A stretch of DNA of 64,000 nt from Rhodospirillales bacterium. Its GTDB lineage: Bacteria > Pseudomonadota > Alphaproteobacteria > Bin95. The DNA is taken from the NCBI GenBank assembly GCA_008081395.1, contig VMCJ01000071.1:27420-91419 (forward strand), written 5' to 3'. This document shows, piece after piece, positions 1-64,000 of this stretch; positions within the stretch are counted from its first letter, which is position 1; each line of letters starts with the position of its first letter. The notes beneath the pieces were generated by a model. The model saw only the letters and a program-made list of their open reading frames with translations. It was not told the origin of the DNA and did no database searches. Both the position numbers and the translations under genes were made by a program.

Positions 1-3
1 GCA

Positions 4-1023
4 ATGCTCTATTCTGCCAGCGGAGGAAGCACGACCCCATGGGCGGGGCGCCATGCCATTCGGTTCGCCGTTGGAATGGGGCTTATGTTGATAATTGCCC
101 TCGTCGGCATGAGGCCTTTCTTTAAGGTCAGTTACTTCGCATATGGTTTTTGTTTTTTGTTGTTAATTGTCGTCGAGTTTGTCGGGTCAGGGTCTGGAGC
201 CACTCGCTGGTTGGATGTTGGGTTTATGCGTCTTCAACCATCGGAACTTATGAAAGTATCCCTTGTTTTAGCTCTAGCTCGCCTACTACATAGCGCTGGG
301 GCGGAATCCACAAACCGTTTTCATATTCTAGGGCCCGCTCTTTTGATGATATTGGCGCCCACTGTCCTAATATTAAAACAACCCGACCTTGGAACAGCAA
401 TGTTAATTGTCGTTGGTGGCGTTGTGTTGCTTTTTATAGGGGGTGTGGCTCTTCGGAAGTTTGGAATAGCTGCAACCATTGCCTGTATAGCTGCGCCAAT
501 CGCATGGTTCATGCTCCATGATTACCAACGGAGCCGTATTCTAACATTTCTTCAACCTGACAGAGACCCTTTGGGGTCTGGCTATCACATTCTACAGTCA
601 TTTATTGCAATGGGGTCTGGGGGAGTCTTCGGCAAGGGTTGGCTCAAAGGAACTCAAGCGCAGTTGTCTTTTTTGCCCGAGAAACACACTGATTTTGTTT
701 TTACAATGTTAGGTGAAGAGCTCGGCATGGCTGGGTGCATATTTGTCTTAATATTGTTCTCAATAATAATTTTTAGGCTTTATCGAATTGGCCTTTTGGC
801 CGAAGCAAAATATGGCCGATTATTAGCAATTGGCATGGCAACTACACTTTTTTTATACGTCTTTATAAACGTGGCTATGGTAATGGGACTTATGCCTGTG
901 GTTGGAGTGCCGCTTCCATTCATCTCATTTGGTGGGACAGCCATGTTAACTTTACAGATAGGACTTGGAGCAGCTTTGGCCGTAGCTGTTGACTTAAAAG
1001 ATCCAATGTTTCGGATGCGTTGA
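4..1023 (+). CDS. SEDS-family peptidoglycan glycosyltransferase (RodA/FtsW-like), N-terminally truncated by the window edge
   Basis: Multi-TM protein with RodA/FtsW-like motifs (LQPSELMKVSLVLALA, GVPLPFISFGGTAML); the ORF runs from the window start. Confidence 0.8.
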   Translation: MLYSASGGSTTPWAGRHAIRFAVGMGLMLIIALVGMRPFFKVSYFAYGFCFLLLIVVEFVGSGSGATRWLDVGFMRLQPSELMKVSLVLALARLLHSAGAESTNRFHILGPALLMILAPTVLILKQPDLGTAMLIVVGGVVLLFIGGVALRKFGIAATIACIAAPIAWFMLHDYQRSRILTFLQPDRDPLGSGYHILQSFIAMGSGGVFGKGWLKGTQAQLSFLPEKHTDFVFTMLGEELGMAGCIFVLILFSIIIFRLYRIGLLAEAKYGRLLAIGMATTLFLYVFINVAMVMGLMPVVGVPLPFISFGGTAMLTLQIGLGAALAVAVDLKDPMFRMR

Positions 1024-1072
1024 AACAGTGGAGTAATAATCTTTAAGGGCAAAGATTGGGAGAGGGAATAAA

Positions 1073-2698
1073 ATGACTGCTGAAATTTTCGACTATATTG
1101 TTGTTGGCGCAGGTTCTGCAGGCTGTACCCTCGCAAATCGACTTTCTGAAAACCCTGCCAATCAAGTGCTGCTGCTAGAAGCAGGTGGAAAAGATAATAA
1201 TATTTGGATTCACGTACCTGTTGGATACGCCAAAACACTAGATAAGCCCGGCTTGAATTGGCGATTCGACTCTGAGCCCGAGGAACGTACATATAATCGA
1301 CAGATACCTATACCGCGTGGGAAGGTGTTGGGGGGCTCTTCGTCAATAAATGGGCTTCTTTACGTTCGGGGGCAGCATCAAGACTATGATCATTGGGCTC
1401 AGATGGGCTGCACTGGCTGGTCTTTTGAGCAATGCCTACCCTTTTTTAAGAAGTCAGAGAATTTTGAGCGTGGTGGGGACGAAATGCGGGGGTCGGGGGG
1501 ACCCTTAAATGTAATGGACATGCCAAGCACTCATGAGTTGCTAGATGCCTTCATTGATGCTGGTGAACAGGCAGGTTATCCGCGTAATCCTGATTATAAT
1601 GGGAAAGATCAAGAAGGTTTCGGTTATTACCAGGTAACCCAAAAAGCTGGCAGAAGGTGGTCCACCGCAAAGGCTTACCTTGAGCCAGCCTTAAAACGCC
1701 CCAACCTTCGTTTAGAAACACAAGCGCACACGACACGCCTAATCTTTGAGGGGAAGCGCTGCGTTGGCGTAGAAGTAATACAACAAGGGAAAACCCATCA
1801 ATTCCGAGCCGGCCGAGAGGTAGTGTTAGCAGCAGGTGCAATTCAGTCGCCACAAATCTTAGAACTATCTGGCGTGGGACAAGCTGGTCTTCTGAGAGAG
1901 CTTGGTATCGATATGGTGCACGAACTCCAAGGCGTTGGAGAAAATCATCACGACCACTACTTATCTCGCCCAATGTGGCGTCTGACAAAGAATGTTTCGA
2001 TTAATAACGATGCCAGAGGAGTTCGACTGGTAAATGAAGTATTAAAGTATGTGTTTGGACGGAAAGGTTTACTCACTTATCCCGCTGGCATCGTGCACGG
2101 TTTTGTAAAGACACGTCCAGAATTAGAGACTCCAGATGTGCAATACCACATCGCCCATGCCAGCATAACGGACATTAAGACCAGAGCATTAGAAAAAGAG
2201 CCGGGGATGACCTGCGCACCATGCCAATTGAGGCCACAATCTCGAGGTTTCGTGCACATAAAATCTGCTGACCCGTTCACCCAACCCAGGATCGTGTGTA
2301 ATTTCTTAAAGGAATATGAAGATCAGCAGGCGATGATTGGCGGGCTAAAGATTGCAAGACAGTTAGTGGAGCAGCCTGCACTAAAGCCCTACGTGAAATT
2401 TGAAATTACACCTGGGAAAGACTGCCAAACAGATGATGAACTCCTAGACTTTGCGCTGCGTACAGGTGCAACAGTCTACCACCCTGTTGGTGCCTGCAAA
2501 ATGGGACCAGAAGACGACCCGATGTCAGTGGTTGATCCCCGCCTTAAAGTTAAGGGAATTTCTGGCCTTCGTGTGGCAGATGGTTCAGTTATGCCACAAC
2601 TTGTATCAGGGAACACAAATGCACCCATTATTATGATTGCAGAGAAAGCAGCTTCGATGATGCTTGAAGACGCGAAAGCAGATTCCTTAGTACAGTAG
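1073..2698 (+). CDS. GMC-family FAD-dependent oxidoreductase (choline/alcohol dehydrogenase-like)
   Basis: N-terminal Rossmann FAD motif [20 protein letters not shown]; 541 aa; GMC C-terminal region (HPVGACKMG); RBS GGGAGAGGGAA upstream. Confidence 0.85.
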
Positions 2699-2747
2699 GC
2701 GGCGATCATGGAGGTGGAGAAACACTAAACTAGACTGGCTAGATTAA

Positions 2748-5180
2748 ATGACTTCAATAGAACGTGACCCAGTCTGCGGTATGACCGTTGACCCGAAAAC
2801 AGCTAAGCATACCCATATCCATTCTGGTGAAGAGTATAATTTTTGCGCCAGTCGTTGCCGTGAAAAGTTCATGGAGGCGCCAGAAGATTTCATTGAAGCG
2901 CAAGATTTAGTCTGTGGTATGACTGTGTCTCGAAAAACCTCAGAACATATGGCAAAGCATGACGGAGCCCGTTTCTATTTCTGCTCCTCGAATTGCCTTG
3001 ATAAATTTGAAACTAATCCAGACAACTACCTAGATGGCAACCAGACCACCGTCACGGCACCACCTGGTACTATCTACACCTGCCCAATGCATCCAGAGGT
3101 TGAGACCATAGGTCCAAGTGACTGCCCTCTCTGCGGGATGGCTTTAGAGCCAATGGGTTTGCCCGACCCAAATGCGGGCCCCAATCCAGAATTCATCGAT
3201 TTCCGTCGGCGCTTCATTTTGGGAGCCGTGCTCACCATTCCTCTTTTTATGATTTCTATGGGGTCTATGATTGGTCTGCCTTTAAACAGCTGGCTTAATG
3301 CAGACATTGTTCCATGGGTTGAGCTTACTCTAGCAACTCCAGTGATCCTATGGTGTGGATGGCCCTTCCTTCTTCGGGGGGGGCGATCATTCATATCTAT
3401 GAACCTCAACATGTTTAGTTTAATCGGCATCGGTGTGGCTGCTGCCTATGCCTTTAGCGTATTTGCAGTAATTGCACCGGGTCTGTTTCCTGCAGGTTTT
3501 AAAAGTCCAACTGGTCATGTTGGGGTTTATTTTGAGTCAGCGGCAGTAATTGTCGAGCTAGTGCTATTGGGCCAATTACTTGAGCTTGGTGCCCGCGATC
3601 GTACTGGATCCGCCATTAGGGCCCTGATGGGCCTGACACCCCAAACAGCCAATTTGATTGATACCGACGGTACCGAAAAAGAAATTCCACTTGATAAGGT
3701 TAAGGTAGGTGACCAACTACGCGTAAAACCTGGCGGAATGGTTCCAGTAGATGGTGTCGTGTTTGATGGTTGGTCAAGCGTTAATGAGAGCATGTTAACA
3801 GGCGAGCCAATCCCTGTTGAAAGAACGTCAGGTGATATTGTCAGGGCAGGAACAATTAATGGTTCTGGAACGTTCCTTATGAACGCTCAACGCGTCGGCT
3901 TAGAAACCGTTCTCTCTCAAATTATTACTTTAACAGTGGCTGCCCAAAGGTCACGTGCCCCAATTCAAAAAGTAGCAGATGCGGTGGCTGGGATATTCGT
4001 ACCAATTGTGATTCTTGTGTCCATTATTTCGTTTTTAGCTTGGGCTAATTGGGGGCCAGAACCGCGTCTTTCATATGCTCTTGTATCTGCGTTAGCTGTT
4101 TTGATAATCGCATGTCCGTGTGCAATTGGATTGGCTACACCCATGTCAATCATGACAGCTACAGGACGAGGAGCACAGAGTGGAGTCCTTGTAAAGGATG
4201 CCGAAGCTTTGGAGCGATTCTCGAATATTGATACCTTGGTTGTGGATAAAACTGGCACTCTAACTGAGGGTAAGCCGGTAGTTACAAACATTTATCCAGC
4301 AAACGGCTTTAACCTGAAAGACATTATTTTCTTTGCCGCAAGTCTAGAGAACCAGTCCGAACACCCTTTGGCGGCCGCGATCACAGCTCGAGCAAAAGAA
4401 CAAAACCTCCAACTCTCCAACCCCCAAGATTTTACGGCCCTGCCTGGAAGAGGGGTTATAGGCCGGGTTGAAGGTAGCCGTGTCGTCCTTGGTACGAAAT
4501 CATTCTTGTCTGCCGAAGGCATCCCATTCTCAGAAAGCCTCGCTAACAATTATCAAAATAGCGTGCACAGTGAGGTAATGGTGGCTGTGGACGGAAAATT
4601 GGCTGGAATCATAGCCATCTCTGACCCGATAAAAGCATCCACACCAAGGGCAATCAGAGAGCTTCAGACCCTTGGCATAAGGGTGGTAATGGCAACAGGG
4701 GATAATATCAACGCTGCAACATCTATTGCGCGCCGTCTTGGTATTGATGAAGTCCATGCTGAACTTCTTCCAGAAGGAAAAATCCAACTAGTAAGTGAGC
4801 TAAAAACCCATGGGCTAAGAGTGGCAATGGCAGGCGATGGAATTAATGATGCGCCAGCTTTAGCTTCAGCGGATGTCGGTATCGCTATGGGTACAGGGGT
4901 AGATGTCGCGATTGAATCTGCAAGTATTACGCTTGCTGAAGGTGACTTAATGGGAGTGGTACGGGCGCGAAATCTAGCTATCGGAACAATGGCAAATATA
5001 CGCCAAAACCTTTTCTTCGCGCTTTTTTACAATGCTGCTGGAGTCCCGATTGCAGCCGGAATTCTATACCCGTTTTTTGGGATTATGCTTTCACCGATGT
5101 TGGCAGCTGCAGCCATGAGCCTATCTTCGGTTTGTGTTATTACAAATGCCCTTAGGCTTCGTAAAATTAGGCTACAATAG
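2748..5180 (+). CDS. copA: Copper-translocating P1B-type ATPase with two N-terminal YHS/TRASH-type metal-binding repeats
   Basis: CPC motif ([13 protein letters not shown]), DKTGTLT phosphorylation site, [10 protein letters not shown] hinge; two CGMTV...C..C..F repeats plus a YTCPMHPE...CPLCGM motif at the N-terminus. Confidence 0.9.
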
Positions 5181-6686
5181 TTTCCCTTGAGTTTCTCGTT
5201 GCGGCGAGCTTTCTGTCGCTTGCTTGCTCTTAACCTGGCCATCAATGGTAGCTCGGCGACGCTGACCTCCAGCAAACTGCAGTTCTACTTTTCGGCCAGG
5301 CGTAGCAGCAGAAGGTGACGTTATAACGTCGCTTCCATCACGAACTAAAACAAATCCTCGTGCAAGGGTATTTTCAGGTGAGTAGCTTTCGAGCAGCCCT
5401 GCCAATTTATCTAATTGAACCTGCCCATCATCTAGTTTCCGGGTTATCGCCCCCACCAACCGTCTTACTGGGTCTACGCGATCAAAATTATGGATCTTTG
5501 TTTTAATCGCTGAAGCCAATGCTTGCTGTAGCGCCTGAGACCTTGCTTCCAGCAATTCTTGTTTGGCATCGAGCTGTCTTTGTGGCTTAGGTAGGCCAGC
5601 AGCCAGAGCTGTGATGTGATCCTGTCGCCTATTTAGCCCTGATAGCAATGTAAATTTAAGTCGCTCTGTCCAATCATCTAACCGCTGAGAAACTGTATCC
5701 AATAATCTTGCTGGATCCGAAAGGCCCCGCGCAAGCCCCAAAATTTTTTCTGACCGATGGCTTAAACCTCGAGCGATACCATCATCGAGACGAATAGAGA
5801 GCCGGCCAGAGTTTGCCATTAGATCCGTTCGAACTGGTACAGCTAATTCTGCTGCTGCAGTTGGAGTTGGCGCTCTTTTATCGGCAGCATAGTCAATCAA
5901 AGTGGTATCTGTTTCGTGTCCAATAGCGGAGATTAGTGGGATAGAAGAACTCGCAGCCGCGCGCACAACGGCCTCCTCATTAAAAGCCCATAGATCTTCC
6001 AGGCTCCCGCCACCCCGAGCCACAATTAATACATCCGGCCTTGGAACTGATTGACCATGCGTGATCGAATTAAACCCTTGAATAGCAGTAACTATCTCCT
6101 CAGCTGCTCCCTCTCCTTGAACACGCACGGGCCACACAATGATACGTCTTGGGAAGCGATCGCGGACCCGATGTAAAATATCACGTATTACAGCTCCTGT
6201 CGGCGAAGTAACAATCCCAATCACATCTGGAAGAAACGGTAAAACCTTCTTTCGATCAGGACTAAAAAGTCCTTCGTCGGCCAATTTTTTGCGTCGGTCT
6301 TCTAAAATCTTCAAAAGAGCGCCCACGCCAGCAGGCTCCAATGCCTCTACCACTATCTGATAGACCGAACGCCCCTCATAAGTGGTGATCCGCCCTGTAG
6401 CTATAACTTCGAGGCCATCCTCTGGTTGGGTTGGAGATTTGCCAGCTTGCCCCCGCCACATGACGGCATCAATTACCGCCTTTTCATCCTTGAGCCGAAA
6501 ATACCAGTGGCCAGAGGTGGCCCGCTTAGCACCAGAAATCTCTCCACGCACCCGAACATGCGCAAAGTCGCCTTCCAGCGTACGCTTGATCGAACGGGAG
6601 AGGTCGCTAACGGAAATAGTAGGATTGTTGCTAGTGACCTGAGTAGGTTCCATCAAGTCATCCAGAGGGTCGCGTTTCGTTTCCAT
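5172..6686 (-). CDS. xseA: Exodeoxyribonuclease VII large subunit
   Basis: OB-fold N-terminus (VRVRGEISG), catalytic core and long C-terminal helical region; convergent 9-bp overlap with the copA end. Confidence 0.85.
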
Positions 6687-6733
6687 GCAGCCAATGATAA
6701 GAAGAGATTGTCATAAGTCCAAGGAGCAGAAGC

Positions 6734-7999
6734 TTGCGCGTACTTGTCGTAGGATCCGGAGGTCGTGAACATGCATTGGTTTGGTCCATCGCTGCGTCAC
6801 CACTTGCCACAGAAATTTATTGTGCACCAGGTAATGCTGGCATTGCCGAAGACGCTATATGCGTTCCTATACAAGCAACAGATGTTGATGGGCTAGTAAG
6901 CTTTGCCCAAAAAGAGAGAATAGACCTTGTAGTAATTGGGCCAGAGGCGGCGCTTGCAGCAGGGCTTGCTGACGCACTGGAAGCTGAAGGGCTATTAGCT
7001 TTTGGCCCATCCGCTAAAGCAACAGAAATCGAGAGCTCCAAAGGGTTCATGAAAGATCTTTGCGCTCGAATCGGCGTTCCCACGGCTGCATACAAGCGGT
7101 TTGATGACCGCGAAAAGGCTGCCGCTTATGTACGCGATGAGGGTGCCCCTATAGTAGTAAAAGCTGATGGCCTTGCGGCTGGAAAGGGCGTTGTCGTCGC
7201 TCAAACAGTCGAAGAAGCTCTGAAAGCAATAGATGCCTGCTTTGATGGTTCTTTCGGCGATGCGGGGGCTGAAGTCGTAATTGAAGAATGCTTAGTAGGC
7301 GATGAGGTTAGCTTTTTCGCTCTGGTAGATGGTCAAGACGCACTTCCTTTCTCCTCTGCTCAGGATCATAAGCGCGCCTTTGATGGCGATATTGGACCAA
7401 ACACAGGTGGGATGGGAGCTTATTCTCCTGCCCCGATGATGACTGAGGAGATGACCGAGACCGTCATGTCAGAAATTATCCGTCCTGTAGTGGAAGCTAT
7501 GAAAGATGATGGACGGCCTTTCAAGGGAATTCTCTTTGCGGGCCTTATGATGACTGACAGCGGACCAAAGGTCATAGAATTTAACGCTCGTTTTGGAGAC
7601 CCGGAAACTCAGGCAATACTGCCTCGCCTGCGATCAGATTTCTTACCCGCTCTAGTTGTCGCTGCTGAAGGTGGTCTAAAGCACTTTGATTTACGCTGGA
7701 AAACAGAGAGTTGTTTAACTGTTGTCATGGCCGCCAAGGGATACCCTGGCAGCTACGAAAAAGGATCTATTATTCGTAATATTGAGGCAGCAAACGCAAT
7801 TAAAGGCGTGACAGTCTTCCATGCTGGAACAGTGCAAGCAGACGATAATATTCTGAGCGCGGGCGGCCGAGTGCTGGCGGTTACTGGAGAGGGACAAGAA
7901 CTGAAGGATGCTAGAGACCTGGCTTATTCAGGGATTGAATCCATTGATTGGCCAGAGGGCTTCTGGCGCAAAGACATAGGACACCGAGCTCTAAAGTAG
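6734..7999 (+). CDS. purD: Phosphoribosylamine--glycine ligase
   Basis: MRVLVVGSGGREHAL N-terminus and ATP-grasp core; 421 aa. Confidence 0.9.
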   Translation: MRVLVVGSGGREHALVWSIAASPLATEIYCAPGNAGIAEDAICVPIQATDVDGLVSFAQKERIDLVVIGPEAALAAGLADALEAEGLLAFGPSAKATEIESSKGFMKDLCARIGVPTAAYKRFDDREKAAAYVRDEGAPIVVKADGLAAGKGVVVAQTVEEALKAIDACFDGSFGDAGAEVVIEECLVGDEVSFFALVDGQDALPFSSAQDHKRAFDGDIGPNTGGMGAYSPAPMMTEEMTETVMSEIIRPVVEAMKDDGRPFKGILFAGLMMTDSGPKVIEFNARFGDPETQAILPRLRSDFLPALVVAAEGGLKHFDLRWKTESCLTVVMAAKGYPGSYEKGSIIRNIEAANAIKGVTVFHAGTVQADDNILSAGGRVLAVTGEGQELKDARDLAYSGIESIDWPEGFWRKDIGHRALK

Positions 8000-8026
8000 T
8001 AAGCCCCAGATGTTCTCAGTAGAATA

Positions 8027-9352
8027 TTATGCTCTGATGATTTTCGCTGCACGACCATCCAAGTTTCGATAAACCCCTCGCGAATCAACTATAAGTGGAA
8101 TTTCAGCCGCTAAGAGCTCATAATCTATATCGTCATGATCTGTAATAATTACAGCGGCTTCAAATTTCCCCAGGCCCTCCATTGGAACAGAGGCCAATCC
8201 AGCTAACTCAGGGTACTGGCGGGTTAGACCAACTGAAGGTGTCCACGGATCATGATATTCAGCTTTCGCACCAGCTCGCCGCAGAAGCGACATTACTTCC
8301 AGCCCTGGGCTCTCTCGAAGATCGTTAACGTTTTTCTTATAGGCGATCCCAATCATAAGAACTGATGCGCCTTCTAGTTCTATTCCTGCGTGGAGTTTTA
8401 GGGCACGTTCAAGAGTCTCAACCACAATCTCTGGTTGTCTTGAATTGATTTCGCCAGCTAATTCTACAAAGCGGGCTTCGGTATCAAGCTGACGAGCGCG
8501 CCAGGCTAGATAAAACGGGTCTATTGGTATGCAGTGGCCGCCTAATCCAGGCCCAGGATAGAATGGCATATAACCAAAAGGTTTGGTTGCTGCAGCGTCT
8601 ACGACCTCAAATATATCGACTCCCATCTTACCATATATATGCTTCAACTCGTTCACCAACGCGATATTCACGGCGCGAAATACGTTTTCTGTAATTTTGA
8701 CTGCTTCAGCGGTTTCTAGACTAGAAACTTCTCTAATGCTGGGGGAAATAAGTCGGTAAACTGCATTTGCTGCCTCTTGGGATGCAGCATCAAATCCAGC
8801 CAGAACTTTAGGTATATCAGCGAGTGCAAAATTACTATTACCGGGGTCCTCTCGCTCTGGGGCATACGAAACTAAAATATCTCTGCCGGGCTCATGGCCA
8901 GCGGCTTCTAAAATAGGTAACACCGTTTCGCGCGTGGCGCCTGGATAGACCGTTGATTCAAGACTCAACAAAGACCCCTTTTTTAGATGTGGGGCTATTG
9001 CTCTTACAGTTGTCTCTACGAACTGCATGTCTGGGTTCCGCCCTGCTCCAAGGGGAGTTGGAACGGCAATCAATGTGGCGTCTGCAGATGCTACAGCAGC
9101 ATGGTCAGTTGTTGCCACTAACCGATTAGAAGCAATAGCTGCCGCAACCCGCTTGGAGGGAGCAGTGGTAAGATAACTTTCTCCCTGGCTTAAAATTCTA
9201 ATTTTTGATGGATCAACATCAACACCAATAACTTTTACCCCTGCATCAGCTAGTGCCAGTGCAAGAGGAAGCCCAACATAACCCAGCCCAATAACCGCTG
9301 CGGTTAAGGACCCATTTTCAGCCTTTTGAACGATACGCTTTACAGATTGCAT
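8027..9352 (-). CDS. Nucleotide-sugar dehydrogenase (UDP-glucose/GDP-mannose dehydrogenase family)
   Basis: N-terminal NAD-binding AVIGLGYVGLPLALALA; catalytic Cys region GPGLGGHCIPIDP. Confidence 0.8.
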   Translation of the reverse strand: MQSVKRIVQKAENGSLTAAVIGLGYVGLPLALALADAGVKVIGVDVDPSKIRILSQGESYLTTAPSKRVAAAIASNRLVATTDHAAVASADATLIAVPTPLGAGRNPDMQFVETTVRAIAPHLKKGSLLSLESTVYPGATRETVLPILEAAGHEPGRDILVSYAPEREDPGNSNFALADIPKVLAGFDAASQEAANAVYRLISPSIREVSSLETAEAVKITENVFRAVNIALVNELKHIYGKMGVDIFEVVDAAATKPFGYMPFYPGPGLGGHCIPIDPFYLAWRARQLDTEARFVELAGEINSRQPEIVVETLERALKLHAGIELEGASVLMIGIAYKKNVNDLRESPGLEVMSLLRRAGAKAEYHDPWTPSVGLTRQYPELAGLASVPMEGLGKFEAAVIITDHDDIDYELLAAEIPLIVDSRGVYRNLDGRAAKIIRA

Positions 9353-9451
9353 AGCCTATAATGCTCCCGCCGCGGTTGACGTCAGCGCTCCATTAACCAT
9401 TCTCTACTCCCTTGGTGTAATTGCGGAAACCCCAAAGAGAGGAGTGACCTC

Positions 9452-9865
9452 ATGGCCTACTGGTTGTTCAAGAGTGAACCTGGCACTTGGTCCTGGGACG
9501 ACCAAGTTAAAACTGAAATCGAAGGCTGGGATGGCGTGCGCAACCACCAAGCCTGTAACAATATGCGAGCGATGAAAAAAGGGGACCTTGGCTTCTTTTA
9601 TCATTCTGTAAATGAACGCCAAATTGTAGGCATTGTAGAGGTTGTTAAGGAATTTCATTCTGACCCAACAGATGAAAGCGGTAAATTTGGAATGGTGGGC
9701 GTCAAAGCAGTGAAGCCTGTAAAGGTTCCAGTGACTTTACAACAGATCAAACAAGACGCACGTTTCGGGGAATTTGCTCTAATACGACAATCTCGTCTGT
9801 CTGTGGTGCCTGTATCGCCTGAACATTGGGCCTGGCTTTGCGAAATGGCTGGGATAAAAGCATGA
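9452..9865 (+). CDS. EVE (PUA-like) domain protein
   Basis: MAYWLFKSEPGTWSWDDQVK...GDLGFFYHS is the EVE-domain signature; 137 aa. Confidence 0.7.
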   Translation: MAYWLFKSEPGTWSWDDQVKTEIEGWDGVRNHQACNNMRAMKKGDLGFFYHSVNERQIVGIVEVVKEFHSDPTDESGKFGMVGVKAVKPVKVPVTLQQIKQDARFGEFALIRQSRLSVVPVSPEHWAWLCEMAGIKA

Positions 9866-10203
9866 CAACAACCGCCTTGATAGAACTTGCCAACGTTCCT
9901 GAAAACGATGCCAGAGGTGTGACAATCAAAGATGGTGCCAGGGTACGTAAATTTATCGTCCTACGTTGGCAAAATGAGACAATTGTATACCGTAATCGAT
10001 GCCCCCATGCAGGCACTCCACTAGACTGGGTTCCAGATCGCTTTTTTGATCGCGGAAAACAAAATCTTTTTTGCACAAGCCATGGTGCTAGCTTCGAGCC
10101 AGATACCGGCCTGTGTATCGATGGGCCATGTTTGGGTGATTCTCTGGAAAAATGCGCCTTTGAAGTGCGTGACGGCATAGTCACCCTGACGGAGGCGCTT
10201 TGA
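9862..10203 (+). CDS. Rieske [2Fe-2S] domain protein
   Basis: CPHAG and CTSHGA Rieske motifs; start moved from the track's 9826 to the ATG at 9862, which overlaps the EVE stop as ATGA. Confidence 0.7.
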   Translation: MTTTALIELANVPENDARGVTIKDGARVRKFIVLRWQNETIVYRNRCPHAGTPLDWVPDRFFDRGKQNLFCTSHGASFEPDTGLCIDGPCLGDSLEKCAFEVRDGIVTLTEAL

Positions 10204-10215
10204 GCAGTATAAAAA

Positions 10216-10242
10216 GGGACCGCGCAAATATAGCACGGTCCC
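10216..10242 (-). terminator. Intrinsic terminator hairpin downstream of hsp20
   Basis: GGGACCG-13 nt-CGGTCCC stem; on the minus strand it is followed by a TTTTT run (plus-strand AAAAA at 10211-10215). Confidence 0.5.
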
Positions 10243-10271
10243 ACATGCACTCTGGCATTCTGTTCCAAAAG

Positions 10272-10730
10272 TTAATTAACGGTTTCCGCTTCAATCGTTT
10301 TTGGAGGACTTGAAGTAGAAATATTAATCTGGCGGGCCTTCTTAGCCTCTGGCACACGCCGCTCCAGGTCAACGTGTAGAAGACCTCTTTCGAGCCGGGC
10401 ACCAATCACTTCAACATGATCGGCTAATCTCCACGCGCGCCGAAAAGATCGGGATGCAATACCTCTGTGTAGAAAAACCCGCTTTTCGTCTTGAGTCTGT
10501 CCAATGCCCCCAGAAATGGCGAGCTGATCTTCTTTTACTTCAATCGATAAATCGGATTCCGCAAATCCTGCTACGGCCAGAGTTATCTGGTAGCCGTCAT
10601 CACGAGTTTTCTCAATATTGTAAGGTGGGTAACTACTATCGTCTGCGCGATCCATGCTTTCAAACATGTTGAAAAGCCGGTCAAATCCAACGGCACTGCG
10701 ATAAAGTGGTGCAAAATCAATAGAACGCAT
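10272..10730 (-). CDS. Small heat-shock protein, Hsp20/alpha-crystallin family
   Basis: IbpA-like N-terminus MRSIDFAPLYRSAVGFDRLFNMFE and alpha-crystallin domain; AAGGAGG RBS. Confidence 0.85.
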   Translation of the reverse strand: MRSIDFAPLYRSAVGFDRLFNMFESMDRADDSSYPPYNIEKTRDDGYQITLAVAGFAESDLSIEVKEDQLAISGGIGQTQDEKRVFLHRGIASRSFRRAWRLADHVEVIGARLERGLLHVDLERRVPEAKKARQINISTSSPPKTIEAETVN

Positions 10731-10835
10731 AACACATCCTCCTTAAAAGCGATGTTTAAAATTGTACAAATGCCCATTTGGGCCAGTTGATGCCGCAAAG
10801 GCTCCCCTTTTGGGCAAACCCTGCTAGCGATTGGC

Positions 10836-10863
10836 ATATAGTGATCGATTAGCGCCGTTCAAG
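10836..10863 (-). promoter_or_regulatory. Candidate sigma32-type heat-shock promoter for hsp20 (CTTGAA-N14-CACTATAT on the minus strand)
   Basis: Minus-strand reading gives CTTGAAcggcgctaatcgatCACTATAT about 100 nt upstream of the hsp20 start; resembles alphaproteobacterial RpoH promoters. Confidence 0.25.
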
Positions 10864-11003
10864 TAGATTAATGGCATTGACCAATTATAAACTACGATAC
10901 ATTGTAGATATGAGCCGACTGGGGCGCCTCGAGACCTAATTCTTGTGGCTGAGAAGAACCCGTCGAACCTGCTCTGGGTCATGCCAGCGAAGGGAGAACG
11001 GCC

Positions 11004-12140
11004 GTGAAACGCGCCTTTTTTGCTATTTTGACGTTTTTTCTCAGTTTATTAGGCTTCACCGGACCCGCAGTGTCCGAAGAAGTTTATGTGCCTGTACTGG
11101 CTCCAATCACAGGCTTTTTAGCGCTGGAGGGTGGAGCGCAGCGCAACGGAGCTGTTTTAGCAGCTGAGCATGCTAGCACACGACACGGCATAAAATTTGT
11201 TGCAGATGTTCAAGATACAACCACTGCGCCAGACGTGGCAGTAAGTGCGTTTCGAAGAGCACTTAAAGGTAACAAGCCCACCGCGATATTAGGACCAATA
11301 TTGGGTTCCCAAATGCTGGCATTATTGCCGCTTGCGGATAGGGAAGAATTGCCAATCCTAACTATATCGGGAACCGCGAAGCTTACAGAAATGGGAAGCG
11401 CAAACGTATTTCGCTTTTTCCCTGGAGACAGCGTGGTAAAAGCCGCTCATGCCCTTTATGCCATTGATCAAGTAGGTATGAAACGCCCTGCAATTTTGTT
11501 CCAGACAACCGCATACGGACAAAGCGGACGCACAGTACTTAAAGAAAATTTAAAAAATCTAGGCGTTGCTCCAGTTTATGAAGAGGGCTTGTCTCCTGCA
11601 GCCAAAGACCTTTCAGCAGCTTTAATGAAGGCGGCAGCTGCCGGTGCAGATGGCTTTCTTTTACATTTACATGCGGGCCCAACAGCGCTTGCAATTCGAC
11701 AAGCAAAAGAACTGGGCCTCGATCTTCCGATTGTAGCCGGTTCCGCAATGCATCAACCTACGACTGCTGCTTTGCTAGAACCATCAATGCTAAAGGGGGT
11801 TTGTGCTGAATCAGGTTCGGCCCCTGCCGCAGAAACAAAGGGTGCCGCTAAAGTTTTTGCTGACGCGTACCGCGCCCGTTTTGATACTGAACCCGATGCG
11901 TTCGCACTCGCAGAATATGATGCCGTAGGTATGTTCGCAGAGGGCGTAGCCGCTGGCGCCAAATCACCGGAAAGCATGCGTAGTTGGCTTAGTAAAAACT
12001 CTTACAACGGTGCGGCCATGAACTATTCCAGCGATGGAAAAGGAGATATGGCTCATTCGGCGATCATCGTTTGCTATGATGGCGCATCACGCGATGCAAA
12101 GGTAGTTCGTCGATACAAAGACGGGGCTTGGGTGGATTGA
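11004..12140 (+). CDS. ABC transporter substrate-binding protein, branched-chain amino acid (LivK/LivJ) family
   Basis: N-terminal signal peptide (MKRAFFAILTFFLSLLGFTGPAVS); type I periplasmic binding fold; sits upstream of the livHMGF genes. Confidence 0.8.
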   Translation: MKRAFFAILTFFLSLLGFTGPAVSEEVYVPVLAPITGFLALEGGAQRNGAVLAAEHASTRHGIKFVADVQDTTTAPDVAVSAFRRALKGNKPTAILGPILGSQMLALLPLADREELPILTISGTAKLTEMGSANVFRFFPGDSVVKAAHALYAIDQVGMKRPAILFQTTAYGQSGRTVLKENLKNLGVAPVYEEGLSPAAKDLSAALMKAAAAGADGFLLHLHAGPTALAIRQAKELGLDLPIVAGSAMHQPTTAALLEPSMLKGVCAESGSAPAAETKGAAKVFADAYRARFDTEPDAFALAEYDAVGMFAEGVAAGAKSPESMRSWLSKNSYNGAAMNYSSDGKGDMAHSAIIVCYDGASRDAKVVRRYKDGAWVD

Positions 12141-12190
12141 GCCAATGTTTAGCCCTGAAATGTAGGGCTCTCAAAAAATAAGGCTTTAGC

Positions 12191-13063
12191 TTGGACGCAC
12201 TTTCTTTTCAGCTTCTTTTTAATGGACTTGTTCTGGGAGCTGGATATGGCGTCTTGGGGCTCGGTTTTGCACTAACGCTTAGGGCTGCCGGTGCAGTTAA
12301 TTTTGCTCATGGGGATGTTGCCGCAGTAGCAGCCTATGGTGGGGTAACTGCAGTATTATTTGGGGCGACCGGGGTCCTTGCTGTTGGGGTGGCAACACTT
12401 GTAGGTGGAGCTTTAGGGCTTGTAGTGGCCGCTATTGCATGGGCACCTCTCCGTCAGCGCCCAGTAGAATCTACTTTCATAGCTGCCATCGCTTTAGGAA
12501 TAGTGGCACAAAATAGTTTAACTGTTGGTTTTGGCGGTGCGCCTCGAGCTTTGCCGGCTATTTTGAGTGGTGGATGGCGCCTTGATGGGCTTTATTTATC
12601 TGCCCACGGCATAATCTCTTTAGGAATGGCAATATTTGCCTTTACGTTTACAGCACTCTTGCTACTTAAAAGTCGATTTGGAATGCGGCTTCGCGCTGCC
12701 GCAGAGGATCCAGAAATAGCTGCTGCCCATGGGCTTCCTGTTATAAAGCTAGCAATATTTGCCTTCGTTTTTGCTGGAATTCTATCGGGATTGGCCGGAG
12801 CCATCTTATCCACCCAACATTATGTCACTCCTGCTGTTGGAGCTATTTACATTCTCAAGGCTTACATCGCTGCAACGGCCGCAGGATGGGGCCGAATCTT
12901 TCCAACTGCATTAATTGCAGTTGCTATTGCGCTATTTGAAACTATCGGAGCGGCGCTGTTCTCTCACGCTGTAGCAGAAGGTGTTCTTTATCTAGCTTTC
13001 CTAACACTGCTAGTTTTCCGACCAGAAGGTTTAGCTGGAGACGTCAGAGGACGCCGCGTATGA
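12191..13063 (+). CDS. livH: Branched-chain amino acid ABC transporter permease (LivH-like)
   Basis: Polytopic membrane protein; 290 aa. Confidence 0.8.
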   Translation: MDALSFQLLFNGLVLGAGYGVLGLGFALTLRAAGAVNFAHGDVAAVAAYGGVTAVLFGATGVLAVGVATLVGGALGLVVAAIAWAPLRQRPVESTFIAAIALGIVAQNSLTVGFGGAPRALPAILSGGWRLDGLYLSAHGIISLGMAIFAFTFTALLLLKSRFGMRLRAAAEDPEIAAAHGLPVIKLAIFAFVFAGILSGLAGAILSTQHYVTPAVGAIYILKAYIAATAAGWGRIFPTALIAVAIALFETIGAALFSHAVAEGVLYLAFLTLLVFRPEGLAGDVRGRRV

Positions 13064-14577
13064 GTCCATATGACCTGCATTTGCTTACATTAGCATTAGC
13101 TTTGGCAGCTGGTGCCATAGGTTGGCAAATTATATTTGGCCTTGCAGGAGCTCTATCGCTTGCCGCGGGAACAGCGATGGGACTAGGGGCATATGCTGTT
13201 GTCCTTCTAGCGCTTAAACTTGATTTGCCCTACGCCGTTGCCGTTCCCACCGCAGCTCTTATAGCCAGTCTAATTATTGCGGCTATGGGGGTCGCCGCTG
13301 CGAGGCTGGAAACTCACTACTTTGCTCTTGCCACACTCGCTATGGCGGAAGGAGTAGTATTAGTTGCTATTAACTGGGAAAGCTTGACTGGTGGGGCTAA
13401 TGGGCTCCTCGGTCCTACCCCTCCAGATTGGCTCTTAGATGATCAAGGCAAATTGTTCTTATCCGCATCGGTAACTCTAATCGCAGTATTCATTTATTCA
13501 TCATTTAAGCGATACGCTGGGCAAGAAAAGCTAGCTCTATTGCGTACACAACCATTGGCAGCAAAAGCTTTTGGAATAAATGGTCCACAAACAAGACTTA
13601 TAGCCATGCTAGCGGGTGGACTGTGCGGTGGTTTGGGAGGGGCGATACACGCACTTGCAGTTGGTGTTGTGTCCCCAGACATCCTGTCATTTAAAACAAT
13701 GGCCGCTATTCTGGCAGTGGTTCTTATTGGGGGGCGTTATAGTCCTTTAGCAGCTGTAATAACCTCGATTGCAGTTACTTTTGGGCCAGAATACCTGAGA
13801 TTTTTGGAAGATTCCTATTTGATCTTTTATGGCCTTCTTCTCCTTCTAGCTATTTTATTTCTTCCTACTGGCATAGCAGGGCTTTTCCCCAAATTTTCTC
13901 TTATCAGGTCCTCAAATAAGAAAGCCGAAAAATTTCCTATAAAAGATGAAATACCGCTGCGATCACAGGGACTCCACCGAAGTTTTGGCGGTTTAACTGC
14001 TGTGAATAACGTTTCTCTGAACCTTAAAAAGGGAGAAATTGTGGGCCTTATCGGTCCAAACGGGGCGGGAAAGTCAACGCTTCTCAATCTGCTGTCTGGC
14101 ATCGATCGACCGGATTCCGGTCAGATTGAACTAGCGTTCGGTGTTCGAATTGGTCGAACCTTTCAAACACCCGCATTAATTGAGGATGAAACAGTTGACG
14201 GTAATTATGCAGTGGTGGGCTACAAAAACAACGACCGGCGCCTGGTAAAATCCCTTTCGCAGAGCGAGCGTCGTTTCGTTGAGATTACCAGGGCACGTGA
14301 ATACGCCAACGGGGTCGTTCTGCTAGACGAACCTGCTGCCGGTCTCTCATCCGATGAACGCAGTAAACTAACCGAAGAAATTAGGAAATTAGCAAAAACT
14401 GCGGCTGTGGTGATAGTGGAACACAACGTTCCTTTCGTTGCTAAACTTGCTGATCGGCTCGTGTGCCTTTCGGAAGGTCGTATTATTGCTGATGGAAAAC
14501 CAAAAGACCTTGTTCGTAACCCTATCGTAGTTTCTGCATACCTAGGCGCAGCGATGGATTTAGGACATGAACAATGA
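13060..14577 (+). CDS. Fused LivM-like permease / LivG-like ABC ATPase
   Basis: Residues 1-290 are polytopic membrane; C-terminal ~200 aa carry Walker A GPNGAGKST, Walker B VVLLDEP and a degenerate signature (LSQSERR). Confidence 0.8.
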   Translation: MSPYDLHLLTLALALAAGAIGWQIIFGLAGALSLAAGTAMGLGAYAVVLLALKLDLPYAVAVPTAALIASLIIAAMGVAAARLETHYFALATLAMAEGVVLVAINWESLTGGANGLLGPTPPDWLLDDQGKLFLSASVTLIAVFIYSSFKRYAGQEKLALLRTQPLAAKAFGINGPQTRLIAMLAGGLCGGLGGAIHALAVGVVSPDILSFKTMAAILAVVLIGGRYSPLAAVITSIAVTFGPEYLRFLEDSYLIFYGLLLLLAILFLPTGIAGLFPKFSLIRSSNKKAEKFPIKDEIPLRSQGLHRSFGGLTAVNNVSLNLKKGEIVGLIGPNGAGKSTLLNLLSGIDRPDSGQIELAFGVRIGRTFQTPALIEDETVDGNYAVVGYKNNDRRLVKSLSQSERRFVEITRAREYANGVVLLDEPAAGLSSDERSKLTEEIRKLAKTAAVVIVEHNVPFVAKLADRLVCLSEGRIIADGKPKDLVRNPIVVSAYLGAAMDLGHEQ

Positions 14578-15284
14578 CCTGCGACTTGCTCAGTATTGAC
14601 CAGGCCACTATTGGACCCGCAGAAACCCCAAGGTGCGGCCCGATAAGCCTTAACATTAGAAGCGGCGAAATACTTGCATTACTTGGGCCAAACGGCGCTG
14701 GTAAGTCCAGCCTGTTAAGGGCGGTAATGGGTTTAGAGGCCATAAGCTCTGGCCAAGTAACATGGGAAGGTCAACTTGTTCCCTCGCAGAAACCAAGAGA
14801 GATAGCCTTGTTAGGCATTGGCTATGTTCCAGAAGGAAGGCGGGTTTTCCCCGGCCTAAGCGTAGAGGAAAACCTGATAGCCGTCTTCAATGGAAATTGG
14901 CATTCCGCCAAAGTCCGGATGAGGGAGATCTGGGCCCTATTTCCCGAGATATTGGCTCGGCACCGGTCTGAAGCCTGGCGACTTTCAGGAGGAGAGCAGC
15001 AAATGCTTGCTATAGGCCGGGCTCTGATGCGTTCCCCAAAGTTGATTATGCTTGATGAACCATCGCTTGGTCTTGCTCCAATGGCTGTTAATCGAACATT
15101 TGATGCTATTCGCAAAGTCAGAGATGCAGGAACCGCTGTTTTAATATCTGAACAAAATACTCATCACGCCTTGGAGGTCGCAGACCGCGCCGTAGTTATT
15201 AATAGGGGTCAGATTGTTGCGACTGGTTCTCCAGAGGTATTCAGGGACCCGGAAGTAATGACTAAGCTGTATCTAAATCACTGA
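14574..15284 (+). CDS. livF: Branched-chain amino acid ABC transporter ATP-binding protein (LivF-like)
   Basis: Canonical Walker A GPNGAGKSS, LSGGEQQ signature, Walker B LIMLDEPSLGL. Confidence 0.85.
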   Translation: MTCDLLSIDQATIGPAETPRCGPISLNIRSGEILALLGPNGAGKSSLLRAVMGLEAISSGQVTWEGQLVPSQKPREIALLGIGYVPEGRRVFPGLSVEENLIAVFNGNWHSAKVRMREIWALFPEILARHRSEAWRLSGGEQQMLAIGRALMRSPKLIMLDEPSLGLAPMAVNRTFDAIRKVRDAGTAVLISEQNTHHALEVADRAVVINRGQIVATGSPEVFRDPEVMTKLYLNH

Positions 15285-15444
15285 AGAGGTCTCAGCTGTT
15301 TTTGGAAGGCATTAGATTTCCGGTGCTTAGACAACCCAACAAACAGCAATGAAATTTTAGGTAAAATCCAGTTCTGGTGTAGTTTTAATCAATCATGGGT
15401 TTCTTGGTATTTTCTTTGATATACTGAGAGCTCTTTTAAGAAAG

Positions 15445-16440
15445 GTGCTTAGGATGGGTGATGTGGTCGGGGCAGCAATTGTTGGTTTAGGTCGATGGGG
15501 TCAACTTTTGGTCTCATCCGTTGATAACAGCACCTCGTTTCGATTTAAAAGGGCCATAACAAGAACACCATCGAAAGTAGATACCTTTTGTGAAGATCGT
15601 AAAATAGCGCTTTCCGACAATCTAGAAGATGCATTAAACGACGACTCAATTGATGTCGTTGTTATCGCAACCCCCCACACCCAACATTTTGAACAGTTAA
15701 TGGCCGTAGCTGAGGCAGGAAAACATGTTTTCTGCGAGAAACCGTGGACCTTGACCGGCAAGGAAGGAAAACAAGCTTTAGATGCCTTCAAGTCCCGGGG
15801 TTTAAAGGTTGCAATAGGTCACAATCGGCGATTTGCACCAAACTCAATAGAAATGAAGAAAATTCTAGATAGCAAGCAATTAGGAGCACCCATCCATATT
15901 GATGGACACTTTGATTCTAATTTAGCACCTGCGGGTGGATTATGGCGCGATAGCCGAAAAGAGAGCCCAGCCGGCGGTATGACTTCGATGGGGATCCATG
16001 CGCTAGACATGTTCATCAACATGTTTGGGCGGATAAAAGACGTTAATGTTCAAAGCCTACGGGTCGCTTCACCAATTGATGTTGACGACTCTACCCTAGT
16101 TCGCGTGAATTTTGAGAATGGCTGTACCGGACATTTGACAACCCTATCCGCGACGAACACGCTCTGGCGTATTTCAGCCTATTGCCTTGGTGGTTGGGTA
16201 GAAATTAGAGACCAAGATAAAATAGAGATATCATCTATTGCAGAAGGTACCTCACAGTCTAATTACCCCGGGTTCGATTACCCGGCGATGGCAACCATTC
16301 AAGCCGCACTCGAATGCTTTGGTAGCGACGTCACCGGCGGAGATAGTTTCCCCGTTAGTGCCGAAGAGATTGATCATGCGACAACTGTCCTAGAGGCAAT
16401 TATTCAATCCGCAGAAAGTGGGCAAACTATATCAATATAA
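15445..16440 (+). CDS. Gfo/Idh/MocA-family NAD(P)-dependent oxidoreductase
   Basis: N-terminal Rossmann fold AIVGLGRWG and GFO/IDH/MOCA-type core; the true start may be the Met at 15454. Confidence 0.75.
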   Translation: MLRMGDVVGAAIVGLGRWGQLLVSSVDNSTSFRFKRAITRTPSKVDTFCEDRKIALSDNLEDALNDDSIDVVVIATPHTQHFEQLMAVAEAGKHVFCEKPWTLTGKEGKQALDAFKSRGLKVAIGHNRRFAPNSIEMKKILDSKQLGAPIHIDGHFDSNLAPAGGLWRDSRKESPAGGMTSMGIHALDMFINMFGRIKDVNVQSLRVASPIDVDDSTLVRVNFENGCTGHLTTLSATNTLWRISAYCLGGWVEIRDQDKIEISSIAEGTSQSNYPGFDYPAMATIQAALECFGSDVTGGDSFPVSAEEIDHATTVLEAIIQSAESGQTISI

Positions 16441-16556
16441 TATTTCAATTATAAACCGATGGTGTTGTCAAATATTTGGTAAATAAAAATTAAATATGAA
16501 TTTTATGTCTACATGAAATTATAATTTTTTATATTTATTTTGTGGTTTTTATTACA

Positions 16557-17453
16557 TCAAGTGTATTGGTGTGGCCGTTTAGTCAAACGAGAGATTAAAA
16601 ACTCTAATTGATCGTAATCTTTGTAATGCAAAACAAGGCGGCCGCCCCGCTTGCCAACTGGCTGTAGAGCAGCTTTGAGACCAAGCGCATCACTCAGATC
16701 TTTCTCTGCAGACACGACATTTGGGTCTCTACTAGAGGGTTTTCGGGGTGCTTGCATACCGCCTTCTTGCACCAATCGCTCGGTCTGACGCACATTCAAT
16801 CCACGTTGAACCACTAGTTCAGCAAGTTTTTCTGGGTCTTTAGCCACCAGCAATGCTCTCGCGTGACCCGCAGATAAACGACCTTCCGCCACATAGGTAC
16901 GAAGTGTTGGTGGAAGATTTAGAAGTCTCATCATGTTGGCTACATGAGGTCGGCTCTTACCAACCGCTTTAGCTAAATCCTCCTGGGTATAGCTAAATGA
17001 ATCCACTAAGTTCTGATAACCATTAGCCTCTTCGATTGGGTTCAGATCTTCCCTTTGAATATTTTCGATCAAAGCAATTTCTAAGGCATCACGATCCGTC
17101 ATATCCCTTAAAATTACTGGAACCTCTGCCAAACCCGCCCTTTGAGCAGCTCGCCAGCGTCGTTCACCAGCAATAATTTCATAACCAGACAGCTCGCCAG
17201 ACAGCCTTCGAGCAATGATGGGTTGTAACATTCCACGCTCACGAATGGATTGAGCAAGTGCGTCTAAAGCTTCTTCATTAAAATGTCGTCGAGGCTGTCC
17301 ACTACCAGGCTGAAGTGATGCAACAGGTAGAGACCGGGTGGCTTTATTGGTAGCACTGCCCTCAGTCACGTGGTCTGAACCATCTTCTCCCAGTAACGCA
17401 GCTAAGCCGCGACCTAGCTTTGGACGAACGGATTTATTTTCGACAATGCTCAT
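16557..17453 (-). CDS. parB: Chromosome partitioning protein ParB
   Basis: ParB box region (GERRWRAAQ), HTH and C-terminal dimerisation domain; translationally coupled to parA. Confidence 0.9.
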   Translation of the reverse strand: MSIVENKSVRPKLGRGLAALLGEDGSDHVTEGSATNKATRSLPVASLQPGSGQPRRHFNEEALDALAQSIRERGMLQPIIARRLSGELSGYEIIAGERRWRAAQRAGLAEVPVILRDMTDRDALEIALIENIQREDLNPIEEANGYQNLVDSFSYTQEDLAKAVGKSRPHVANMMRLLNLPPTLRTYVAEGRLSAGHARALLVAKDPEKLAELVVQRGLNVRQTERLVQEGGMQAPRKPSSRDPNVVSAEKDLSDALGLKAALQPVGKRGGRLVLHYKDYDQLEFLISRLTKRPHQYT

Positions 17454-18313
17454 GCTGCCACCACCTTAACTGACCCACCTGGTAATAAACCTTCACGTTG
17501 CAAAAACTCACGGGCTAAATCCAGATATGCCCTGCTACCCGTGCAATTAAGATCGTAGAGCAACACAGGCTTTCCATGGGACGGAGCCTCCGAGACTCGT
17601 ACATTCCTTGGAATCTCCGCTTTATAAACAATGTCACCAAAGTGTGCTCTCACATCGGCCGCAACGGCTTCAGCCAACCGAATTCTCCTGTCCATCATTG
17701 TTATCACAATGCCCTCAAGAGCTAACTCGGGGTTTAATCGCTCGGCAACCAGATCAATTGTTCTCTTCAAATGACTTAGCCCCTCAAGCGCAAGGAACTC
17801 GGCCTGCAGTGGGGCAAAAGCGCCATCTGCAGCAACAAGCGCATTTAAAGTCAAAAGGCCAAGCGACGGGGGACAATCAATTAAAATAAATGAGTATCCT
17901 AGTGGTCCTGATTCGCTTTTTGCTTGGTTTAAAGCATCTGCTAACCGGCGCTCCCGCCTCGGCATATCTACCAATTCGATTTCTGCACCAGACAAATCCA
18001 TCGTAGATGGAACAATGTCAAAGAGCGGCATCTCAGTCTTAAACGCTGCCTCAGCAAGGCTACACTCGCCAATTAAAACATCATACACCCCAACCTTCCG
18101 CCGATTGGCTGGAATTCCCACTCCGGTCGATGCATTTCCCTGTGGATCTAAATCAATTACGAGAGTTCGCTGGCCGCAAGCAGCTAAAGCAGCCGCAAGA
18201 TTAACTGCGGTAGTGGTTTTGCCAACACCGCCCTTTTGATTAACTACTGCAATAACGCGAGGCAATCTTTCCTCATGAGCGTCATCATTTGTATCAGAGT
18301 TTATTTGCGTCAT
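17450..18313 (-). CDS. parA: Chromosome partitioning ATPase ParA
   Basis: Deviant Walker A KGGVGKTT; 4-bp overlap with parB. Confidence 0.9.
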   Translation of the reverse strand: MTQINSDTNDDAHEERLPRVIAVVNQKGGVGKTTTAVNLAAALAACGQRTLVIDLDPQGNASTGVGIPANRRKVGVYDVLIGECSLAEAAFKTEMPLFDIVPSTMDLSGAEIELVDMPRRERRLADALNQAKSESGPLGYSFILIDCPPSLGLLTLNALVAADGAFAPLQAEFLALEGLSHLKRTIDLVAERLNPELALEGIVITMMDRRIRLAEAVAADVRAHFGDIVYKAEIPRNVRVSEAPSHGKPVLLYDLNCTGSRAYLDLAREFLQREGLLPGGSVKVVAA

Positions 18314-18962
18314 CCGGCCTTAGACACCATATCTTGAGTATTATACCCTCATCAGAGGTAATACTAGGGATCATTTCATATTTCATTGTCCAGCTTTTCA
18401 TTGCTTCGGTCAATTCTTTTTCGACCTGCGCCCCCTTGTGCATCAAAGCGAAACCAGAGGGTTCAAGAGCCCCATAGATAAAAGGTAAAAGTCGAACCAA
18501 AGGAGCTACAGCCCTCCCAGTTACAAACTGGAATTTGCCGAAAGCCACATTCTGTAAAGCTTTATCAAACCGCTCTGGTATTACACGCACATCAACACCA
18601 GCATGCCTTGCAGCTTCACGAAGAAAAACTGCTTTTCGTTGATCACTATCTACCAAAGTTATGGGCAAACCACTGATGCAAGATAGCACAAGGCCAGGAA
18701 AACCAGCACCAGAGCCAAAATCCACCAAAGCACTTGAACCTGGGCTTTCCCCTAATAAGGGAAAGACCTGCGCAGAGTCCAAGACATGTCTGGTCCAAAT
18801 ATCATTTAAATTAGCTGGGCCAATCAGATTGATCCGTTGACGCCAGCGATCTAGCACAGAAACGTAACGAACAAGCCTCTCTATGCTTAAATCGTTAACA
18901 CCAAACTTTTCTAACGCATCACGCACATCATGAGGGGGCTGGAATTCAATTAGGGGGCTCAC
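18294..18962 (-). CDS. rsmG: 16S rRNA (guanine527-N7)-methyltransferase RsmG (GidB)
   Basis: SAM-MTase motif [11 protein letters not shown]; sits between mnmG and parA. Confidence 0.85.
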
Positions 18963-20848
18963 GACGCCATGTCAGCCCTGCGATTAGCTCTGACACGGCG
19001 CAACAAAGCTGTAATCGCAGCAGGAGTTACCCCCGGGGTCCGTGCAGCAGCTCCAATCGTCCGCGGCCTTGATGCAGTTAACTTTTGTCGAGCTTCGGTA
19101 GATAACCCCTCTATCTTCCAGAAATCGAGATCATTGGGCAATTCCATCGTTTCGTCGCGCTTGAAAGCCGCAACATCAGCCTCCTGCCGAGCGAGATATG
19201 TTGCATACTGGGCATCAGTAGATAGGCTCTCACGCGCCCACATCGGGGTATCCGCTATTTGCGGCCAAAGCGCCAGCAGTCCTGTCGAAGATGGACCAAA
19301 TCGCCCAAACAACTCCAAAGCTGTTCGGCGTTTGCCGTCAGAACTACCAGGCAATCCAACTGCCTCTAATTCAGAAGGTGATGCCGTTAGTGCGTTAAGC
19401 TTAGCCTCAAGGGCCTCCAATGCATTTTGTTTCACGTGAAACAAGTGCTGTCTGGGCTCTCTCACACACCCCAACTCTATTCCACGACCTGTTAATCGCC
19501 GATCAGCATTATCCGCACGAAGTCGCAACCTAAATTCAGCTCTCGATGTAAACATTCGATATGGCTCATCGACTCCTCGCACAACAAGGTCATCAATCAT
19601 GACACCCAAATACGCCTCTGTGCGATCAAATATTGCAGGGTCGTTGCCCCCTACTGTTCGGGCTGCGTTCAATCCGGCAACCAGGCCCTGAGCGGCTGCC
19701 TCCTCATATCCCGTGGTGCCGTTGATTTGGCCCGCTAAAAATAGCCGGGGTATCCGCCTTGTCTCTAAACTGTGATCCAGCTCCCTTGGATCAATAAAGT
19801 CATATTCCACTGCATAACCTGGTCGGGCTATTTCTACCGCCTCTAGACCTGGAATTGTTTGAAGGAACGCACGCTGCACATCTTCTGGCAAGCTCGTCGA
19901 GATTCCATTCGGGTATATAAGGGGGTCATTTAAGCCTTCTGGCTCAAGAAATATTTGATGATTATCTTTGTCAGAGAACCGGGTTATTTTATCCTCAATC
20001 GAAGGACAGTACCTTGGCCCCGACCCACTTATATTCCCACTATGAATCGCCGATTCATTAATCCGCGACCGAATTATGTCATGGGTCTTTGAGGTCGTGC
20101 GAGTAATATGGCAGACCGTTTGGGGTACCGTTATGCGTTCGGTGAGAGCCGAAAATGGCTCCGGAGGGTCGTCCCCTAATTGTGGCTCTAACACGTCGAA
20201 CCGAATGGTCTCCTTAAGCAACCGAGGCGGTGTGCCTGTCTTAAGTCGCCCCATTTGAAACCCTGCCACCTCAAGGCGCTCCCCGAGAACCGTTGCCGCC
20301 GCATCACCAACCCGGCCCGCTGGGCTGTTTTTGGTGCCTATATGGATAACGCCTCGGAGAAACGTACCGGTTGTAATAACTACAGCGCCCGCAACCAGCT
20401 CTTCTCCTGTTTCCATTCTGACGCCAGAGCAGTGCCCTTGGCCTGAAACCAAAATGTCAGCCACTGCTCCTTCCAAAACGCTTAAGTGGGTTTGTTCTTT
20501 TACTGCTTCTTGAATTGCCTCCCGATACAACGCACGATCTGCTTGAGCACGCGGACCGCGCACTGCCGGCCCTTTGCTGCGGTTTAAAACACGGAACTGA
20601 ATACCTGATGCATCTGCCGCACGCCCCATAATCCCATCTAGAGCATCAATTTCACGAACAAGGTGTCCTTTTCCAAGGCCCCCTATAGCTGGGTTGCAAG
20701 ACATCTCACCAATACGATCAAACCGATGGGTGATCAGCAACGTTTTCGCGCCAAATCTCGCCGCCGCGCCCGCCGCCTCAACACCGGCGTGGCCTCCGCC
20801 AACAACAATTACATCATAGTTATTTTTTATTTGTTTCACGTGAAACAC
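18959..20848 (-). CDS. mnmG: tRNA uridine 5-carboxymethylaminomethyl modification enzyme MnmG (GidA)
   Basis: N-terminal FAD motif [12 protein letters not shown]; 629 aa; GTG start at 20848. Confidence 0.95.
19428..19443. promoter_or_regulatory. parS centromere-like site (perfect TGTTTCACGTGAAACA) inside mnmG
   Basis: Exact 16-bp palindrome matching the ParB-binding consensus; it encodes FHVKQ in mnmG. Confidence 0.8.
20832..20847. promoter_or_regulatory. parS centromere-like site (perfect TGTTTCACGTGAAACA) spanning mnmG codons 1-6
   Basis: Exact 16-bp palindrome immediately inside the mnmG GTG start; it encodes M-FHVKQ. Confidence 0.8.
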
Positions 20849-20850
20849 CG

Positions 20851-22152
20851 TTATTTCCCAATGCAGAACGAAGAAAATATTCGATCTAGCACGTCCTCTA
20901 CATCAACAAGCCCGGCTATGCGCCCCAGAGCACGGCTAGCAAGCCTTAAATCTTCAGCTGCAAGCTCCAATGCGGGGGCTTCCATAGCACGATTAATTGC
21001 AGCAACCACCTCTTCTAACGCGACGCGATGGCGATGCCGCGTTGCGAGGGGCCTCGGCGCCCCTTCAATCGCAGTCTTTGCTGCTGCGGTCAATTCCCTT
21101 TCTAAATCCTTAAGCCCTTCTCCCGTCTTTGCAGACCCACTAATCCCATTTGGTGGTTGTATTGAGGAAAGGTCTTTCTTGTTATGAAAAACCAATCGAT
21201 TTTCCGGAAGTTTGGCGAGTTCTGCGGGTGAAAGAATATCTCTAACTTCAACCACAAGGTCCGCTAAACCTTGTGCGTCGTATGCACGACGGACACCCTC
21301 TCGCTCAATTGGATCCTCAGTTTCTCTAAGGCCCGCTGTATCAACAATGGTTACAGGGTATCCATCCAAGTCCATTCGGACCTCAAGGATATCGCGGGTT
21401 GTTCCAGGTATGTCAGTGACAATTGCTGCATCACGGCGCGCCAAGGCATTTAAAATGCTAGATTTACCTGCATTAGGTGCTCCCACCAATACAACGCGAA
21501 ACCCTTCAGATAGTCGTTCGGTTACAGGACTATTCGATAAATAATGACTTAAGGTTTCTTTTAATTCTAGAATTTCCATCTTCCATCGGCCTTCTAGGTC
21601 CTCTGGAACAGGCTCGTCTGAAAAATCCAATTCAGCTTCTGCCAGAGCAGACGCAGAAATCAGAGTTTCACGCCATGATAAGTGCTGCGCCGTCAGCCCT
21701 CCTTGCATTTGCCATAACGCTTGTCGTCTAGCTGCTGCGGTATCAGCACTTATCAGATCCCCCAGGCCCTCAGCTTCTGCAAGATCCATCTTGCCGTTCC
21801 GATAAGCGCGTCGCGTAAACTCCCCAGCTTCAGCTGGACGAAACCCTTGCAGGTTCGAAAGGGCAGCGAGAACACCATCTATAACTGCTGGGCCGCCGTG
21901 AATATGAAGCTCAACTGACTCCTCGCCAGTAAAACTTCTAGGAGCCGGGAAATACAGGGTTAACGCTTTATCAAGTACCTCTCTATCAGAGTTATACAAT
22001 TTCCTGAGAGATGCCTTGCGTGGCAGCGGAGGACTCATGTGCGTTAAAGCATCAAATACGCAGGCTGCTTCTGGGCCTGAAATCCGTATCACAGCCACCC
22101 CAGACTGGCCCGCACCAGAAGCACAGGCGAAAATCACATCTCCTGCAGTCAT
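20851..22152 (-). CDS. mnmE: tRNA modification GTPase MnmE (TrmE)
   Basis: G-domain motifs GAPNAGKSS and DTAG; C-terminal CIGK tetrapeptide. Confidence 0.9.
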
Positions 22153-22166
22153 GATTTATTCCTGGT

Positions 22167-22442
22167 TTAATCCGAACCAGATTGCCGAGATTTAGCGCCC
22201 GAGAAGCTTGTTTGCATCGCTTGTTCCCAAAACTGACGCACCGACTCTATGCCTTGACTTGCACCTGCGGCTCCAGGCATCCATTGGCTCCACAGCGCCT
22301 CAGGTTCCATGTTGGCTAAGCTCGTGCGCATTCTTTCTGTCATCTCTGAAAGCAAGGCGTCTTGCATGGGTCCTACGTCTGGTAACCCAAAAAACCGGCG
22401 GGCCTCTTCCGGCGTGGCGTCAATGTCGATGCTTATTTTCAT
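22167..22442 (-). CDS. Small hypothetical protein (91 aa), first gene of the mnmE-mnmG-rsmG-parAB operon
   Basis: ORF with no motif I recognise; co-oriented 14 bp upstream of mnmE. Confidence 0.4.
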   Translation of the reverse strand: MKISIDIDATPEEARRFFGLPDVGPMQDALLSEMTERMRTSLANMEPEALWSQWMPGAAGASQGIESVRQFWEQAMQTSFSGAKSRQSGSD

Positions 22443-22535
22443 AGAGATAACTCCAATAAGTCTGCCTTACGCTACATAATAGCGTTAAATTAAGTGCTTA
22501 ACACATAAGATATCGAGGAATTACCGTGATAGCCC

Positions 22536-23000
22536 ATGCTGATTGATGAACACATTATTTCTTCACCCCTTGGAAACCTCTGCCTCAAAGCCAACGCGGG
22601 CTCACTCGTCGCGCTCGAATGGACCGAAAGAGATATAACGCCAAAGCCTAAAAACACCTCTTTATCTCAGGCCAGCAACCAATTGCACCAATATTTTCTT
22701 AATAAAATCAATGGCTTCCGTGTTTCTCTCGCTCCCGAAGGGTCTGAATTCGAGTTGTCGGTCTGGCGGGCTATGACGCAAATCCCACATGGAACGACAG
22801 CGACCTATGGTGACATAGCAAAGATGACTGGAAAACCCGCCCAGGCGGTTGGATATGCATGTGGCCGTAATCCAATTCCAATCATTATTCCCTGCCACCG
22901 CGTAGTAGGCAACAATGGCCACATGGTTGGCTACTCGGGACAAGGTGGAGTTGAAACCAAGCGCTGGCTTTTGGCCCACGAAGGCGCTTTGTTGCTTTGA
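22536..23000 (+). CDS. ogt: Methylated-DNA--protein-cysteine methyltransferase
   Basis: Active-site PCHRVV motif (IIIPCHRVVGNNG). Confidence 0.8.
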   Translation: MLIDEHIISSPLGNLCLKANAGSLVALEWTERDITPKPKNTSLSQASNQLHQYFLNKINGFRVSLAPEGSEFELSVWRAMTQIPHGTTATYGDIAKMTGKPAQAVGYACGRNPIPIIIPCHRVVGNNGHMVGYSGQGGVETKRWLLAHEGALLL

Positions 23001-23080
23001 AAATCAGCATTGCGCCGCTAACGACCACACGGTTATCCTATACTTAAAGAATTATACAGCTCTCAGAGGGGGTATGAGTA

Positions 23081-23779
23081 ATGGCTGACTGGATCGAAAT
23101 TAAGGCAAATGATGGCGGAAGCTTTAAAGCGTACGTGGAAAAACCCAAAAGTGGCGCAGGTCCCGTAGTGATCTGCATCCAAGAGATTTTCGGCGTGAAT
23201 CACGCTATGCGGGATATTGCTAAACACTGGGCCGATCAAGGTTATATCGCTGTAGCTCCTGATCTGTTCTGGCGCCAAGAGCCAGGAGTCGACATTACCG
23301 ATCAGTCTGAAGCCGAATGGAAGAAGGCTTTTGAATTGTTTCAGGGATTTGACTTAGACAAAGGCGTTGAAGACCTCTTGGCCACCATTGCTCATTGTCG
23401 GTCAATGAATGGAGCAAGCGGCAAAGTGGGTACTGTTGGGTTTTGTCTTGGGGGCAAGCTTGCTTATCTACTAGCCTGCAGATCAGACGCGGATTGCAAC
23501 GTCAGCTACTACGGTGTGGGGATTGAAGAACTTCTTGGAGAGGCACAAAACATCACCAATCCTCTAATGATGCACATTGCCGAAGAAGATGGGTTTGTAT
23601 CTAAAGATGCACAGGCAAAGATCAATGAGGGGTTAAAAGATCACAACTCTGTGACAATCCACAACTACCCTGGAATGGATCATGCTTTTGCACGCATAGG
23701 AGGGGTACCGTATGACGAAGAGAATGCAAATTTAGCTAACTCTCGCTCGTTGGAAGCTTTTAAACGGGCTTTAGCGTGA
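23081..23779 (+). CDS. Dienelactone hydrolase family protein
   Basis: Alpha/beta-hydrolase nucleophile elbow GFCLGG and DLH-like length (232 aa). Confidence 0.8.
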   Translation: MADWIEIKANDGGSFKAYVEKPKSGAGPVVICIQEIFGVNHAMRDIAKHWADQGYIAVAPDLFWRQEPGVDITDQSEAEWKKAFELFQGFDLDKGVEDLLATIAHCRSMNGASGKVGTVGFCLGGKLAYLLACRSDADCNVSYYGVGIEELLGEAQNITNPLMMHIAEEDGFVSKDAQAKINEGLKDHNSVTIHNYPGMDHAFARIGGVPYDEENANLANSRSLEAFKRALA

Positions 23780-24783
23780 CCAAGCTTGAGCCTGTTGAAA
23801 GCAAAGCCGCATGGAGGGCATGTGATCTAGCGGCTGAGGGGGATTGGCGTTTACGTCTTAGTTCTAAAGAGATCGATGAACTTATTAAAGCAACAGATCT
23901 TGCTCTCAAAAAACAGGTGCCTATTGAGAAATTGACGGCATCTGATTTTGCCCTCCCAACGCTCTCAAAAAAAATTAGTAGCCTCCGAGAAGATCTGGAG
24001 GGCGGGCGAGGCTTCGTAGTAGTACACGGTATGCCTGTTGAGCGCTTCAGCTTAGAAGAAGCACAAGTAATGCACTGGTGCTTTGGCCAACATCTAGGGT
24101 ATCCGGAGCCACAAGATAAAGCAGGAAAACTCTTTCACGTCGTAACTGACACAGGTGCAAATGTTGAAACAACGGATAACATTCGCAGCTTTCAGACTAA
24201 TGATGAACTGACATTTCATACCGACGGAGCAGATGTTTTCGCGCTTTTATGTTTTCGACCGGCAAAATCTGGCGGTGGATCCCGATTAGTATCATCAACC
24301 GCCATTTACAATGAGTTGCTGCAACGAGACCAGAAACTGGCGGCAATCCTCACAGCTCCATTTCACTTTGATGCCAGGGCTCAAAATCCTTGGGAAAAAC
24401 AAACACAGACCGTTCCTATTTTTAACCTACACGATGGAATGGTTTCAGCACTTTACAAACGACGGTACATCGAACTTGCACAACGGTTCGAAGATGTTCC
24501 AAAACTGACAGATAAACAAATCGCGGCAATGGATCTTCTTGATGAAGTAGCCAACGACCCTAACATGCACCTTGCCCTAAACTTAGAGCCGGGAGACCTG
24601 GAAATAGCTAATAATGCTACCTGTTTCCATGCTCGCTTTAATTATTCTGATTATGATGACCCACGTTTGAAGCGCTGCATGCTGCGCCTCTGGTTATCCC
24701 TGCCGAATGGCCGGCCTCTTCCTAAAATATTCGAAACAACAAGAGAATGGGGCCCTACTTATGCTCGCCGTTTAAAAGCATAA
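23776..24783 (+). CDS. TauD/TfdA-family Fe(II)/2-oxoglutarate-dependent dioxygenase
   Basis: HTD facial-triad motif (FHTDGAD); GTGA start overlapping the upstream stop. Confidence 0.75.
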   Translation: MTKLEPVESKAAWRACDLAAEGDWRLRLSSKEIDELIKATDLALKKQVPIEKLTASDFALPTLSKKISSLREDLEGGRGFVVVHGMPVERFSLEEAQVMHWCFGQHLGYPEPQDKAGKLFHVVTDTGANVETTDNIRSFQTNDELTFHTDGADVFALLCFRPAKSGGGSRLVSSTAIYNELLQRDQKLAAILTAPFHFDARAQNPWEKQTQTVPIFNLHDGMVSALYKRRYIELAQRFEDVPKLTDKQIAAMDLLDEVANDPNMHLALNLEPGDLEIANNATCFHARFNYSDYDDPRLKRCMLRLWLSLPNGRPLPKIFETTREWGPTYARRLKA

Positions 24784-24803
24784 AGTATCTAAAACCCTAT
24801 TCG

Positions 24804-26084
24804 TTATTGATTCATTTGTTGGAAGAAATCTCCATTAGTTTTTGTCTCTCGTAACTTTCCTACAAGAAATTCCATCGCGTCCTGGGTACCCATCGGCATC
24901 AAGACCCGACGCAGCATCCACATTTTGTTAAGCTCTTGACGATCAACAAGAAGTTCTTCTTTGCGCGTTCCAGACTTACCTATGTCAATTGCTGGCCAAA
25001 CTCGCTTGTCTGCAAGTTTTCTATCCAGAACAATTTCAGCGTTACCTGTGCCTTTGAACTCTTCAAAAATCACTTCGTCCATCCGGCTCCCGGTATCAAT
25101 CAGAGCTGTTGCTATAATTGATAGGCTTCCGCCCTCTTCAATGTTACGTGCAGCGCCAAAAAACCTCTTTGGCCTCTGAAGAGCGTTAGCGTCCACGCCT
25201 CCAGTAAGTACCTTGCCGGAAGAGGGAACAACTGTGTTGTATGCACGGGCTAATCGAGTAATTGAGTCTAATAGTATGACAACATCGTGTTTGTGCTCAA
25301 CAAGACGCTTCGCCTTTTCGATTACCATATCGGCAACTTGAACATGTCTCTGAGCAGGCTCATCGAAAGTGGAGGAAATTACCTCACCCCGAACTGATCG
25401 TTGCATATCAGTTACTTCTTCAGGTCTTTCATCAATCAGAAGTACTAGCAAATAAACTTCAGGGTTATTAGCAGCAATTGCATGAGCAATTGACTGTAAC
25501 ATCATGGTCTTACCCGTTCTTGGAGGAGCCACTACAAGTGCTCTTTGGCCCTTACCTATTGGTGAAACCAGTTCAACCACTCGCGTAGTAAGGTCCTTAG
25601 ATTCTGTGTTCTGTACCTCTAAAACTAATCGCTCATCCGGGTATAGAGGCGTTAAATTATCAAAATTTATGCGCTGACGAACTTTTTCGGGTGCATCGAA
25701 ATTAACTGTAGAAACCTTGACGAGCGCGAAGTATCTCTCCCCGTTCTTCGGTGCTCGAATTTCACCAGTTACCGTATCGCCGGTACGGAGGCTAAATCGA
25801 CGTATTTGATTTGGAGATACGTAAATATCGTCTGGGCCAGGAAGATAGTTTGCATCTGGTGATCTCAAAAACCCAAAGCCATCTGGCAAGACTTCTACTA
25901 CACCCTCTCCAGTAATAACGACTTCTTGGTCAGCAAGTTCCTTCAAAATTGCAAACATCATATCCTGTTTGCGAAGCGAACTAGCATTTTCAATTTCAAG
26001 CTCTTCAGCTAGCTGCAAAAGTTCTGCCGGGCCTTTTTGTTTTAGCTCAGCTAGATTCATGCTCTGGGGGACATTCTGAAGCAC
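24804..26084 (-). CDS. rho: Transcription termination factor Rho
   Basis: N-terminal RNA-binding domain plus RecA-like ATPase (PPRTGKT Walker A); 426 aa. Confidence 0.95.
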
Positions 26085-26247
26085 GTCGCCACTCTTCTTT
26101 GATTTAAATTAAGGTTGTTTGCCAGCAAAATGAAACGAAGCGTTTTGATGCCAGCACTTAAGAAAGACCAGTCAACCAATAGAGATTTCTTTACCCGATC
26201 CCATGGTTGCTTCACGCTATTTGCTCAGGAAACGATGACTTGTCAAC

Positions 26248-26697
26248 CTAAAATGGTTTTACAACAACCATTATTACAATAATTATCATCGATATTGTGG
26301 GCACTTCGTTGGCTACTCTGAAGTATCGTTGGCTTTTCCGGTTCGTCCCTTCCGCTAGATCCTTGCGCCATTTGCCCATGGCATGATGGCACCCTGTTAA
26401 AACCAAAATCGCCAGAATTTTCAGCCAAATCCAGCCAGAGCTCCAATCAACAATGCCAGGTGTGAGTATCAACAAAATTCCAAATATGTACGAAACTACC
26501 ATCGCGGGATTCATTATAGCGCGCAGGAGTCGGCGCTCCATAACTTGGAATCTATGATCTTCTATCGAATTTAATTCGACTTCTACGTGATACACAAAGA
26601 GCCGAGGAAGATAGAGAAGTCCAGCCATCCAAGACATCACCGCAATAATATGAATTGCTTTGAACCATGGATAACTTCCTATGAGGAATTCACTCAT
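26248..26697 (-). CDS. hemJ: Protoporphyrinogen IX oxidase, HemJ family
   Basis: HemJ signature N-terminus WFKAIHIIAVMSWMAGLLYLPRLFVYH; 4-bp overlap with hemE. Confidence 0.8.
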   Translation of the reverse strand: MSEFLIGSYPWFKAIHIIAVMSWMAGLLYLPRLFVYHVEVELNSIEDHRFQVMERRLLRAIMNPAMVVSYIFGILLILTPGIVDWSSGWIWLKILAILVLTGCHHAMGKWRKDLAEGTNRKSQRYFRVANEVPTISMIIIVIMVVVKPF

Positions 26698-27731
26698 GCG
26701 CTATCCCTAATTCTTTTAATAAGAGCTTCTACATTAGCTATTGGTGTCTCGGGTGTAATTCCATGACCTAAGTTGAAAATAAACGGTGAGTTTCTGTTGG
26801 AGTTAAGAATGTTATCAATCTCTTTAATAAGGAAATCACCCCCACAAATTAATGTAACTGGATCTAGATTACCTTGTGGTATCGCCCCAGCTTTACGAAC
26901 ATGGTCAAACGCTTCTGTAGGTAAAGATTGACCCAATGACACAGCATCAACTGCTGGCAAAGCCGCAAAATCACTAACAAATGCATCCGCCCCTCGCGGA
27001 AATGCTATCACTTTAGCACCTGGATGAGCTGCTTTGACAATTTGTGCTATTCGACCAATAGGTTCCAAACTCCATGCTTTCACACCATAAGCCGGCAATG
27101 CGCCAGCCCAACTATCAAATATCTGCACAACTTCGGCCCCAGCTTCGATTTGGTTGATCAGATGTTTGGATATTGCTGACTCCAATAAATTTAGGAGTTT
27201 TGACCATGCGCTTGGCTTTTCTAAAGCAAACTTTCTCGCTTTGGCGTAATCGCGACTACCCGCACCCTCAATCATATAAGCTGCAAGCGTCCAAGGAGCT
27301 CCTGCAAATCCAATAAGCGCGGTTTCCTTTGGAAGCTTATTTCTGGTTTGTGTCACAGCGGAATAAACTGGTTTGAGAAATTCTGTTACCTGTCCAAGAT
27401 CCAAATTGTTCACGTCATCCGATGTATTTAAGGCATTTAATTTTGGACCAAAGCCTGGTTCAAACCATACTTTTTGCCCAAGTGCATGAGGTAAAACCAA
27501 AATATCAGAAAAAATTATTGCAGCATCAAATCCAAAACGGCTTATCGGCTGCAAAGTTGCTTCAGTCGCCATATCAGGCGTGTAACAAAATGTTAGAAAA
27601 TCTTTCGCTTGTGTTCGAAGCTTGCGATATTCGGGTAGATAACGACCTGCCTGACGCATTAGCCACACAGGGGGTCTTGGCGCTGCTTTGCCACTAAGAA
27701 CAGAAGATAAGAGATTTTGAGTTTTCATCAT
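26694..27731 (-). CDS. hemE: Uroporphyrinogen decarboxylase
   Basis: URO-D N-terminal motif PVWLMRQAGRYLPEY; 345 aa. Confidence 0.9.
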   Translation of the reverse strand: MMKTQNLLSSVLSGKAAPRPPVWLMRQAGRYLPEYRKLRTQAKDFLTFCYTPDMATEATLQPISRFGFDAAIIFSDILVLPHALGQKVWFEPGFGPKLNALNTSDDVNNLDLGQVTEFLKPVYSAVTQTRNKLPKETALIGFAGAPWTLAAYMIEGAGSRDYAKARKFALEKPSAWSKLLNLLESAISKHLINQIEAGAEVVQIFDSWAGALPAYGVKAWSLEPIGRIAQIVKAAHPGAKVIAFPRGADAFVSDFAALPAVDAVSLGQSLPTEAFDHVRKAGAIPQGNLDPVTLICGGDFLIKEIDNILNSNRNSPFIFNLGHGITPETPIANVEALIKRIRDSA

Positions 27732-27999
27732 GGTGACAAGGAATATCTTCTTATTCTGTTAAATAACACTACTAAACAAAACTTAATTTAATATTGATTG
27801 TTGTAGTTAGAGTGACTGATATCGGGGATAAAAACTCTAAGCAAAAAATTGCTAACAGGATAAAAAAAAACCTCCATTCGTTGATTTACAATAGACAGGG
27901 CAATCGACTCGTTAAATTTATTAAAGACCTGAAGGAAGTATCCTGTGGAAGTATCAGGGATAGGTTTTTTTCCCCTCAATTATCAATTTGGATTTCCAC

Positions 28000-28008
28000 T
28001 GTGGATAT
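28000..28008 (-). promoter_or_regulatory. DnaA-box candidate (revcomp ATATCCACA, 8/9 to TTATCCACA)
   Basis: TGTGGATAT on the plus strand, inside a CCACTGTGG palindrome. Confidence 0.5.
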
Positions 28009-28040
28009 CACGACTGAAGGAAATATCTGTTATGAGGGGA

Positions 28041-28049
28041 GTATCCACA
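28041..28049 (+). promoter_or_regulatory. DnaA-box candidate (GTATCCACA, 8/9)
   Basis: Inverted relative to the box at 28000-28008, 32 bp apart; weaker boxes at 28069-28077 (TCATCCACC) and 28081-28089 (TTATCCTCT). Confidence 0.5.
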
Positions 28050-28194
28050 ATGAGAAAAAAGATACATTTCATCCACCTGTTTATCCTCTACTAGTCCACC
28101 ATTTCTTCCATATATGTGCATCGCTTTGAGGGAGATTTTTTTTACGTTTTAGTCATTAAGATTCGTTTTGACGTTTGTTGTAGGTGGAATATTT

Positions 28195-28317
28195 TCAAGA
28201 TATTTTTTATCTTTTTAACTATTGTTACGATGTATAAAAATGTACTCATAAATAAATGAAGTAAAAATAAATAAAATATAAATAATAAATATATATATAT
28301 GTAGGAAGGTAAATATA
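28195..28317. other. Candidate DNA-unwinding element (almost pure A/T run) abutting the maf start
   Basis: taaaaatgtactcataaataaatgaagtaaaaataaataaaatataaataataaatatatatatat; a near-exclusive A/T stretch. Confidence 0.4.
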
Positions 28318-28923
28318 TTGAAGACACTAAAGCCAATTATATTAGCATCTGCGAGCCAATCACGACGGTCTCTTCTATCTGCATCTGGTGTTGAATTTGA
28401 TGTGGTTGTCTCGAATGTCGACGAAGACGAGATTAAAAACATAGCCAAGCAAGATGGTTGGACTGTTTCAAAAACGGCTTTGGCTTTAGCTGCTGCAAAA
28501 GCTGAAGCTGTTCAAACTATGCATCCCGAGGCAATTATCATTGGTGCTGATCAGATGTTAGAACTTGAAGGTAATTGGTTTGACAAACCTTCTTCTGTGG
28601 AAGTTGCAAAAAAACAGCTTGAAGCTCTTCGTGGTAAGACCCATCGACTTCTTTCAGGCCTAGTTTTGCTTGCACCGGAAAAAGAACGCTGGACCCATAT
28701 TGAGTCAGCAGATCTAACAATGAGAAATTTTTCGGATACTTTTTTAGATAGTTATATCCAAACTCTTGGGGAAGAAGCCTGCAAATCTGTAGGTGGCTAT
28801 TTTCTTGAAGGTCTAGGGGTACAAATGTTTGATCAAGTGAGGGGAGACTATTTCACTATATTAGGTCTCCCTATGGCACCTCTTCTTAATGCACTTCGAT
28901 TAGAGGGGGCATTATTATTATGA
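28318..28923 (+). CDS. maf: Maf-family nucleoside triphosphate pyrophosphatase
   Basis: Maf N-terminus ILASASQSRRSLL; TTG start with AGGAAGG RBS. Confidence 0.85.
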   Translation: MKTLKPIILASASQSRRSLLSASGVEFDVVVSNVDEDEIKNIAKQDGWTVSKTALALAAAKAEAVQTMHPEAIIIGADQMLELEGNWFDKPSSVEVAKKQLEALRGKTHRLLSGLVLLAPEKERWTHIESADLTMRNFSDTFLDSYIQTLGEEACKSVGGYFLEGLGVQMFDQVRGDYFTILGLPMAPLLNALRLEGALLL

Positions 28924-29765
28924 AAATGTCAGGTAACGCTGTCGTTGCTGGGATCATCGGTTGGCCTATTAGTCACTCACGGTCACCCCTGATCCATGGC
29001 CATTGGATTGAAAAGCATAAAATAGACGGGACTTATGTTCCGTTGGCTGTTCATCCAGATGCAGCGGCGGATGCTATTCGATCTCTTCCAAAGCTTGGAA
29101 TAGCAGGGATAAATGTAACCGTTCCTCACAAGCTAACAGCGTTTGACGTTGTTGATGAACGTGATGCCGCGTCTCAAGCAATTGGTGCGATTAATACAAT
29201 TGTAGTTTCACCAGAAGGCTCATTACTTGGTTCGAATACAGATGCTCCAGGGTTTTTTGCGCACCTCCGAGCGACTGTACCCGAGTGGGATCCACAGGCT
29301 GGGCCGGTGGTGGTTTTAGGGGCAGGTGGATCAGCTCGCGCGGCAATTCATTCATTGCTGGAAGCTGGTGTTAAAGAAATAAGATTAGTAAATCGAACTA
29401 AATCCAAGGCGGAGATTATTGCCAGTAATTTTGGAGATAAAATCAAAGTTATAAGTTGGTCAGAACGGGCGTCTTCATTGGCAGAAAGTAATCTACTTGT
29501 GAACACAACAAGCCTTGGAATGAAGGGCGCTCATCCTTTAGAAATTCACCTAGACGATTTGCCAAAAGAAGCAGTTGTTTACGATATCGTTTATGTTCCT
29601 TTAGAGACAAATTTACTTGCAGCAGCGAAACATCGTGGCAACAAAGTCGTAGATGGCCTGGGAATGCTGCTGCATCAAGCTGTTCCCGGATTTCATGCTT
29701 GGTTTGGTACAAAACCTGCTGTTGACTCAGAACTTCGGCAATTGATTTTGGATGATCTTAAATGA
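28920..29765 (+). CDS. aroE: Shikimate dehydrogenase
   Basis: VIGWPISHSRSPLIH motif; 4-bp overlap with maf. Confidence 0.85.
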   Translation: MKMSGNAVVAGIIGWPISHSRSPLIHGHWIEKHKIDGTYVPLAVHPDAAADAIRSLPKLGIAGINVTVPHKLTAFDVVDERDAASQAIGAINTIVVSPEGSLLGSNTDAPGFFAHLRATVPEWDPQAGPVVVLGAGGSARAAIHSLLEAGVKEIRLVNRTKSKAEIIASNFGDKIKVISWSERASSLAESNLLVNTTSLGMKGAHPLEIHLDDLPKEAVVYDIVYVPLETNLLAAAKHRGNKVVDGLGMLLHQAVPGFHAWFGTKPAVDSELRQLILDDLK

Positions 29766-30382
29766 TCCGTGGGCGTTTTGTTATTGGACTTACCGGATCT
29801 ATTGGCATGGGTAAGAGCTTCGCGGCTTCGTGCCTACGCAAAGAAGGCGTTCCTGTGTTTGATGCAGACGCGGAAGTTCATTTGTTGATGGCAAAAGGCG
29901 GCCGTGCTGTCAGAGCTGTTGAAGCAGCATTTCCAGGTGTTGCTGTTAATGGGTCAATTGACAGGACGAAACTGGGACCTTTGGTTTTTGGAAACCAAGA
30001 AGCATTATCAAAGTTAGAAAGAATACTGCATCCGATGGTTGGCGAGGAAGAACGCAGTTTTATAGCTCGTGCCGCTCGCTCCGGCCACAAGGTTGTGGCA
30101 CGTGATGTCCCACTACTTTTTGAAACTGGTGGCGATAAGCGCTGTGACATTACACTTGTGGTATCCGCACCTGCACATATCCAGCGTGCGCGTGTGTTGG
30201 CTCGTCCTGGAATGACAGAAGAAAGGCTCAGTCAGGTCCTTGCTAAGCAATTGCCTGATGCTGAAAAACGCAGGCAAGCAGATATAATTATACCATCAGG
30301 GCTTGGAAAAAGGCTAACTCGAGACAGAATTAGACAAGCGCTGCGTGGTATTCGTCAGAAAGGCAAAGACTATGGGCGGTAA
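29762..30382 (+). CDS. coaE: Dephospho-CoA kinase
   Basis: P-loop GLTGSIGMGKS; 4-bp overlap with aroE. Confidence 0.85.
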   Translation: MIRGRFVIGLTGSIGMGKSFAASCLRKEGVPVFDADAEVHLLMAKGGRAVRAVEAAFPGVAVNGSIDRTKLGPLVFGNQEALSKLERILHPMVGEEERSFIARAARSGHKVVARDVPLLFETGGDKRCDITLVVSAPAHIQRARVLARPGMTEERLSQVLAKQLPDAEKRRQADIIIPSGLGKRLTRDRIRQALRGIRQKGKDYGR

Positions 30383-31108
30383 ATGCGCGAAATAGTACTG
30401 GACACGGAGACAACAGGACTTGATCCCCGTTCAGGTGACAGGGTGGTCGAGATTGGTTGCGTGGAACTTAATTTTCATGTGCCTACAGGTCGTGAACTGC
30501 ACCTTTACATCAATCCAGAGCGGGATATGCCGGAAGAAGCGTTTGCCATTCATGGAATTTCAGAGGATTTCCTGAAGGACAAACCAATCTTTGCTGACAT
30601 AGTGGACGAATTCCTGGAATTCCTCGGAGACGATGCAGCGCTCGTGATACATAATGCGCCCTTTGATGCCAAGTTCCTAAATTGGGAATTGGAGGCTCTT
30701 AAAAAACCTCCAATACCGGCGACAAGACTGATTGATACCCTAGAGATTGCCAGAAAAAAGTATCCTGGTGGCTCAAATAGTTTGGATGCTCTGTGTCGAC
30801 GTTTTGATGTTGATCTTTCAGTGCGAGAAAAGCACGGGGCTGTAATTGACTGCCGGCTTCTAGCAGCAGTTTATTTAGAATTAATAGGTGGAAAGCAACC
30901 GGGATTGCTGTTGTCCGCGGATCAGAAAAATCCGATTAGTGGCACGAATCAAAAAATAGAAACCTCTAGTTCAAATTCCTCTACTAATCGAAAGAAATTG
31001 GCGCCACGTCCCCATAGCCCCTCGCTGGAAGAATTAGAGGCGCACGAGGCCTTTTTGATGAAAATTAAAGACCCACTTTGGCTGAAAGGTATAGCTGGAT
31101 CAGACTAG
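30383..31108 (+). CDS. dnaQ: DNA polymerase III epsilon subunit (3'-5' exonuclease)
   Basis: Exo I motif VLDTETTGL; DEDDh family. Confidence 0.9.
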   Translation: MREIVLDTETTGLDPRSGDRVVEIGCVELNFHVPTGRELHLYINPERDMPEEAFAIHGISEDFLKDKPIFADIVDEFLEFLGDDAALVIHNAPFDAKFLNWELEALKKPPIPATRLIDTLEIARKKYPGGSNSLDALCRRFDVDLSVREKHGAVIDCRLLAAVYLELIGGKQPGLLLSADQKNPISGTNQKIETSSSNSSTNRKKLAPRPHSPSLEELEAHEAFLMKIKDPLWLKGIAGSD

Positions 31109-32350
31109 TCCATTTTTATCTACAGCGCTGCGAAGAGCCGCTTGGGATTCTGGGTCTGCTATAGATATCAGGGCTTCTGCTCTTTCTTCGAGAGTTAGGC
31201 CCGCAAGCTCCGCAATTCCATTCTCTGTTACAACTGTATCTGCATCTGCCCTTGGGCCTGTTACCGGCCCTGATAACCTCGATACAATCTTAGTTTTTCT
31301 TGCTTTTCCAGCTGTTGAACTAAGCGCAATAATTGCGCGCCCGTTCGGAGAAAGTAATCCGGCTCTATGGAAATCTAACTGGCCACCAATGGCTCCTAGA
31401 TACCTTCCATTTGCCGCTTCTGCGCCCACTTGGCCAGAAAGATCAACCTCAAGCGCCGAATTTATCGCGAAAAAACAATTAAAATTAGATAGGGTATTAG
31501 CGCTGTGGGTATACGTACCAGCTCTCATGATTAAGTCTGGATTTCTATCTACAAAGTCGTATAGCCGGCGGGACCCATATAAAGCTGTCGCCACATGTTT
31601 GTTCTGATCAATCTCTTTATATTTGTTCGAAACAGCTCCAGCCTCGACTAGATCAACAATACTGTCAGCAAAACTGCCAGAATGAAGGCCAAGGTCGCGC
31701 TTTTTTGCAAGTGCAGCAGCCACGGCGTCAGGCAGTGAACCTACACCATATTGCACAGTAGCCCTGTCAGGTACCAACCTGGCAACATTTGCGGCAACTG
31801 CGTGATCAATTGGTCCTGGCGCACGAGAAACCCACTCAGCTGGTGCTTTTACAGCGTTAACTGTACCCCTAAAGCTTGATAGTGGCAGAACGGCATCACC
31901 TTGTGTCCATGGCATAAAAGGATTTATTTCCGCGAAAGCTACCTTTGCCTCCCGGATTGCGGCGGGAAGATGGTCGACAGTAACCCCTAGGCTTACGTTT
32001 CCTTCAGAGTCCGGCGGTGTGACAGAACAAAGAGTAATTGCTGGCTTAAGCTTGCCTTCGAATAACCGTGAATAATCTGAAAAACGGGCAGGTGCTACGG
32101 CTAGGCGACCTTTTTGAAATAGTTGACCATTTGCGCCAAATCCATCCATGGAAAGAAATCGGATGTGTTCATTGGCAAGCCGCGTTTCAGCATCGCCCAG
32201 AGGGAAACTGGTCAGCACCCTAATCCCTTCGATGCCCTTTGCAGCATTGAAAAGTGCTGCTGTCAGTTTTGTAGGTTCAGCTCCAAGCTGCGCTACAACA
32301 ACTAGGTCACCTGGCTCCAGATACTTCCGGAAATCTATCGAGTTAGGCAT
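31100..32350 (-). CDS. Acetyl-CoA hydrolase/transferase family protein (4-hydroxybutyrate CoA-transferase-like)
   Basis: 416 aa; family-level similarity in the N- and C-terminal CoA-transferase domains. Confidence 0.7.
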   Translation of the reverse strand: MPNSIDFRKYLEPGDLVVVAQLGAEPTKLTAALFNAAKGIEGIRVLTSFPLGDAETRLANEHIRFLSMDGFGANGQLFQKGRLAVAPARFSDYSRLFEGKLKPAITLCSVTPPDSEGNVSLGVTVDHLPAAIREAKVAFAEINPFMPWTQGDAVLPLSSFRGTVNAVKAPAEWVSRAPGPIDHAVAANVARLVPDRATVQYGVGSLPDAVAAALAKKRDLGLHSGSFADSIVDLVEAGAVSNKYKEIDQNKHVATALYGSRRLYDFVDRNPDLIMRAGTYTHSANTLSNFNCFFAINSALEVDLSGQVGAEAANGRYLGAIGGQLDFHRAGLLSPNGRAIIALSSTAGKARKTKIVSRLSGPVTGPRADADTVVTENGIAELAGLTLEERAEALISIADPESQAALRSAVDKNGLV

Positions 32351-32359
32351 TAAGCAAAA

Positions 32360-33100
32360 TCAACCGTGCATTGTAAGGCCGCCTGAAACGCTCAATACTT
32401 GACCGGTAACATAATCGGCACGGTTGCTTGCAAAATAAAGAATCCCATCTGCAATATCCTGAGGCTGAGCTAACCTTCGAAACGGAATTGCGCGAAGCAA
32501 TGCTTCTTTTAGGCGCTCATTTTGCCCCTGAAACAAGGGTGTATCAGTTGGCCCTGGCGCCACAACATTCACGCAAACGCCGTGCCGGGCCATTTCGCGG
32601 GCGAGTGACTTTGAAAAAGCAATTACACCGCCTTTTGCGCCGGCATAAACAGTCTCTCCCATCGAGCCAACCCTGCCTGCGTCAGACGACACATTAACGA
32701 TTTTGGCACCCTTTCCACCTTCAATAATTGGTTTCAACAATGCTTGGCAAACCCGCACCTGGCCGAGATAATTGAGTTGAACAATCTTCTCAATAAACTC
32801 AGGTGAATTCTCCATGAATGGCTCGGTTTTGTCCCAACCTGCTACGTTTACAATTATGTCCATAGGACCGTGGTCATTTGTTAGCTGATTTGCACAAGAA
32901 ATTATGGCGTCTGGATCCGTCACATCTAAGGTTCTGAATTCACCACTTTTCAAATCCTTGGCCAACTTAGTGCCTGCGGATTCATCTATGTCTGTCGCGA
33001 TAACGTAAGCACCAGCTTCGGCTAGCGTTGTAGCAGTTGCTCGGCCAATTCCGGAGGCGGCGCCAGTTACGAACGCTTTTTTATTACTAAGATTAATCAT
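32360..33100 (-). CDS. Short-chain dehydrogenase/reductase (SDR)
   Basis: TGAASGIGRA cofactor motif and YAGAK catalytic motif. Confidence 0.8.
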   Translation of the reverse strand: MINLSNKKAFVTGAASGIGRATATTLAEAGAYVIATDIDESAGTKLAKDLKSGEFRTLDVTDPDAIISCANQLTNDHGPMDIIVNVAGWDKTEPFMENSPEFIEKIVQLNYLGQVRVCQALLKPIIEGGKGAKIVNVSSDAGRVGSMGETVYAGAKGGVIAFSKSLAREMARHGVCVNVVAPGPTDTPLFQGQNERLKEALLRAIPFRRLAQPQDIADGILYFASNRADYVTGQVLSVSGGLTMHG

Positions 33101-33111
33101 GTTGAGTTTCC

Positions 33112-33561
33112 TTAGGCCGAGTTTTCTTTTGGATGATTGGGTTGCCAGCGAGTTGGCCAGGGCTGGCCCATGTCAGTTAATACAAGATTGAGCTTTTCGA
33201 CTTGTACTCGGATAGCTTTATCTTCCGAAAACAAGAGATCGACACCTCCATCAAAAGCTTTCAAGCTCAACATGGAAAGAATTTCTGATCGATTTTGTAG
33301 ATTTAATGAGCGTGATTGGACGTTGATGACATTTTCAATCTTTAGCAAAGTATGTGTGCGGAAATAAATAGGACTGTTGTCCAGAACTTCTTCGCTTGCT
33401 TCCCACATAAACCGGTTAAAGGCGAGCGCGAATTCTTTTTTGCTTTTTAGCCAGGCGATATCTCCAACTGGAATTATCGCATCCTGTAAACAAGTAGCCA
33501 TAATCGTTAAGTCGGTTTCATCTTTTGCAAATAATCGGAGTGGGCGGATGGGATTAGACAT
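33112..33561 (-). CDS. Conserved hypothetical protein (DUF2948-like), 149 aa
   Basis: No catalytic motif recognised; its start codon shares one base with the murA stop (33561). Confidence 0.5.
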   Translation of the reverse strand: MSNPIRPLRLFAKDETDLTIMATCLQDAIIPVGDIAWLKSKKEFALAFNRFMWEASEEVLDNSPIYFRTHTLLKIENVINVQSRSLNLQNRSEILSMLSLKAFDGGVDLLFSEDKAIRVQVEKLNLVLTDMGQPWPTRWQPNHPKENSA

Positions 33562-34841
33562 TATGCTTCTTTCTCCCTCCTAATTTCCGCCCCACAAGCT
33601 TTTAGTTTGTTTTCTACCTGATCATATCCGCGGTCCAGATGATAAATTCTATTGACGATAGTCTCGCCCTCGGCCGCCAATCCCGCGAGAACAAGACTTA
33701 CAGAAGCCCGTAAGTCTGTCGCCATCACGGGCGCACCTCTCAGGTTGGAAGTGCCGCGGATCATTGCTGAGGATCCGTGAATATTAATGTTTGCGCCCAT
33801 GCGTGTAAGTTCAGGCACATGCATAAACCGGTTCTCAAAAATTGTTTCTGTGACCATAGACGCGCCATCAGCAGTGGTCATCAACGCCATAAACTGGGCT
33901 TGTAAGTCGGTTGGGAAGCCTGGATATGGTTCAGTCATGACATCTACGCCTACTAATCGGTCTCGCAAACGGCTCACACGTAAACCACGCTCTGTCTCAG
34001 TTAAGTTGACACCACATTCTTTCAAAATAGTTGCAGCGGCCTCGATGTGGGATAATTTGGCACCAAGGAGCTCTACATTGCCAGAAGTCATTGCTGCTGC
34101 CATTGCAAAGGTACCGGCTTCTATTCGATCTGGTAAAACTGAATGATTTGTATGACTTAGTCCCGGTTTACCTTGGATATAAATCGTATCTGAGCCAGCG
34201 CCAGTGATCTCAGCGCCCATACCGATCAAGCATTTGGCAAGATCTGCGATTTCTGGTTCCCGCGCGGCGTTGATTAGAGTGGTTTCACCATTGGCGAGTG
34301 CAGCAGCCATCATGGCATTTTCTGTTGCGCCCACAGAAATCGTTGGAAACGTGATGCGGCTGCCGTGAAGACCCTTTGGAGCAAATGCATGGATGTATCC
34401 TGCCTCTAGCTCGATTTGAGCTCCCATGCTCTCTAATGCCATTAAGTGCAGGTCTACCGGTCGATTGCCAATAGCGCAGCCTCCGGGAAGTGACACTTTG
34501 GCCTCTCCTGCGCGGGCAACGAGTGGCCCCAAAACCAAAACCGAAGCTCTCATTTTTCGAACAATGTCATACGGCGCTTCAATATTGGTGATTTCTTGAG
34601 CGTGAATTCTAACGGTTTGACCTTGGTTATTTTCATCTCGCTTTATGGTTAACTCAGCACCTAATTCATTTAGGAGATCTGCCATTGAAGCGATGTCGGC
34701 TAGGTTAGGCACATTTGCGAGAGTCAGCCCATCATCTGATAGCAATCCAGCTGCCATTAGGGGCAAAGCAGCATTTTTAGCTCCACTGATTGGGATTTCG
34801 CCCACAAGAGGGTGTCCACCACTGATGCGTAGGCGATCCAT
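33561..34841 (-). CDS. murA: UDP-N-acetylglucosamine 1-carboxyvinyltransferase
   Basis: MurA N-terminus [26 protein letters not shown] and active-site Cys region ([13 protein letters not shown]). Confidence 0.95.
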
Positions 34842-34976
34842 TGATATTCAGAAACCTTGGTTAGTTACCTTGAGAACACTATCAGAGACTAAACTGATGC
34901 GAGCATCTCGTCACCAATCTATTTATCCACTCTTTATTGCTGATAATTTGGCAACAATGTGAAAACCGTGCCCCAT

Positions 34977-36002
34977 TTAGCTTGGATTTCCCACGGGAAG
35001 CCAAAGAACATCCTCAATGTGCTGTGCTCCAGTTGCTAGCATAACAGCCCTGTCAAAACCCATTGCAACCCCGGAACCTGATGGAAGGCCGTGAGCAACT
35101 GCATTGAGAAAATCTTCATCAATTTTGCGTGATCCACCGGTCGCGGTTATGGCGTTGAGGTCTGCATTAAACCTCCGCTTATATTCTTCGGGATCGGTAA
35201 GTTCACCAAAACCATTCGCAAGCTCTACACCGTCAGCAAAAACTTCAAAGCGTTCCGCGGCTAGAGGAAATAATGGATCTATCTGCGCAAGGGCTGCCAT
35301 TCGAGCCGGGTAGTGGTGCAAAACTAAAGGTTTATTTGTTCCAAGGTGTGGCTCTATTCGGTTTAAGAGACAACGAAAAAAAATGTCGTCCCAGTTATCT
35401 TTTTCGTCAGTTTTTATCCCTGCCGTGTTAGCGGCACTGCGCAAAGCTTCCTCGTCGTTCTGAAGGGGCAGTGGATCGAAACCGAGTTTTTGCTGAAAGG
35501 CGCCTGAGACAGTTAACCAATCCGCTGCCGCCTGGGGATCAAATTTGCCAGATTGAAGTAACGGGAAAGCAGCTTTGGCTGCGACTTTAAGGAGGCGGAG
35601 AGTATCAATAGCCCCTTGTTTCCAACTACTGCCGGGACGATACCATTCCAACATCGTGAATTCGGGATGGTGGGTCGCCGAGCGTTCGCCGTTTCGATAA
35701 ACCCGTGCGATTTGGAAAATGGGACCGGCACCGGCAGCTAGCAGTTTTTTCATCGCAAATTCTGGGCTTGTATGAAGCCCCATCACTTGAGAGCTGCCAT
35801 CAGGCTCAACAAGAGTGGTTTCGAAGGGATTTAAGTTCGGTTCCATACCAGGCGATATTTGAAGAGCAGGCGTCTCTACCTCAGAAAAACCTTGCTCATC
35901 AAACCACTGTCGCATGGCCTTCAAAATGCGATTACGGGCCATAAGATAGGGGCGACGCCGCTCGAATTTATCGGGTCGCCAGGCGGGTGCGCTTCCTGTC
36001 AT
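34977..36002 (-). CDS. epmA: EF-P--(R)-beta-lysine ligase (truncated LysRS paralogue, GenX/PoxA)
   Basis: Class II aaRS catalytic core without an anticodon-binding domain; 341 aa; adjacent to epmB and efp. Confidence 0.8.
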   Translation of the reverse strand: MTGSAPAWRPDKFERRRPYLMARNRILKAMRQWFDEQGFSEVETPALQISPGMEPNLNPFETTLVEPDGSSQVMGLHTSPEFAMKKLLAAGAGPIFQIARVYRNGERSATHHPEFTMLEWYRPGSSWKQGAIDTLRLLKVAAKAAFPLLQSGKFDPQAAADWLTVSGAFQQKLGFDPLPLQNDEEALRSAANTAGIKTDEKDNWDDIFFRCLLNRIEPHLGTNKPLVLHHYPARMAALAQIDPLFPLAAERFEVFADGVELANGFGELTDPEEYKRRFNADLNAITATGGSRKIDEDFLNAVAHGLPSGSGVAMGFDRAVMLATGAQHIEDVLWLPVGNPS

Positions 36003-37090
36003 CGCTAGATCCCCTTATAGAAAGCGGTATGAACGCTAAACCTGCTCTTATTTCTGCTCAAGCACTGGTTGGTGCTGGGCTTATAGATGCCGAAGCCGCT
36101 AAGCAAGCTGAGTCAGTCGGCCGCCACTACGCAATTCGGGTCACACCAGCAATGGCAGCACTGATTGATTCTTATGGTGAACCAATCAAGAAGCAATTTC
36201 TGCCGGACATTAGTGAACTCACACAAATGCCGGAAGAGTTGTCTGATCCCATTGGCGATGATGCACACAGTCCAACCCCAGGGCTTGTACATCGATACCC
36301 TGACCGTGTTTTACTTAAACCAATAAGTGTTTGCCCCGTATACTGTCGATATTGCTTTAGAAGAGAGACAGTCGGTTCTGCTCCAGCTATGAAACCGACA
36401 GAGATCTCTGATGCTGTGGCTTACATCGCCAACCACCCAGAGATCTGGGAGGTTGTTTTGACTGGTGGCGATCCACTCATGCTGAAGCCGCCGAGCCTTG
36501 CAAGGATCATCAAGCAGCTGGAGGTGATTTCCCATGTTAAGATCCTGCGCATCCATACGCGCGTTCCAATTGCAGACCCTGACAGAGTTTCACCTGAATT
36601 GGTGGCGGCAGTTAAGGGGACAGGAAGGCTCTCGTCTTATGTCGCTATTCATTGCAACCATGCCAGTGAACTTACTGAAGCAGCAGTAAAAGCTGCTGCA
36701 CTTTTTGCTGATGCAGGTATTCCTTTGTTAGGACAGTCTGTGCTGTTGGCGGGCGTAAATGCTGAGATTGGTCCTCTAGAAGATTTGATGCGAGCGTTGG
36801 TTGCCTCTCGTATTCGGCCTTATTATCTGCATCATTTGGATTTAGCGCCTGGGACAGCTCGGTTTCGTGTTGATATTTCGGTTGGGCAGGAACTGATGAA
36901 AGCGCTTCGCGGAAGAGTGTCGGGTCTTTGTCAGCCAACGTACGTTTTGGATGTGCCAGGGGGATATGGAAAATCACCTCTCACGCCCAGCTATGTGCAG
37001 GCGTCTGAAAAAGGAAATTGGGTCATTAGTGACCCCTTTGGGCAAGAACACCGATACCCACCGCCGGTTGCGGGTTTAGTCGACGACTGA
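35987..37090 (+). CDS. epmB: EF-P beta-lysylation protein EpmB (lysine 2,3-aminomutase family, radical SAM)
   Basis: CPVYCRYCFRR radical-SAM cluster motif; the true start is probably the Met at 36029 (MNAKPALIS), which removes the 16-bp divergent overlap with epmA. Confidence 0.8.
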   Translation: MRFLSSLDPLIESGMNAKPALISAQALVGAGLIDAEAAKQAESVGRHYAIRVTPAMAALIDSYGEPIKKQFLPDISELTQMPEELSDPIGDDAHSPTPGLVHRYPDRVLLKPISVCPVYCRYCFRRETVGSAPAMKPTEISDAVAYIANHPEIWEVVLTGGDPLMLKPPSLARIIKQLEVISHVKILRIHTRVPIADPDRVSPELVAAVKGTGRLSSYVAIHCNHASELTEAAVKAAALFADAGIPLLGQSVLLAGVNAEIGPLEDLMRALVASRIRPYYLHHLDLAPGTARFRVDISVGQELMKALRGRVSGLCQPTYVLDVPGGYGKSPLTPSYVQASEKGNWVISDPFGQEHRYPPPVAGLVDD

Positions 37091-37136
37091 TAGAAGCACC
37101 TCGATTTAGTTTCGAAACGGATATAACGGGGCCATT

Positions 37137-37703
37137 ATGAAGGTCATCGCAAACACACTGCGTGCTGGCCACGCAATTGAGCATGATAGTCGCCATTACA
37201 TGGTGATAAAACACGAGCTGATTTTACCCGGCAAGGGGAATGCTTTTATTGCGCTTGATATGCGCGATGTGATGACGGGAACCAAAACTAATGTTCGTTT
37301 TCGAACAGGCGATACAGTAGAGCGATTGCATACTGATGAGCGTGAAGTTCAATTCCTCTATCGCGAGGGGGAATTGTTTACTTTCATGGACAATGAAACA
37401 TACGATCAGTTCACCATGGATGGTGAGACCGTCGGTGAAAAAGCAGATTTTTTGCAGGATGGCATGGCTATTCGAATCAACACAGTGGATGGAACTCCAA
37501 TTGGGGTTACCCTCCCAACAACAGTTGTCCTAGAGGTAGTTGAAGCTGATCCAGTGGTGAAAGGCCAAACGGCAAGCGCTTCTTACAAGCCAGCTATGCT
37601 AGAAAACGGTATGCGTATCTCAGTGCCTCCTCATATTGTTACTGGCACACGCATTGTTGTTCATACAGAAAACCGTGAATATGTAGAGCGGGCAAAAGAC
37701 TAG
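37137..37703 (+). CDS. efp: Elongation factor P
   Basis: 188 aa; conserved loop LPGKGNAF, where the Lys corresponds to E. coli K34, the beta-lysylation site. Confidence 0.95.
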   Translation: MKVIANTLRAGHAIEHDSRHYMVIKHELILPGKGNAFIALDMRDVMTGTKTNVRFRTGDTVERLHTDEREVQFLYREGELFTFMDNETYDQFTMDGETVGEKADFLQDGMAIRINTVDGTPIGVTLPTTVVLEVVEADPVVKGQTASASYKPAMLENGMRISVPPHIVTGTRIVVHTENREYVERAKD

Positions 37704-37725
37704 TCTCGCCCATAGAGAGATAAAA

Positions 37726-38514
37726 ATGCGCCGCACACCCGTAATGACCATGATGATTCGTGCGGCTGAGAAGGCTGGACGTGCGGTTGTTCGTGACTTT
37801 GGAGAGGTTGAACATCTCCAGGCATCGAATAAAGGCCCCCGCGATTTTGTCGAAAAGGCAGACGAAAAAGCTTCTCGTATTTTACAAGAAGAGCTTGAAA
37901 AAGCCCGCCCTCGCTTTGGCCTCCTAATGGATGGTTTGGATGAGATAATCGGAGCAGATACCTCTCACCGCTTTATTGCTGACCCCATAGATGGCGCTAC
38001 CAATTTCATGCATGGTTTGCCTCAATTCGCAGTTTCTGTGGCTTTGGAAGAAAGTCGTGAGGTCATAGCTGGGGTCGTTTATAACCCGGTTACAGATGAA
38101 CTTTTTTGGGCTGAGCGTAATGAGGGCGCTTACCTTCATGACCGCCGCATCCGCGTTTCGAGGAGAACGCACCTTTCTGAAGCATTAGTTGCGGGAGCAC
38201 CCTTTCTTCATGATTCTCATAACCCAGATCAATGGTCTGGGATTTTCAATCGGCTAGCCCAAAGTTGTACAATACGAATCGTGGGCGCAGCTTCTATTAG
38301 TTTGGTGCAGGTAGCAGCGGGAAAACTTGATGGTTACGTAGATGCTGGCCTCAAGCCCTGGGAATTCGCTGCGGGTTCAATCATTCTGCAAGAAGCAGGT
38401 GGCATTATTACTGATTTGAACGGTGGGGCTGGATGGCTAAAATCTGGCGAATTGGTTGCAGCCTCGGGAGAACTTCACGGGCAGATTTTATCGACGTCGA
38501 TTAGACAAGCCTAA
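37726..38514 (+). CDS. suhB: Inositol monophosphatase family protein (SuhB-like)
   Basis: IMPase motifs DPIDGT and WDFAAG-like (WEFAAGS). Confidence 0.8.
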   Translation: MRRTPVMTMMIRAAEKAGRAVVRDFGEVEHLQASNKGPRDFVEKADEKASRILQEELEKARPRFGLLMDGLDEIIGADTSHRFIADPIDGATNFMHGLPQFAVSVALEESREVIAGVVYNPVTDELFWAERNEGAYLHDRRIRVSRRTHLSEALVAGAPFLHDSHNPDQWSGIFNRLAQSCTIRIVGAASISLVQVAAGKLDGYVDAGLKPWEFAAGSIILQEAGGIITDLNGGAGWLKSGELVAASGELHGQILSTSIRQA

Positions 38515-38592
38515 CCATCCTCAGTTGAGGTTAGCCTAGAGCTTCGCTAAGATCCTTCAGCGTAGAACCTGCTTTCAGCAATTGAACTGGAA

Positions 38593-39357
38593 ATGATGAG
38601 TTCAAAACATCATTGCACGGGCCCATTGAATACCCGCTTTAGGCAGCTTTGCGGGATGATTTTATTGTTATCTCTGCTTCCATGTGGCTACCTCCAGTCA
38701 TCAGCGCTTGCGAGTGAGCGTCAGTTAGCCCCAGCCCTCAACTTGAAAGAAGCAAAATCTCTCTCGCATAACAACGAGAGGCTCCACAATGATTTGCCCC
38801 CTTTCCCACCGCGCCGCCCAGACTTTTCGAACAAACACAATTCGTCTTTGAGCCAAAAGACGGTTGTTATAGTTCCGTTGCCCCCTGTAAGGCAGGCGCC
38901 ATTTTCTTCTAAGACACGCTCAAAAGACGAGGCGCCAAGCACAGAGTTCCCTGTTGCTGATCTATCGACGCTAGATTCTACCGATAAAAATACCCCCATT
39001 AGCAAAGAGGATGTCTCTACAAATCCCTTACAAAAATTAGCTGCCGTACCGGAAAGATTTGAAGCAGAAATACTTTTTGCCAAAGGTATTAATTTACTCC
39101 ACGGAGGTGATGAGCAACTTCTTGTTCAGGTCGTTAAGCGCAGCACAGGAGCGTCCAATTTTACTATCCATTTATTTGGCGGATCCAGCATCAGTGAAAA
39201 AGCTTCTGCCCGTCAGGAAGCTCTCTCAAGGGCGATCGCAGTTTATCAATATTTAGTTAGTAGTGGGGTCCCGAGTTCATCAATTGCAGTCAAACCTGTT
39301 TCAAATGATGATAGTCGGGATACGGTAGTTATTTATTTGGAGGCATCCAAAACATGA
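38593..39357 (+). CDS. Secreted Pro-rich hypothetical protein with a degenerate OmpA-like C-terminal region
   Basis: N-terminal signal-like segment (ILLLSLLPCGYLQSSALA), Pro-rich linker, C-terminus ALSRAIAVYQYLVSSGVPSSSIAV reminiscent of OmpA-domain helices; 4-bp overlap with the next gene. Confidence 0.5.
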   Translation: MMSSKHHCTGPLNTRFRQLCGMILLLSLLPCGYLQSSALASERQLAPALNLKEAKSLSHNNERLHNDLPPFPPRRPDFSNKHNSSLSQKTVVIVPLPPVRQAPFSSKTRSKDEAPSTEFPVADLSTLDSTDKNTPISKEDVSTNPLQKLAAVPERFEAEILFAKGINLLHGGDEQLLVQVVKRSTGASNFTIHLFGGSSISEKASARQEALSRAIAVYQYLVSSGVPSSSIAVKPVSNDDSRDTVVIYLEASKT

Positions 39358-40532
39358 GCTCCAACCTGACACGTCCAGGAAGATTCCTTCTACGAATGGC
39401 GCTTTTCATGGCTGCGGCAATTGCGGCAGGGGCGGTTACTTGGCGGCCTGCTTTTGCAGCTTTTATGGCAAACCCAGCATTAAATGGGGTGATCGTTGGC
39501 GTATTTGTTGTCGGTGCCATCGTGTGCGTGAGACAGGCTTATAGTCTGAAAAATGAGGTGGAGTGGATTGAGCGGTTTCAAAGGCGTGGCACTCGGGAGC
39601 CACAAGGTCCTGGACCTCGTCTTTTAGCGCCAATTGCCGGCGCCCTAACGCAAGTTGAGGACAAGGTTAGCCTTCATGCAACATCTGCTCGTGCGCTGCT
39701 TGATGGTTTGGGAAGCAGGCTAGATGAAGCACGTGAATTAGCACGTTATTTGGTTGGGCTTTTAATTTTCCTGGGCCTTTTGGGCACTTTTTGGGGGCTT
39801 TTAGAAACAGTCAGGTCTGTTTCACAAGTAGTCGATGGATTAGACGTAGGAGGAGATGCCGCAACAACCTTTGAAAGTTTGCGAGGGGGGCTTCGCGCGC
39901 CTTTGGACGGCATGGGCACAGCCTTTAGCTCCTCTCTCTTTGGTCTTGCGGGGGCTCTTGCTCTGGGATTTTTGGACCTTCAGGCAGGTCAGGCCCAGAA
40001 CCGGTTTTATAACGAGGTCGAGGATTGGCTTTCTTCGATTGCTACTTTTCAAAGTTTGCCAGCGTTATCGAGTCAGGCGGCCATCGGGCCGTCGCAGCCC
40101 TCTGCATATGTTGAGGCCTTGTTGGGGCAGACAGCAGAGATGCTGGACGACTTGCGTCGGCTTGTAGGTCGGTCGGAAGAAAAGCGCCGTGAGACAGACT
40201 TGGTGCTCACAGCCATGGGTGACCGGCTTCATAGTTTGGCTGATGGCCTTGAAACCCTGGGTCGTATTTCGGAACAGCAACAGCGTGCACTTGGTTTGTT
40301 GGCAGAGCGAGAAGATTCATCAGCTTTAGCGTTACAGACAATGACGGAACGTCTTGCGAATCCTGTAATCGACGCTGAAACTCGTCGTCAGCTGGCTCAA
40401 ATTGAGAGATTATTAGCCCGGCTAGGTGGAGCGGTCACAGCAGGCCAGTCAGAATTGACACAGGAATTGCGCAATGAACTGCGCCTTCTGGGCCGCACGT
40501 TAATCGGTCATACGGACGGCAGGACCGATTGA
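39354..40532 (+). CDS. MotA/TolQ/ExbB-family proton-channel protein with an extended (~180 aa) C-terminal cytoplasmic tail
   Basis: Four predicted TMs; TolQ/ExbB signature LGLLGTFWGLLETV; second signature helix GTAFSSSLFGLAGALALGFL. Confidence 0.75.
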   Translation: MSSNLTRPGRFLLRMALFMAAAIAAGAVTWRPAFAAFMANPALNGVIVGVFVVGAIVCVRQAYSLKNEVEWIERFQRRGTREPQGPGPRLLAPIAGALTQVEDKVSLHATSARALLDGLGSRLDEARELARYLVGLLIFLGLLGTFWGLLETVRSVSQVVDGLDVGGDAATTFESLRGGLRAPLDGMGTAFSSSLFGLAGALALGFLDLQAGQAQNRFYNEVEDWLSSIATFQSLPALSSQAAIGPSQPSAYVEALLGQTAEMLDDLRRLVGRSEEKRRETDLVLTAMGDRLHSLADGLETLGRISEQQQRALGLLAEREDSSALALQTMTERLANPVIDAETRRQLAQIERLLARLGGAVTAGQSELTQELRNELRLLGRTLIGHTDGRTD

Positions 40533-42082
40533 TGCGCTCCCGCCGCGGACGCGTTGTGCGCCAGGACCTTTGGCCAGGGTTTGTTGATGCTTTAGCCAGT
40601 TTGCTGATGGTGGTGATTTTTCTTCTGTCAGTCTTTGCGATAGCCCAGCATTTTCTTTCTGAGCGTCTTTCGGGCCGAGAACAAGCGCTAGCAGCGGCAG
40701 AGGGTGAAATTGCTGTCCTTATAGAAGAAAGCGCAAATCTCTCAGATGCTCTTGCAGCTGCAACCGCGCGAAGAAACGACCTACAGAGCCAGTTAACAAC
40801 GCTTGAAAAGGAGTCTGAAAATATATCCCAGGCGTTAATCGCAGCACGGGCCGATCTCTCTCGCGAGGGTGCAGAAAAGGTTGCGGTAGAGCAGCAGTTG
40901 AAGCTTCTTTTGGACAAAGTACAAACACTTGAGAAATCTTTGTTAGACGCTCAAGAGATAAATAACCAGGCGATAGCAAAAGCTGAATTACAAGCTTCGG
41001 AAATTGCGAGGCTCACTGCAACACTGGAAGCGTTGCAGTCCGAAGCTAATGAAGCAAAAGCCGCCTATCGTATTACGACAGAACGGGCTGAGCTGACGCT
41101 GTCGAGGGCTATTGAGCGAGCCGCTCGAGCTGAGGCTGCTCGCGATGCCCTCGCCAAGAGGGCCAGCGAACTCGAGGAGGCACTTCGTACAGCAGCGGCA
41201 GCTCTAGAGGCCGCTACGTCCGCTAAAGGTGATGCAGAAGCTAATGCAGCGGCACTCGTAGATCGTTTAAAGGAGCAGGAAACAGCCAGTAGTGCCGCGG
41301 TGCTTGAATATCGCAATCGAATTGTAAGCCTGGAAGCTAAAATAGCTGATATGTCATCCCGTGTAGAAGCGTTGCAAAACGCAGCTGCGGCTGCAGAGTT
41401 GGGACTTGCCGGCGCCAGGCGAGACGCCCAAGGTTTAGAAGCAGCGAAGAGGAATGCGGAGGCTGAACAAAGGGCTCTGGCAAGTCTTAATGCCGAGCTT
41501 CAATTTAAAATAGATGCGCTCAATGCTGCTCTTACTGAAGCATTGGATCAAGCCAAGACCCAAGGGTCCACAATATTGCAGCTCGAGGGCAAACTTAATG
41601 CTGCGCTTGCAGCAAAAGTTAGTGAGTTACGGCGCTTTCGTTCTGAATTTTTTGGAAAAGTCAGTGAGGTTGTTAAAGACAGATCAGATATAAGGGTCGA
41701 AGGCGACCGTTTCGTTCTTCAGTCAGAAGTGTTGTTTGAAACGGCCCAAGCCGACCTAGGCCCCGAAGGCGTTAAGCGAATAGAAACCCTGGCATCTGCC
41801 CTGAAGGAAATTATTTCAACAATTCCTCCAGAGGTCGAATGGGTTCTTCGCATTGATGGGCATACTGACATTCGCCCAATTTCAACAGAGCAGTTTGCGT
41901 CTAATCGAGATCTTTCATTAGAGCGCGCGCAATCTGTGTCAAAAGTCTTGGCTGCTGCAGGCATCCCACAGGAACGGCTTTTGCCGGCTGGTTTTGGTGA
42001 ATACCGGCCGATCGATAAAGGGAAAACCCTAGAAGCCTATAGGCGGAATAGGCGTATTGAGATAAGACTCGACCAACCTTAG
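40529..42082 (+). CDS. MotB/TolR-like membrane anchor: long coiled-coil spacer plus C-terminal OmpA-like peptidoglycan-binding domain
   Basis: N-terminal TM with conserved Asp (WPGFVDALASLLMVVIFLL); ~350 aa Ala/Glu/Arg/Leu-rich heptad-like region; C-terminal GHTD...NRRIEIRL OmpA_C motif; 4-bp overlap with the upstream gene. Confidence 0.75.
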   Translation: MMRSRRGRVVRQDLWPGFVDALASLLMVVIFLLSVFAIAQHFLSERLSGREQALAAAEGEIAVLIEESANLSDALAAATARRNDLQSQLTTLEKESENISQALIAARADLSREGAEKVAVEQQLKLLLDKVQTLEKSLLDAQEINNQAIAKAELQASEIARLTATLEALQSEANEAKAAYRITTERAELTLSRAIERAARAEAARDALAKRASELEEALRTAAAALEAATSAKGDAEANAAALVDRLKEQETASSAAVLEYRNRIVSLEAKIADMSSRVEALQNAAAAAELGLAGARRDAQGLEAAKRNAEAEQRALASLNAELQFKIDALNAALTEALDQAKTQGSTILQLEGKLNAALAAKVSELRRFRSEFFGKVSEVVKDRSDIRVEGDRFVLQSEVLFETAQADLGPEGVKRIETLASALKEIISTIPPEVEWVLRIDGHTDIRPISTEQFASNRDLSLERAQSVSKVLAAAGIPQERLLPAGFGEYRPIDKGKTLEAYRRNRRIEIRLDQP

Positions 42083-42093
42083 GAGTAGCATCT

Positions 42094-42852
42094 ATGAAAA
42101 CAGGCCTTACTGGAAAGCGCGCTATCGTTACCGGAGGTAGCCGGGGTATAGGCTACGCCATTGCTGATGCTCTAGCCGCTGAAGGTATGGCGGTTTCAAT
42201 CTGCGCCCGTGGTCAACAAGGATTGGACGCTGCCTCCAAAAATTTAAGCCGGCATGGTGGAAATGTTCATAGCCTTGCAGCGGACGTGGCCTCGAAGGAG
42301 GGCATTGAAGGCTATATGGATGCAGCTATCACCGCCCTGGGTGGTGTTGACGTTTTAGTTAACAACACATCTGCGTTCGGTGGGTCAGAGGATGAGGCGG
42401 GTTGGGACTCAAGCCTAAATGTTGATGTGATGGCACTCGTCAGAGCTTCTTGGAAAGCAAGGGCCTCAATGGCAGAAACTGGTGGGGGCTCAATTATAAA
42501 TATTAGCTCTATAACTGGCCTAGCTACAGCTGGACGCACCCCCCCATATGGCGCGGCTAAAGCTGCTGTTATCCAATATACCAAAACTCAGGCATATCAT
42601 TACGCGTCAGATAATATCCGAGTTAACTGCATCGCCCCAGGATCGATCTATTTCGAAGGTGGCGTATGGGGTAAGGCTGAAGTCGAACGACCAGAGCTTT
42701 TCGAAAAAATCAGATCATCGATCCCTTTTGGCCGCCTTGGTGCGCCGGAAGAAGTAGCTAATTTGGCAGTGTTTCTTGCTTCAGATGCCGCTAGCTGGGT
42801 AACTGGCCAGACCATCGCCGCTGATGGTGGACAGACGCTTAACCCAATTTAG
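42094..42852 (+). CDS. Short-chain dehydrogenase/reductase (SDR)
   Basis: TGGSRGIGYA cofactor motif and YGAAK catalytic motif. Confidence 0.8.
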   Translation: MKTGLTGKRAIVTGGSRGIGYAIADALAAEGMAVSICARGQQGLDAASKNLSRHGGNVHSLAADVASKEGIEGYMDAAITALGGVDVLVNNTSAFGGSEDEAGWDSSLNVDVMALVRASWKARASMAETGGGSIINISSITGLATAGRTPPYGAAKAAVIQYTKTQAYHYASDNIRVNCIAPGSIYFEGGVWGKAEVERPELFEKIRSSIPFGRLGAPEEVANLAVFLASDAASWVTGQTIAADGGQTLNPI

Positions 42853-42855
42853 TTA

Positions 42856-43467
42856 TTAAGCTGAAGCGCTTGGCCGACCCTGCATGCGTTCAAACCAAGA
42901 AGCAACATTGGCGTTCTGTGCATTGATAGGCTGGCCTACATTAGTACCAAAGTCCATGAAGCAGAACAAAAGAATATCTGCCAGACATAGGTTGTCACCA
43001 GAAATAAATTTCTGACCGGCCATTAGGTTATCCAGCCAGGTGATTTTGTCCTGCGCTATAGCCTTTAAACCTGGAGAGGCCTCCGGTAGGCAACGCATAC
43101 GGCCTTCGAACATTTTTAGGCCTTCGCCAAAACGAAAGCCATTAGCTAATGGCTCACAGATATTTAAATCGACACGCCTCGTCCACATCCTTGTTACGGC
43201 TCTCTCTTCCGCCGTTTTTCCAATAAGGACTGGAGTTGGGTGTAGTTCCTCGATGTATTCACAAATTGCTGTGATCTCAGAAATGTAGGATCCATCGTCA
43301 AGCTCTAAGCACGGCGCCTGGCCTGCTGGGTTCTTACTCAAAAATTCTGCCTGTCTGTTTACGGCTTTTCGGATATCAATTTCTTCCAATGGAAGCTCAA
43401 CGCCCTTTTCAGCCAAAAACATCCGAACAACGCGAGGGTTAGGTCCTACAGAATTATAAAGCTTCAT
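42856..43467 (-). CDS. Glutathione S-transferase family protein
   Basis: GST N-terminal thioredoxin-like fold starting MKLYNSVGPNPRVVRMFLAEKG; start taken at the internal Met (43467) rather than the ORF-track start at 43548. Confidence 0.75.
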   Translation of the reverse strand: MKLYNSVGPNPRVVRMFLAEKGVELPLEEIDIRKAVNRQAEFLSKNPAGQAPCLELDDGSYISEITAICEYIEELHPTPVLIGKTAEERAVTRMWTRRVDLNICEPLANGFRFGEGLKMFEGRMRCLPEASPGLKAIAQDKITWLDNLMAGQKFISGDNLCLADILLFCFMDFGTNVGQPINAQNANVASWFERMQGRPSASA

Positions 43468-43561
43468 AAAAACCTCCGTTTGTTGATGGAATTTTGGCTT
43501 CTGGGAATATACACAGTAATTTAGACCTTGCGGGATCAATAATTTCAAGGGGGGGTCAGAT

Positions 43562-43822
43562 TTGGAACCTCACAATATAGTTGCCATATGTGTGATCTTA
43601 GCTATGGCTTTTTTAATCGACTCTACAGTCAAACTTTGGCGCTATCGTAAGCGCAACGGACTACTGAAGGCGTCTCTTGGTTCCCGTGATATCAAGATTT
43701 TAATGAGGCCCAATGATTATGAGGTGGAAGAGGCAAGGCTCACCTACAAAAATTGGGTTTCAGCCGGCGCTATGCTTACTCTTATGTTAATATTTTGGTT
43801 TATTAATCCGGATCAGGCCTGA
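43562..43822 (+). CDS. Small hypothetical membrane protein (86 aa, two predicted TM helices)
   Basis: ORF with two hydrophobic helices; no known motif. Confidence 0.35.
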   Translation: MEPHNIVAICVILAMAFLIDSTVKLWRYRKRNGLLKASLGSRDIKILMRPNDYEVEEARLTYKNWVSAGAMLTLMLIFWFINPDQA

Positions 43823-43823
43823 T

Positions 43824-44561
43824 TTATTGAGCGAACAACCTGGCTGCGGGTCGCTTTATCAAACCAATTAGCAAAGCGCCGGATAAAAAGCCGCCCACGT
43901 GGGCTATATACGCTACGTTCTCCGCCCCCATTAAACCTCCACTGGCTAAGGTCTGGAACATGAACCAGCTGCCAATAACAGCCCATGCCTTAAGGCGTAT
44001 GGGAATAAAAAAAGGCAGTAGCACAGTTATTTTAGATTTAGGCGTAAGGAGAATGTACGCCCCTAAAACCCCTGATACAGCCCCCGATGCACCTATCAAA
44101 GGGGCTTCTGATGCTACCTCAGCGTAGCCCTGAGCCAACGCTGCAACAGCTCCGGTAATGACAAAAAATATTGCAAACCGCCAATGTCCGCAGGCATCTT
44201 CCACGTTGTCGCCAAAGATGTAGAGAAACAACATGTTTCCAATCAGATGCCAAGCGTCGCCATGCAGAAAGACCGAAGTCACAACAGAGAAGTCGGCTGG
44301 CATCACTGCAAGGCTCTCGGCGAGTTCACGATACCCAAAAACGACAGCTGGAATGAAACCATAGCTAAACAAAACTTTTGCCTCATCTTCAGGCGAAAGG
44401 CCCGTTTGCCAGATATAGATAATCGTGCAAAACAGAATTATTCCCCAAGTCACATAGGGTGTAGATACCCACCGGCGAGGATTGTCGTCATGAAGGGGGA
44501 GGAAAGGCAAATCAGTTTCTAGAGTCGTGGCGCGGGTGATGTATCTGAAATTTCGCACCAA
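43824..44561 (-). CDS. Rhomboid-family intramembrane serine protease
   Basis: GASGAVSG catalytic Ser motif and AHVGGFLSG catalytic His motif in TM helices. Confidence 0.8.
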   Translation of the reverse strand: MVRNFRYITRATTLETDLPFLPLHDDNPRRWVSTPYVTWGIILFCTIIYIWQTGLSPEDEAKVLFSYGFIPAVVFGYRELAESLAVMPADFSVVTSVFLHGDAWHLIGNMLFLYIFGDNVEDACGHWRFAIFFVITGAVAALAQGYAEVASEAPLIGASGAVSGVLGAYILLTPKSKITVLLPFFIPIRLKAWAVIGSWFMFQTLASGGLMGAENVAYIAHVGGFLSGALLIGLIKRPAARLFAQ

Positions 44562-45313
44562 ATCGGTGTGTGATCTGACGCTTTAGGTTGTCCGCGAGGG
44601 CGCCGATCAATGTCTACATCGCTCAAGCGGTCGAGTGCTGTTGCAGACAGAAGGATATGGTCAATCCGAATGCCATGGTCTTTCTGCCATGCCCCCCCCT
44701 GATAATCCCAGAATGTGAATGCTGAAGGAGCTCTTGGCCTTACAGAGCGATACGCGTCGTAGAAACCAAGCCAACACAATGCTCTGAATTTTGCGCGGGT
44801 TTCTGCTTGGAAAAGCGCATCATTCCGCCAAGCTGATGGATTGTAGCAATCTTCTGGTTCTGGAATGACATTAAAATCACCCATAAGTGCGGTGGGCATG
44901 CCGTTCTCCAGAAGGATTTTTGCCCGAGCTTGTAAACGGTCCATCCAGCTCATTTTATAGTTGAATTTTTCTGTGCCTATTGGATTCCCATTTGGCAAAT
45001 ATATCGATGCCACCCGAACACCTTCAACGGTCGCTTCCACATACCGCGCTTGTTCATCGGATGGGTCACCGTCTAGACCAATAACCGGATCTTTGAATGG
45101 GTGACGAGATAATAGGGCAACACCGTTGTAACTTTTCTGTCCAGCCACAAGGGTGTGGTAACCGCGAGACTTGAACTCCAGTTCAGGGAATGAATCACCA
45201 ACGCATTTAATTTCCTGCAGGGCGAGCACATCTGGAGCGGCTTCATCTATCCAAGCCAATACTGCGTCCAGCCTAGCTTTAATTGAATTTACATTCCAAG
45301 TTGCGAGACGCAT
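44519..45313 (-). CDS. xthA: Exodeoxyribonuclease III
   Basis: ExoIII/APE motifs MRLATWNVNSI, LQEIK and SDHTPI; the 43-bp overlap with the rhomboid N-terminus suggests one of the two starts is misplaced. Confidence 0.9.
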   Translation of the reverse strand: MRLATWNVNSIKARLDAVLAWIDEAAPDVLALQEIKCVGDSFPELEFKSRGYHTLVAGQKSYNGVALLSRHPFKDPVIGLDGDPSDEQARYVEATVEGVRVASIYLPNGNPIGTEKFNYKMSWMDRLQARAKILLENGMPTALMGDFNVIPEPEDCYNPSAWRNDALFQAETRAKFRALCWLGFYDAYRSVRPRAPSAFTFWDYQGGAWQKDHGIRIDHILLSATALDRLSDVDIDRRPRGQPKASDHTPIWCEISDTSPAPRL

Positions 45314-45325
45314 TTTGAGCGTTAT

Positions 45326-45688
45326 CTAAATCGAAAAAGAAGACCCGCAACCACAAGATGAGGCTGCGTTGGGGTTTTCGATCACGAACATTGCTCCGGA
45401 GAGATCTTCCTTCCAATCCACAACGGCCCCTCCCAACAAGTCCAGGGAAATCTCGTCCACCACAATTGGGACGCCGTTGCGTTCAAAGACCTTATCATCG
45501 GTATTCAAAACATCATCAAAACTAAAACTGTACTGAAAGCCTGAACACCCTCCACCTAGAACAGATACCCGAAACTTCGCATTGGGGTTCTTTTCATCAG
45601 CAAGAAGGAGCTTGAGACGCGCAGCCCCTCGCTCCGTGATGTTAACTCCGTCCTGAAGAGCGCCGTCCGGCATGATTAAGACCCCCAC
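45326..45688 (-). CDS. erpA: Iron-sulfur cluster insertion protein, HesB/IscA/ErpA family
   Basis: Conserved Cys triad (GGGCSGFQY ... CGCGSSF); the start may be the internal Met at 45673. Confidence 0.8.
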   Translation of the reverse strand: MGVLIMPDGALQDGVNITERGAARLKLLLADEKNPNAKFRVSVLGGGCSGFQYSFSFDDVLNTDDKVFERNGVPIVVDEISLDLLGGAVVDWKEDLSGAMFVIENPNAASSCGCGSSFSI

Positions 45689-45788
45689 TAAAAGGATGAC
45701 TTAGGTTGATTTACTTCACGATAAGTTCAACAAGATAACATAAAATAGATGTTTGTTATGGCCTTTCAATACAAACTAAGGATTTAGC

Positions 45789-46976
45789 GTGTTAGAGCAG
45801 TATTTATTTGATGCATCTCCTAATCCCCCCGCACCCTATGCTGCCAGTGCAAAATCTTCCCGCGGCAGGCTAATTTCAGAACCGGACCCAGATAACCGTT
45901 CCAATTTTCAGCGTGACCGTGATCGCATAATTCACTCAAACGCCTTTCGCCGCATGAAACACAAGACACAGGTCTTTGTATTCCATGAAGGAGATTATTT
46001 TCGCACGCGGCTTACTCATTCCCTGGAGGTAGCGCAGATAGCACGAACTGTAGCTAGAAACTTAGGGATTAATGAAGATCTTGCAGAGGCCGTGGCCTTA
46101 GCCCACGACCTCGGCCACACACCCTTTGGGCATGCTGGAGAGGAGGCGTTGTCATCAAAGCTAAGCCATGTGGGGGGCTTTGATCACAATGTGCAGACGC
46201 TTAGGGTACTTACGCGTTTGGAGCAACGTTATGCTGGTTTTGATGGACTTAACCTCTCATGGGAAACCCTTGAGGGGGTTGTTAAGCACAATGGACCTCT
46301 TCTGGAACCGGCTTTAGCGGTTCGAAATTATGACAAGTCTCATTCTTTGGAATTGACCACTCACGCAAGTCTTGAGGCTCAGGTAGCTGCTATTGCTGAC
46401 GATATTGCCTACAACACGCATGATATCGACGACGGGTTGCGTGCCCAGCTTTTCCCTCTAGGAGCTGTTGCTGATGCATCAGCTCTTGTTGCGAACCATT
46501 TGCGCGCAATTGATAAAAAATGGCCGGAACTTGATCGCCAGCGTCGAATTTATGAGTTAGTTAGAGCGCTTATAGGTGATTTGGTGCGGGATTTGACTAC
46601 GGAAACAGCCAACCGTTTGCGCGAGCTGAAACCCAAAACAGCCACCGACATTCGATCTGCTGGTAAACCAATGGCCTCTTTTTCAAAGGAAATGACGCTG
46701 GAACTTAACGCATTGCGGGCTTTTCTAAGAACGAATATGTACCGTCATACGCAGGTAAACCGGATGACAAGCAAAGCAAAACGGATTGTTTCAGATCTTT
46801 TTGAAGTATTTATTGCTGAGCCCCAAAGTTTGCCAGCCGAGTGGCGGAAGTTGGCAGAAGAATCAAAGGAAATGAAGATATATCGTATTGTCGGAGACTA
46901 TATCGCTGGTATGACAGATCGCTACGCTATGCTGGAGCATCAACGTTTGTTTGAAATTAATAGTCTAAGCCTATGA
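45789..46976 (+). CDS. dGTPase-like HD-domain deoxynucleoside triphosphate triphosphohydrolase
   Basis: HD motif ([10 protein letters not shown] ... [10 protein letters not shown]); 395 aa; ATGA overlap with argS. Confidence 0.8.
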
Positions 46977-48718
46977 ACTACTTTGAGCATTTCAATAACT
47001 TAGCTCTTCAAGAGCTCGAATTTTTAGCCAAAAATGGCGACATTCCAAGTGACCTCAATCTAAGTCGTGCTACTGCCGGTTCTCCGCGCGACCCCAACCA
47101 CGGCGATGTTGCTTTGAATGCTGCCATGGTTTTGGCTAAAGACGCCCGAATGAAGCCCAGAGATCTAGCAGAGCTGATTGCTTCTCGCCTTCGTTCCCAT
47201 GATGACATTGAGTTAGTTGAGGTGGCTGGGCCTGGGTTTATAAATATTCAAGCAAGCCCTGGCTTCTGGTCTGCAAGACTTTTGGAAATCCTATCTTTGG
47301 GTCGTGAATATGGTGCTTCGAATATGGGAGCGGGCCGCCGAGTAAACATTGAATATGTTTCTGCTAATCCCACTGGTCCTTTGCATGTTGGGCATGGGCG
47401 GGGTGCGGTCTTTGGGGATGCTCTAGCCGCTGTTCTCCGGAAGGCTGGTTTCGATGTTGTCAAAGAATATTACATCAATGATGCGGGTGCGCAGGTCGAC
47501 ATCTTGGCGCAAACCGCATTGCTTCGCGCTCGTGAGGCTTTAGGGGAAGAAATCGGTCCTATTCCTGATGGTCTTTATCCTGGTGATTATATGATTCCGG
47601 TGGGCGAAGCTCTTGTTTCTGATCATGGGGATGCTTTGTTTCGTATGTCAGATCAGGAGCAAAATGAAGTTGCTCGCGGCAAAGCAATTTCCATGATGAT
47701 GGATTCAATCCGTGATGACCTTGCTGCCGCGGGAATTAATCAGGATATTTTTTCTTCAGAGCGGTCGATAGTAGAAGCCGGATCCGTAGATGCCGCTCTA
47801 GCAACCCTTGAAAGTAAAGGCCTTGTTTACGAGGGCATTTTAGAGCCGCCAAAGGGAAAAATACCTGAAGATTGGGAGGAGCGACCTCAGACTTTATTTC
47901 GCGCAACAAATTTTGGGGATGATGTTGATCGACCATTGAAAAAATCTGATGGCTCTTGGACATATTTCGCTACAGACATCGCTTACCATTTTGATAAAAT
48001 AAGCCACCGTGGCGAAGAATTAATTGATGTTTGGGGGGCAGATCACGGCGGTTACGTCAAACGAGTTTCCGCGGCCGTTCAAGCATTGACTGGTAAAAAA
48101 GATGCCTTGGATGTGAAACTTTGTCAGTTAGTGAGGGTGCTTCGCGACGGTGAACTGGTTCGGATGTCCAAGCGCTCCGGTGATTTTATAACGCTACGTG
48201 AAGTTGTTGATGAAGTTGGGCGGGATGTACTTCGCTTCATAATGTTGACTCGTAAGAACGATGCGCCGCTTGACTTTGATTTGGCTCGGGTTGTTAACCA
48301 GTCTAAGGATAATCCTGTCTTTTATGTCCAATACGCGCATGCTCGCTGTTGCAGTGTTTTGCGCCACGCGAAAGATGCAGGTTTTTCAGAAAGGCCTGAA
48401 GATCTCATTCACGCCGATCTTACTCAGCTTGCCGATGAAGATGAGATTGGACTCATTAAGCTATTAGCAAGTTGGCCGCGTATAATTGAACAAGCTGCGG
48501 AGGCTCATGAACCACATCGCGTTGCATTTTATCTTCAGGAAGCCGCAGCTGCATTTCATCAGCTTTGGAATAAGGGTCGCGATGACACTACCTTGAGGTT
48601 CATACAAACTTCGGATCAAGAGGCAACAAAAGCACGTCTTGCACTAGTCCAAGGTGTGATAGCTGTTATAGCCTCGGGTCTTAATGTCCTTGGTGTTCAG
48701 CCAGCAGAGGAAATGTAA
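46973..48718 (+). CDS. argS: Arginine--tRNA ligase
   Basis: Class I HIGH motif ([11 protein letters not shown]) and a KMSK-like motif (MSKRSG); 581 aa. Confidence 0.95.
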
Positions 48719-48721
48719 CGC

Positions 48722-49600
48722 ATGAGTAAAGCGTTCGATCCAGAAGTAAGGCCCGACCGCGCCCGCGCTGTTAAGTTCTCTCGGATCGCATTAGCTGCGG
48801 TTTTATTTGGGTTGGCGATTACTGCGGCCATATGGCTTGCCGTGGGTGGAACCGGGAACTATGGCCCTCCACCTCTTGTGATGGCTGAGAGGTCTCCAGA
48901 AAGATTGCCGCCTGACCCAAACAAGATTAACGGAGCCGATATTCCCCACACCGGCCAAACTATTTATGAAATCGTCGGTGGAGGCGGACCCCAATCAGAA
49001 AAGCAAGGAACAGCTCCAGCTGAAGAAAAGTTGATACCGTTTCCAGTTAGTCAGCGCATTCAACCAGATGACATACCGCAACCCACAGGGCCTATTCAAT
49101 TACTCCCTCCAGCGCTAGAGGTGGAGCGAATTGATCCCCCTACAACCAAGAAACTTCAGGCTAAACTCAGCGACTCCTCGGCTACAGATTCGGATGAGAT
49201 TCTGCAGACTGCGCCCACTCTTCCATTACCTCCCCGCCGCACCAAGCCCCCCGGCGGCGCGGGTGATTTGAAGATAGTTCGAGACAGTCTCAGTAATTCA
49301 AAGACCGCAGATCAATCTGAAACTATCAAGACTGCAAACTTAGCTCCGAGTAATAAATTTCTAATTCAGATTGGAGCAGTCAGAAGCACAACAATTGCAC
49401 AAAAGGAATGGCGCCGCTTACGCGAAGCCAATTTAGATATCCTTGGTGGTATGCAGTTATTCATCCAAGAGGTAGACGTCGGAGGACGCGGCACTTTTCA
49501 TCGCATGCAGGCTGGCCCTTTGCCAGATAAAACTTTGGCAGAAATAGCCTGTGGTCAATTGAAGAGCCGGGGAGCTGGCTGTTTCGTTGTCGCAAAGTAG
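48722..49600 (+). CDS. SPOR-domain cell-division/peptidoglycan-binding protein
   Basis: N-terminal TM, Pro-rich linker, C-terminal SPOR-like domain (FLIQIGAVRSTTIAQKEWRRL...). Confidence 0.7.
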   Translation: MSKAFDPEVRPDRARAVKFSRIALAAVLFGLAITAAIWLAVGGTGNYGPPPLVMAERSPERLPPDPNKINGADIPHTGQTIYEIVGGGGPQSEKQGTAPAEEKLIPFPVSQRIQPDDIPQPTGPIQLLPPALEVERIDPPTTKKLQAKLSDSSATDSDEILQTAPTLPLPPRRTKPPGGAGDLKIVRDSLSNSKTADQSETIKTANLAPSNKFLIQIGAVRSTTIAQKEWRRLREANLDILGGMQLFIQEVDVGGRGTFHRMQAGPLPDKTLAEIACGQLKSRGAGCFVVAK

Positions 49601-50618
49601 CAGACCATCAGCGGCCATATTAGGTTGTGCAGGCACTCGCCTTACGGCTGAGGAGCGAAGTTTTTTTGCTGAGGCTAATCCGTATGGATTGATTTTATTC
49701 TCCAGAAATCTTGGTGCTCCAGATAGCATACGCCGCTTAACAAGTGATTTTCGTGAAGTTGTTGGTCGTGAGGACGCACCTGTTCTCATTGACCAAGAGG
49801 GCGGGCGGGTAGCACGTTTGGGACCACCGAATTGGCCCAGGTTACCAGCAGCAGGACAGATAGGCGCTTTATGGAAGCGGGATAGGGAAAAAGGGTTGCT
49901 TGCGGCACGACTTCAAGGGCTTGCAATTGCGGCAACTATAGCACCTTTGGGTATTGATGTGGCGTGTGCGCCTATGTGTGATGTTGCGGCACCTGGCTCA
50001 GATACTTCGGTAATAGGAGATCGGTCATATGGAGAAATACCATCTCAGGTTGCTAGTTTGGCTGCGGCTACTGAGCAGGCCCTCAGGTCGGCTGGTATAG
50101 CAACAACAGCAAAACACGCACCAGGTCATGGTAGAGCCACTAGTGACAGTCATTTTCAATTGCCTGTGGTTGAAGCGCCTTTAGCCGATCTGCTTTCAGA
50201 TTTAGCCCCATTTATAGCTGTAAAAGAAGCACCATTTTTCATGACGGCTCACATAGTTTATCGACACTTAGACCCTGATTTGCCGGCCACTTGCTCACGA
50301 AAATGTTTAGATTGGCTAAGGTCAGAGACTGGTTTTACAGGTGTTATTTTGTCGGATGACCTCGCAATGAAGGCATTAACGGGACCGATTCGAGAGAGGG
50401 CTGCCGCAGCCATTTCTGCTGGGTGCGATGCATTGCTTTATTGTCCTGGCGACTTGCGGGGAAATGTTGCTGCCATAGAAGGCGCAGGGCCCGCTGGAGA
50501 TAGATTGGAAAAAACTTGGCAAAACTGGTCTAGTTCGCGCCGAATGACTTTCGATGATGATGCATTTCTACTCGCCGCAGAACTATGGGCAGTACTTGAC
50601 GAGATTGGTCTTCAATGA
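49587..50618 (+). CDS. nagZ: Beta-N-acetylhexosaminidase (GH3, NagZ-like)
   Basis: KHAPGHG...DSH catalytic region typical of NagZ. Confidence 0.8.
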   Translation: MSQSSRPSAAILGCAGTRLTAEERSFFAEANPYGLILFSRNLGAPDSIRRLTSDFREVVGREDAPVLIDQEGGRVARLGPPNWPRLPAAGQIGALWKRDREKGLLAARLQGLAIAATIAPLGIDVACAPMCDVAAPGSDTSVIGDRSYGEIPSQVASLAAATEQALRSAGIATTAKHAPGHGRATSDSHFQLPVVEAPLADLLSDLAPFIAVKEAPFFMTAHIVYRHLDPDLPATCSRKCLDWLRSETGFTGVILSDDLAMKALTGPIRERAAAAISAGCDALLYCPGDLRGNVAAIEGAGPAGDRLEKTWQNWSSSRRMTFDDDAFLLAAELWAVLDEIGLQ

Positions 50619-51301
50619 GTGACATTGGTCAAATTGCATATTTGATCTCGATATGGGCCCTACCTGTAGTTTTAGCAATTACGATTCATGAGGCGGGGCA
50701 CGCTTATGCTGCGTATTGGCTTGGTGACGACTTTGCCCACAGAAATGGCCGCACTTCCCTGAACCCCTTGGTTCACATAGATCTTTTCGGTACCTTGTTA
50801 CTTCCAGCACTTCTGCTGATTACGAGTGCTGGATTTATTATTGGCTACGCGAAGCCAGTGCCTGTATTTTTTAAAAGGCTAAAGCCTGAACGTATTGGCA
50901 CAGCCCTAGTGGCGTTGGCGGGACCATTAGCGAATATAGTTCTCGCACTTTTAGGAGCGGTTTTACTCTACATCGTTCCGTTATTGCCCAACCTCGTCGG
51001 TTCTTGGCTCGAACCAAACCTAAAAAATTTAATTATTGTTAATGCGCTGCTGGCGGCGTTCAACATGTTACCCTTGCCCCCCCTCGATGGTGGAAGAGTT
51101 ATGATGGTGGTGCTTCCTGCTCGGGTTTCAGAACGGATCCAGGTTTTTGAGCGCTTTGGCATTCTTTTAGTTTTTGGTCTAGCGTTAATTCTACCCCCTC
51201 TTTTATCGGAGTTTGGCATTAGATTTAACCCAATAGCCGACTGGGCCGTTGGAGGCGCGGGCTTTATTCTTTCCATGGTTTACGGGATAACCGGCTGGTG
51301 A
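50615..51301 (+). CDS. Site-2-protease-like M50 family zinc metalloprotease (membrane)
   Basis: HEAGHAYAA HExxH motif inside a TM helix; polytopic; 228 aa. Confidence 0.7.
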   Translation: MSDIGQIAYLISIWALPVVLAITIHEAGHAYAAYWLGDDFAHRNGRTSLNPLVHIDLFGTLLLPALLLITSAGFIIGYAKPVPVFFKRLKPERIGTALVALAGPLANIVLALLGAVLLYIVPLLPNLVGSWLEPNLKNLIIVNALLAAFNMLPLPPLDGGRVMMVVLPARVSERIQVFERFGILLVFGLALILPPLLSEFGIRFNPIADWAVGGAGFILSMVYGITGW

Positions 51302-52092
51302 TGAACGAGACTGTTGAATTTGAACCGGACTTTCCTAAGCCTCGCAATCAATTGGTTGTCGATCTAGGTTTGTATGAAGGACCGGTCGACCTTTTGTTAC
51401 AAATGGCAAGAGATCAAAAGGTAGATCTTTTGCAGATATCAATTTTAAAATTAGCCGAGCAATATCTGGCGTTTATTGAAGAAGCAAAGGGACTGGAATT
51501 AGAGATTGCTGCTGACTATCTCGTCATGGCTGCGTGGTTGGCATATCTTAAATCACGCCTTCTTCTTCCAAAGGAGGAAGTCCTACCTGAAGATGGGCCT
51601 TCGCCTGAGGCAATGGCTGCCGCGCTAGCGCAGCGCCTTCAACGATTGGCTGTTTTACAGGAAGCCGCGAAAGAACTGCTTAGCCGCCCACGCCTTGGAA
51701 TTGATAGGTTTTCAAGAGGAAAAGAAGAAGCTCTCCCCGAAGACGTAACCTCCAGACCGATAACCGATATAACTGAATTGCTTCAAGCTTATGCTGGTAT
51801 CCAGAGACGCACCCGCAGTCGCGCGCTATCAATTCGGCGATCTAACCTTCACACGGTGGAAGCTGCTATAACCCGTCTCACCGCTATGCTGGGAATAGGT
51901 ATGGAGTGGCAGACTATGGAGACTTTTCTGCCGCTTATAACAGGTGATCCAATAATGCGACGCAGTGCCTGGGCTTCTACCTTTGCTGCAAGTCTGCAGC
52001 TTAGCAAAGATGGTAAGCTGGCAATTCGCCAGGACAATCTGTTTGGTCCAATTTATTTACGCGCTCAAGAGAATGCCCAAATTGATGACTGA
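51298..52092 (+). CDS. scpA: Segregation and condensation protein A
   Basis: ScpA N-terminal motif (GPVDLLLQMARDQKVDLLQISILKLAEQYL). Confidence 0.85.
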   Translation: MMNETVEFEPDFPKPRNQLVVDLGLYEGPVDLLLQMARDQKVDLLQISILKLAEQYLAFIEEAKGLELEIAADYLVMAAWLAYLKSRLLLPKEEVLPEDGPSPEAMAAALAQRLQRLAVLQEAAKELLSRPRLGIDRFSRGKEEALPEDVTSRPITDITELLQAYAGIQRRTRSRALSIRRSNLHTVEAAITRLTAMLGIGMEWQTMETFLPLITGDPIMRRSAWASTFAASLQLSKDGKLAIRQDNLFGPIYLRAQENAQIDD

Positions 52093-52795
52093 TGATAGCC
52101 CCGCTCTCGACGTAGGTCCTGAATTAGAGAACCCAGAAAAGCTAGAGCTGGCAGAACGATTAGCCGAGGCAATTCTATTTGCTTCTCCTTTACCCGTGGA
52201 GGAGCCCGCTCTTGCTGAGCGTCTACCCAAAGGTACGGATATTGCTCGCGTTATGTCACGACTGCAGGATCGTTATCGTAGCCGTGGTGTACATGTCATG
52301 AGGGTTGCCGGCGGCTGGGTTTTCCAAACTGCTCCAGATCTTGCTGCTGCACTTACTGTGGAGCGAGAGGAAATAAAGAAGCTTACCCGAGCTCAAGTCG
52401 AGACTCTTGCCATAATCGCGTATCACCAACCCATAACGAGACCCGAAATTGAGCGCATGCGTGGCGTATCTTTATCTAGTGGTGTGATGGATGCCTTGTT
52501 GGATCTAGGGTGGATTCGACCCGGCAGACGACGCGATGCCCCGGGCAAGCCTTTAACATGGGTGACAAGCAATGAATTTTTGCTTCACTTTGGTCTAAAT
52601 GCAGTCAGCGATCTTCCAGGAATTAAAGAGCTGGAGCAGTTAGGCCTGCTTGATGAACACGCGTCCTCCATTTCAGACTTTACTCATCGAGAAGAAGAAT
52701 TAGAACTGCCTAGTCCAGCAGCCTCTGTAGATCCTGATGCAGAAGCAGCCGCTGACCTTGGCCAACATTTGGATCCTGATGAAGGGGGGCGCTAG
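52085..52795 (+). CDS. scpB: Segregation and condensation protein B
   Basis: Tandem winged-helix ScpB core (LAIIAYHQPITRPEIERMRGV); start moved to the ATG at 52085 (MTDDSPAL), an 8-bp overlap with scpA instead of the track's 128-bp overlap. Confidence 0.8.
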   Translation: MTDDSPALDVGPELENPEKLELAERLAEAILFASPLPVEEPALAERLPKGTDIARVMSRLQDRYRSRGVHVMRVAGGWVFQTAPDLAAALTVEREEIKKLTRAQVETLAIIAYHQPITRPEIERMRGVSLSSGVMDALLDLGWIRPGRRRDAPGKPLTWVTSNEFLLHFGLNAVSDLPGIKELEQLGLLDEHASSISDFTHREEELELPSPAASVDPDAEAAADLGQHLDPDEGGR

Positions 52796-52798
52796 ACC

Positions 52799-54481
52799 CT
52801 AACTTCGTGCTATTGGTTTGTACTTAATTCTTTGAGGCTGGTCGGCGTCTTTCCCAAGGCGCCGTTTTTTATCAATTTCATAGTCCTCATAATTTCCTTC
52901 AAACCACTCCACATGGCTATCCCCCTCAAAAGCCATAATATGAGTGGCGATGCGGTCCAGAAACCATCGATCATGGCTAATCACGACTGCGCAGCCTGGG
53001 AACGTAAGAAGTGCCTCTTCAAGCGCCCGTAGCGTATCAACATCAAGATCATTTGTGGGTTCGTCTAAAAGGAGAACATTGGCCCCGGACTTCAGCATTT
53101 TTGCCAGATGTACTCGGTTACGTTCACCACCCGACAATTGCCCCACGCGCTTTTGTTGATCTGACCCTTTGAAATTAAAAGCGCCTACGTAAGCACGGCT
53201 AGGTGCTTGACGCTTCCCAAGTTCAATGACGTCAAGTCCATCAGATATCTCTTCCCATACGGTTTTTTCTGGACTGAGCGCGTCACGGTTCTGATCGATG
53301 TATCCAAGACTGACTGTGTCGCCCACCTTCAGAGCCCCAGAGTCAGGGGTCTCCTGTCCAGTAAGCATTCTGAACAGGGTTGTCTTGCCGGCGCCATTTG
53401 GCCCCACAACCCCAACAATGCCGCCAGGAGGCAGTCGGAAAGTGAGGTCATCAATTAATAGTCTATCACCAAACGCCTTGGTGAGGTGTGTTGCCTCGAT
53501 AACGTTGTCGCCCAGTCGTTCCCCAGGAGGAATTACAATTTGGGCCGTTTCCAGAGTTTCCTTTCCAGCCTCTGCTACCAGAGCATCATAAGCTTGTATC
53601 CGAGCCCTATTTTTAGCTTGGCGAGCTCGAGGCGACTGACGTACCCATTCGAGTTCCTGGGAGATGGTGCGCTGGCGTGCCTTCTCCTGTCGTTCTTCTT
53701 GGAGAAGCCGCTTCTGTTTCTGTTCAAGCCAACCGGTGTAGTTGCCTTCGTAGGGGATGCCCTTTCCTCTATCTAGTTCGAGTATCCATCCGGCAACATT
53801 ATCTAGAAAGTAGCGATCATGAGTTACTGCCACGACAGTTCCAGGAAAGTCGTGGAGAAAGCGCTCTAGCCAGGCCACTGATTCTGCGTCGAGGTGGTTA
53901 GTTGGTTCGTCAAGCAAAAGCATGTCTGGATTGGAGAGTAAAAGCCGGCAGAGTGCTACTCGTCGTTTTTCACCTCCAGAAAGGTTGGTGATGTCGGCAT
54001 TGCCTGGAGGACAGCGAAGAGCGTCCATCGCAATCTCAACCTTGCGTTCAATTTCCCAACCATCAACAGCATCAATTTGTTCCTGCAATTCGCCTTGTTC
54101 GGCGATTGCCTGGTTCATTTCATCGTCGGAGAGCTCTTCTGCAAATTTCATGGAAACTTCATTGAATCGGTCTATGAGGGATTGAATTTCCCCCACACCC
54201 TCCATGACATTTCCCATAACGTCTTTAGCCGGGTTAAGCTCGGGCTCTTGAGGAAGGTACCCTACCTTAACCCCTTCAGCAGCCCATGCTTCTCCTTGAA
54301 ACTCTCGGTCCACGCCAGCCATAATTTTGAGCAAAGTGGATTTACCAGCGCCGTTAGCACCAAGCACGCCAATCTTGGCGCCAGGTAAGAATGACAGCCA
54401 TATATTTTCTAATGTTTTCTTCCCCCCAGGGTATACTTTTGAGAGGTCCTTCATCACATAAATGTATTGATACGACGCCAT
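52799..54481 (-). CDS. ettA: ABC-F family energy-dependent translational throttle protein EttA
   Basis: Two ABC cassettes (GANGAGKST and GPNGAGKTT Walker A; LSGGEKRR and LSGGERNR signatures) with an inter-domain linker; ~560 aa. Confidence 0.9.
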
Positions 54482-54620
54482 ATCTGGGTGGCCCCTTATG
54501 GTAGAAAATATAACAGAATGAACGTGCTTCTAGCGTGGGTGGGTATTCCTCGCAATCTGGTAGCTCAGACTTTCGTCCAAAAAAACTTAACAAAAAAACA
54601 AAATGACACTCTTTTTGAAT

Positions 54621-55577
54621 TTAGGCTCGAGGATGAGCAGCTCTGTAGGCATCAAGCAGCCGTGCCTTGTCGACGCCTAAGTAGCGCTGTGTTGTTGAAA
54701 GTCCTGCGTGGCCAAGAAGTTCTTGGATGGTCCGAAGGTCACCACCAGCTTCTAACAAGTGAGTTGCAAAGCTATGGCGTAAAGCATGAGGGGTAGCGCT
54801 TTCTGGCAATCCTAAGTTTACCCGTATTTCCCTCATGCGCCGCCGAGCAATGCCATCAGCTAAAAGCCCGCCTCTTACGCCTAAAAATAGTGGCCCATCT
54901 TTTCCGACTTGATGAGGGCAGGCAGCCAAATAAGAATCTACGGCTAGACGTGCTGATGGAATGACCGGCACCATTCGCGTTTTTCCACCCTTGCCCGTTA
55001 CAGTGAGTGTTTCCCCTAAAGGTGCTTGGCTGCGGGTAAGAGACAATGCCTCTCCTATACGCAATCCTGCTCCATAAAGAAGAAAAAATAGAGCATGATC
55101 GCGTAGCGCTACCCAAGCTTCCGCTTCTGGTCGTGGCAGTGTAGCTGCTTCCTTGAGGACAGCCTTTGCCGTTTGAATACCAAGTGGTCGAGGCTGACGT
55201 TTGGGTTGCTTTGGTGCACGAACGGCCGAAGCGGCCGACTCCTTAATGAGCTCTTGCCTAGTTAGAAAACGCATCAACCCTCGGACTGCTGCAAGTCCCC
55301 TGGCCCGACTTGAAGCAGAAATTCCCTTTGCAGCGCGCCTAGCAAGCCATGCTCGATAGTCGCGAATATGTAAACGCTCGATGGCTGCTAAATCTGGTGT
55401 TTCACCAAGGTGCTCTATAAGAAATGCCATGAACTCAGAAACGTCAGTTAGATAGGCCTTTTCTGTATTCTCGGCGAGGCGACGTTGCCCTCTCAACCAA
55501 TCTCTCCAGAGGGCTATTGCTCTGGCAAGATTCGGCGCTATCCCAGTGAGGTTTAAATCGGATCTGGAAGAAATCAT
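54621..55577 (-). CDS. xerC: Tyrosine recombinase XerC
   Basis: R..H..R..Y catalytic signature region (HALRHSFATHLLEAGGDLRTIQELLGHAGLSTTQRY); sits immediately downstream of a DUF484 gene, as in the dapF-yigA-xerC arrangement. Confidence 0.85.
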   Translation of the reverse strand: MISSRSDLNLTGIAPNLARAIALWRDWLRGQRRLAENTEKAYLTDVSEFMAFLIEHLGETPDLAAIERLHIRDYRAWLARRAAKGISASSRARGLAAVRGLMRFLTRQELIKESAASAVRAPKQPKRQPRPLGIQTAKAVLKEAATLPRPEAEAWVALRDHALFFLLYGAGLRIGEALSLTRSQAPLGETLTVTGKGGKTRMVPVIPSARLAVDSYLAACPHQVGKDGPLFLGVRGGLLADGIARRRMREIRVNLGLPESATPHALRHSFATHLLEAGGDLRTIQELLGHAGLSTTQRYLGVDKARLLDAYRAAHPRA

Positions 55578-56290
55578 TCGCTAATATCTGGTGTGAAATC
55601 AAGCCAAGCAGAGAAAGTTCCACCGAGCGCCTGTCCAAGAAAAACCAGGAGATCATCGCCGTCGTCAGGGGTAAAGGTATTAACCTCGCGACCACCTATT
55701 GCTAAGAGAGCTTTGGGCGCGGTTGAGCCCATATCTATCCGAACCAGCGCCGCGGATTTTATAATTCCTGAGACCGGCCCAAACAGGGTAGGGTCAGGTT
55801 CTAAATCTGCAATAAAGCGAGATTGTTTTAGATTGCCCCCAAGATAGGCATCTATGTCGCCAAATCGCACTTGACGGACGTTTTGAGGACCTGAGCTTTC
55901 TGCTCTATCTGTTTCTATACAAAGAGTAACTGCTTCGTACCCTAGGATTTCAGGATAGCGTTCCGTAATTGCCTCAATCAACGCTTCAAAACTAGCAGCC
56001 CGAATGGCTGTAAGCGTAGCTTCGAAGATCGAGGCTTGATTGGACAAATTAGTCCGAGAAAGAGCGAGCAAATCCCGCCAATTTGCTTTTAATTTATCTA
56101 ATTCTTCACGATGGCGTTTGACCATTGCATGCTGCAAATCGACCACGCTTCCACCACCTCTGTCCGGTGGATTTAATGCAGCTAGAACATCGGGTCTCTC
56201 AATGAGAAAATTAGGGTTTTCTTTTAACCAGCCAGCAACTTCCTCTGCGTTTAGAGTAGAAACGGGAGAAGCTGCACTTTGAGATGTCAA
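55574..56290 (-). CDS. DUF484-family protein (YigA-like)
   Basis: N-terminus [19 protein letters not shown] typical of DUF484; 4-bp overlap with xerC. Confidence 0.65.
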
Positions 56291-56943
56291 AGAATTGACT
56301 GCCCGGTTGATGCCCAGTCGGCTAAGAAGGCTTCTAAGCCTTTGTCAGTTAGGGGGTGATTATACAATTGTCTTATGACGTTTGGGGGAATTGTAGCGAC
56401 ATGTGCCCCCGCTTTTGCGGCTGCTAGAACATGTGCCGTATGGCGAATTGATGCGGCAAGCACTTCGGTCCCTAAGGATGGGTAATTGTCGTATATGCCA
56501 ACGATATCTTCGATAAGAAACATTCCGTCTTCGCCTATATCGTCTAACCTTCCCACAAACGGGGATACAAAGCTTGCTCCTGCTTTTGCAGCTAAAAGAG
56601 CCTGATTTGCCGAGAAACATAGGGTTACATTAACCATTATCCCGTCATCGGACAGAGCTTTGCACGTTTTGAGGCCATCAACTGTAAGCGGCACCTTTAC
56701 CGTTACGTTAGAAGCAATTTTGGAGAGTTTTTGTCCCTCCTTGAGCATTGTTTCAAAGTCAGTTGCAGCAACTTCGGCAGACACTGGGCCGTCAACAAGT
56801 TCACAGATTTCGCTGATGACATCCAAGATTTTACGACCAGACTTTGCTATCAATGAAGGGTTGGTTGTTACCCCATCCAGTAGTCCAGTAGCTGCTAAAT
56901 CTTTTATTTCAGAGACGTCTGCCGTATCGACAAAGAACTTCAT
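56287..56943 (-). CDS. Transaldolase-family protein (short-type transaldolase / fructose-6-phosphate aldolase)
   Basis: [33 protein letters not shown]-terminus and Schiff-base Lys region; start taken at MKFF. Confidence 0.85.
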
Positions 56944-56997
56944 TGCGGGCCATCCTTTTTGCAAACCGCTTCAACTTAAGGATCTATTAAATAACCT

Positions 56998-59202
56998 ATG
57001 CCGGATCTTGAAGCCAGCATTGTAGACGATTTGATCGACGAAACCCTTGTCGTTCGTCCTGTTTTGACTACGGCCCCCCTTAGTACGGCTTTATCCTATC
57101 TTGCGCCGCCAGAGCTCCCTCCTGGCTCTCTTGTCGAGGTGCCTCTAGGTGGCCGCATGGCTATTGGAGTTATTTGGGATGGTGTTGGCGATCCAAATAT
57201 TGATTTGGCAAAGCTCAAATCAATACGGAGGCGTCTCGAAGCCCCTTTGTTACCCCAAGGCCTTCGGCGACTAATTGATTGGACGGCGGCATATCTGGTT
57301 GTACCTCCTGGAAATGTTTTGCGATTGTCATTGCCGAGAACTGTTTTATCTCCTCCACCCAGAAAGACAGTTTATCAGTCAGCAAAATCATATCCGGCCA
57401 ATGCTAGGCTTACGCCACAACGAAAGCGCATTTTGGCAACTTTAGCTAATGTGCCTCCCCTTCCAGCTGTTGAGGCCGCTCGATTGGCTGGAGTTGGTCA
57501 ACAAGTTGTGAGAGCAATGGCACAAGCAGGCCTCCTCAACAGTCATGAAGTCTCTAGCGATGACCCAGCGGAGGTGATGACAAACTTTAAGAAGCCAGCA
57601 TTATCTTCAAACCAAGCTTCAGCTGCGGAGGTTCTTCGTCAGAGGGTATGCGCATCTGCATTTTCTGTTGATTTATTGGATGGCGTTACTGGATCAGGAA
57701 AGACAGTAGTGTACATGGAAGCAATTGCTGCAGCGCTTTCAATGGGCCGACAAACTCTATGCCTCGTTCCAGAAATTTCCCTGACAGATCAGTGGCTGAA
57801 GCGCTTTACTGATCGATTCGGAGCTAAGCCGATCATTTGGCACTCAGAATTGGGTGGCGCAGCGCGTCGCAGAGCGTGGAGGGCAATAGCGGATGGGTCA
57901 GCGTCTGTAGTTGTTGGCGCTCGTTCGGCCACTTTTTTACCATTTAAAAACCTTGGTCTAATAGTGATAGATGAAGAACACGAAGCTGCCTACAAGCAGG
58001 ACGATGGGGTCAGGTATCAAGCTCGGGATATTGCCGTAGTTCGTGGCCGGCTTGAACAAGCCTCTGTTGTGTTGGCGTCAGCTACCCCATCTCTTGAAAC
58101 CTTGAATAACGTCCAGCGTGGCAGATATGGGCGCGTAGAGCTCCCTTCTAGACACGGGGTGGCAGTAAAGCCTGAGGTCGATTTAATCGATCTTAGGGCA
58201 ACACCACCTGAACGCGGTTTTTGGTTGGCACAACCGATGGTCGAGTCCATCGAAAAAACACTTTCTGCTGGAGAACAAACCCTCCTTTTTTTAAATCGTA
58301 GAGGCTATGCACCACTAACCTTATGTCGATCCTGTGGTTCGCGTGTTGAATGTCCTAGTTGCAGCGCTTGGTTGGTTGAGCACAGGCTAAATGGCCGCCT
58401 AATTTGCCATCACTGCGGCTTTTCCAAACGATTTCCAAACTCATGTGAAGATTGTGGGGTTGAGGGCCAGCTTACTGCTTCCGGTCCTGGGGTAGAGAGA
58501 GTTGCTGAAGAAGCTCGCAATCGTTGGCCAAAAGCACGCATCGAAATCGCTTCTTCTGACACCCTATCGGGGCCATCAGCAATACAAGAATTCATTCGAG
58601 CAATGCTTGAGGGGGAAATAGATATTGCAGTTGGTACGCAGGTTCTTGCGAAAGGCCATCATTTTCCGAATTTGACGTTAGTGGGCATAGTGGATGGCGA
58701 CCTTGGTCTCGGGGGCGGAGACTTAAGGGCTGGAGAGCGGTCCTTTCAATTGTTGACTCAAGCGTCTGGTAGAGCGGGCCGAGCTGAAAGACCTGGGCGA
58801 GCGCTTATTCAAACGCACCAACCAGACCATTCAGTGATGCAGGCTTTGATTTCAGGCGATCGTGACGCGTTTATCGATGCTGAGACGACGGCGCGAAAAT
58901 ATACCAAACTTCCTCCGTTTGGACGTCTCGCAGCCATAATAATTTCTGGGAGGGACTCAGCTGAATCTGAAAGGATGGCGCGTGCAATTGCTAAGTCGGC
59001 ACCCAACTACGACGATGTTCGAATTTTAGGTCCTGCGCCTGCGCCTATTGCTCAACTCAGGGGGCGTTGGCGTTGGCGTCTTCTAGTAATGGCCGCTCGA
59101 CATGTCGACGTGCAGGCGGTTCTAAGAGATTGGATAGGTGAAACAATTTCCAGAGGTGGTGTGAGAGTAACAATTGATGTTGATCCGTACAATTTTATGT
59201 GA
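56998..59202 (+). CDS. priA: Primosomal protein N' (replication restart helicase PriA)
   Basis: DEAH helicase motifs (GVTGSGKT, IVIDEEHE) and Cys-rich zinc-binding insert (CRSCGSRVECPSCSAWL...CHHCGF). Confidence 0.9.
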   Translation: MPDLEASIVDDLIDETLVVRPVLTTAPLSTALSYLAPPELPPGSLVEVPLGGRMAIGVIWDGVGDPNIDLAKLKSIRRRLEAPLLPQGLRRLIDWTAAYLVVPPGNVLRLSLPRTVLSPPPRKTVYQSAKSYPANARLTPQRKRILATLANVPPLPAVEAARLAGVGQQVVRAMAQAGLLNSHEVSSDDPAEVMTNFKKPALSSNQASAAEVLRQRVCASAFSVDLLDGVTGSGKTVVYMEAIAAALSMGRQTLCLVPEISLTDQWLKRFTDRFGAKPIIWHSELGGAARRRAWRAIADGSASVVVGARSATFLPFKNLGLIVIDEEHEAAYKQDDGVRYQARDIAVVRGRLEQASVVLASATPSLETLNNVQRGRYGRVELPSRHGVAVKPEVDLIDLRATPPERGFWLAQPMVESIEKTLSAGEQTLLFLNRRGYAPLTLCRSCGSRVECPSCSAWLVEHRLNGRLICHHCGFSKRFPNSCEDCGVEGQLTASGPGVERVAEEARNRWPKARIEIASSDTLSGPSAIQEFIRAMLEGEIDIAVGTQVLAKGHHFPNLTLVGIVDGDLGLGGGDLRAGERSFQLLTQASGRAGRAERPGRALIQTHQPDHSVMQALISGDRDAFIDAETTARKYTKLPPFGRLAAIIISGRDSAESERMARAIAKSAPNYDDVRILGPAPAPIAQLRGRWRWRLLVMAARHVDVQAVLRDWIGETISRGGVRVTIDVDPYNFM

Positions 59203-59414
59203 GGCGCGAATAAATTGCGGCAAATTGCAGCAAGCATACTCAGAGACCACAAATAAAAGTTGGACTCAGCTTGCATCGCGTGATTGGCCTGTGATAGCGA
59301 AGGCTTCGAATTTGAGATCGTCCTGAGCGTTGACGCTCGACGGCTCCCGTAATGGTGTTTTAGCAGTCGCTTTAGAAGGCAAAGAACACAAATTTTATAG
59401 GAAGGGGTCCATCG

Positions 59415-59975
59415 GTGGCTTCCCAAGCTGGATCGAGGTCCGGGATCGCGGGGCGGTATGCTTCGGCGCTCTACGAACTGGCTGATGAACAGAAGGCACT
59501 TGATGCCGTGGCGGACGACTTGCGCGCGTTCCGCGCGCTTCTTGGTGAAAGCGAAGATTTGGTTCGCTTGGTCCGGAGCCCAAATTTAGCACGTGAGAGC
59601 CAGGTTAAAGCTCTTCAGGCTATCGCTGCTAAGGCCGGAGCGCATTCGCTGTCCAGCAATTTTCTGGCATTAGTAGCAAAGAACCGTCGGCTCTTTGCCC
59701 TTGATGGGATCATCGGTGCTTTTCTAGAAATTTTAGCAGAGCGACGTGGCGAGGTTACAGCGCACGTCACATCTGCGAGAGAGCTGACAGATGAGCAGCT
59801 CGCAAAACTAACAGACGCGGTGAAAAGAACTGTTGGCGCACAAGCCCAGGTCGAAACCCACGTTGATCCTAAACTGCTGGGCGGACTTATTGTTCGGGTC
59901 GGTAGTCGTATGTATGACAGTTCGCTCAGCTCAAAGCTGCAGCGTCTTGAGAATTCCATGAAGGGAGCTGCTTGA
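59415..59975 (+). CDS. atpH: F0F1 ATP synthase subunit delta
   Basis: OSCP/delta N-terminus [13 protein letters not shown]; 4-bp overlap with atpA. Confidence 0.85.
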
Positions 59976-61504
59976 TGGATATTCGGGCTGCCGAAATTTC
60001 CGCAATCCTAAAGAACGAAATTGCGAACTTTGGGACCGAGGCAAACGTTGCTGAAGTTGGACAGGTTCTCTCTGTCGGCGACGGCGTCGCTCGAGTTTAT
60101 GGCCTTGACCAGGTTCAAGCGGGCGAGATGGTTGAATTTGAGGACGGCACCAAAGGTATGGCGCTGAACTTAGAGACCGATAATGTCGGTGTTGTTATCT
60201 TCGGTGATGATAGAAATATCCAAGAAGGCGCTACCGTTAAGCGTACCGGCGATATCGTTGACGTTCCTGTTGGAAAAGGCCTGTTAGGCCGCGTCGTAGA
60301 TGGTCTTGGCAACCCAATTGATGGCAAGGGTCCAATTGAAGGAGCCGAGCGGCGGTTAGCTGAGGTCAAGGCCCCTGGAATTATTCCGCGCCAATCTGTC
60401 GATGAGCCAATGCAGACTGGAATTAAAGCTCTCGACGCTCTGGTTCCTATTGGCCGTGGCCAGCGCGAGCTTATCATCGGAGACCGTCAAACTGGAAAAA
60501 CAGCGGTTGCGATCGACGCGATCATCAACCAGAAAACTGTAAATTCTGGCGATGACGAAAAGCGCAAACTTTATTGTATTTACGTAGCGGTTGGACAGAA
60601 GCGCTCGTCCGTTGCTCAGGTCGTCAAGACCTTGGAAGAATACGGAGCAATGGAATACACTATTGTGGTGGCAGCATCGGCATCTGAGCCTGCACCTATG
60701 CAGTTTCTAGCCCCTTATGCTGGTTGCGCCATGGGCGAATGGTTCCGTGACAATGGAATGCATGCCTTAATCATTTATGATGATCTTTCAAAGCAAGCTA
60801 CAGCTTATCGACAGATGTCCCTGCTGTTAAGGCGCCCACCAGGTCGTGAAGCATATCCTGGTGACGTTTTCTATCTCCACAGCCGCTTACTTGAGCGCGC
60901 CGCTAAGATGTCGGATGCCAATGGCGGTGGGTCTCTTACGGCTCTACCAGTGATTGAAACACAAGGTAACGACGTATCGGCATTTATCCCAACGAACGTT
61001 ATTTCAATTACCGATGGGCAGATCTTCCTTGAGACAAATCTTTTCTACAAGGGTATCAGGCCTGCAATTAACGTTGGCCTATCTGTTAGCCGTGTAGGTT
61101 CGGCTGCTCAGACTAAAGCAATGAAGTCTGTGGCCGGTTCAATTAAACTTGAGTTAGCTCAATACAGAGAGATGGAAGCCTTTAGTCAGTTTGCGTCCGA
61201 CTTAGATGCAGCAACACAAAGACTGTTGGCTCGTGGATCGCGGTTAACAGAGATCCTGAAGCAGCCCCAATACACACCTCTTTCAGTTGCTGAACAGGTC
61301 GTATCCATTTTTGCTGGGGTTAACGGTTTCCTTGATCAAGTAGCAGTCCGCGATGTGACAAGGTTTGAAACAGCAATGCTCTCCGCTGCCAGAGATAAGC
61401 TGGCAAGTCTGATGGAGGACGTGAATTCAACGGGTCAGTTGTCGGACGACAATAAATCCAAGTTGAGCGAATTTTTGGGCGAATTCGTTAAGAATTTTGC
61501 TTGA
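59972..61504 (+). CDS. atpA: F0F1 ATP synthase subunit alpha
   Basis: Walker A GDRQTGKT; 510 aa. Confidence 0.97.
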
Positions 61505-61569
61505 TCGAGGCTTTTAGGGACATCAGGTCCTTTTAAGCGAACCTAGTTTGACGCGGGAAGCTAACGCGC

Positions 61570-63934
<2,365 letters not shown>

Positions 63935-63961
63935 TCTCATTGCCATCAGTTGGGGGCTGAA

Positions 63962-64000
63962 ATGGCCGATAATAAAGTCGCGTTTGAGTTAGTATCGCCA
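63962..64000 (+). CDS. atpC: F0F1 ATP synthase subunit epsilon (5' fragment at the window edge)
   Basis: MADNKVAFELVSP matches the epsilon-subunit N-terminus; truncated by the window end. Confidence 0.6.
   Translation, partial: MADNKVAFELVSP

Follow-up and report, generated by a model that had tools for sequence, protein, structure and literature searches.

The window, by which we mean the whole stretch of 64,000 nucleotides analysed here, contains a compact cluster in which six co-directional genes on the minus strand, DUF6489-mnmE-mnmG-rsmG-parA-parB, either overlap or are separated by gaps of no more than 14 nt; rsmG shares 4 nt with the end of mnmG and 20 nt with the beginning of parA. 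Two perfect 16-bp palindromes lie inside mnmG, and an AT-rich spacer between hemE and maf is the putative replication origin of the region. The features discussed below are the following.

16557..17453, minus strand: parB, encoding the presumed parS-binding CTPase clamp (TIGR00180, above cutoff)
17450..18313, minus strand: parA, encoding a partition ATPase (ParA/MinD-family NCBIfam matches, all below curated cut-offs)
18294..18962, minus strand: rsmG (gidB; TIGR00138, above curated cutoff)
18959..20848, minus strand: mnmG (gidA), host of both candidate parS sites (NCBIfam TIGR00136, 784 bits, E 1e-235; PDB MnmG matches, E 5e-185)
19428..19443: candidate parS copy internal to mnmG, a perfect 16-bp palindrome read as L-F-H-V-K-Q at codons 469-474 (exact match)
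20832..20847: candidate parS copy at the mnmE/mnmG junction, a perfect 16-bp palindrome over mnmG codons 1-6 (exact match and context)
20851..22152, minus strand: mnmE (NCBIfam NF003661, E 1e-159)
22167..22442, minus strand: small DUF6489 gene
27732..28317: putative replication origin, the AT-rich hemE-maf spacer of 586 bp (lowest GC, GC-skew minimum, DnaA-box-like 9-mers)

In relatives, the syntenic parA genes give Pfam ParA/CbiA/AAA_31 matches, and the wider gene order hemE-hemJ-rho-...-ogt-DUF6489-mnmE-mnmG-rsmG-parA-parB is kept in most of those examined; no ogt homologue was called in the L087 neighbourhood. Leaving ogt aside, all the relatives share the order.

The sequence TGTTTCACGTGAAACA is present in the 64-kb window as two exact copies, those at 19428-19443 and 20832-20847, and an exact search therefore bore out the initial annotation, which had reported perfect parS palindromes at these two places. 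The same 16-mer gave no match in 100 dinucleotide-preserving shuffles, and no third site was found in the window at up to three mismatches. The many scattered copies that the initial annotation had named as grounds for refutation are not seen within these 64 kb. Both copies agree exactly with the parS consensus TGTTNCACGTGAAACA, itself a 16-bp palindrome, as cited in two earlier studies (PMC2346475, PMC4409726). On the minus strand both are read as xTG TTT CAC GTG AAA CAA, that is x-F-H-V-K-Q. The start-site copy is translated as V/M-F-H-V-K-Q, with the GTG start at 20848-20846, and the internal copy aligns with R-F-N-E-K-L of E. coli MnmG in the PDB alignment. The annotation was also right in placing both copies within mnmG, in one frame encoding FHVKQ, with the second copy spanning codons 1-6 including the GTG start, although the shared frame is unremarkable. 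One frame of the palindrome, TGT TTC ACG TGA, holds the stop codon TGA, so that an intragenic parS is limited to V-S-R-E-T or x-F-H-V-K-Q/H on either strand, and with only two usable frames the coincidence of the two copies in one of them is uninformative. Measured to the start of parA (18313), the distances are 1.1 and 2.5 kb; to the start of parB (17453) they are 2.0 and 3.4 kb, and to the hemE-maf spacer 6.9 and 8.3 kb. The distances first proposed, about 2-3.5 kb to parAB and about 8 kb to the putative origin, agree with these measured coordinates.

The ParB encoded in the cluster clears TIGR00180 and stays under the Noc cutoff. In the PDB it matches best the Caulobacter ParB chain in 6T1F (E 3e-63), and the box II CTP motif GERRWRA is conserved in this alignment. 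At the positions equivalent to Caulobacter 173, 179, 184 and 201 (6T1F chain index converted to Caulobacter numbering with an offset of +10) the protein carries R, M, N and G, which places it in the RxxG class, with M and N at 179 and 184 where Caulobacter has T and A. According to Jalal et al., R173 and G201 make contact with parS and are kept throughout the ParB orthologs, and positions 179 and 184 are variable among ParBs and are occupied by lysine in Noc (PMC7383237). Since the equivalents of R173 and G201 are present and positions 179 and 184 are not the Noc lysines, this protein is predicted to be a canonical, parS-type ParB. With regard to the putative origin, which is flanked by hemE (26694-27731) and maf (28318-28923), the 2-kb interval over the spacer has the lowest GC in the 64 kb (0.39), the cumulative GC skew reaches its minimum there, and one-mismatch DnaA boxes are found at 28000-28008 and 28041-28049. 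A position adjacent to hemE is the classical origin location in alphaproteobacteria, and these sequence features indicate that the hemE-maf spacer is likely the replication origin.

To compare the sites as DNA, mnmG of the window and of eight further lineages was assembled into a nine-lineage codon alignment. The eight relatives are 67-85% identical to the window in MnmG and 61-74% identical in mnmG DNA, and across all nine sequences just 3% of third-codon positions never change. In mnmG no invariant stretch is longer than that of the start-site parS (15 nt), and the second longest is the core of the internal parS (10 nt), the next being 8 nt; nowhere in the gene is conservation higher than in the two 16-mers, and it ends sharply at their edges, where the flanks are scrambled. 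The internal copy is a perfect 16-mer in eight of the nine lineages, and L090 has three mismatches. Furthermore, GC3 spans 0.43-0.81 across the compared genomes, yet the A/T-rich codons of the sites persist. Invariant 16-mers amid saturated synonymous sites and scrambled flanks argue for selection on the DNA (formally also on the RNA) and not on the peptide. At the protein level, FHVK[Q/H] occurs at one or both positions in nearly all of 89 MnmG proteins of the clade (67-100% identity); the internal motif, FHVK[Q/H/R], falls at about residue 470 and most of the proteins begin MFHVK[Q/H], those without an N-terminal copy being mostly alternative start calls, for example MKQ... from the GTG inside the palindrome. 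The alignment of mnmG across species shows FHVKQ/parS kept at both positions in the clade, with the internal site decayed in L090, and the dual constraint that had been suggested from the window alone is supported, both 16-mers being invariant or nearly so despite saturated synonymous sites, with outgroups that lack FHVKQ.

The start-site copy has a particular relation to the beginning of mnmG. The C-terminus of mnmE, F-C-I-G-K-TAA, is followed by cg and then by the GTG of mnmG, a spacing of 2 nt, and the 16-mer begins one base past the G of this GTG at 20848. A second in-frame GTG (codon 4, 20839-20837) also lies within the palindrome. Five lineages have ATG as codon 1 and three, the window included, have GTG; in the remaining one, L081, it is CCG, and there an in-frame TGA upstream means that translation must begin at the GTG corresponding to codon 4 of the window numbering. 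In none of the nine lineages does the interval from the palindrome to the Rossmann strand (Y/F)DV(I/V)V(V/I)GGGHAG hold another in-frame start, so that the mnmG initiation codon lies within parS in every clade member compared, and this explains why gene callers disagree on the N-terminus (MFHVKQ..., MKQ... or MKNNYD...). The segment from parS to the Rossmann strand varies in sequence, and its length varies by multiples of three, as would be expected if a parS at the junction had become part of the mnmG coding frame.

Among the 80 species-level loci retrieved, parS recurs at mnmG borders in several phyla. In two Gemmatimonadota loci (L025, L066) it follows immediately on the mnmE stop and precedes the mnmG ATG, and in a Paracoccus species (L018) it overlaps the mnmG GTG start at the mnmE/mnmG junction. 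The Paracoccus locus has a second parS 8 nt past the mnmG stop, which by a manual parse probably falls in the rsmG N-terminus. In L002, parS is read in the mnmG N-terminus as M-D-V-S-R-E-T and again at the rsmG 5' end as VSRETLERL, an arrangement of the rsmG 5' end that is doubled in L010, and Azospirillaceae-like MAGs carry it in mnmG as VSRET about 310 nt before the stop. Within the clade itself, relatives have 2-4 sites at up to three mismatches per 22-kb neighbourhood. The mnmG pair are the only such sites within 22 kb in five relatives, and L081 and L090 have additional near-consensus sites beyond parB. These extra sites, together with the decayed internal site of L090, indicate that individual sites turn over, and the comparison suggests that the mnmG pair forms the centromere's core in this clade, with turnover of its individual members.

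The 16-mers combine the features expected of parS, namely a match to the consensus, proximity to parAB and to the putative origin, a cognate ParB and ParA, and selection independent of coding. Identity to the consensus, rarity within the 64 kb, conservation of bases beyond what coding explains, a canonical parAB and the closeness of the origin lead to their prediction as ParB loading sites, and we consider it highly probable, as far as sequence can tell, that the two are chromosomal parS, centromere-like sites onto which the ParB encoded 2-3.4 kb downstream is loaded. ParB binding, spreading and a function in segregation would be expected at both. ParB dimers would recognise each palindrome through their helix-turn-helix domains, bind CTP, close to a clamp and slide onto flanking DNA, and a partition complex would form across mnmE-mnmG-rsmG-parAB, about 7-8 kb from the origin; after replication, ParA-ATP would separate the partition complexes. 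By analogy with other bacteria, SMC is probably also loaded at these sites. The parS that followed the mnmE stop at the junction would have been taken into the mnmG frame, where it would now supply the start codon. The copy at codon 469 occupies the variable F-x-x-K position of MnmG, which we take to be the start of the C-terminal helical domain. Because the host is a housekeeping gene of essential type, what the DNA requires would dictate the local protein sequence.

The sites could also act, besides serving as a centromere, as a brake within the operon, with bound or clamped ParB impeding RNA polymerase on its way into rsmG-parA-parB and so providing negative feedback on ParA and ParB levels, an addition that we regard as unlikely. 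The tight array of six genes does put both parS in the path of read-through transcription, since with such gaps and overlaps any transcript from an mnmE-side promoter must cross both, and the fact that parS precedes parAB in what is probably one transcription unit makes the feedback hypothesis testable. For the mycobacterial parS sites, one at the gidB promoter and one within parA, a similar role has been put forward (PMC2346475), and slower elongation through a ParB1-covered operon has been suggested in V. cholerae (PMC4010829). In the latter species, however, neither the gidAB nor the parAB1 promoter was under ParA1/ParB1 control, and silencing was seen at only 2 of 20 ParB-covered genes (PMC4010829). 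In the window, neither site overlaps a promoter, the start-site copy being at the 2-nt mnmE/mnmG junction and the other 1.4 kb inside the gene; a promoter and terminator scan of 16.3-23.1 kb gave no minus-strand promoter-like match at either parS, with regional counts no higher than in shuffles. Moreover, rsmG contains a promoter-like pair of hexamers (18413-18385) from which parAB could be driven independently. CTP-bound ParB clamps slide and are not, to our knowledge, strong roadblocks. Autoregulation of the kind exerted at plasmid operators is not supported, as parS neither overlaps nor abuts a promoter of the regulated operon, and nothing found here supports the coupling of ParB spreading to operon expression that the initial annotation had raised. 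Quite improbable as well is a broader proposal, in which the mnmG pair is the only centromere of the clade and doubles as a conserved intra-operon control point of MnmG translation and parAB read-through. If it were true, ParB occupancy or the mRNA hairpin of the palindrome would set both processes, and this would constitute an autoregulatory loop for a chromosomal ParABS, which is so far not established for chromosomal systems.

An RNA hairpin over the mnmG start, tuning translation or the translational coupling of mnmE and mnmG, is very unlikely to be the main role of the palindrome. The 16-mer can fold into a 6-bp stem with a 4-nt loop, in which the first GUG is paired and the second lies partly in the loop. 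The structure is weak (-3.9 to -4.7 kcal/mol), however, and the 91 nt around the start are no more stable than shuffles (z = -0.77); on account of this weak hairpin without excess stability, an RNA element was rejected as the main explanation. It would also leave unexplained the identical copy 1.4 kb into mnmG and the identity to the parS consensus, and homologous parS copies sit in untranslated spacers in other phyla. In addition, compensatory changes, which a stem could tolerate, were not seen in the nine-lineage alignment. The start-site hairpin may have a side effect on mnmG translation.

Hardly any credence can be given to the reading in which MnmG needs the peptide FHVKQ at both places and the match to parS is a by-product of coding. 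Both copies are indeed in frame and translated, the start copy at least partly, and F and K are common to outgroups at the internal position, where F-x-x-K is found (FEAK, FARK, HTVK...). Nevertheless, synonymous positions in the 16-mers are invariant, whereas 97% of third positions elsewhere vary, and F-H-V-K is always written TTT-CAC-GTG-AAA, contrary to the codon usage of each genome; given each genome's mnmG codon usage the joint P is ~1e-33, a figure that treats lineages as independent and is hence overstated, though its direction is clear. FHVK is absent from E. coli MnmG and from 30 of 31 outgroup MnmGs (at most 65% identity), the exception being P0092 with FHVKR at the internal position, and the outgroup proteins have shorter N-termini that lack the extension, which E. 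coli MnmG lacks too. In L081, moreover, no start codon allows the first half of the start-site parS to be translated, and still that half is conserved. The outgroup comparison and the conservation of synonymous sites together rule out a constraint at the protein level. Finally, chance occurrence or an assembly artefact can be dismissed, given the empty shuffles and the presence of the same two sites in dozens of independent metagenome assemblies of this clade of uncultured alphaproteobacteria and in eight diverged lineages.

The identification of the two 16-mers as predicted parS gives an uncultured alphaproteobacterial lineage a clean centromere assignment that can easily be tested, and it offers a clear case in which a predicted DNA-binding site overrides codon choice and shapes a protein N-terminus. 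For practical purposes, FHVK[Q/H] and VSRET in the N-termini of MnmG and RsmG can be used as quick markers of an embedded parS.

Intragenic parS sites are familiar from several systems. Lin and Grossman are said to have described, in 1998, B. subtilis parS sites that include a copy inside spo0J. In P. aeruginosa, 9 of 10 parS lie inside genes, and synonymous changes were used to inactivate them (PMC4368675); as at our locus, parS there lies mostly within coding sequences, and a dual coding and binding constraint is an accepted feature. The sites of P. aeruginosa and B. subtilis differ from those described here in that they are spread over various genes and are often imperfect, and neither conservation of position across a clade nor overlap with a start codon was described in those accounts. 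The parS cluster bound by ParB in Caulobacter lies about 8 kb from the origin (Tran et al. 2018, PMC5815017). Caulobacter crescentus shares with our locus an alphaproteobacterial neighbourhood in which parS lies on one arm, some 8 kb from the origin and beside parAB, and its ParB (6T1F) is the closest in sequence to the one encoded here, but it has seven sites of varying quality over about 8 kb, whereas here two perfect sites are found in 64 kb, both inside mnmG.

The nearest parallels come from the gid-par region of other bacteria. Thermus thermophilus has a single parS (parSc) inside gidB, directly upstream of parA (PMC4409726), and thus resembles the present case in having a consensus parS within a gid coding sequence directly upstream of parAB and near the origin, with few sites in the genome; it differs in that the site is single, lies in rsmG (gidB) and not in mnmG (gidA), and is away from any start codon. 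Mycobacteria carry two perfect copies of TGTTTCACGTGAAACA, one at the 5' end and promoter of gidB and the other inside parA, for which a regulatory role has been proposed (PMC2346475). M. tuberculosis, M. bovis BCG as well as M. smegmatis are therefore alike to the window in having exactly two perfect sites, placed 1-2 kb upstream of parB in the gidB-parA region, one of them within a coding sequence. In contrast to our locus, where neither site is at a promoter, one of the mycobacterial sites overlaps the -10 element of a promoter, and mnmG, which holds both sites here, is absent from the mycobacterial cluster. In the literature on parS with gidA/mnmG, none of the papers found identifies mnmG as the host gene or describes an overlap with its start codon, the gene-level tables of Livny et al. 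2007 aside. Intragenic parS in the gid-par cluster is thus already documented, and the case presented here is a further example that involves no new mechanism and leaves the understanding of ParABS unchanged. What is of note is that both positions are deeply conserved across the clade and that the predicted centromere sequence itself supplies the initiation codon of mnmG.

The parS palindromes evidently turn over within the clade of the window. Decay of the internal site of mnmG is seen in one relative locus, L090, where it now reads CGTTCCACGTGAAACG, and both this locus and another from the clade, L081, carry one-mismatch sites beyond parB (positions behind this observation: L090 11400-11415 and 14709-14724; L081 14344-14359 and 16264-16279). 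At the start of mnmG (window 20831-20848), public gene calls conflict among identical or near-identical genes, which are called as beginning MFHVKQ..., VKQ/MKQ... (that is, from the internal GTG) or MKNNYD... (homologous MnmG proteins P0029, P0032, P0033, P0048 and P0049). As L081 shows, a gene can be left with the internal GTG as its sole usable start.

Features of the operon at its head and inside rsmG, with two candidate promoter regions among them:
22167-22442, minus strand, small DUF6489 gene immediately upstream of mnmE (14-nt gap)
22443-22535, 93-bp spacer between the DUF6489 gene and the divergent ogt
18385-18413, minus strand, sigma-70-like hexamer pair TTGACC-17-GACAAT inside rsmG, a match by consensus only

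The DUF6489 gene keeps its position before mnmE in all clade relatives examined, and the operon promoter is likely within the 93-bp spacer. Some 72 nt separate the hexamer pair from the parA start downstream, and parAB could have an internal promoter there; such internal promoters have been reported in other gid-par clusters.

The 586-bp hemE-maf spacer (window 27732-28317) is probably the replication origin, because it is AT-rich, lies at the GC-skew minimum and contains A/T-rich runs together with two DnaA boxes of one mismatch each (28000-28008 and 28041-28049). An ORF within it (27794-28129) had no Pfam match. A 278-aa kinase/pyrophosphorylase gene (PF03618) separates hemE and maf in most of the relatives that were fetched beyond the 85% group (L081, L083-L085, L087, L088 and L090), and the window interval is too short to fit it. 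Elsewhere in the window, a 505-aa ORF (13060-14577) encodes a LivM-like permease region fused in frame to an ABC ATPase resembling LivG; in the relatives L081 and L090 this same fusion is called as well, at 499-525 aa and with the domains BPD_transp_2 and ABC_tran.

Loci fetched from other genomes carry parS in and around mnmG and rsmG:
L002 7961-7976, parS in the rsmG 5' end, encoding VSRETLERL
L010 (Acetobacteraceae MAG) 5804-5819 and 5831-5846, two tandem parS in the rsmG 5' end
L018 (Paracoccus) 7871-7886, parS 8 nt past the mnmG stop
L004 1704-1719, L005 5719-5734 and L021 7548-7563 (Azospirillaceae-like MAGs), parS within mnmG, VSRET frame
L025 5944-5959 and L066 5944-5959 (Gemmatimonadota MAGs), parS variant TGTTCCACGTGGAACA / TGTTCCACGTGAAACA

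The rsmG 5' end holds parS, in the V-S-R-E-T frame, in other alphaproteobacteria, and by manual parsing the Paracoccus site is probably also within the rsmG N-terminus. Where the VSRET peptide stands in RsmG N-termini, it may mark an embedded parS, as a footprint that is widespread. Within mnmG, the Azospirillaceae-like sites occupy a conserved position (aligned residue about 518-522) that differs from those of the window, about 312 nt ahead of the stop in L004 and L021, with the L005 contig ending before the stop; this position shows that parS has been placed independently in the same gene. Finally, in the Gemmatimonadota loci the variant begins right behind the stop codon of mnmE and precedes the ATG of mnmG. 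The window has its parS at this mnmE/mnmG junction too, and a parS there would therefore be either ancient or repeatedly arisen.

Follow-up and report, generated by a model that had tools for sequence, protein, structure and literature searches.

The intergenic gap between hemE and maf (27732–28317, 586 bp) in the 64-kb stretch of DNA analysed here, hereafter the window, is very likely the DnaA-dependent replication origin (oriC) of this uncultured Rhodospirillales bacterium, and would belong to the hemE-linked, Cori-type location class. The origin reading is supported because four independent lines of evidence agree: the GC3 skew, which switches at the gap, phylogenetic footprinting, parS, and the synteny on the hemE side. 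But for one detail, they bear out the initial annotation, in which a probable replication origin had been proposed here. The gap is very probably an ordinary hemE-linked origin, as in Caulobacter and Rickettsia, and its lone unusual trait is a lost neighbour gene.

The gap is non-coding and AT-biased, as initially reported and with the same coordinates; its A+T content is 70%, against 52% for the window. Twelve intergenic regions in the window reach 90 bp or more; the gap is the longest of them and, among the long ones, has the highest A+T content. The related gaps are likewise above their own locus in A+T in 10 of 10 relatives. On the left, the gap is bounded by hemE (uroporphyrinogen decarboxylase; 26694–27731, minus strand; TIGR01464, E = 5.6e-115), which reads away from it, and on the right by maf (28318–28923, plus strand; NF002690/TIGR00172), which stands in the usual position of DUF299/PF03618. 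According to NCBIfam, the gene order is parB, parA, rsmG, mnmG, mnmE, rho, hemJ, hemE, gap, maf, aroE, coaE, and dnaQ. The identities and order first given for the flanking genes are thereby confirmed, but between mnmE and rho, a DUF6489 ORF and three genes on the plus strand (ogt, a hydrolase, and a dioxygenase) had been left out. Transcription had also been described as pointing away from the gap on each side. This holds for the divergent hemE and maf genes, whereas co-orientation with replication is weak over the window as a whole (13 of 25 left-hand and 22 of 35 right-hand genes). A 111-aa ORF inside the gap (27794–28129) was rejected as a small protein gene: it has no family match, and its comparison with the relative L002 reveals 43/45/39 substitutions per codon position together with frameshifting indels. 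The search of the gap for known RNAs (Rfam, E ≤ 1) returned a single chance snoRNA match, below threshold. The sole sigma-70-like site of the region, TTGACG-16-TATTTT, is at 28168–28195 on the plus strand. We did not find dnaA among the ~55 ORFs scanned in the window, a set that leaves aside the larger ORFs of 42–45 kb and 50.6–52.8 kb; another box cluster may thus lie beside that gene.

The divergent hemE/maf layout and the conserved hemE-side synteny were identified at ~25 alphaproteobacterial loci, with no non-alphaproteobacterial match. In Caulobacter, Cori sits between hemE and DUF299/COG1806 (PMC6393856, PMC1914354). The likeness of gene order to the Caulobacter/Rickettsia hemE origin had been noted from the start and is upheld: parAB-rsmG-mnmG-mnmE...rho-hemJ-hemE on one side and maf-aroE-coaE-dnaQ on the other agree, minus DUF299. 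In L003 and L004, PF03618 separates the gap from maf, and it has the same position in L083, L084, and L140. No remnant of it was detected in the window by tblastn. The DUF299/COG1806/RP001 partner gene is absent in the window's lineage, so that maf directly abuts the origin.

The gap contains nine DnaA-box-like elements that share a conserved TCC[A/C]C core and form two arrays, the left one reading on the minus strand and the right one on the plus strand. They are predicted from their match to the DnaA-box consensus; none is perfect and the best match at 8/9 positions. Five were set a priori, and the alignment helped to define four (b0, b, c, and h). The two inverted 8/9 boxes initially described, box d (28000–28008, minus strand, ATATCCACA) and box e (28041–28049, plus strand, GTATCCACA), are 32 bp apart, and they form a probable higher-affinity nucleation pair, judging from their sequences. 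Box d belongs to a palindromic double box (27993–28008), in which it is overlapped by ATTTCCACT (27993–28001, plus strand); the near-palindrome reported around it, CCACTGTGG, does lie there, at 27996–28004. At this double box, TTTCCACTGTGGAT has the same letters in L002, and the core ATCCACA or GTCC[A/C]CA is kept in 9 of 10 gaps, the exception being L004 with TCTCACA. The box e core, TATCC[A/C]C, is kept across the ten gaps (for example ATATCCCCA, TTATCCCCA, and ATATCCCCC).

Rightward of this pair, all on the plus strand, follow the two weaker boxes already recognized, f (28069–28077, TCATCCACC) and g (28081–28089, TTATCCTCT), each a 7/9 match, and the weak, alignment-defined box h (28092–28100, TAGTCCACC). 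These three boxes (28069–28100) are co-oriented and helically phased, with start-to-start distances of 12 and 11 bp. Among the nine other gaps, seven retain ATCC[A/C] at box f and eight retain TCCAC at box h, where L004 has TCCAG and L003 the perfect TTATCCACA. At the far left, box a (27823–27831, minus strand, TTATCCCCG), with a W-type TCCCC core and two mismatches to the consensus, points toward the hemE-side AT island, ~22 bp off. It has an orthologue in 10 of 10 aligned gaps, identical to TTATCCCCG in six; the other variants are ACATCCCCA, TCATCCCCG, CCATCCCCC, and TTTTCCACG. The weak box b0 (27944–27952, minus strand, ACTTCCACA) has an intact TCCACA core. It reads AAATCCACA in L002 and L082, and ATCCAC-type cores are close by in L003 and L004. 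It starts 11 bp ahead of box b on the same strand (27955–27963, CTATCCCTG). In the window, box b is a W-type box in degenerate form; its orthologues are CCATCCCCA, TCATCCCCA, CTATCCCCG, CCGTCCCCG, and TTATCCCGC. Box c (27969–27977, plus strand, TTTCCCCTC) has a W-type TCCCC core, and (G/T/A)TCCCCA occupies its position in L003, L083, L084, L140, and L004.

In total, the gap contains 10 TCC[A/C]C cores and five boxes with at most two mismatches; none of the other 11 intergenic regions of the 64-kb window exceeds one core or two boxes. The best 300-bp segment holds nine cores for 0.83 expected (Poisson 2.4e-7), and none of 5,000 composition-matched shuffles matched the observed count. This 5- to 7-fold box enrichment recurs in 10 of 10 related gaps.

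The ten related gaps that were aligned span HemE identities as low as 63% and GC contents of 42–68%. The nearest relative (L001, MAG JAYQLI010000035.1) carries the label Rhodospirillales. Phylogenetic footprinting shows the boxes as islands of conservation in a gap that has otherwise diverged. Identity to the relatives is 60–87% for the a priori boxes versus 26–61% for the remaining gap (Fisher p 7e-4 to 9e-7); with L002, it amounts to 87% for these boxes, 61% for non-box DNA, and ~71% for hemE nucleotides. The order and orientation of the boxes are maintained among the aligned gaps, and position 7 of the orthologous boxes in the clade is A 20 times and C 20 times. Two blocks outside the boxes are also conserved. 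The first (27891–27913, ATAGACAG...AATCGACTCGTT) holds a GANTC site (27906–27910) and has no change in L002; its CGACTCG is found in L084 and L140 as well. The second, an A-tract block between boxes e and f (28052–28068, GAGAAAAAAGATACATT), is near-identical in L002 and, from its sequence, might bend the DNA intrinsically or bind a nucleoid protein.

Coding-strand GC3 skew, regressed on gene strand and replication side over the 64-kb window, has its best change-point among all inter-gene positions at 27732, where the residual sum of squares drops from 1.015 to 0.58. The value r = +0.085 corresponds to a G-rich leading strand on both sides, that is, to origin polarity. This change-point was equalled in 0 of 2,000 permutations. 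A Mann-Whitney test of the skew gives p = 1.5e-7. The cumulative G3−C3 curve reaches its minimum directly after hemE (27731/27732); the skew check suggested in the initial annotation, run on the 64 kb, thus places both the minimum and the change-point at the gap. All six top change-points fall inside 26.1–29.8 kb, where the gap is the sole intergenic region longer than 170 bp. The hemE gaps of L001–L004 have the same skew sign pattern, and 14 of 15 relatives overall show the expected direction over 13-kb loci, a comparison that is partly confounded by gene strand and carries little weight. Two perfect parS sites (TGTTTCACGTGAAACA), one inside mnmG (19428–19443) and one at its 5' end (20832–20847), are situated 7–8.5 kb from the gap. 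For comparison, parB is <10 kb from Cori in Caulobacter (PMC5587793), and parAB is ~12 kb from the hemE-yqfL oriC in Azospirillum (bioRxiv 10.64898/2026.09.14.751567).

We compared the gap with the criteria for alphaproteobacterial hemE-linked oriC of Ioannidis et al. 2007 (PMC1914354), who noted that the complete set is not satisfiable in every case. Its 586 bp fall within the 200–1000 bp length range. For at least four clustered DnaA boxes, it offers five with at most two mismatches and nine box-like elements, and within the 64-kb window its site density is higher than that of other intergenic regions. A+T is above average, the sites are conserved in close relatives, and there is a GC-skew shift, local to the 64 kb. 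Concerning the boundary genes, hemE and COG1806/DUF299, hemE is present and COG1806/PF03618 absent, while the downstream maf-aroE-coaE-dnaQ genes are present.

Other origin signals were searched for in the gap. The IHF site WATCARNNNNTTR, an E. coli-type consensus, is absent from the gap, and the A-tract block does not match it either. There are no full CtrA sites (TTAA-N7-TTAA) and one 7/8 site at 27773. The partial TTAA-N7-TTGA site at 27783–27797 first reported is present as described, as is the lack of a full site. CtrA regulation was rejected, given this lack and the loss of both the spacing and the second half-site of TTAA-N7-TTGA in L002; the caution initially voiced over this site was justified, as it is not conserved even there. 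CtrA sites are not seen at most other alphaproteobacterial origins (PMC4468827). Dam/SeqA-type control was likewise rejected, with zero GATC in the gap. There are two GANTC sites, an enrichment that is not significant. A BUS consists of a DnaA box, a spacer of at most 16 bp, and at least three DnaA-trios (PMC8287927). Our scan, in which the trio strand convention was taken from the E. coli R1/DUE arrangement and not from that publication, gave only minimal three-trio runs, which overlap other boxes; none is beside either AT-rich flank. The three-trio pattern also accompanies 20% of the window's boxes with at most two mismatches; the hits do not stand out from background.

The hemE-side AT island (27744–27800), which is conserved, is a candidate DNA-unwinding element that probably doubles as the hemE promoter/leader. 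A 40- to 50-mer in it ranks among the least stable of the window (z about 3.8–4.0), and the ACTAAACAAAACTTAATTTAA of the island is unchanged in L002. In the five PF03618-bearing relatives (locus GC 54–68%), the 40-mer of lowest stability in the gap is 30–85 nt from the hemE ATG (z = 3.4–4.7). The AT-rich region of Cori is on the hemE side. At the other end of the gap lies the maf-side AT tract (28130–28317). Its 28195–28317 part had been presented as ~120 bp of almost pure A/T, which is overstated, as it is 85% A+T; it is nevertheless less stable than any other DNA of the window, 28200–28299 being the least stable 100-mer of the 64 kb (z = 6.4). The tract is confined to the window, L001, L081, L002, and L082, which are those without PF03618. 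Its sequence has diverged between the window and L002, both remaining AT-rich, and AT-richness is kept in L082 too. As for the initial proposal that it is the unwinding element, its great instability fits, but it is lineage-specific and the positionally conserved AT island is the hemE-side one. In our reading, this tract is a putative alternative unwinding element peculiar to the lineage, the promoter region of maf, or both.

Initiation might proceed as follows. DnaA-ATP would bind first to boxes d (minus strand) and e (plus strand), an inverted pair. Cooperative oligomerisation would then fill two divergent weak arrays: the left one, on the minus strand, formed by b, b0, and a, and the right one, on the plus strand, formed by f, g, and h and phased by 11–12 bp. 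Many of these weaker boxes are W-type (TCCCC). The duplex would open at an AT-rich flank, most likely at the hemE-side island, to which box a points, with the maf-side tract as a possible lineage-specific alternative opening site. Helicase loading at the opened flank would lead to bidirectional replication.

That the gap is an origin that opens instead in the 85% A+T part of the maf-side tract (28195–28317), recruited after the loss of DUF299, is possible but unlikely. Beyond the extreme instability of this DNA, the right-hand boxes f, g, and h face the tract with one orientation and helical phasing, and L002 and L082 are still AT-rich despite their diverged sequence. However, none of the five relatives with PF03618 has the tract; in them, the PF03618 start codon comes within ~40–60 bp after box h, and the least stable segment is hemE-side. 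Moreover, the strongly AT-rich part begins only 34–95 bp past box h, the right array has no adjoining DnaA-trio run, and the tract could be just a new maf promoter plus a deletion scar. We are rather doubtful that the origin was remodelled after the loss of DUF299/PF03618, the new, very unstable maf-side tract of ~190 bp having become the unwinding element or a second one; if true, this would be a natural case of an unwinding element shifting between the ends of a conserved DnaA-box scaffold.

Two other explanations dispense with an origin in the gap. It might be a mere divergent hemE/maf promoter-regulatory region, with the boxes serving as sites for a transcription factor (DnaA or another) and the origin located elsewhere, for example beside dnaA. 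The divergence of the flanking genes, the sigma-70-like site at 28168–28195, a conserved hemE-side block that could be a promoter, the failure to find dnaA among the window ORFs scanned, and the imperfection of all the boxes are in keeping with this scenario. It remains improbable: the strand-corrected GC3 skew flips at the gap and does so with the polarity of an origin, a promoter operator would need far fewer than nine box-like elements arranged in two oriented arrays, the other 11 regions have at most two, parS is nearby, and the location is that of experimentally mapped origins (PMC6393856, PMC1914354). Nor do the two readings exclude each other: the Caulobacter hemE promoter is inside Cori. 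Still more far-fetched is a skew switch that marks where an ancient inversion or rearrangement ends, combined with a box cluster acting as a DnaA-titrating or reactivating locus (datA/DARS-like). The skew is indeed local only, and the DUF299 loss reveals a rearranged locus, but the same polarity is observed at the hemE gaps of L001–L004 and most relatives (14 of 15, with partial confounding by gene strand). In addition, synteny is ancient on both sides and matches mapped origins, parS is adjacent, and a titration locus needs no conserved AT island.

Read as a hemE-linked origin, the gap shares several features with C. crescentus Cori (hemE-DUF299, CCNA_00001): a place directly upstream of hemE in a parAB...hemE / ...maf-aroE-coaE-dnaQ neighbourhood, parB/parS within ~10 kb, moderate 9-mer boxes mixed with weak TCCCCA-type (W-box-like) elements, an AT-rich element of ~40–50 bp, and GANTC sites. 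The Caulobacter W-box is TCCCCA and the G-box TGATCCACA (PMC4285127). The best boxes of the gap are (A/G)TATCCACA, unlike this G-box. Cori also has five TTAA-N7-TTAA CtrA sites, whereas the gap has none and lacks an IHF consensus site. It further differs from Cori by the absence of the DUF299 boundary gene, maf being abutting, and by the extra ~190-bp AT tract on the maf side. Similarly, the hemE origins of Rickettsia prowazekii and other Rickettsiales, predicted in silico, are hemE-adjacent, 200–1000 bp long, and AT-rich relative to the genome, with clustered boxes and a skew shift. The non-hemE boundary gene has been replaced elsewhere, with COG1253 in place of COG1806 in Wolbachia, Ehrlichia, and Anaplasma (PMC1914354). 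Unlike in these Rickettsiales, maf takes the boundary here by loss of COG1806/DUF299, not by insertion of another gene, and the gap is without IHF and CtrA sites. In Azospirillum, the predicted oriC lies between yqfL (DUF299) and hemE, with about six DnaA boxes in mixed orientation and a palindromic 16-bp parS (bioRxiv 10.64898/2026.09.14.751567). Azospirillum belongs to the Rhodospirillales, like the L001 label, and its predicted origin, likened here by description, is hemE-adjacent as in the window; it retains yqfL/DUF299, which the window's lineage does not.

The oriC of E. coli, located between mnmG and mioC, comprises two opposed arrays of mostly weak DnaA sites around stronger ones, with weak sites ~11 bp apart. 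The gap has the same opposed-array plan and a weak-site spacing of ~11 bp in f-g-h and b0-b. Like R1 in E. coli, the box closest to the unwinding element is oriented so that TTATCCACA is read in the direction of the AT-rich element. In contrast to E. coli oriC, the gap has no GATC, 13-mer repeats, or IHF or Fis consensus sites, and its genomic location is different.

An Ori-Finder/DoriC-type prediction would probably find the gap, and the gain in understanding is therefore incremental. Identification of this origin would set coordinate zero and the replication polarity in a lineage of Rhodospirillales that is uncultured and poorly sampled, and it gives a footprint of a hemE-type origin over ten genomes. 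The mixture of TCCACA and W-type TCCCCA boxes in two divergent arrays appears to be conserved well beyond Caulobacter, without CtrA sites. The window also represents a further case in which the non-hemE boundary gene is dispensable in the hemE-linked origin class.

The 586-bp gap between hemE (26694–27731, minus strand; TIGR01464, E = 5.6e-115) and maf (28318–28923, plus strand), at 27732–28317, is very probably the chromosomal replication origin. This reading, already put forward in the initial annotation, is supported by a cluster of DnaA boxes, a phylogenetic footprint, a local switch in GC3 skew, the proximity of parS sites, and the synteny on the hemE side. NCBIfam searches recovered the named genes in the proposed order: parB, parA, rsmG, mnmG, mnmE, then rho, hemJ, and hemE on the minus strand, and maf, aroE, coaE, and dnaQ on the plus strand. 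Four genes between mnmE and rho had been left out, namely a minus-strand DUF6489 ORF and three plus-strand genes encoding Ogt, a YghX-like hydrolase, and a TauD-like dioxygenase, which interrupt the minus-strand run at 22167–24783. As their GC3 skew is already like that of lagging-strand genes, this arrangement is not recent. Like dnaQ, the priA, xerC, and dGTPase genes lie near the gap. Family searches of some 55 window ORFs found no dnaA, and a dnaA gene away from the origin is usual in Alphaproteobacteria with hemE-type origins. A 111-aa ORF within the gap (27794–28129) was rejected as a small protein gene: it has no family match, carries frameshifting indels relative to the related locus L002, and shows a flat distribution of substitutions by codon position (43/45/39, vs 68/45/191 for hemE). 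An Rfam search of the gap returned nothing credible.

A motif rescan confirmed all previously reported motif positions. Boxes d (ATATCCACA, 28000–28008, minus; conserved core ATCCACA) and e (GTATCCACA, 28041–28049, plus; TATCC[A/C]C) match the DnaA box at eight of nine positions, and boxes f (TCATCCACC, 28069–28077, plus; ATCC[A/C]) and g (TTATCCTCT, 28081–28089, plus) at seven, as does box a (TTATCCCCG, 27823–27831, minus), which had been missed. Four further elements complete the set: b0 (ACTTCCACA, 27944–27952, minus), b (27955–27963, minus; ATCCC core), c (27969–27977, plus; TCCCC(A)), and h (28092–28100, plus; TCCAC core, a perfect TTATCCACA in the related locus L003). Boxes on the left (a, b0, b, and d) read on the minus strand, those on the right (e–h) on the plus strand, with a spacing of 11–12 bp within b0-b and f-g-h. 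This layout is similar to that of Escherichia coli oriC, where two arrays of boxes are helically phased. Only 15 boxes with at most one mismatch occur across the 64 kb, and they are most densely packed over the gap together with the 5' end of hemE. The best 300-bp segment (start 27941) contains nine TCC[A/C]C cores vs 0.83 expected (Poisson 2.4e-7), a count reached by none of 5000 composition-matched shuffles. Of the 12 intergenic regions that reach 90 bp or more, the gap is the longest, with five boxes and ten cores; each of the others has at most two boxes and one core. The sole perfect TTATCCACA of the 64 kb, isolated within a copA-like P-type ATPase gene (4241–4249, minus), is probably a chance occurrence.

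The nearest genome is a MAG of an uncultured member of the Rhodospirillales (JAYQLI010000035.1, a 2.86-Mb contig), whose HemE is 96% identical; HemE identity falls to 76–77% in L002 and L082, 67–69% in L003 and L083, and 62–65% in L004, L084, and L140. Ten gaps, from loci of 42% to 68% GC, were aligned. Identity between distant pairs drops to about 26–29% outside a few islands, and nearly all of these islands are DnaA-box-like elements. To control for circularity, the conservation statistic was recomputed for just those five boxes that the window sequence itself had defined: these are 60–87% identical to the relatives vs 26–61% elsewhere in the gap (Fisher p 7e-4 to 9e-7). Pooling the orthologous boxes yields the consensus (T/C)(T/C)ATCC(A/C)C(A/G), with 20 A and 20 C at position 7. 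The TCCCCA core defines the weak W-boxes of Caulobacter (PMC4285127), and the clade therefore mixes canonical TCCACA and W-box-type TCCCCA cores. One conserved block is not a DnaA box: ATAGACAG...AATCGACTCGTT at 27891–27913, with a GANTC site, is identical in L002, and its CGACTCG recurs in L084 and L140.

As raw GC skew in the window tracks gene orientation, we fitted the GC3 skew of the coding strand in 60 genes with a constant and a replication-side term, considering all inter-gene change-points. The best change-point, 27732, reduces the residual sum of squares to 0.58, vs 1.015 for the null and 0.999 for the no-switch model. The replication-side term (r = +0.085) indicates a G-rich leading strand on both sides, the polarity of an origin and not of a terminus. 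Left of the gap, mean skew is +0.164 for minus-strand and −0.068 for plus-strand genes; right of it, +0.081 for plus-strand and −0.062 for minus-strand genes. By these class means, the effect does not depend on the direction of transcription. The cumulative G3−C3 curve over the window forms a clean V with its minimum directly after hemE. None of 2000 permutations matched the observed fit, and a Mann–Whitney test gave p 1.5e-7. The top six change-points fall within 26.1–29.8 kb, where the gap is the sole sizeable non-coding stretch. The same sign pattern is seen in L001–L004, and 14 of 15 relatives have the expected direction, in 13-kb loci where gene strand is a confounder.

The coding sequence of mnmG contains two parS sites, both perfect 16-bp palindromes (TGTTTCACGTGAAACA; 19428–19443 and 20832–20847), at 7–8.5 kb from the gap. 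Comparable par-origin distances are found in Caulobacter, where parB is <10 kb from its origin Cori (PMC5587793), and in Azospirillum, at ∼12 kb (bioRxiv 10.64898/2026.09.14.751567). Just downstream of parB, a 116-bp convergent spacer (16441–16556; 83% A+T) ranks second among the least stable DNA of the window; in Caulobacter, GapR binds prominently downstream of parB (PMC5587793).

No full CtrA site (TTAA-N7-TTAA) occurs in the gap, and the partial TTAA-N7-TTGA site, already regarded with doubt, is unconserved even in L002. This absence agrees with the opinion that such sites are in essence peculiar to Caulobacter and possibly Rickettsia (PMC4468827); the locus does not qualify as a CtrA-type origin. 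The gap contains neither an IHF consensus site nor GATC, and its two GANTC sites represent no enrichment. Searching the gap for BUS-type elements (a box, up to 16 bp of spacer, and three or more trios; PMC8287927) gave only minimal matches, at the background rate of 20%.

The divergent arrangement of hemE and maf was found at about 25 alphaproteobacterial loci and at none of the non-alphaproteobacterial HemE matches. Most of these loci carry between gap and maf a gene of ∼278 aa, PF03618 Kinase-PPPase (formerly DUF299, PpsR-like; E = 1e-91). It is present in L003 (4750–5586), L004 (4693–5529), L083, L084, and L140 and missing from this position in the window, L001, L081, L002, and L082; no copy or remnant was found within the 64-kb window. 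The same gene, as COG1806/RP001/CCNA_00001, borders Caulobacter Cori and the Rickettsia origin (PMC1914354, PMC6393856) and, as yqfL, the predicted Azospirillum oriC (bioRxiv 10.64898/2026.09.14.751567). Its replacement by COG1253 in the Anaplasmataceae is an analogue of the DUF299 loss in the window lineage.

This loss bears on where the origin would unwind. The gap is 70% A+T vs 52% for the window, and the AT-rich maf-side tract (28130–28317), of which the initial annotation took 28195–28317 as the unwinding element, does include the 100-mer with the lowest stability in the 64 kb (28200–28299; z = 6.4). However, such a tract is confined to the five sequences from which PF03618 has been lost, and a comparison of the window with L002 shows no conservation of its sequence. 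It also contains the sole sigma-70-like site of the region (28168–28195) and may simply provide maf with a promoter after loss of the upstream gene. In the five relatives keeping PF03618, this gene starts within ∼40–60 bp of box h, and in every case the 40-mer of lowest stability in the gap lies 30–85 nt from the hemE ATG (z 3.4–4.7, in genomes of 54–68% GC). The window counterpart of this island is 27744–27800, of which 27744–27793 is also a stability outlier (z about 4). Box a, present in all ten gaps, lies ∼22 bp from the island and reads TTATCC... toward it, much as R1 of E. coli reads toward its unwinding element. Because the maf-side tract is lineage-limited, hemE-side instability is conserved in position, and box a points there, we favour the hemE-side island as the putative ancestral unwinding element. 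That the maf-side tract has taken over or shares this role appears rather unlikely.

Two side observations concern genes elsewhere in the window. A TPP riboswitch (RF00059; 10910–11013, plus), whose 59.5 bits exceed the gathering score, extends over the GTG predicted as the start of ORF 11004–12140. This ORF has no NCBIfam match at E ≤ 1e-25, and its true start is probably farther downstream. In a urea/branched-chain-type ABC transporter operon, ABC ATPase models match only the C-terminal part (∼residues 300–500) of a 505-aa ORF (13060–14577, plus), which could represent a permease-ATPase fusion or an ORF whose start was called wrongly.

At the probable hemE–maf origin, DnaA-ATP would nucleate at boxes d and e and then spread cooperatively across the divergent weak-box arrays; the adjacent AT-rich DNA would be opened and the helicase loaded, and forks departing both ways would generate the observed skew. 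Judged in silico by the seven criteria of Ioannidis et al. (PMC1914354), the locus agrees with six, though with the binding-site criterion only apart from its IHF component; with the remaining one, on boundary genes, it agrees by half. Common origin-prediction tools would probably pick it up. The locus very probably belongs to the already known class of hemE-linked alphaproteobacterial origins, with the modest peculiarities that the DUF299 boundary gene has been lost and an AT tract added.

What the first reader, a model, noticed from the sequence alone, without database searches (positions are those of the whole stretch)
38593..42082. Stator-like three-gene cluster: secreted OmpA-like protein, MotA/TolQ-type channel with a cytoplasmic tail, and MotB-like anchor with a ~350-aa coiled coil
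Three translationally coupled genes (4-bp overlaps) sit in a housekeeping neighbourhood. The first is a signal-peptide, Pro-rich protein with a degenerate OmpA-like C-terminus. The second is a 4-TM MotA/TolQ/ExbB-family protein (GLLGTFWG signature) with an unusual ~180-aa C-terminal cytoplasmic extension. The third is a MotB/TolR-type protein that keeps the TM Asp (FVDALASLL). It then has ~350 residues of Ala/Glu/Arg-rich predicted coiled coil, far longer than a periplasmic linker needs, before a canonical OmpA peptidoglycan-binding domain. This architecture is not flagellar, Tol-Pal or ExbBD/TonB: no TolA/TonB/Pal partner and no flagellar genes are present. It resembles the ion-driven stator modules repurposed in Zorya defence or gliding motors, but it lacks ZorC/ZorD and the long tail is on the B-type subunit. 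Its function is unknown and could be envelope-spanning mechanical signalling or defence.
Basis: partly seen in the sequence, partly recalled or inferred. Interest (0 to 1): 0.65.

Follow-up and report, generated by a model that had tools for sequence, protein, structure and literature searches.

The report
Uncharacterised wall-anchored ion motor operon
This is a real three-gene operon for a cell-wall-anchored, ion-driven membrane motor related to flagellar stators, Tol/Ton and Zorya; it is inherited vertically in many Alphaproteobacteria next to housekeeping genes, and I found no paper that says what it does.

Summary
Three translationally coupled genes sit at 38593-42082: a secreted Pro-rich protein with a degenerate OmpA-like end (ORF1), a 4-TM MotA/ExbB/TolQ/ZorA-superfamily protein with a 180-aa helical cytoplasmic tail (A), and a MotB-like protein (B). 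B has a transmembrane Asp, about 340 aa of proline-free heptad-periodic helix and a canonical MotB/PomB-type peptidoglycan-binding domain.

The ion-pathway residues are conserved: B Asp20 in 119 of 120 homologues, and A Thr145 and Thr189 are invariant. B passes the curated NCBIfam cut-off for PRK09039 "peptidoglycan-binding protein", a family with no assigned function.

The A-B pair is adjacent in all 78 loci, out of 80 fetched genomes, that extend past A. It usually lies in the synteny efp - inositol monophosphatase - (ORF1) - A - B, and this extends to Sinorhizobium. No Zorya effector gene (ZorC/D/E) lies beside it in the window. It is absent from viral contigs and true plasmids. That points to a core housekeeping module, not a defence island.

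It fails the membership tests for Zorya, flagellar MotAB, Tol-Pal and ExbBD-TonB. The long B coil is lineage-specific: B ranges from 322 to 776 aa.

The best reading is a wall-anchored B stator with a rotating A pentamer whose output is the cytoplasmic tail. The physiological role is unknown.

The parts
38593..39357 (+). ORF1: secreted accessory protein (254 aa; alternative start Met22 at 38656). It has a signal peptide, a Pro-rich linker and a degenerate OmpA-like C-terminal domain.
   Evidence: It clusters by BLAST with the gene immediately upstream of A in 44 other loci. 28 of 29 aligned members hit Pfam OmpA.
39028..39342 (+). ORF1 OmpA-like domain (about residues 146-250). It lacks the GHTD Asp but keeps the LSRA Arg.
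   Evidence: PF00691 E = 2.4e-4, residues 179-234; alignment.
39354..40532 (+). A subunit: 4-TM MotA/ExbB/TolQ/ZorA-superfamily protein, 392 aa.
   Evidence: PADLOC ZorA1 1.2e-13. Pfam MotA_ExbB 0.025. Foldseek top hits are ExbB, ZorA, TolQ and MotA. At least 8000 full-length homologues.
39774..39797 (+). A TM3 motif GLLGTFWG (141-148). It is invariant, and Thr145 aligns with TolQ Thr145.
39909..39977 (+). A TM4 (186-208), GMGTAFSSSLFGLAG..., with invariant Thr189 and Ser194; Ser192 is nearly invariant (at least 90%).
39978..40529 (+). A cytoplasmic tail (209-392): a linker followed by a heptad-periodic helical hairpin, ending in the conserved motif ELRxExRLLxRT.
40529..42082 (+). B subunit: MotB-like protein, 517 aa from TTG 40529 or 516 aa from ATG 40532.
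   Evidence: (NF006543, 319.4 bits against a cut-off of 305).
40586..40588 (+). Codon for B Asp20, the conserved TM aspartate in WPGFVDALA.
   Evidence: 119 of 120 homologues; invariant.
40658..41683 (+). B periplasmic coiled-coil stalk (44-385). Model helices run 19-198, 205-342 and 349-382. Residues 93-319 form the variable spacer.
41690..42070 (+). B peptidoglycan-binding OmpA-like domain (388-514), of MotB/PomB type.
   Evidence: Pfam OmpA 3.4e-12. PDB phmmer MotS 2.8e-15. Foldseek MotS 9ljl, TM 0.81, rmsd 2.1 A.

Best explanation
A vertically inherited, housekeeping three-gene operon encodes a peptidoglycan-anchored, ion-driven motor of the 5:2 (A5B2) superfamily.

Shown or directly supported:
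- A has the MotA/ExbB/TolQ/ZorA channel fold and the invariant TM Thr/Ser residues.
- B has the universal TM Asp and a canonical MotB/PomB-type wall-binding domain at the end of a long two-stranded-type helical stalk.
- The genes are translationally coupled and co-inherited across alphaproteobacterial orders.

Inferred mechanism:
- A B dimer is fixed to the cell wall and acts as the stator axle.
- Proton flow through Asp20 turns the A pentamer around it, as in MotAB and ZorAB.
- The output is the conserved 180-aa cytoplasmic helical tail of A, which acts on a still unknown cytoplasmic or membrane partner.
- The variable-length B stalk is a tether or gate. It sets when the wall-binding domain can engage, so that changes in envelope geometry or integrity would switch the motor on.
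- ORF1 is a dispensable periplasmic accessory that modulates wall engagement.

The likely role is envelope surveillance or homeostasis, not motility or phage defence.
For: Motor identity:
- PADLOC ZorA profiles score 1e-13 to 1e-9 and ZorB profiles 3e-17.
- Foldseek with the A model returns ExbB, ZorA, TolQ and MotA as its top 35 hits.
- hhalign matches the A TM3 motif to TolQ YIGLFGTVWG, with Thr145 on Thr145.
- B Asp20 is kept in 119 of 120 homologues.
- ZorA Thr147/Ser184 and ZorB Asp26 are the functional equivalents described in PMC11946911.

Wall anchor:
- Pfam OmpA scores 3.4e-12 with GHTD, RA and NRRIE intact.
- The best solved relatives are MotS, MotB and PomB.

Stator logic (established knowledge, PMC11946911): in the 5:2 motors whose B subunit carries an OmpA-type anchor (MotAB, PomAB, ZorAB), the A subunit rotates and acts in the cytoplasm.

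The tail is under selection:
- Positions Q210, A211, N216, F218, E223, W225, A251, L256, E275, Q310, D340, G364, R373, E375, L379 and R381 are invariant across the 22 sequences.
- A C-terminal motif is shared from Rhodospirillales to Dokdonella.

The stalk is a passive spacer: residues 93-319 vary in length and sequence, while 1-92 and 320-517 are conserved. B lengths range from 322 to 776 aa.

Housekeeping character:
- A and B are adjacent in all 78 loci, of 80 genomes, that extend past A; efp-IMPase synteny is present in most of them and IMPase-A-B in S. meliloti.
- There are 485 cluster representatives at E <= 1e-30.
- There is no viral hit.
- The Agrobacterium orthologue Atu3746 was detected in membranes under all conditions tested (PMC8656257).
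Against: - No complex was modelled, so the stoichiometry is inferred from homology only.
- The A monomer model is poor (pLDDT 59.7), and its Foldseek E-values are only 3e-3 to 1e-2.
- No cytoplasmic partner gene is conserved next to the operon.
- A low-confidence 20-residue linker (232-252) separates TM4 from the tail. Torque transmission along a rigid bundle, as in ZorA, is therefore doubtful.
- The tail is shortened and its end motif lost in S. meliloti.
Confidence: 0.45

Rival explanations
1. Tol/Ton-like periplasmic force generator. The motor's useful output is in the periplasm, not the cytoplasm. B combines the roles of TolR (axle), TolA (long helical stalk) and Pal (wall binding). ORF1, with its mature N-terminal strand motif, Pro-rich rod and Pal-like domain, is the partner that is pulled or released, and the system stabilises or remodels the wall/outer-membrane layer.
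For: - The B stalk is Ala/Glu/Arg-rich, proline-free helix, like TolA domain II.
- The ORF1 family has a conserved V-x-V-D-(L/P)-S-x-L motif right after the AxA-Q signal cleavage site, a 50-300-aa Pro-rich linker and an OmpA-like end. From my own knowledge, this recalls the N-terminal TolA box of TolB and the proline spacer of TonB.
- The cytoplasmic TM2-TM3 loop of A is short (about 65 aa), as in ExbB and TolQ.
- A convergent MsbA-like exporter is a frequent neighbour (17 of 65 loci).
Against: - B carries a canonical, high-affinity-type MotB/PomB anchor, which in known systems marks a stationary stator.
- No TM-anchored TolA/TonB-type transducer with the His motif is present.
- ORF1 is missing in at least 27 of 68 loci, including Rhizobiaceae and Kordiimonas.
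- The conserved cytoplasmic tail of A would be unexplained.
Confidence: 0.25
2. Minimal or orphan Zorya-type anti-phage module (ZorAB only) that senses phage-induced envelope damage.
For: The best profile matches of A and B are the PADLOC ZorA1/ZorA3 and ZorB models. A has a helical C-terminal tail, and B has a wall-binding domain.
Against: - No ZorC/D/E gene is adjacent in the window; the neighbours are IMPase upstream and SDR and GST downstream.
- The NCBIfam ZorA models score only E about 0.03, far below their cut-offs.
- The tail is 180 aa against about 500 aa in ZorA.
- ZorB has no linker between its TM helix and its wall-binding domain (PMC11946911), whereas B has 340 aa.
- The locus is fixed in housekeeping synteny across orders.
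- It is absent from viral contigs and true plasmids.
Confidence: 0.07
3. A flagellar stator paralogue, as public annotations state ('flagellar motor protein MotA', 'chemotaxis protein MotB').
For: - Database names.
- The wall-binding domain of B is closest to MotS, MotB and PomB.
- A has a 4-TM, N-in topology like MotA.
Against: - No NCBIfam MotA/PomA model matches A at E <= 0.1.
- The TM2-TM3 cytoplasmic loop is about 65 aa, too short for the FliG-contacting torque domain.
- There are no flagellar genes nearby in the window or the related loci.
- From my own knowledge, S. meliloti has its flagellar motA and motB in the flagellar regulon, which would make this pair a separate one.
Confidence: 0.05

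Closest known systems
ZorAB core of the Zorya anti-phage system (E. coli ZorA5B2, PMC11946911)
   Same: - The best profile matches are to ZorA and ZorB models.
- The B subunit has a TM Asp and an OmpA-type wall-binding domain.
- The A subunit has a condensed cytoplasmic domain, Thr/Ser residues facing the Asp, and a helical C-terminal cytoplasmic tail.
- The likely logic is the same: a wall-anchored stator and a rotating tail.
   Different: - The tail is about 180 aa rather than about 500 aa, and it is preceded by a flexible linker.
- B has a 340-aa coiled coil where ZorB has no linker.
- A has four hydrophobic segments where ZorA has three TM helices.
- There are no ZorC/D/E effectors beside it.
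- It is core, syntenic and chromosomal rather than in patchy defence islands.
Flagellar stator MotAB / PomAB / MotPS
   Same: - A has a 4-TM, N-in topology.
- B has the W...D TM motif.
- The wall-binding domain of B matches MotS and PomB best (TM 0.81, 30% identity).
- The genes are translationally coupled.
   Different: - A has no FliG-interacting cytoplasmic domain.
- A has a C-terminal tail instead.
- A 340-aa coil replaces the plug and linker.
- The cluster is not in a flagellar gene context.
TolQ-TolR-TolA / Pal (E. coli)
   Same: - The TM3 motif of A aligns with TolQ.
- There is a long alanine-rich periplasmic helix (as in TolA) and an OmpA-like wall-binding module (as in Pal).
- The likely role is in the cell envelope.
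   Different: - The helix and the wall-binding domain are fused to the B (TolR-like) subunit itself.
- There are no TolA, TolB or CpoB genes.
- hhalign found no significant similarity between B and TolR.
NCBIfam PRK09039 'peptidoglycan-binding protein' (NF006542-NF006546)
   Same: B passes the curated cut-off of NF006543 (319.4 against 305 bits). This is the family B belongs to.
   Different: The family name carries no function. The window's B has about 160 extra coiled-coil residues relative to the 350-position model.

Membership tests
5:2 ion-driven motor superfamily (MotAB/ExbBD/TolQR/ZorAB) | The A subunit has the MotA/ExbB/TolQ channel fold and a conserved polar Thr/Ser in each of the two inner TM helices. 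| tested here: met
   PADLOC ZorA 1.2e-13. Foldseek top hits are ExbB, ZorA, TolQ and MotA. hhalign places the TM3 motif on TolQ. Thr145 and Thr189 are invariant. Pfam MotA_ExbB itself scores only E = 0.025, below its cut-off.
5:2 ion-driven motor superfamily (MotAB/ExbBD/TolQR/ZorAB) | The B subunit has a single N-terminal TM helix carrying the universally conserved Asp. | tested here: met
   One TM segment at 13-45. WPGFVD is present in 119 of 120 homologues, and D20 is invariant in alignment A2.
5:2 ion-driven motor superfamily (MotAB/ExbBD/TolQR/ZorAB) | A5B2 stoichiometry and ion-driven rotation. | not testable with these tools
   Only single-chain prediction was available.
Zorya defence system | ZorA-ZorB together with ZorC/ZorD (type I), ZorE (II) or ZorF/ZorG (III) in one locus. 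| tested here: not met
   The neighbours are IMPase upstream and SDR and GST downstream. PADLOC hits are to ZorA and ZorB models only.
Zorya defence system | A long (about 500 aa, 70 nm) ZorA tail, and a ZorB wall-binding domain fused to the TM helix without a linker (PMC11946911). | tested here: not met
   The tail is 184 aa. B has about 340 aa of helix between the TM helix and the domain.
Zorya defence system | Patchy, island-like distribution typical of defence systems. | tested here: not met
   The efp-IMPase-A-B synteny is conserved across orders. There is no viral hit. The only PLSDB hits lie in multi-Mb replicons.
Flagellar stator MotAB/PomAB | A large MotA cytoplasmic TM2-TM3 domain that contacts FliG, and a match to MotA/PomA family models. 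| tested here: not met
   The loop is about 65 aa. No NCBIfam MotA model matches at E <= 0.1.
Flagellar stator MotAB/PomAB | A MotB-type peptidoglycan-binding domain. | tested here: met
   MotS 2.8e-15 by sequence. TM 0.81 and rmsd 2.1 A by fold.
Flagellar stator MotAB/PomAB | Flagellar gene context or regulon. | tested here: not met
   The flanks are housekeeping genes in the window and in the related loci.
Tol-Pal | tolQ-tolR-tolA-tolB-pal(-cpoB) gene set, with TolA TM-docked on TolQ. | tested here: not met
   No such genes are adjacent. B against TolR gives hhalign probability 3%.
ExbBD-TonB | A TonB-type TM-anchored transducer with a proline spacer and a C-terminal TonB domain. | tested here: not met
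   ORF1 has a proline-rich linker, but also an AxA-Q signal-peptidase site and an OmpA-like end, with no TonB_C match.
NCBIfam NF006543 (PRK09039.1-2, peptidoglycan-binding protein) | Whole-protein score above the curated cut-off. | tested here: met
   319.4 bits against a cut-off of 305.
OmpA-like domain (PF00691), for ORF1 | Score above Pfam's gathering threshold, and the wall-binding Asp and Arg retained. | tested here: inconclusive
   The window protein scores 21.8 bits against 27.2, but 28 of 29 family members match. The Asp of GHTD is absent in all aligned members and the Arg of LSRA is kept.

The most novel reading that the evidence does not exclude
This is a new functional class of 5:2 rotary motor. 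It would be a housekeeping, alphaproteobacteria-wide 'endogenous Zorya-like' mechanosensor: a wall-anchored B dimer on a long periplasmic coiled-coil tether gates proton-driven rotation of an A pentamer, and the A tail reports envelope geometry or damage to the cytoplasm. Zorya defence modules could be a derived offshoot of such a system.
Probability: 0.3. Interest if true: 0.75.

Novelty: new variant of a known kind. Interest (0 to 1): 0.55.

Why it matters
Five functional classes of 5:2 ion-driven motors are understood: flagellar rotation, Ton uptake, Tol envelope maintenance, gliding/type IX secretion, and Zorya defence. This operon would add a widespread but unstudied class. It is present in genetically tractable bacteria (Agrobacterium Atu3746, Sinorhizobium meliloti, Azospirillum, Magnetospirillum). 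It combines a Zorya-like cytoplasmic tail with a uniquely long periplasmic stalk. Public annotation as 'flagellar motor protein MotA/MotB' is misleading for thousands of genes. Working out its output would show how Alphaproteobacteria, which lack Braun's lipoprotein, couple membrane energy to the wall or sense envelope state. It would also give an evolutionary reference point for Zorya.

Tried and rejected
- **PDB sequence search with the A profile.** It returned only coiled-coil noise (tropomyosin and similar) against the tail.
- **AlphaFold model of A.** A 22-sequence alignment gave a poor model (pLDDT 59.7). Its Foldseek hits identify the superfamily but not a subfamily.
- **hhalign against E. 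coli proteins.** B against TolR gave nothing useful. A against TolQ aligned only the TM3 motif.
- **Sequence search with ORF1.** It found only homologues of at least 90% identity. The family had to be recovered by gene position in related loci.
- **afdb50 fold library.** It was unavailable, so no UniProt-named structural neighbours were obtained.
- **Literature.** Eight searches and four papers read produced no functional study of this family. The only finding was proteomic detection of Atu3746 in detergent-resistant membranes.
- **Conserved downstream partner.** Only a convergent MsbA-like ABC exporter (17 of 65 loci) and an MFS transporter (13 loci) recur. I judged this to be synteny rather than operon membership.
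- **ORF1 as a TonB/TolA-like TM-anchored transducer.** Rejected because of the AxA-Q cleavage sites and the absence of the His motif.
- **Paralogues in the window.** None found.

Full report
**1. The observation**

The ORF1/A junction is an ATGA overlap preceded by GGAGG. The A/B junction reads gatTGATGcgc. B therefore starts either at TTG (4-bp overlap) or, as the 516-aa database protein implies, at the ATG one codon later (1-bp overlap). Either way the genes are translationally coupled.

The flanking genes are housekeeping:
- upstream: murA, a class-II lysyl-tRNA-synthetase-like (EpmA-type) gene, a lysine-aminomutase-like radical-SAM gene, efp and an inositol monophosphatase;
- downstream: a short-chain dehydrogenase (SDR), GST, a rhomboid protease, an exonuclease III family gene and an Fe-S assembly gene.

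GC content of the cluster (0.49-0.52) is the same as its surroundings.

**2. Protein A**

Hydropathy gives TM segments at 10-30, about 40-62 and 128-153, plus a Gly/Ser/Thr-rich fourth segment at 186-208. The N-terminus is Arg-rich, so the topology is N-in with four TM segments and a short (about 65 aa) cytoplasmic loop.

Evidence for the family assignment:
- Pfam MotA_ExbB matches only weakly (E = 0.025, below its cut-off).
- No NCBIfam MotA, ExbB or TolQ model matches.
- PADLOC ZorA profiles match at 1.2e-13 to 1e-9.
- A profile of 22 homologues found no solved structure by sequence, apart from coiled-coil noise in the tail.
- The AlphaFold model is of low confidence (pLDDT 59.7). Even so, its 35 best Foldseek hits in the PDB are all A subunits of 5:2 motors: ExbB, ZorA 8vvn, TolQ and MotA.
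- hhalign against E. coli TolQ aligns FLGLLGTFWGL with YIGLFGTVWGI, putting Thr145 on TolQ Thr145.

Thr145, Thr189 and Ser194 are invariant, Ser192 is nearly so, and the whole motif 139-150 is invariant.

The tail (209-392) is helical and has strong 3.5-residue periodicity (z = 6.1). It contains invariant residues up to R381. It ends in the motif ELRSE(I/L)(R/K)LLARTIAA, which is shared from Rhodospirillales to Dokdonella but lost in Sinorhizobium.

**3. Protein B**

B has one TM segment (13-45) with WPGFVDALA. The Asp is present in 119 of 120 homologues, and the one exception is N-terminally truncated.

The model (pLDDT 75.8) has helices 19-198, 205-342 and 349-382, followed by a confident alpha/beta domain at 388-514. 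Residues 44-385 are 24% Ala, contain no proline and are heptad-periodic (z = 4.1).

The C-terminal domain is a canonical OmpA-like wall-binding domain (Pfam 3.4e-12, with GHTD, LSxxRA and NRRIE present). Its closest solved relatives are flagellar stator B subunits. MotS scores 2.8e-15 by sequence, and by fold it gives TM 0.81, rmsd 2.1 A and 30% identity.

B passes the curated cut-off of NCBIfam NF006543 (PRK09039.1-2, 'peptidoglycan-binding protein'; 319.4 against 305 bits). That family has no assigned function.

Homologues range from 322 to 776 aa (median 425). Residues 1-92 and 320-517 are conserved, and 93-319 form a variable spacer. The ~340-aa coil is therefore a lineage-specific expansion of a shorter ancestral stalk of about 150-200 aa.

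**4. ORF1**

On its own, ORF1 has only a sub-threshold OmpA match and only homologues of at least 90% identity.

The gene immediately upstream of A in 44 related loci forms one BLAST-linked family that includes ORF1. In an alignment of 29 members, 28 match Pfam OmpA, the best at 4e-15.

The family architecture is:
- a signal peptide with an AxA-Q cleavage site;
- a conserved V-x-V-D-(L/P)-S-x-L motif at the mature N-terminus;
- a 50-300-aa proline-rich linker;
- an OmpA-like domain in which the Asp of GHTD is missing and the Arg of LSRA is kept.

At least 41 of the 68 loci with enough upstream sequence have this gene. It is absent from Kordiimonas and Sinorhizobium, among others. ORF1 is therefore a fast-evolving, dispensable accessory.

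**5. Distribution**

- A has at least 8000 full-length homologues in the 90%-clustered database. Among 1.84 billion 50%-cluster representatives it has 485 hits at E <= 1e-30, 1399 at <= 1e-10 and 2530 at <= 1e-3.
- In all 78 of the 80 best loci that extend past A, A is followed by B. The synteny efp - IMPase - (gap or ORF1) - A - B recurs across Rhodospirillales, Acetobacteraceae, Azospirillum, Thalassospira, Defluviicoccus, Kordiimonas and Hyphomicrobiales.
- The S. meliloti chromosome has IMPase - A (368 aa) - B (342 aa), followed by a convergent MsbA-like exporter. A source name, 'MotB-like protein Atu3746', and the neighbouring Atu3744 (MsbA) point to the same layout in Agrobacterium.
- Xanthomonadales (Dokdonella, Chiayiivirga) carry the pair without this synteny, which suggests lateral transfer.
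- There are no hits in viral contigs. The five PLSDB hits all lie in replicons of 3.5-4.6 Mb.
- No ZorC/D/E-type effector gene is adjacent in the window.

**6. Literature**

Eight full-text searches and four papers read found no functional study of this family.
- The 2025 survey of MotAB relatives (PMC12505986) describes many structurally diverse 'generic ion transporters' of unknown function, but not this architecture.
- The force-transducer survey (PMC12204202) does not mention it either.
- Atu3746 was detected by proteomics in detergent-resistant membranes under all conditions tested (PMC8656257). This shows that it is expressed.

**7. Mechanism**

What is shown: the channel fold of A, the conserved ion-pathway residues, the canonical wall anchor of B, and operon coupling with co-inheritance.

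What is inferred:
- The complex has A5B2 stoichiometry.
- In every known 5:2 motor whose B subunit carries an OmpA-type anchor (MotAB, PomAB, ZorAB; PMC11946911), B is the fixed axle and A rotates and acts in the cytoplasm.
- Applying that logic here, the conserved A tail is the output. The variable B stalk is a tether or gate that controls when the anchor engages the wall.
- I commit to this reading at about 0.45.

The main rival, at about 0.25, is a Tol-like periplasmic force generator. In that reading B fuses TolR-, TolA- and Pal-like roles, and ORF1 is the partner. Defence (0.07) and a flagellar stator role (0.05) are disfavoured by the tests in section 5 and by the membership tests.

**8. 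Comparison and novelty**

The module works like a member of the 5:2 motor superfamily and meets the testable defining features of that superfamily. It fails tested defining features of Zorya, flagellar MotAB, Tol-Pal and ExbBD-TonB.

It belongs to the function-less PRK09039 family and to an unnamed A family. I rate it a new variant of a known kind: a real, widespread, misannotated and uncharacterised branch.

It is interesting to specialists (0.55). It is not categorically new, and its physiological role remains open.

Noticed in passing
window 42080-42852: A short-chain dehydrogenase (SDR) gene starts 11 nt after the B stop codon, and its AGGAG Shine-Dalgarno overlaps that stop. It may be co-transcribed with the cluster in this genome. 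It is not a conserved neighbour in the related loci.
   Followed up: partly
window 34977-37703: efp sits beside an EpmA-like (class II lysyl-tRNA-synthetase-like) gene and an EpmB-like lysine aminomutase gene. This is a complete EF-P lysylation set. The 5' ends of the two divergent genes overlap by 16 nt, so one start codon is probably mis-set.
   Followed up: no
window 26000-30000: GC content drops to about 0.415 against about 0.48 elsewhere. This may be a foreign or otherwise atypical segment.
   Followed up: no
L081 7987-9801; 17 of 65 related loci: A convergent MsbA-like ABC exporter lies immediately downstream of B in Sinorhizobium, in many Rhodospirillales, and in Agrobacterium (Atu3744). 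It could be conserved synteny or a functional link to envelope lipid export.
   Followed up: partly
L064, L066, L071, L075: Xanthomonadales (Dokdonella, Chiayiivirga; Gammaproteobacteria) carry the A-B pair at 42-44% identity, with the A tail end motif but without efp-IMPase synteny. This is probably lateral transfer out of Alphaproteobacteria.
   Followed up: partly
window 40470-40529 (A residues 373-392): The extreme C-terminus of A has the conserved Arg-rich motif ELRxE(I/L)(R/K)LLxRT(I/L). By eye it looks amphipathic, so it could be a partner-binding or membrane-binding helix. It is absent in S. meliloti.
   Followed up: partly
window 43824-45313: The rhomboid protease ORF (43824-44561) and the exonuclease III-like ORF (44519-45313), both on the minus strand, overlap by 43 nt as listed. 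This is likely a start-codon artefact.
   Followed up: no
window 37000-43000: The simple terminator-like scan found 22 sites against 6.5 +/- 2.8 expected from shuffles. None sits convincingly at a gene end within the cluster. The excess is unexplained.
   Followed up: no
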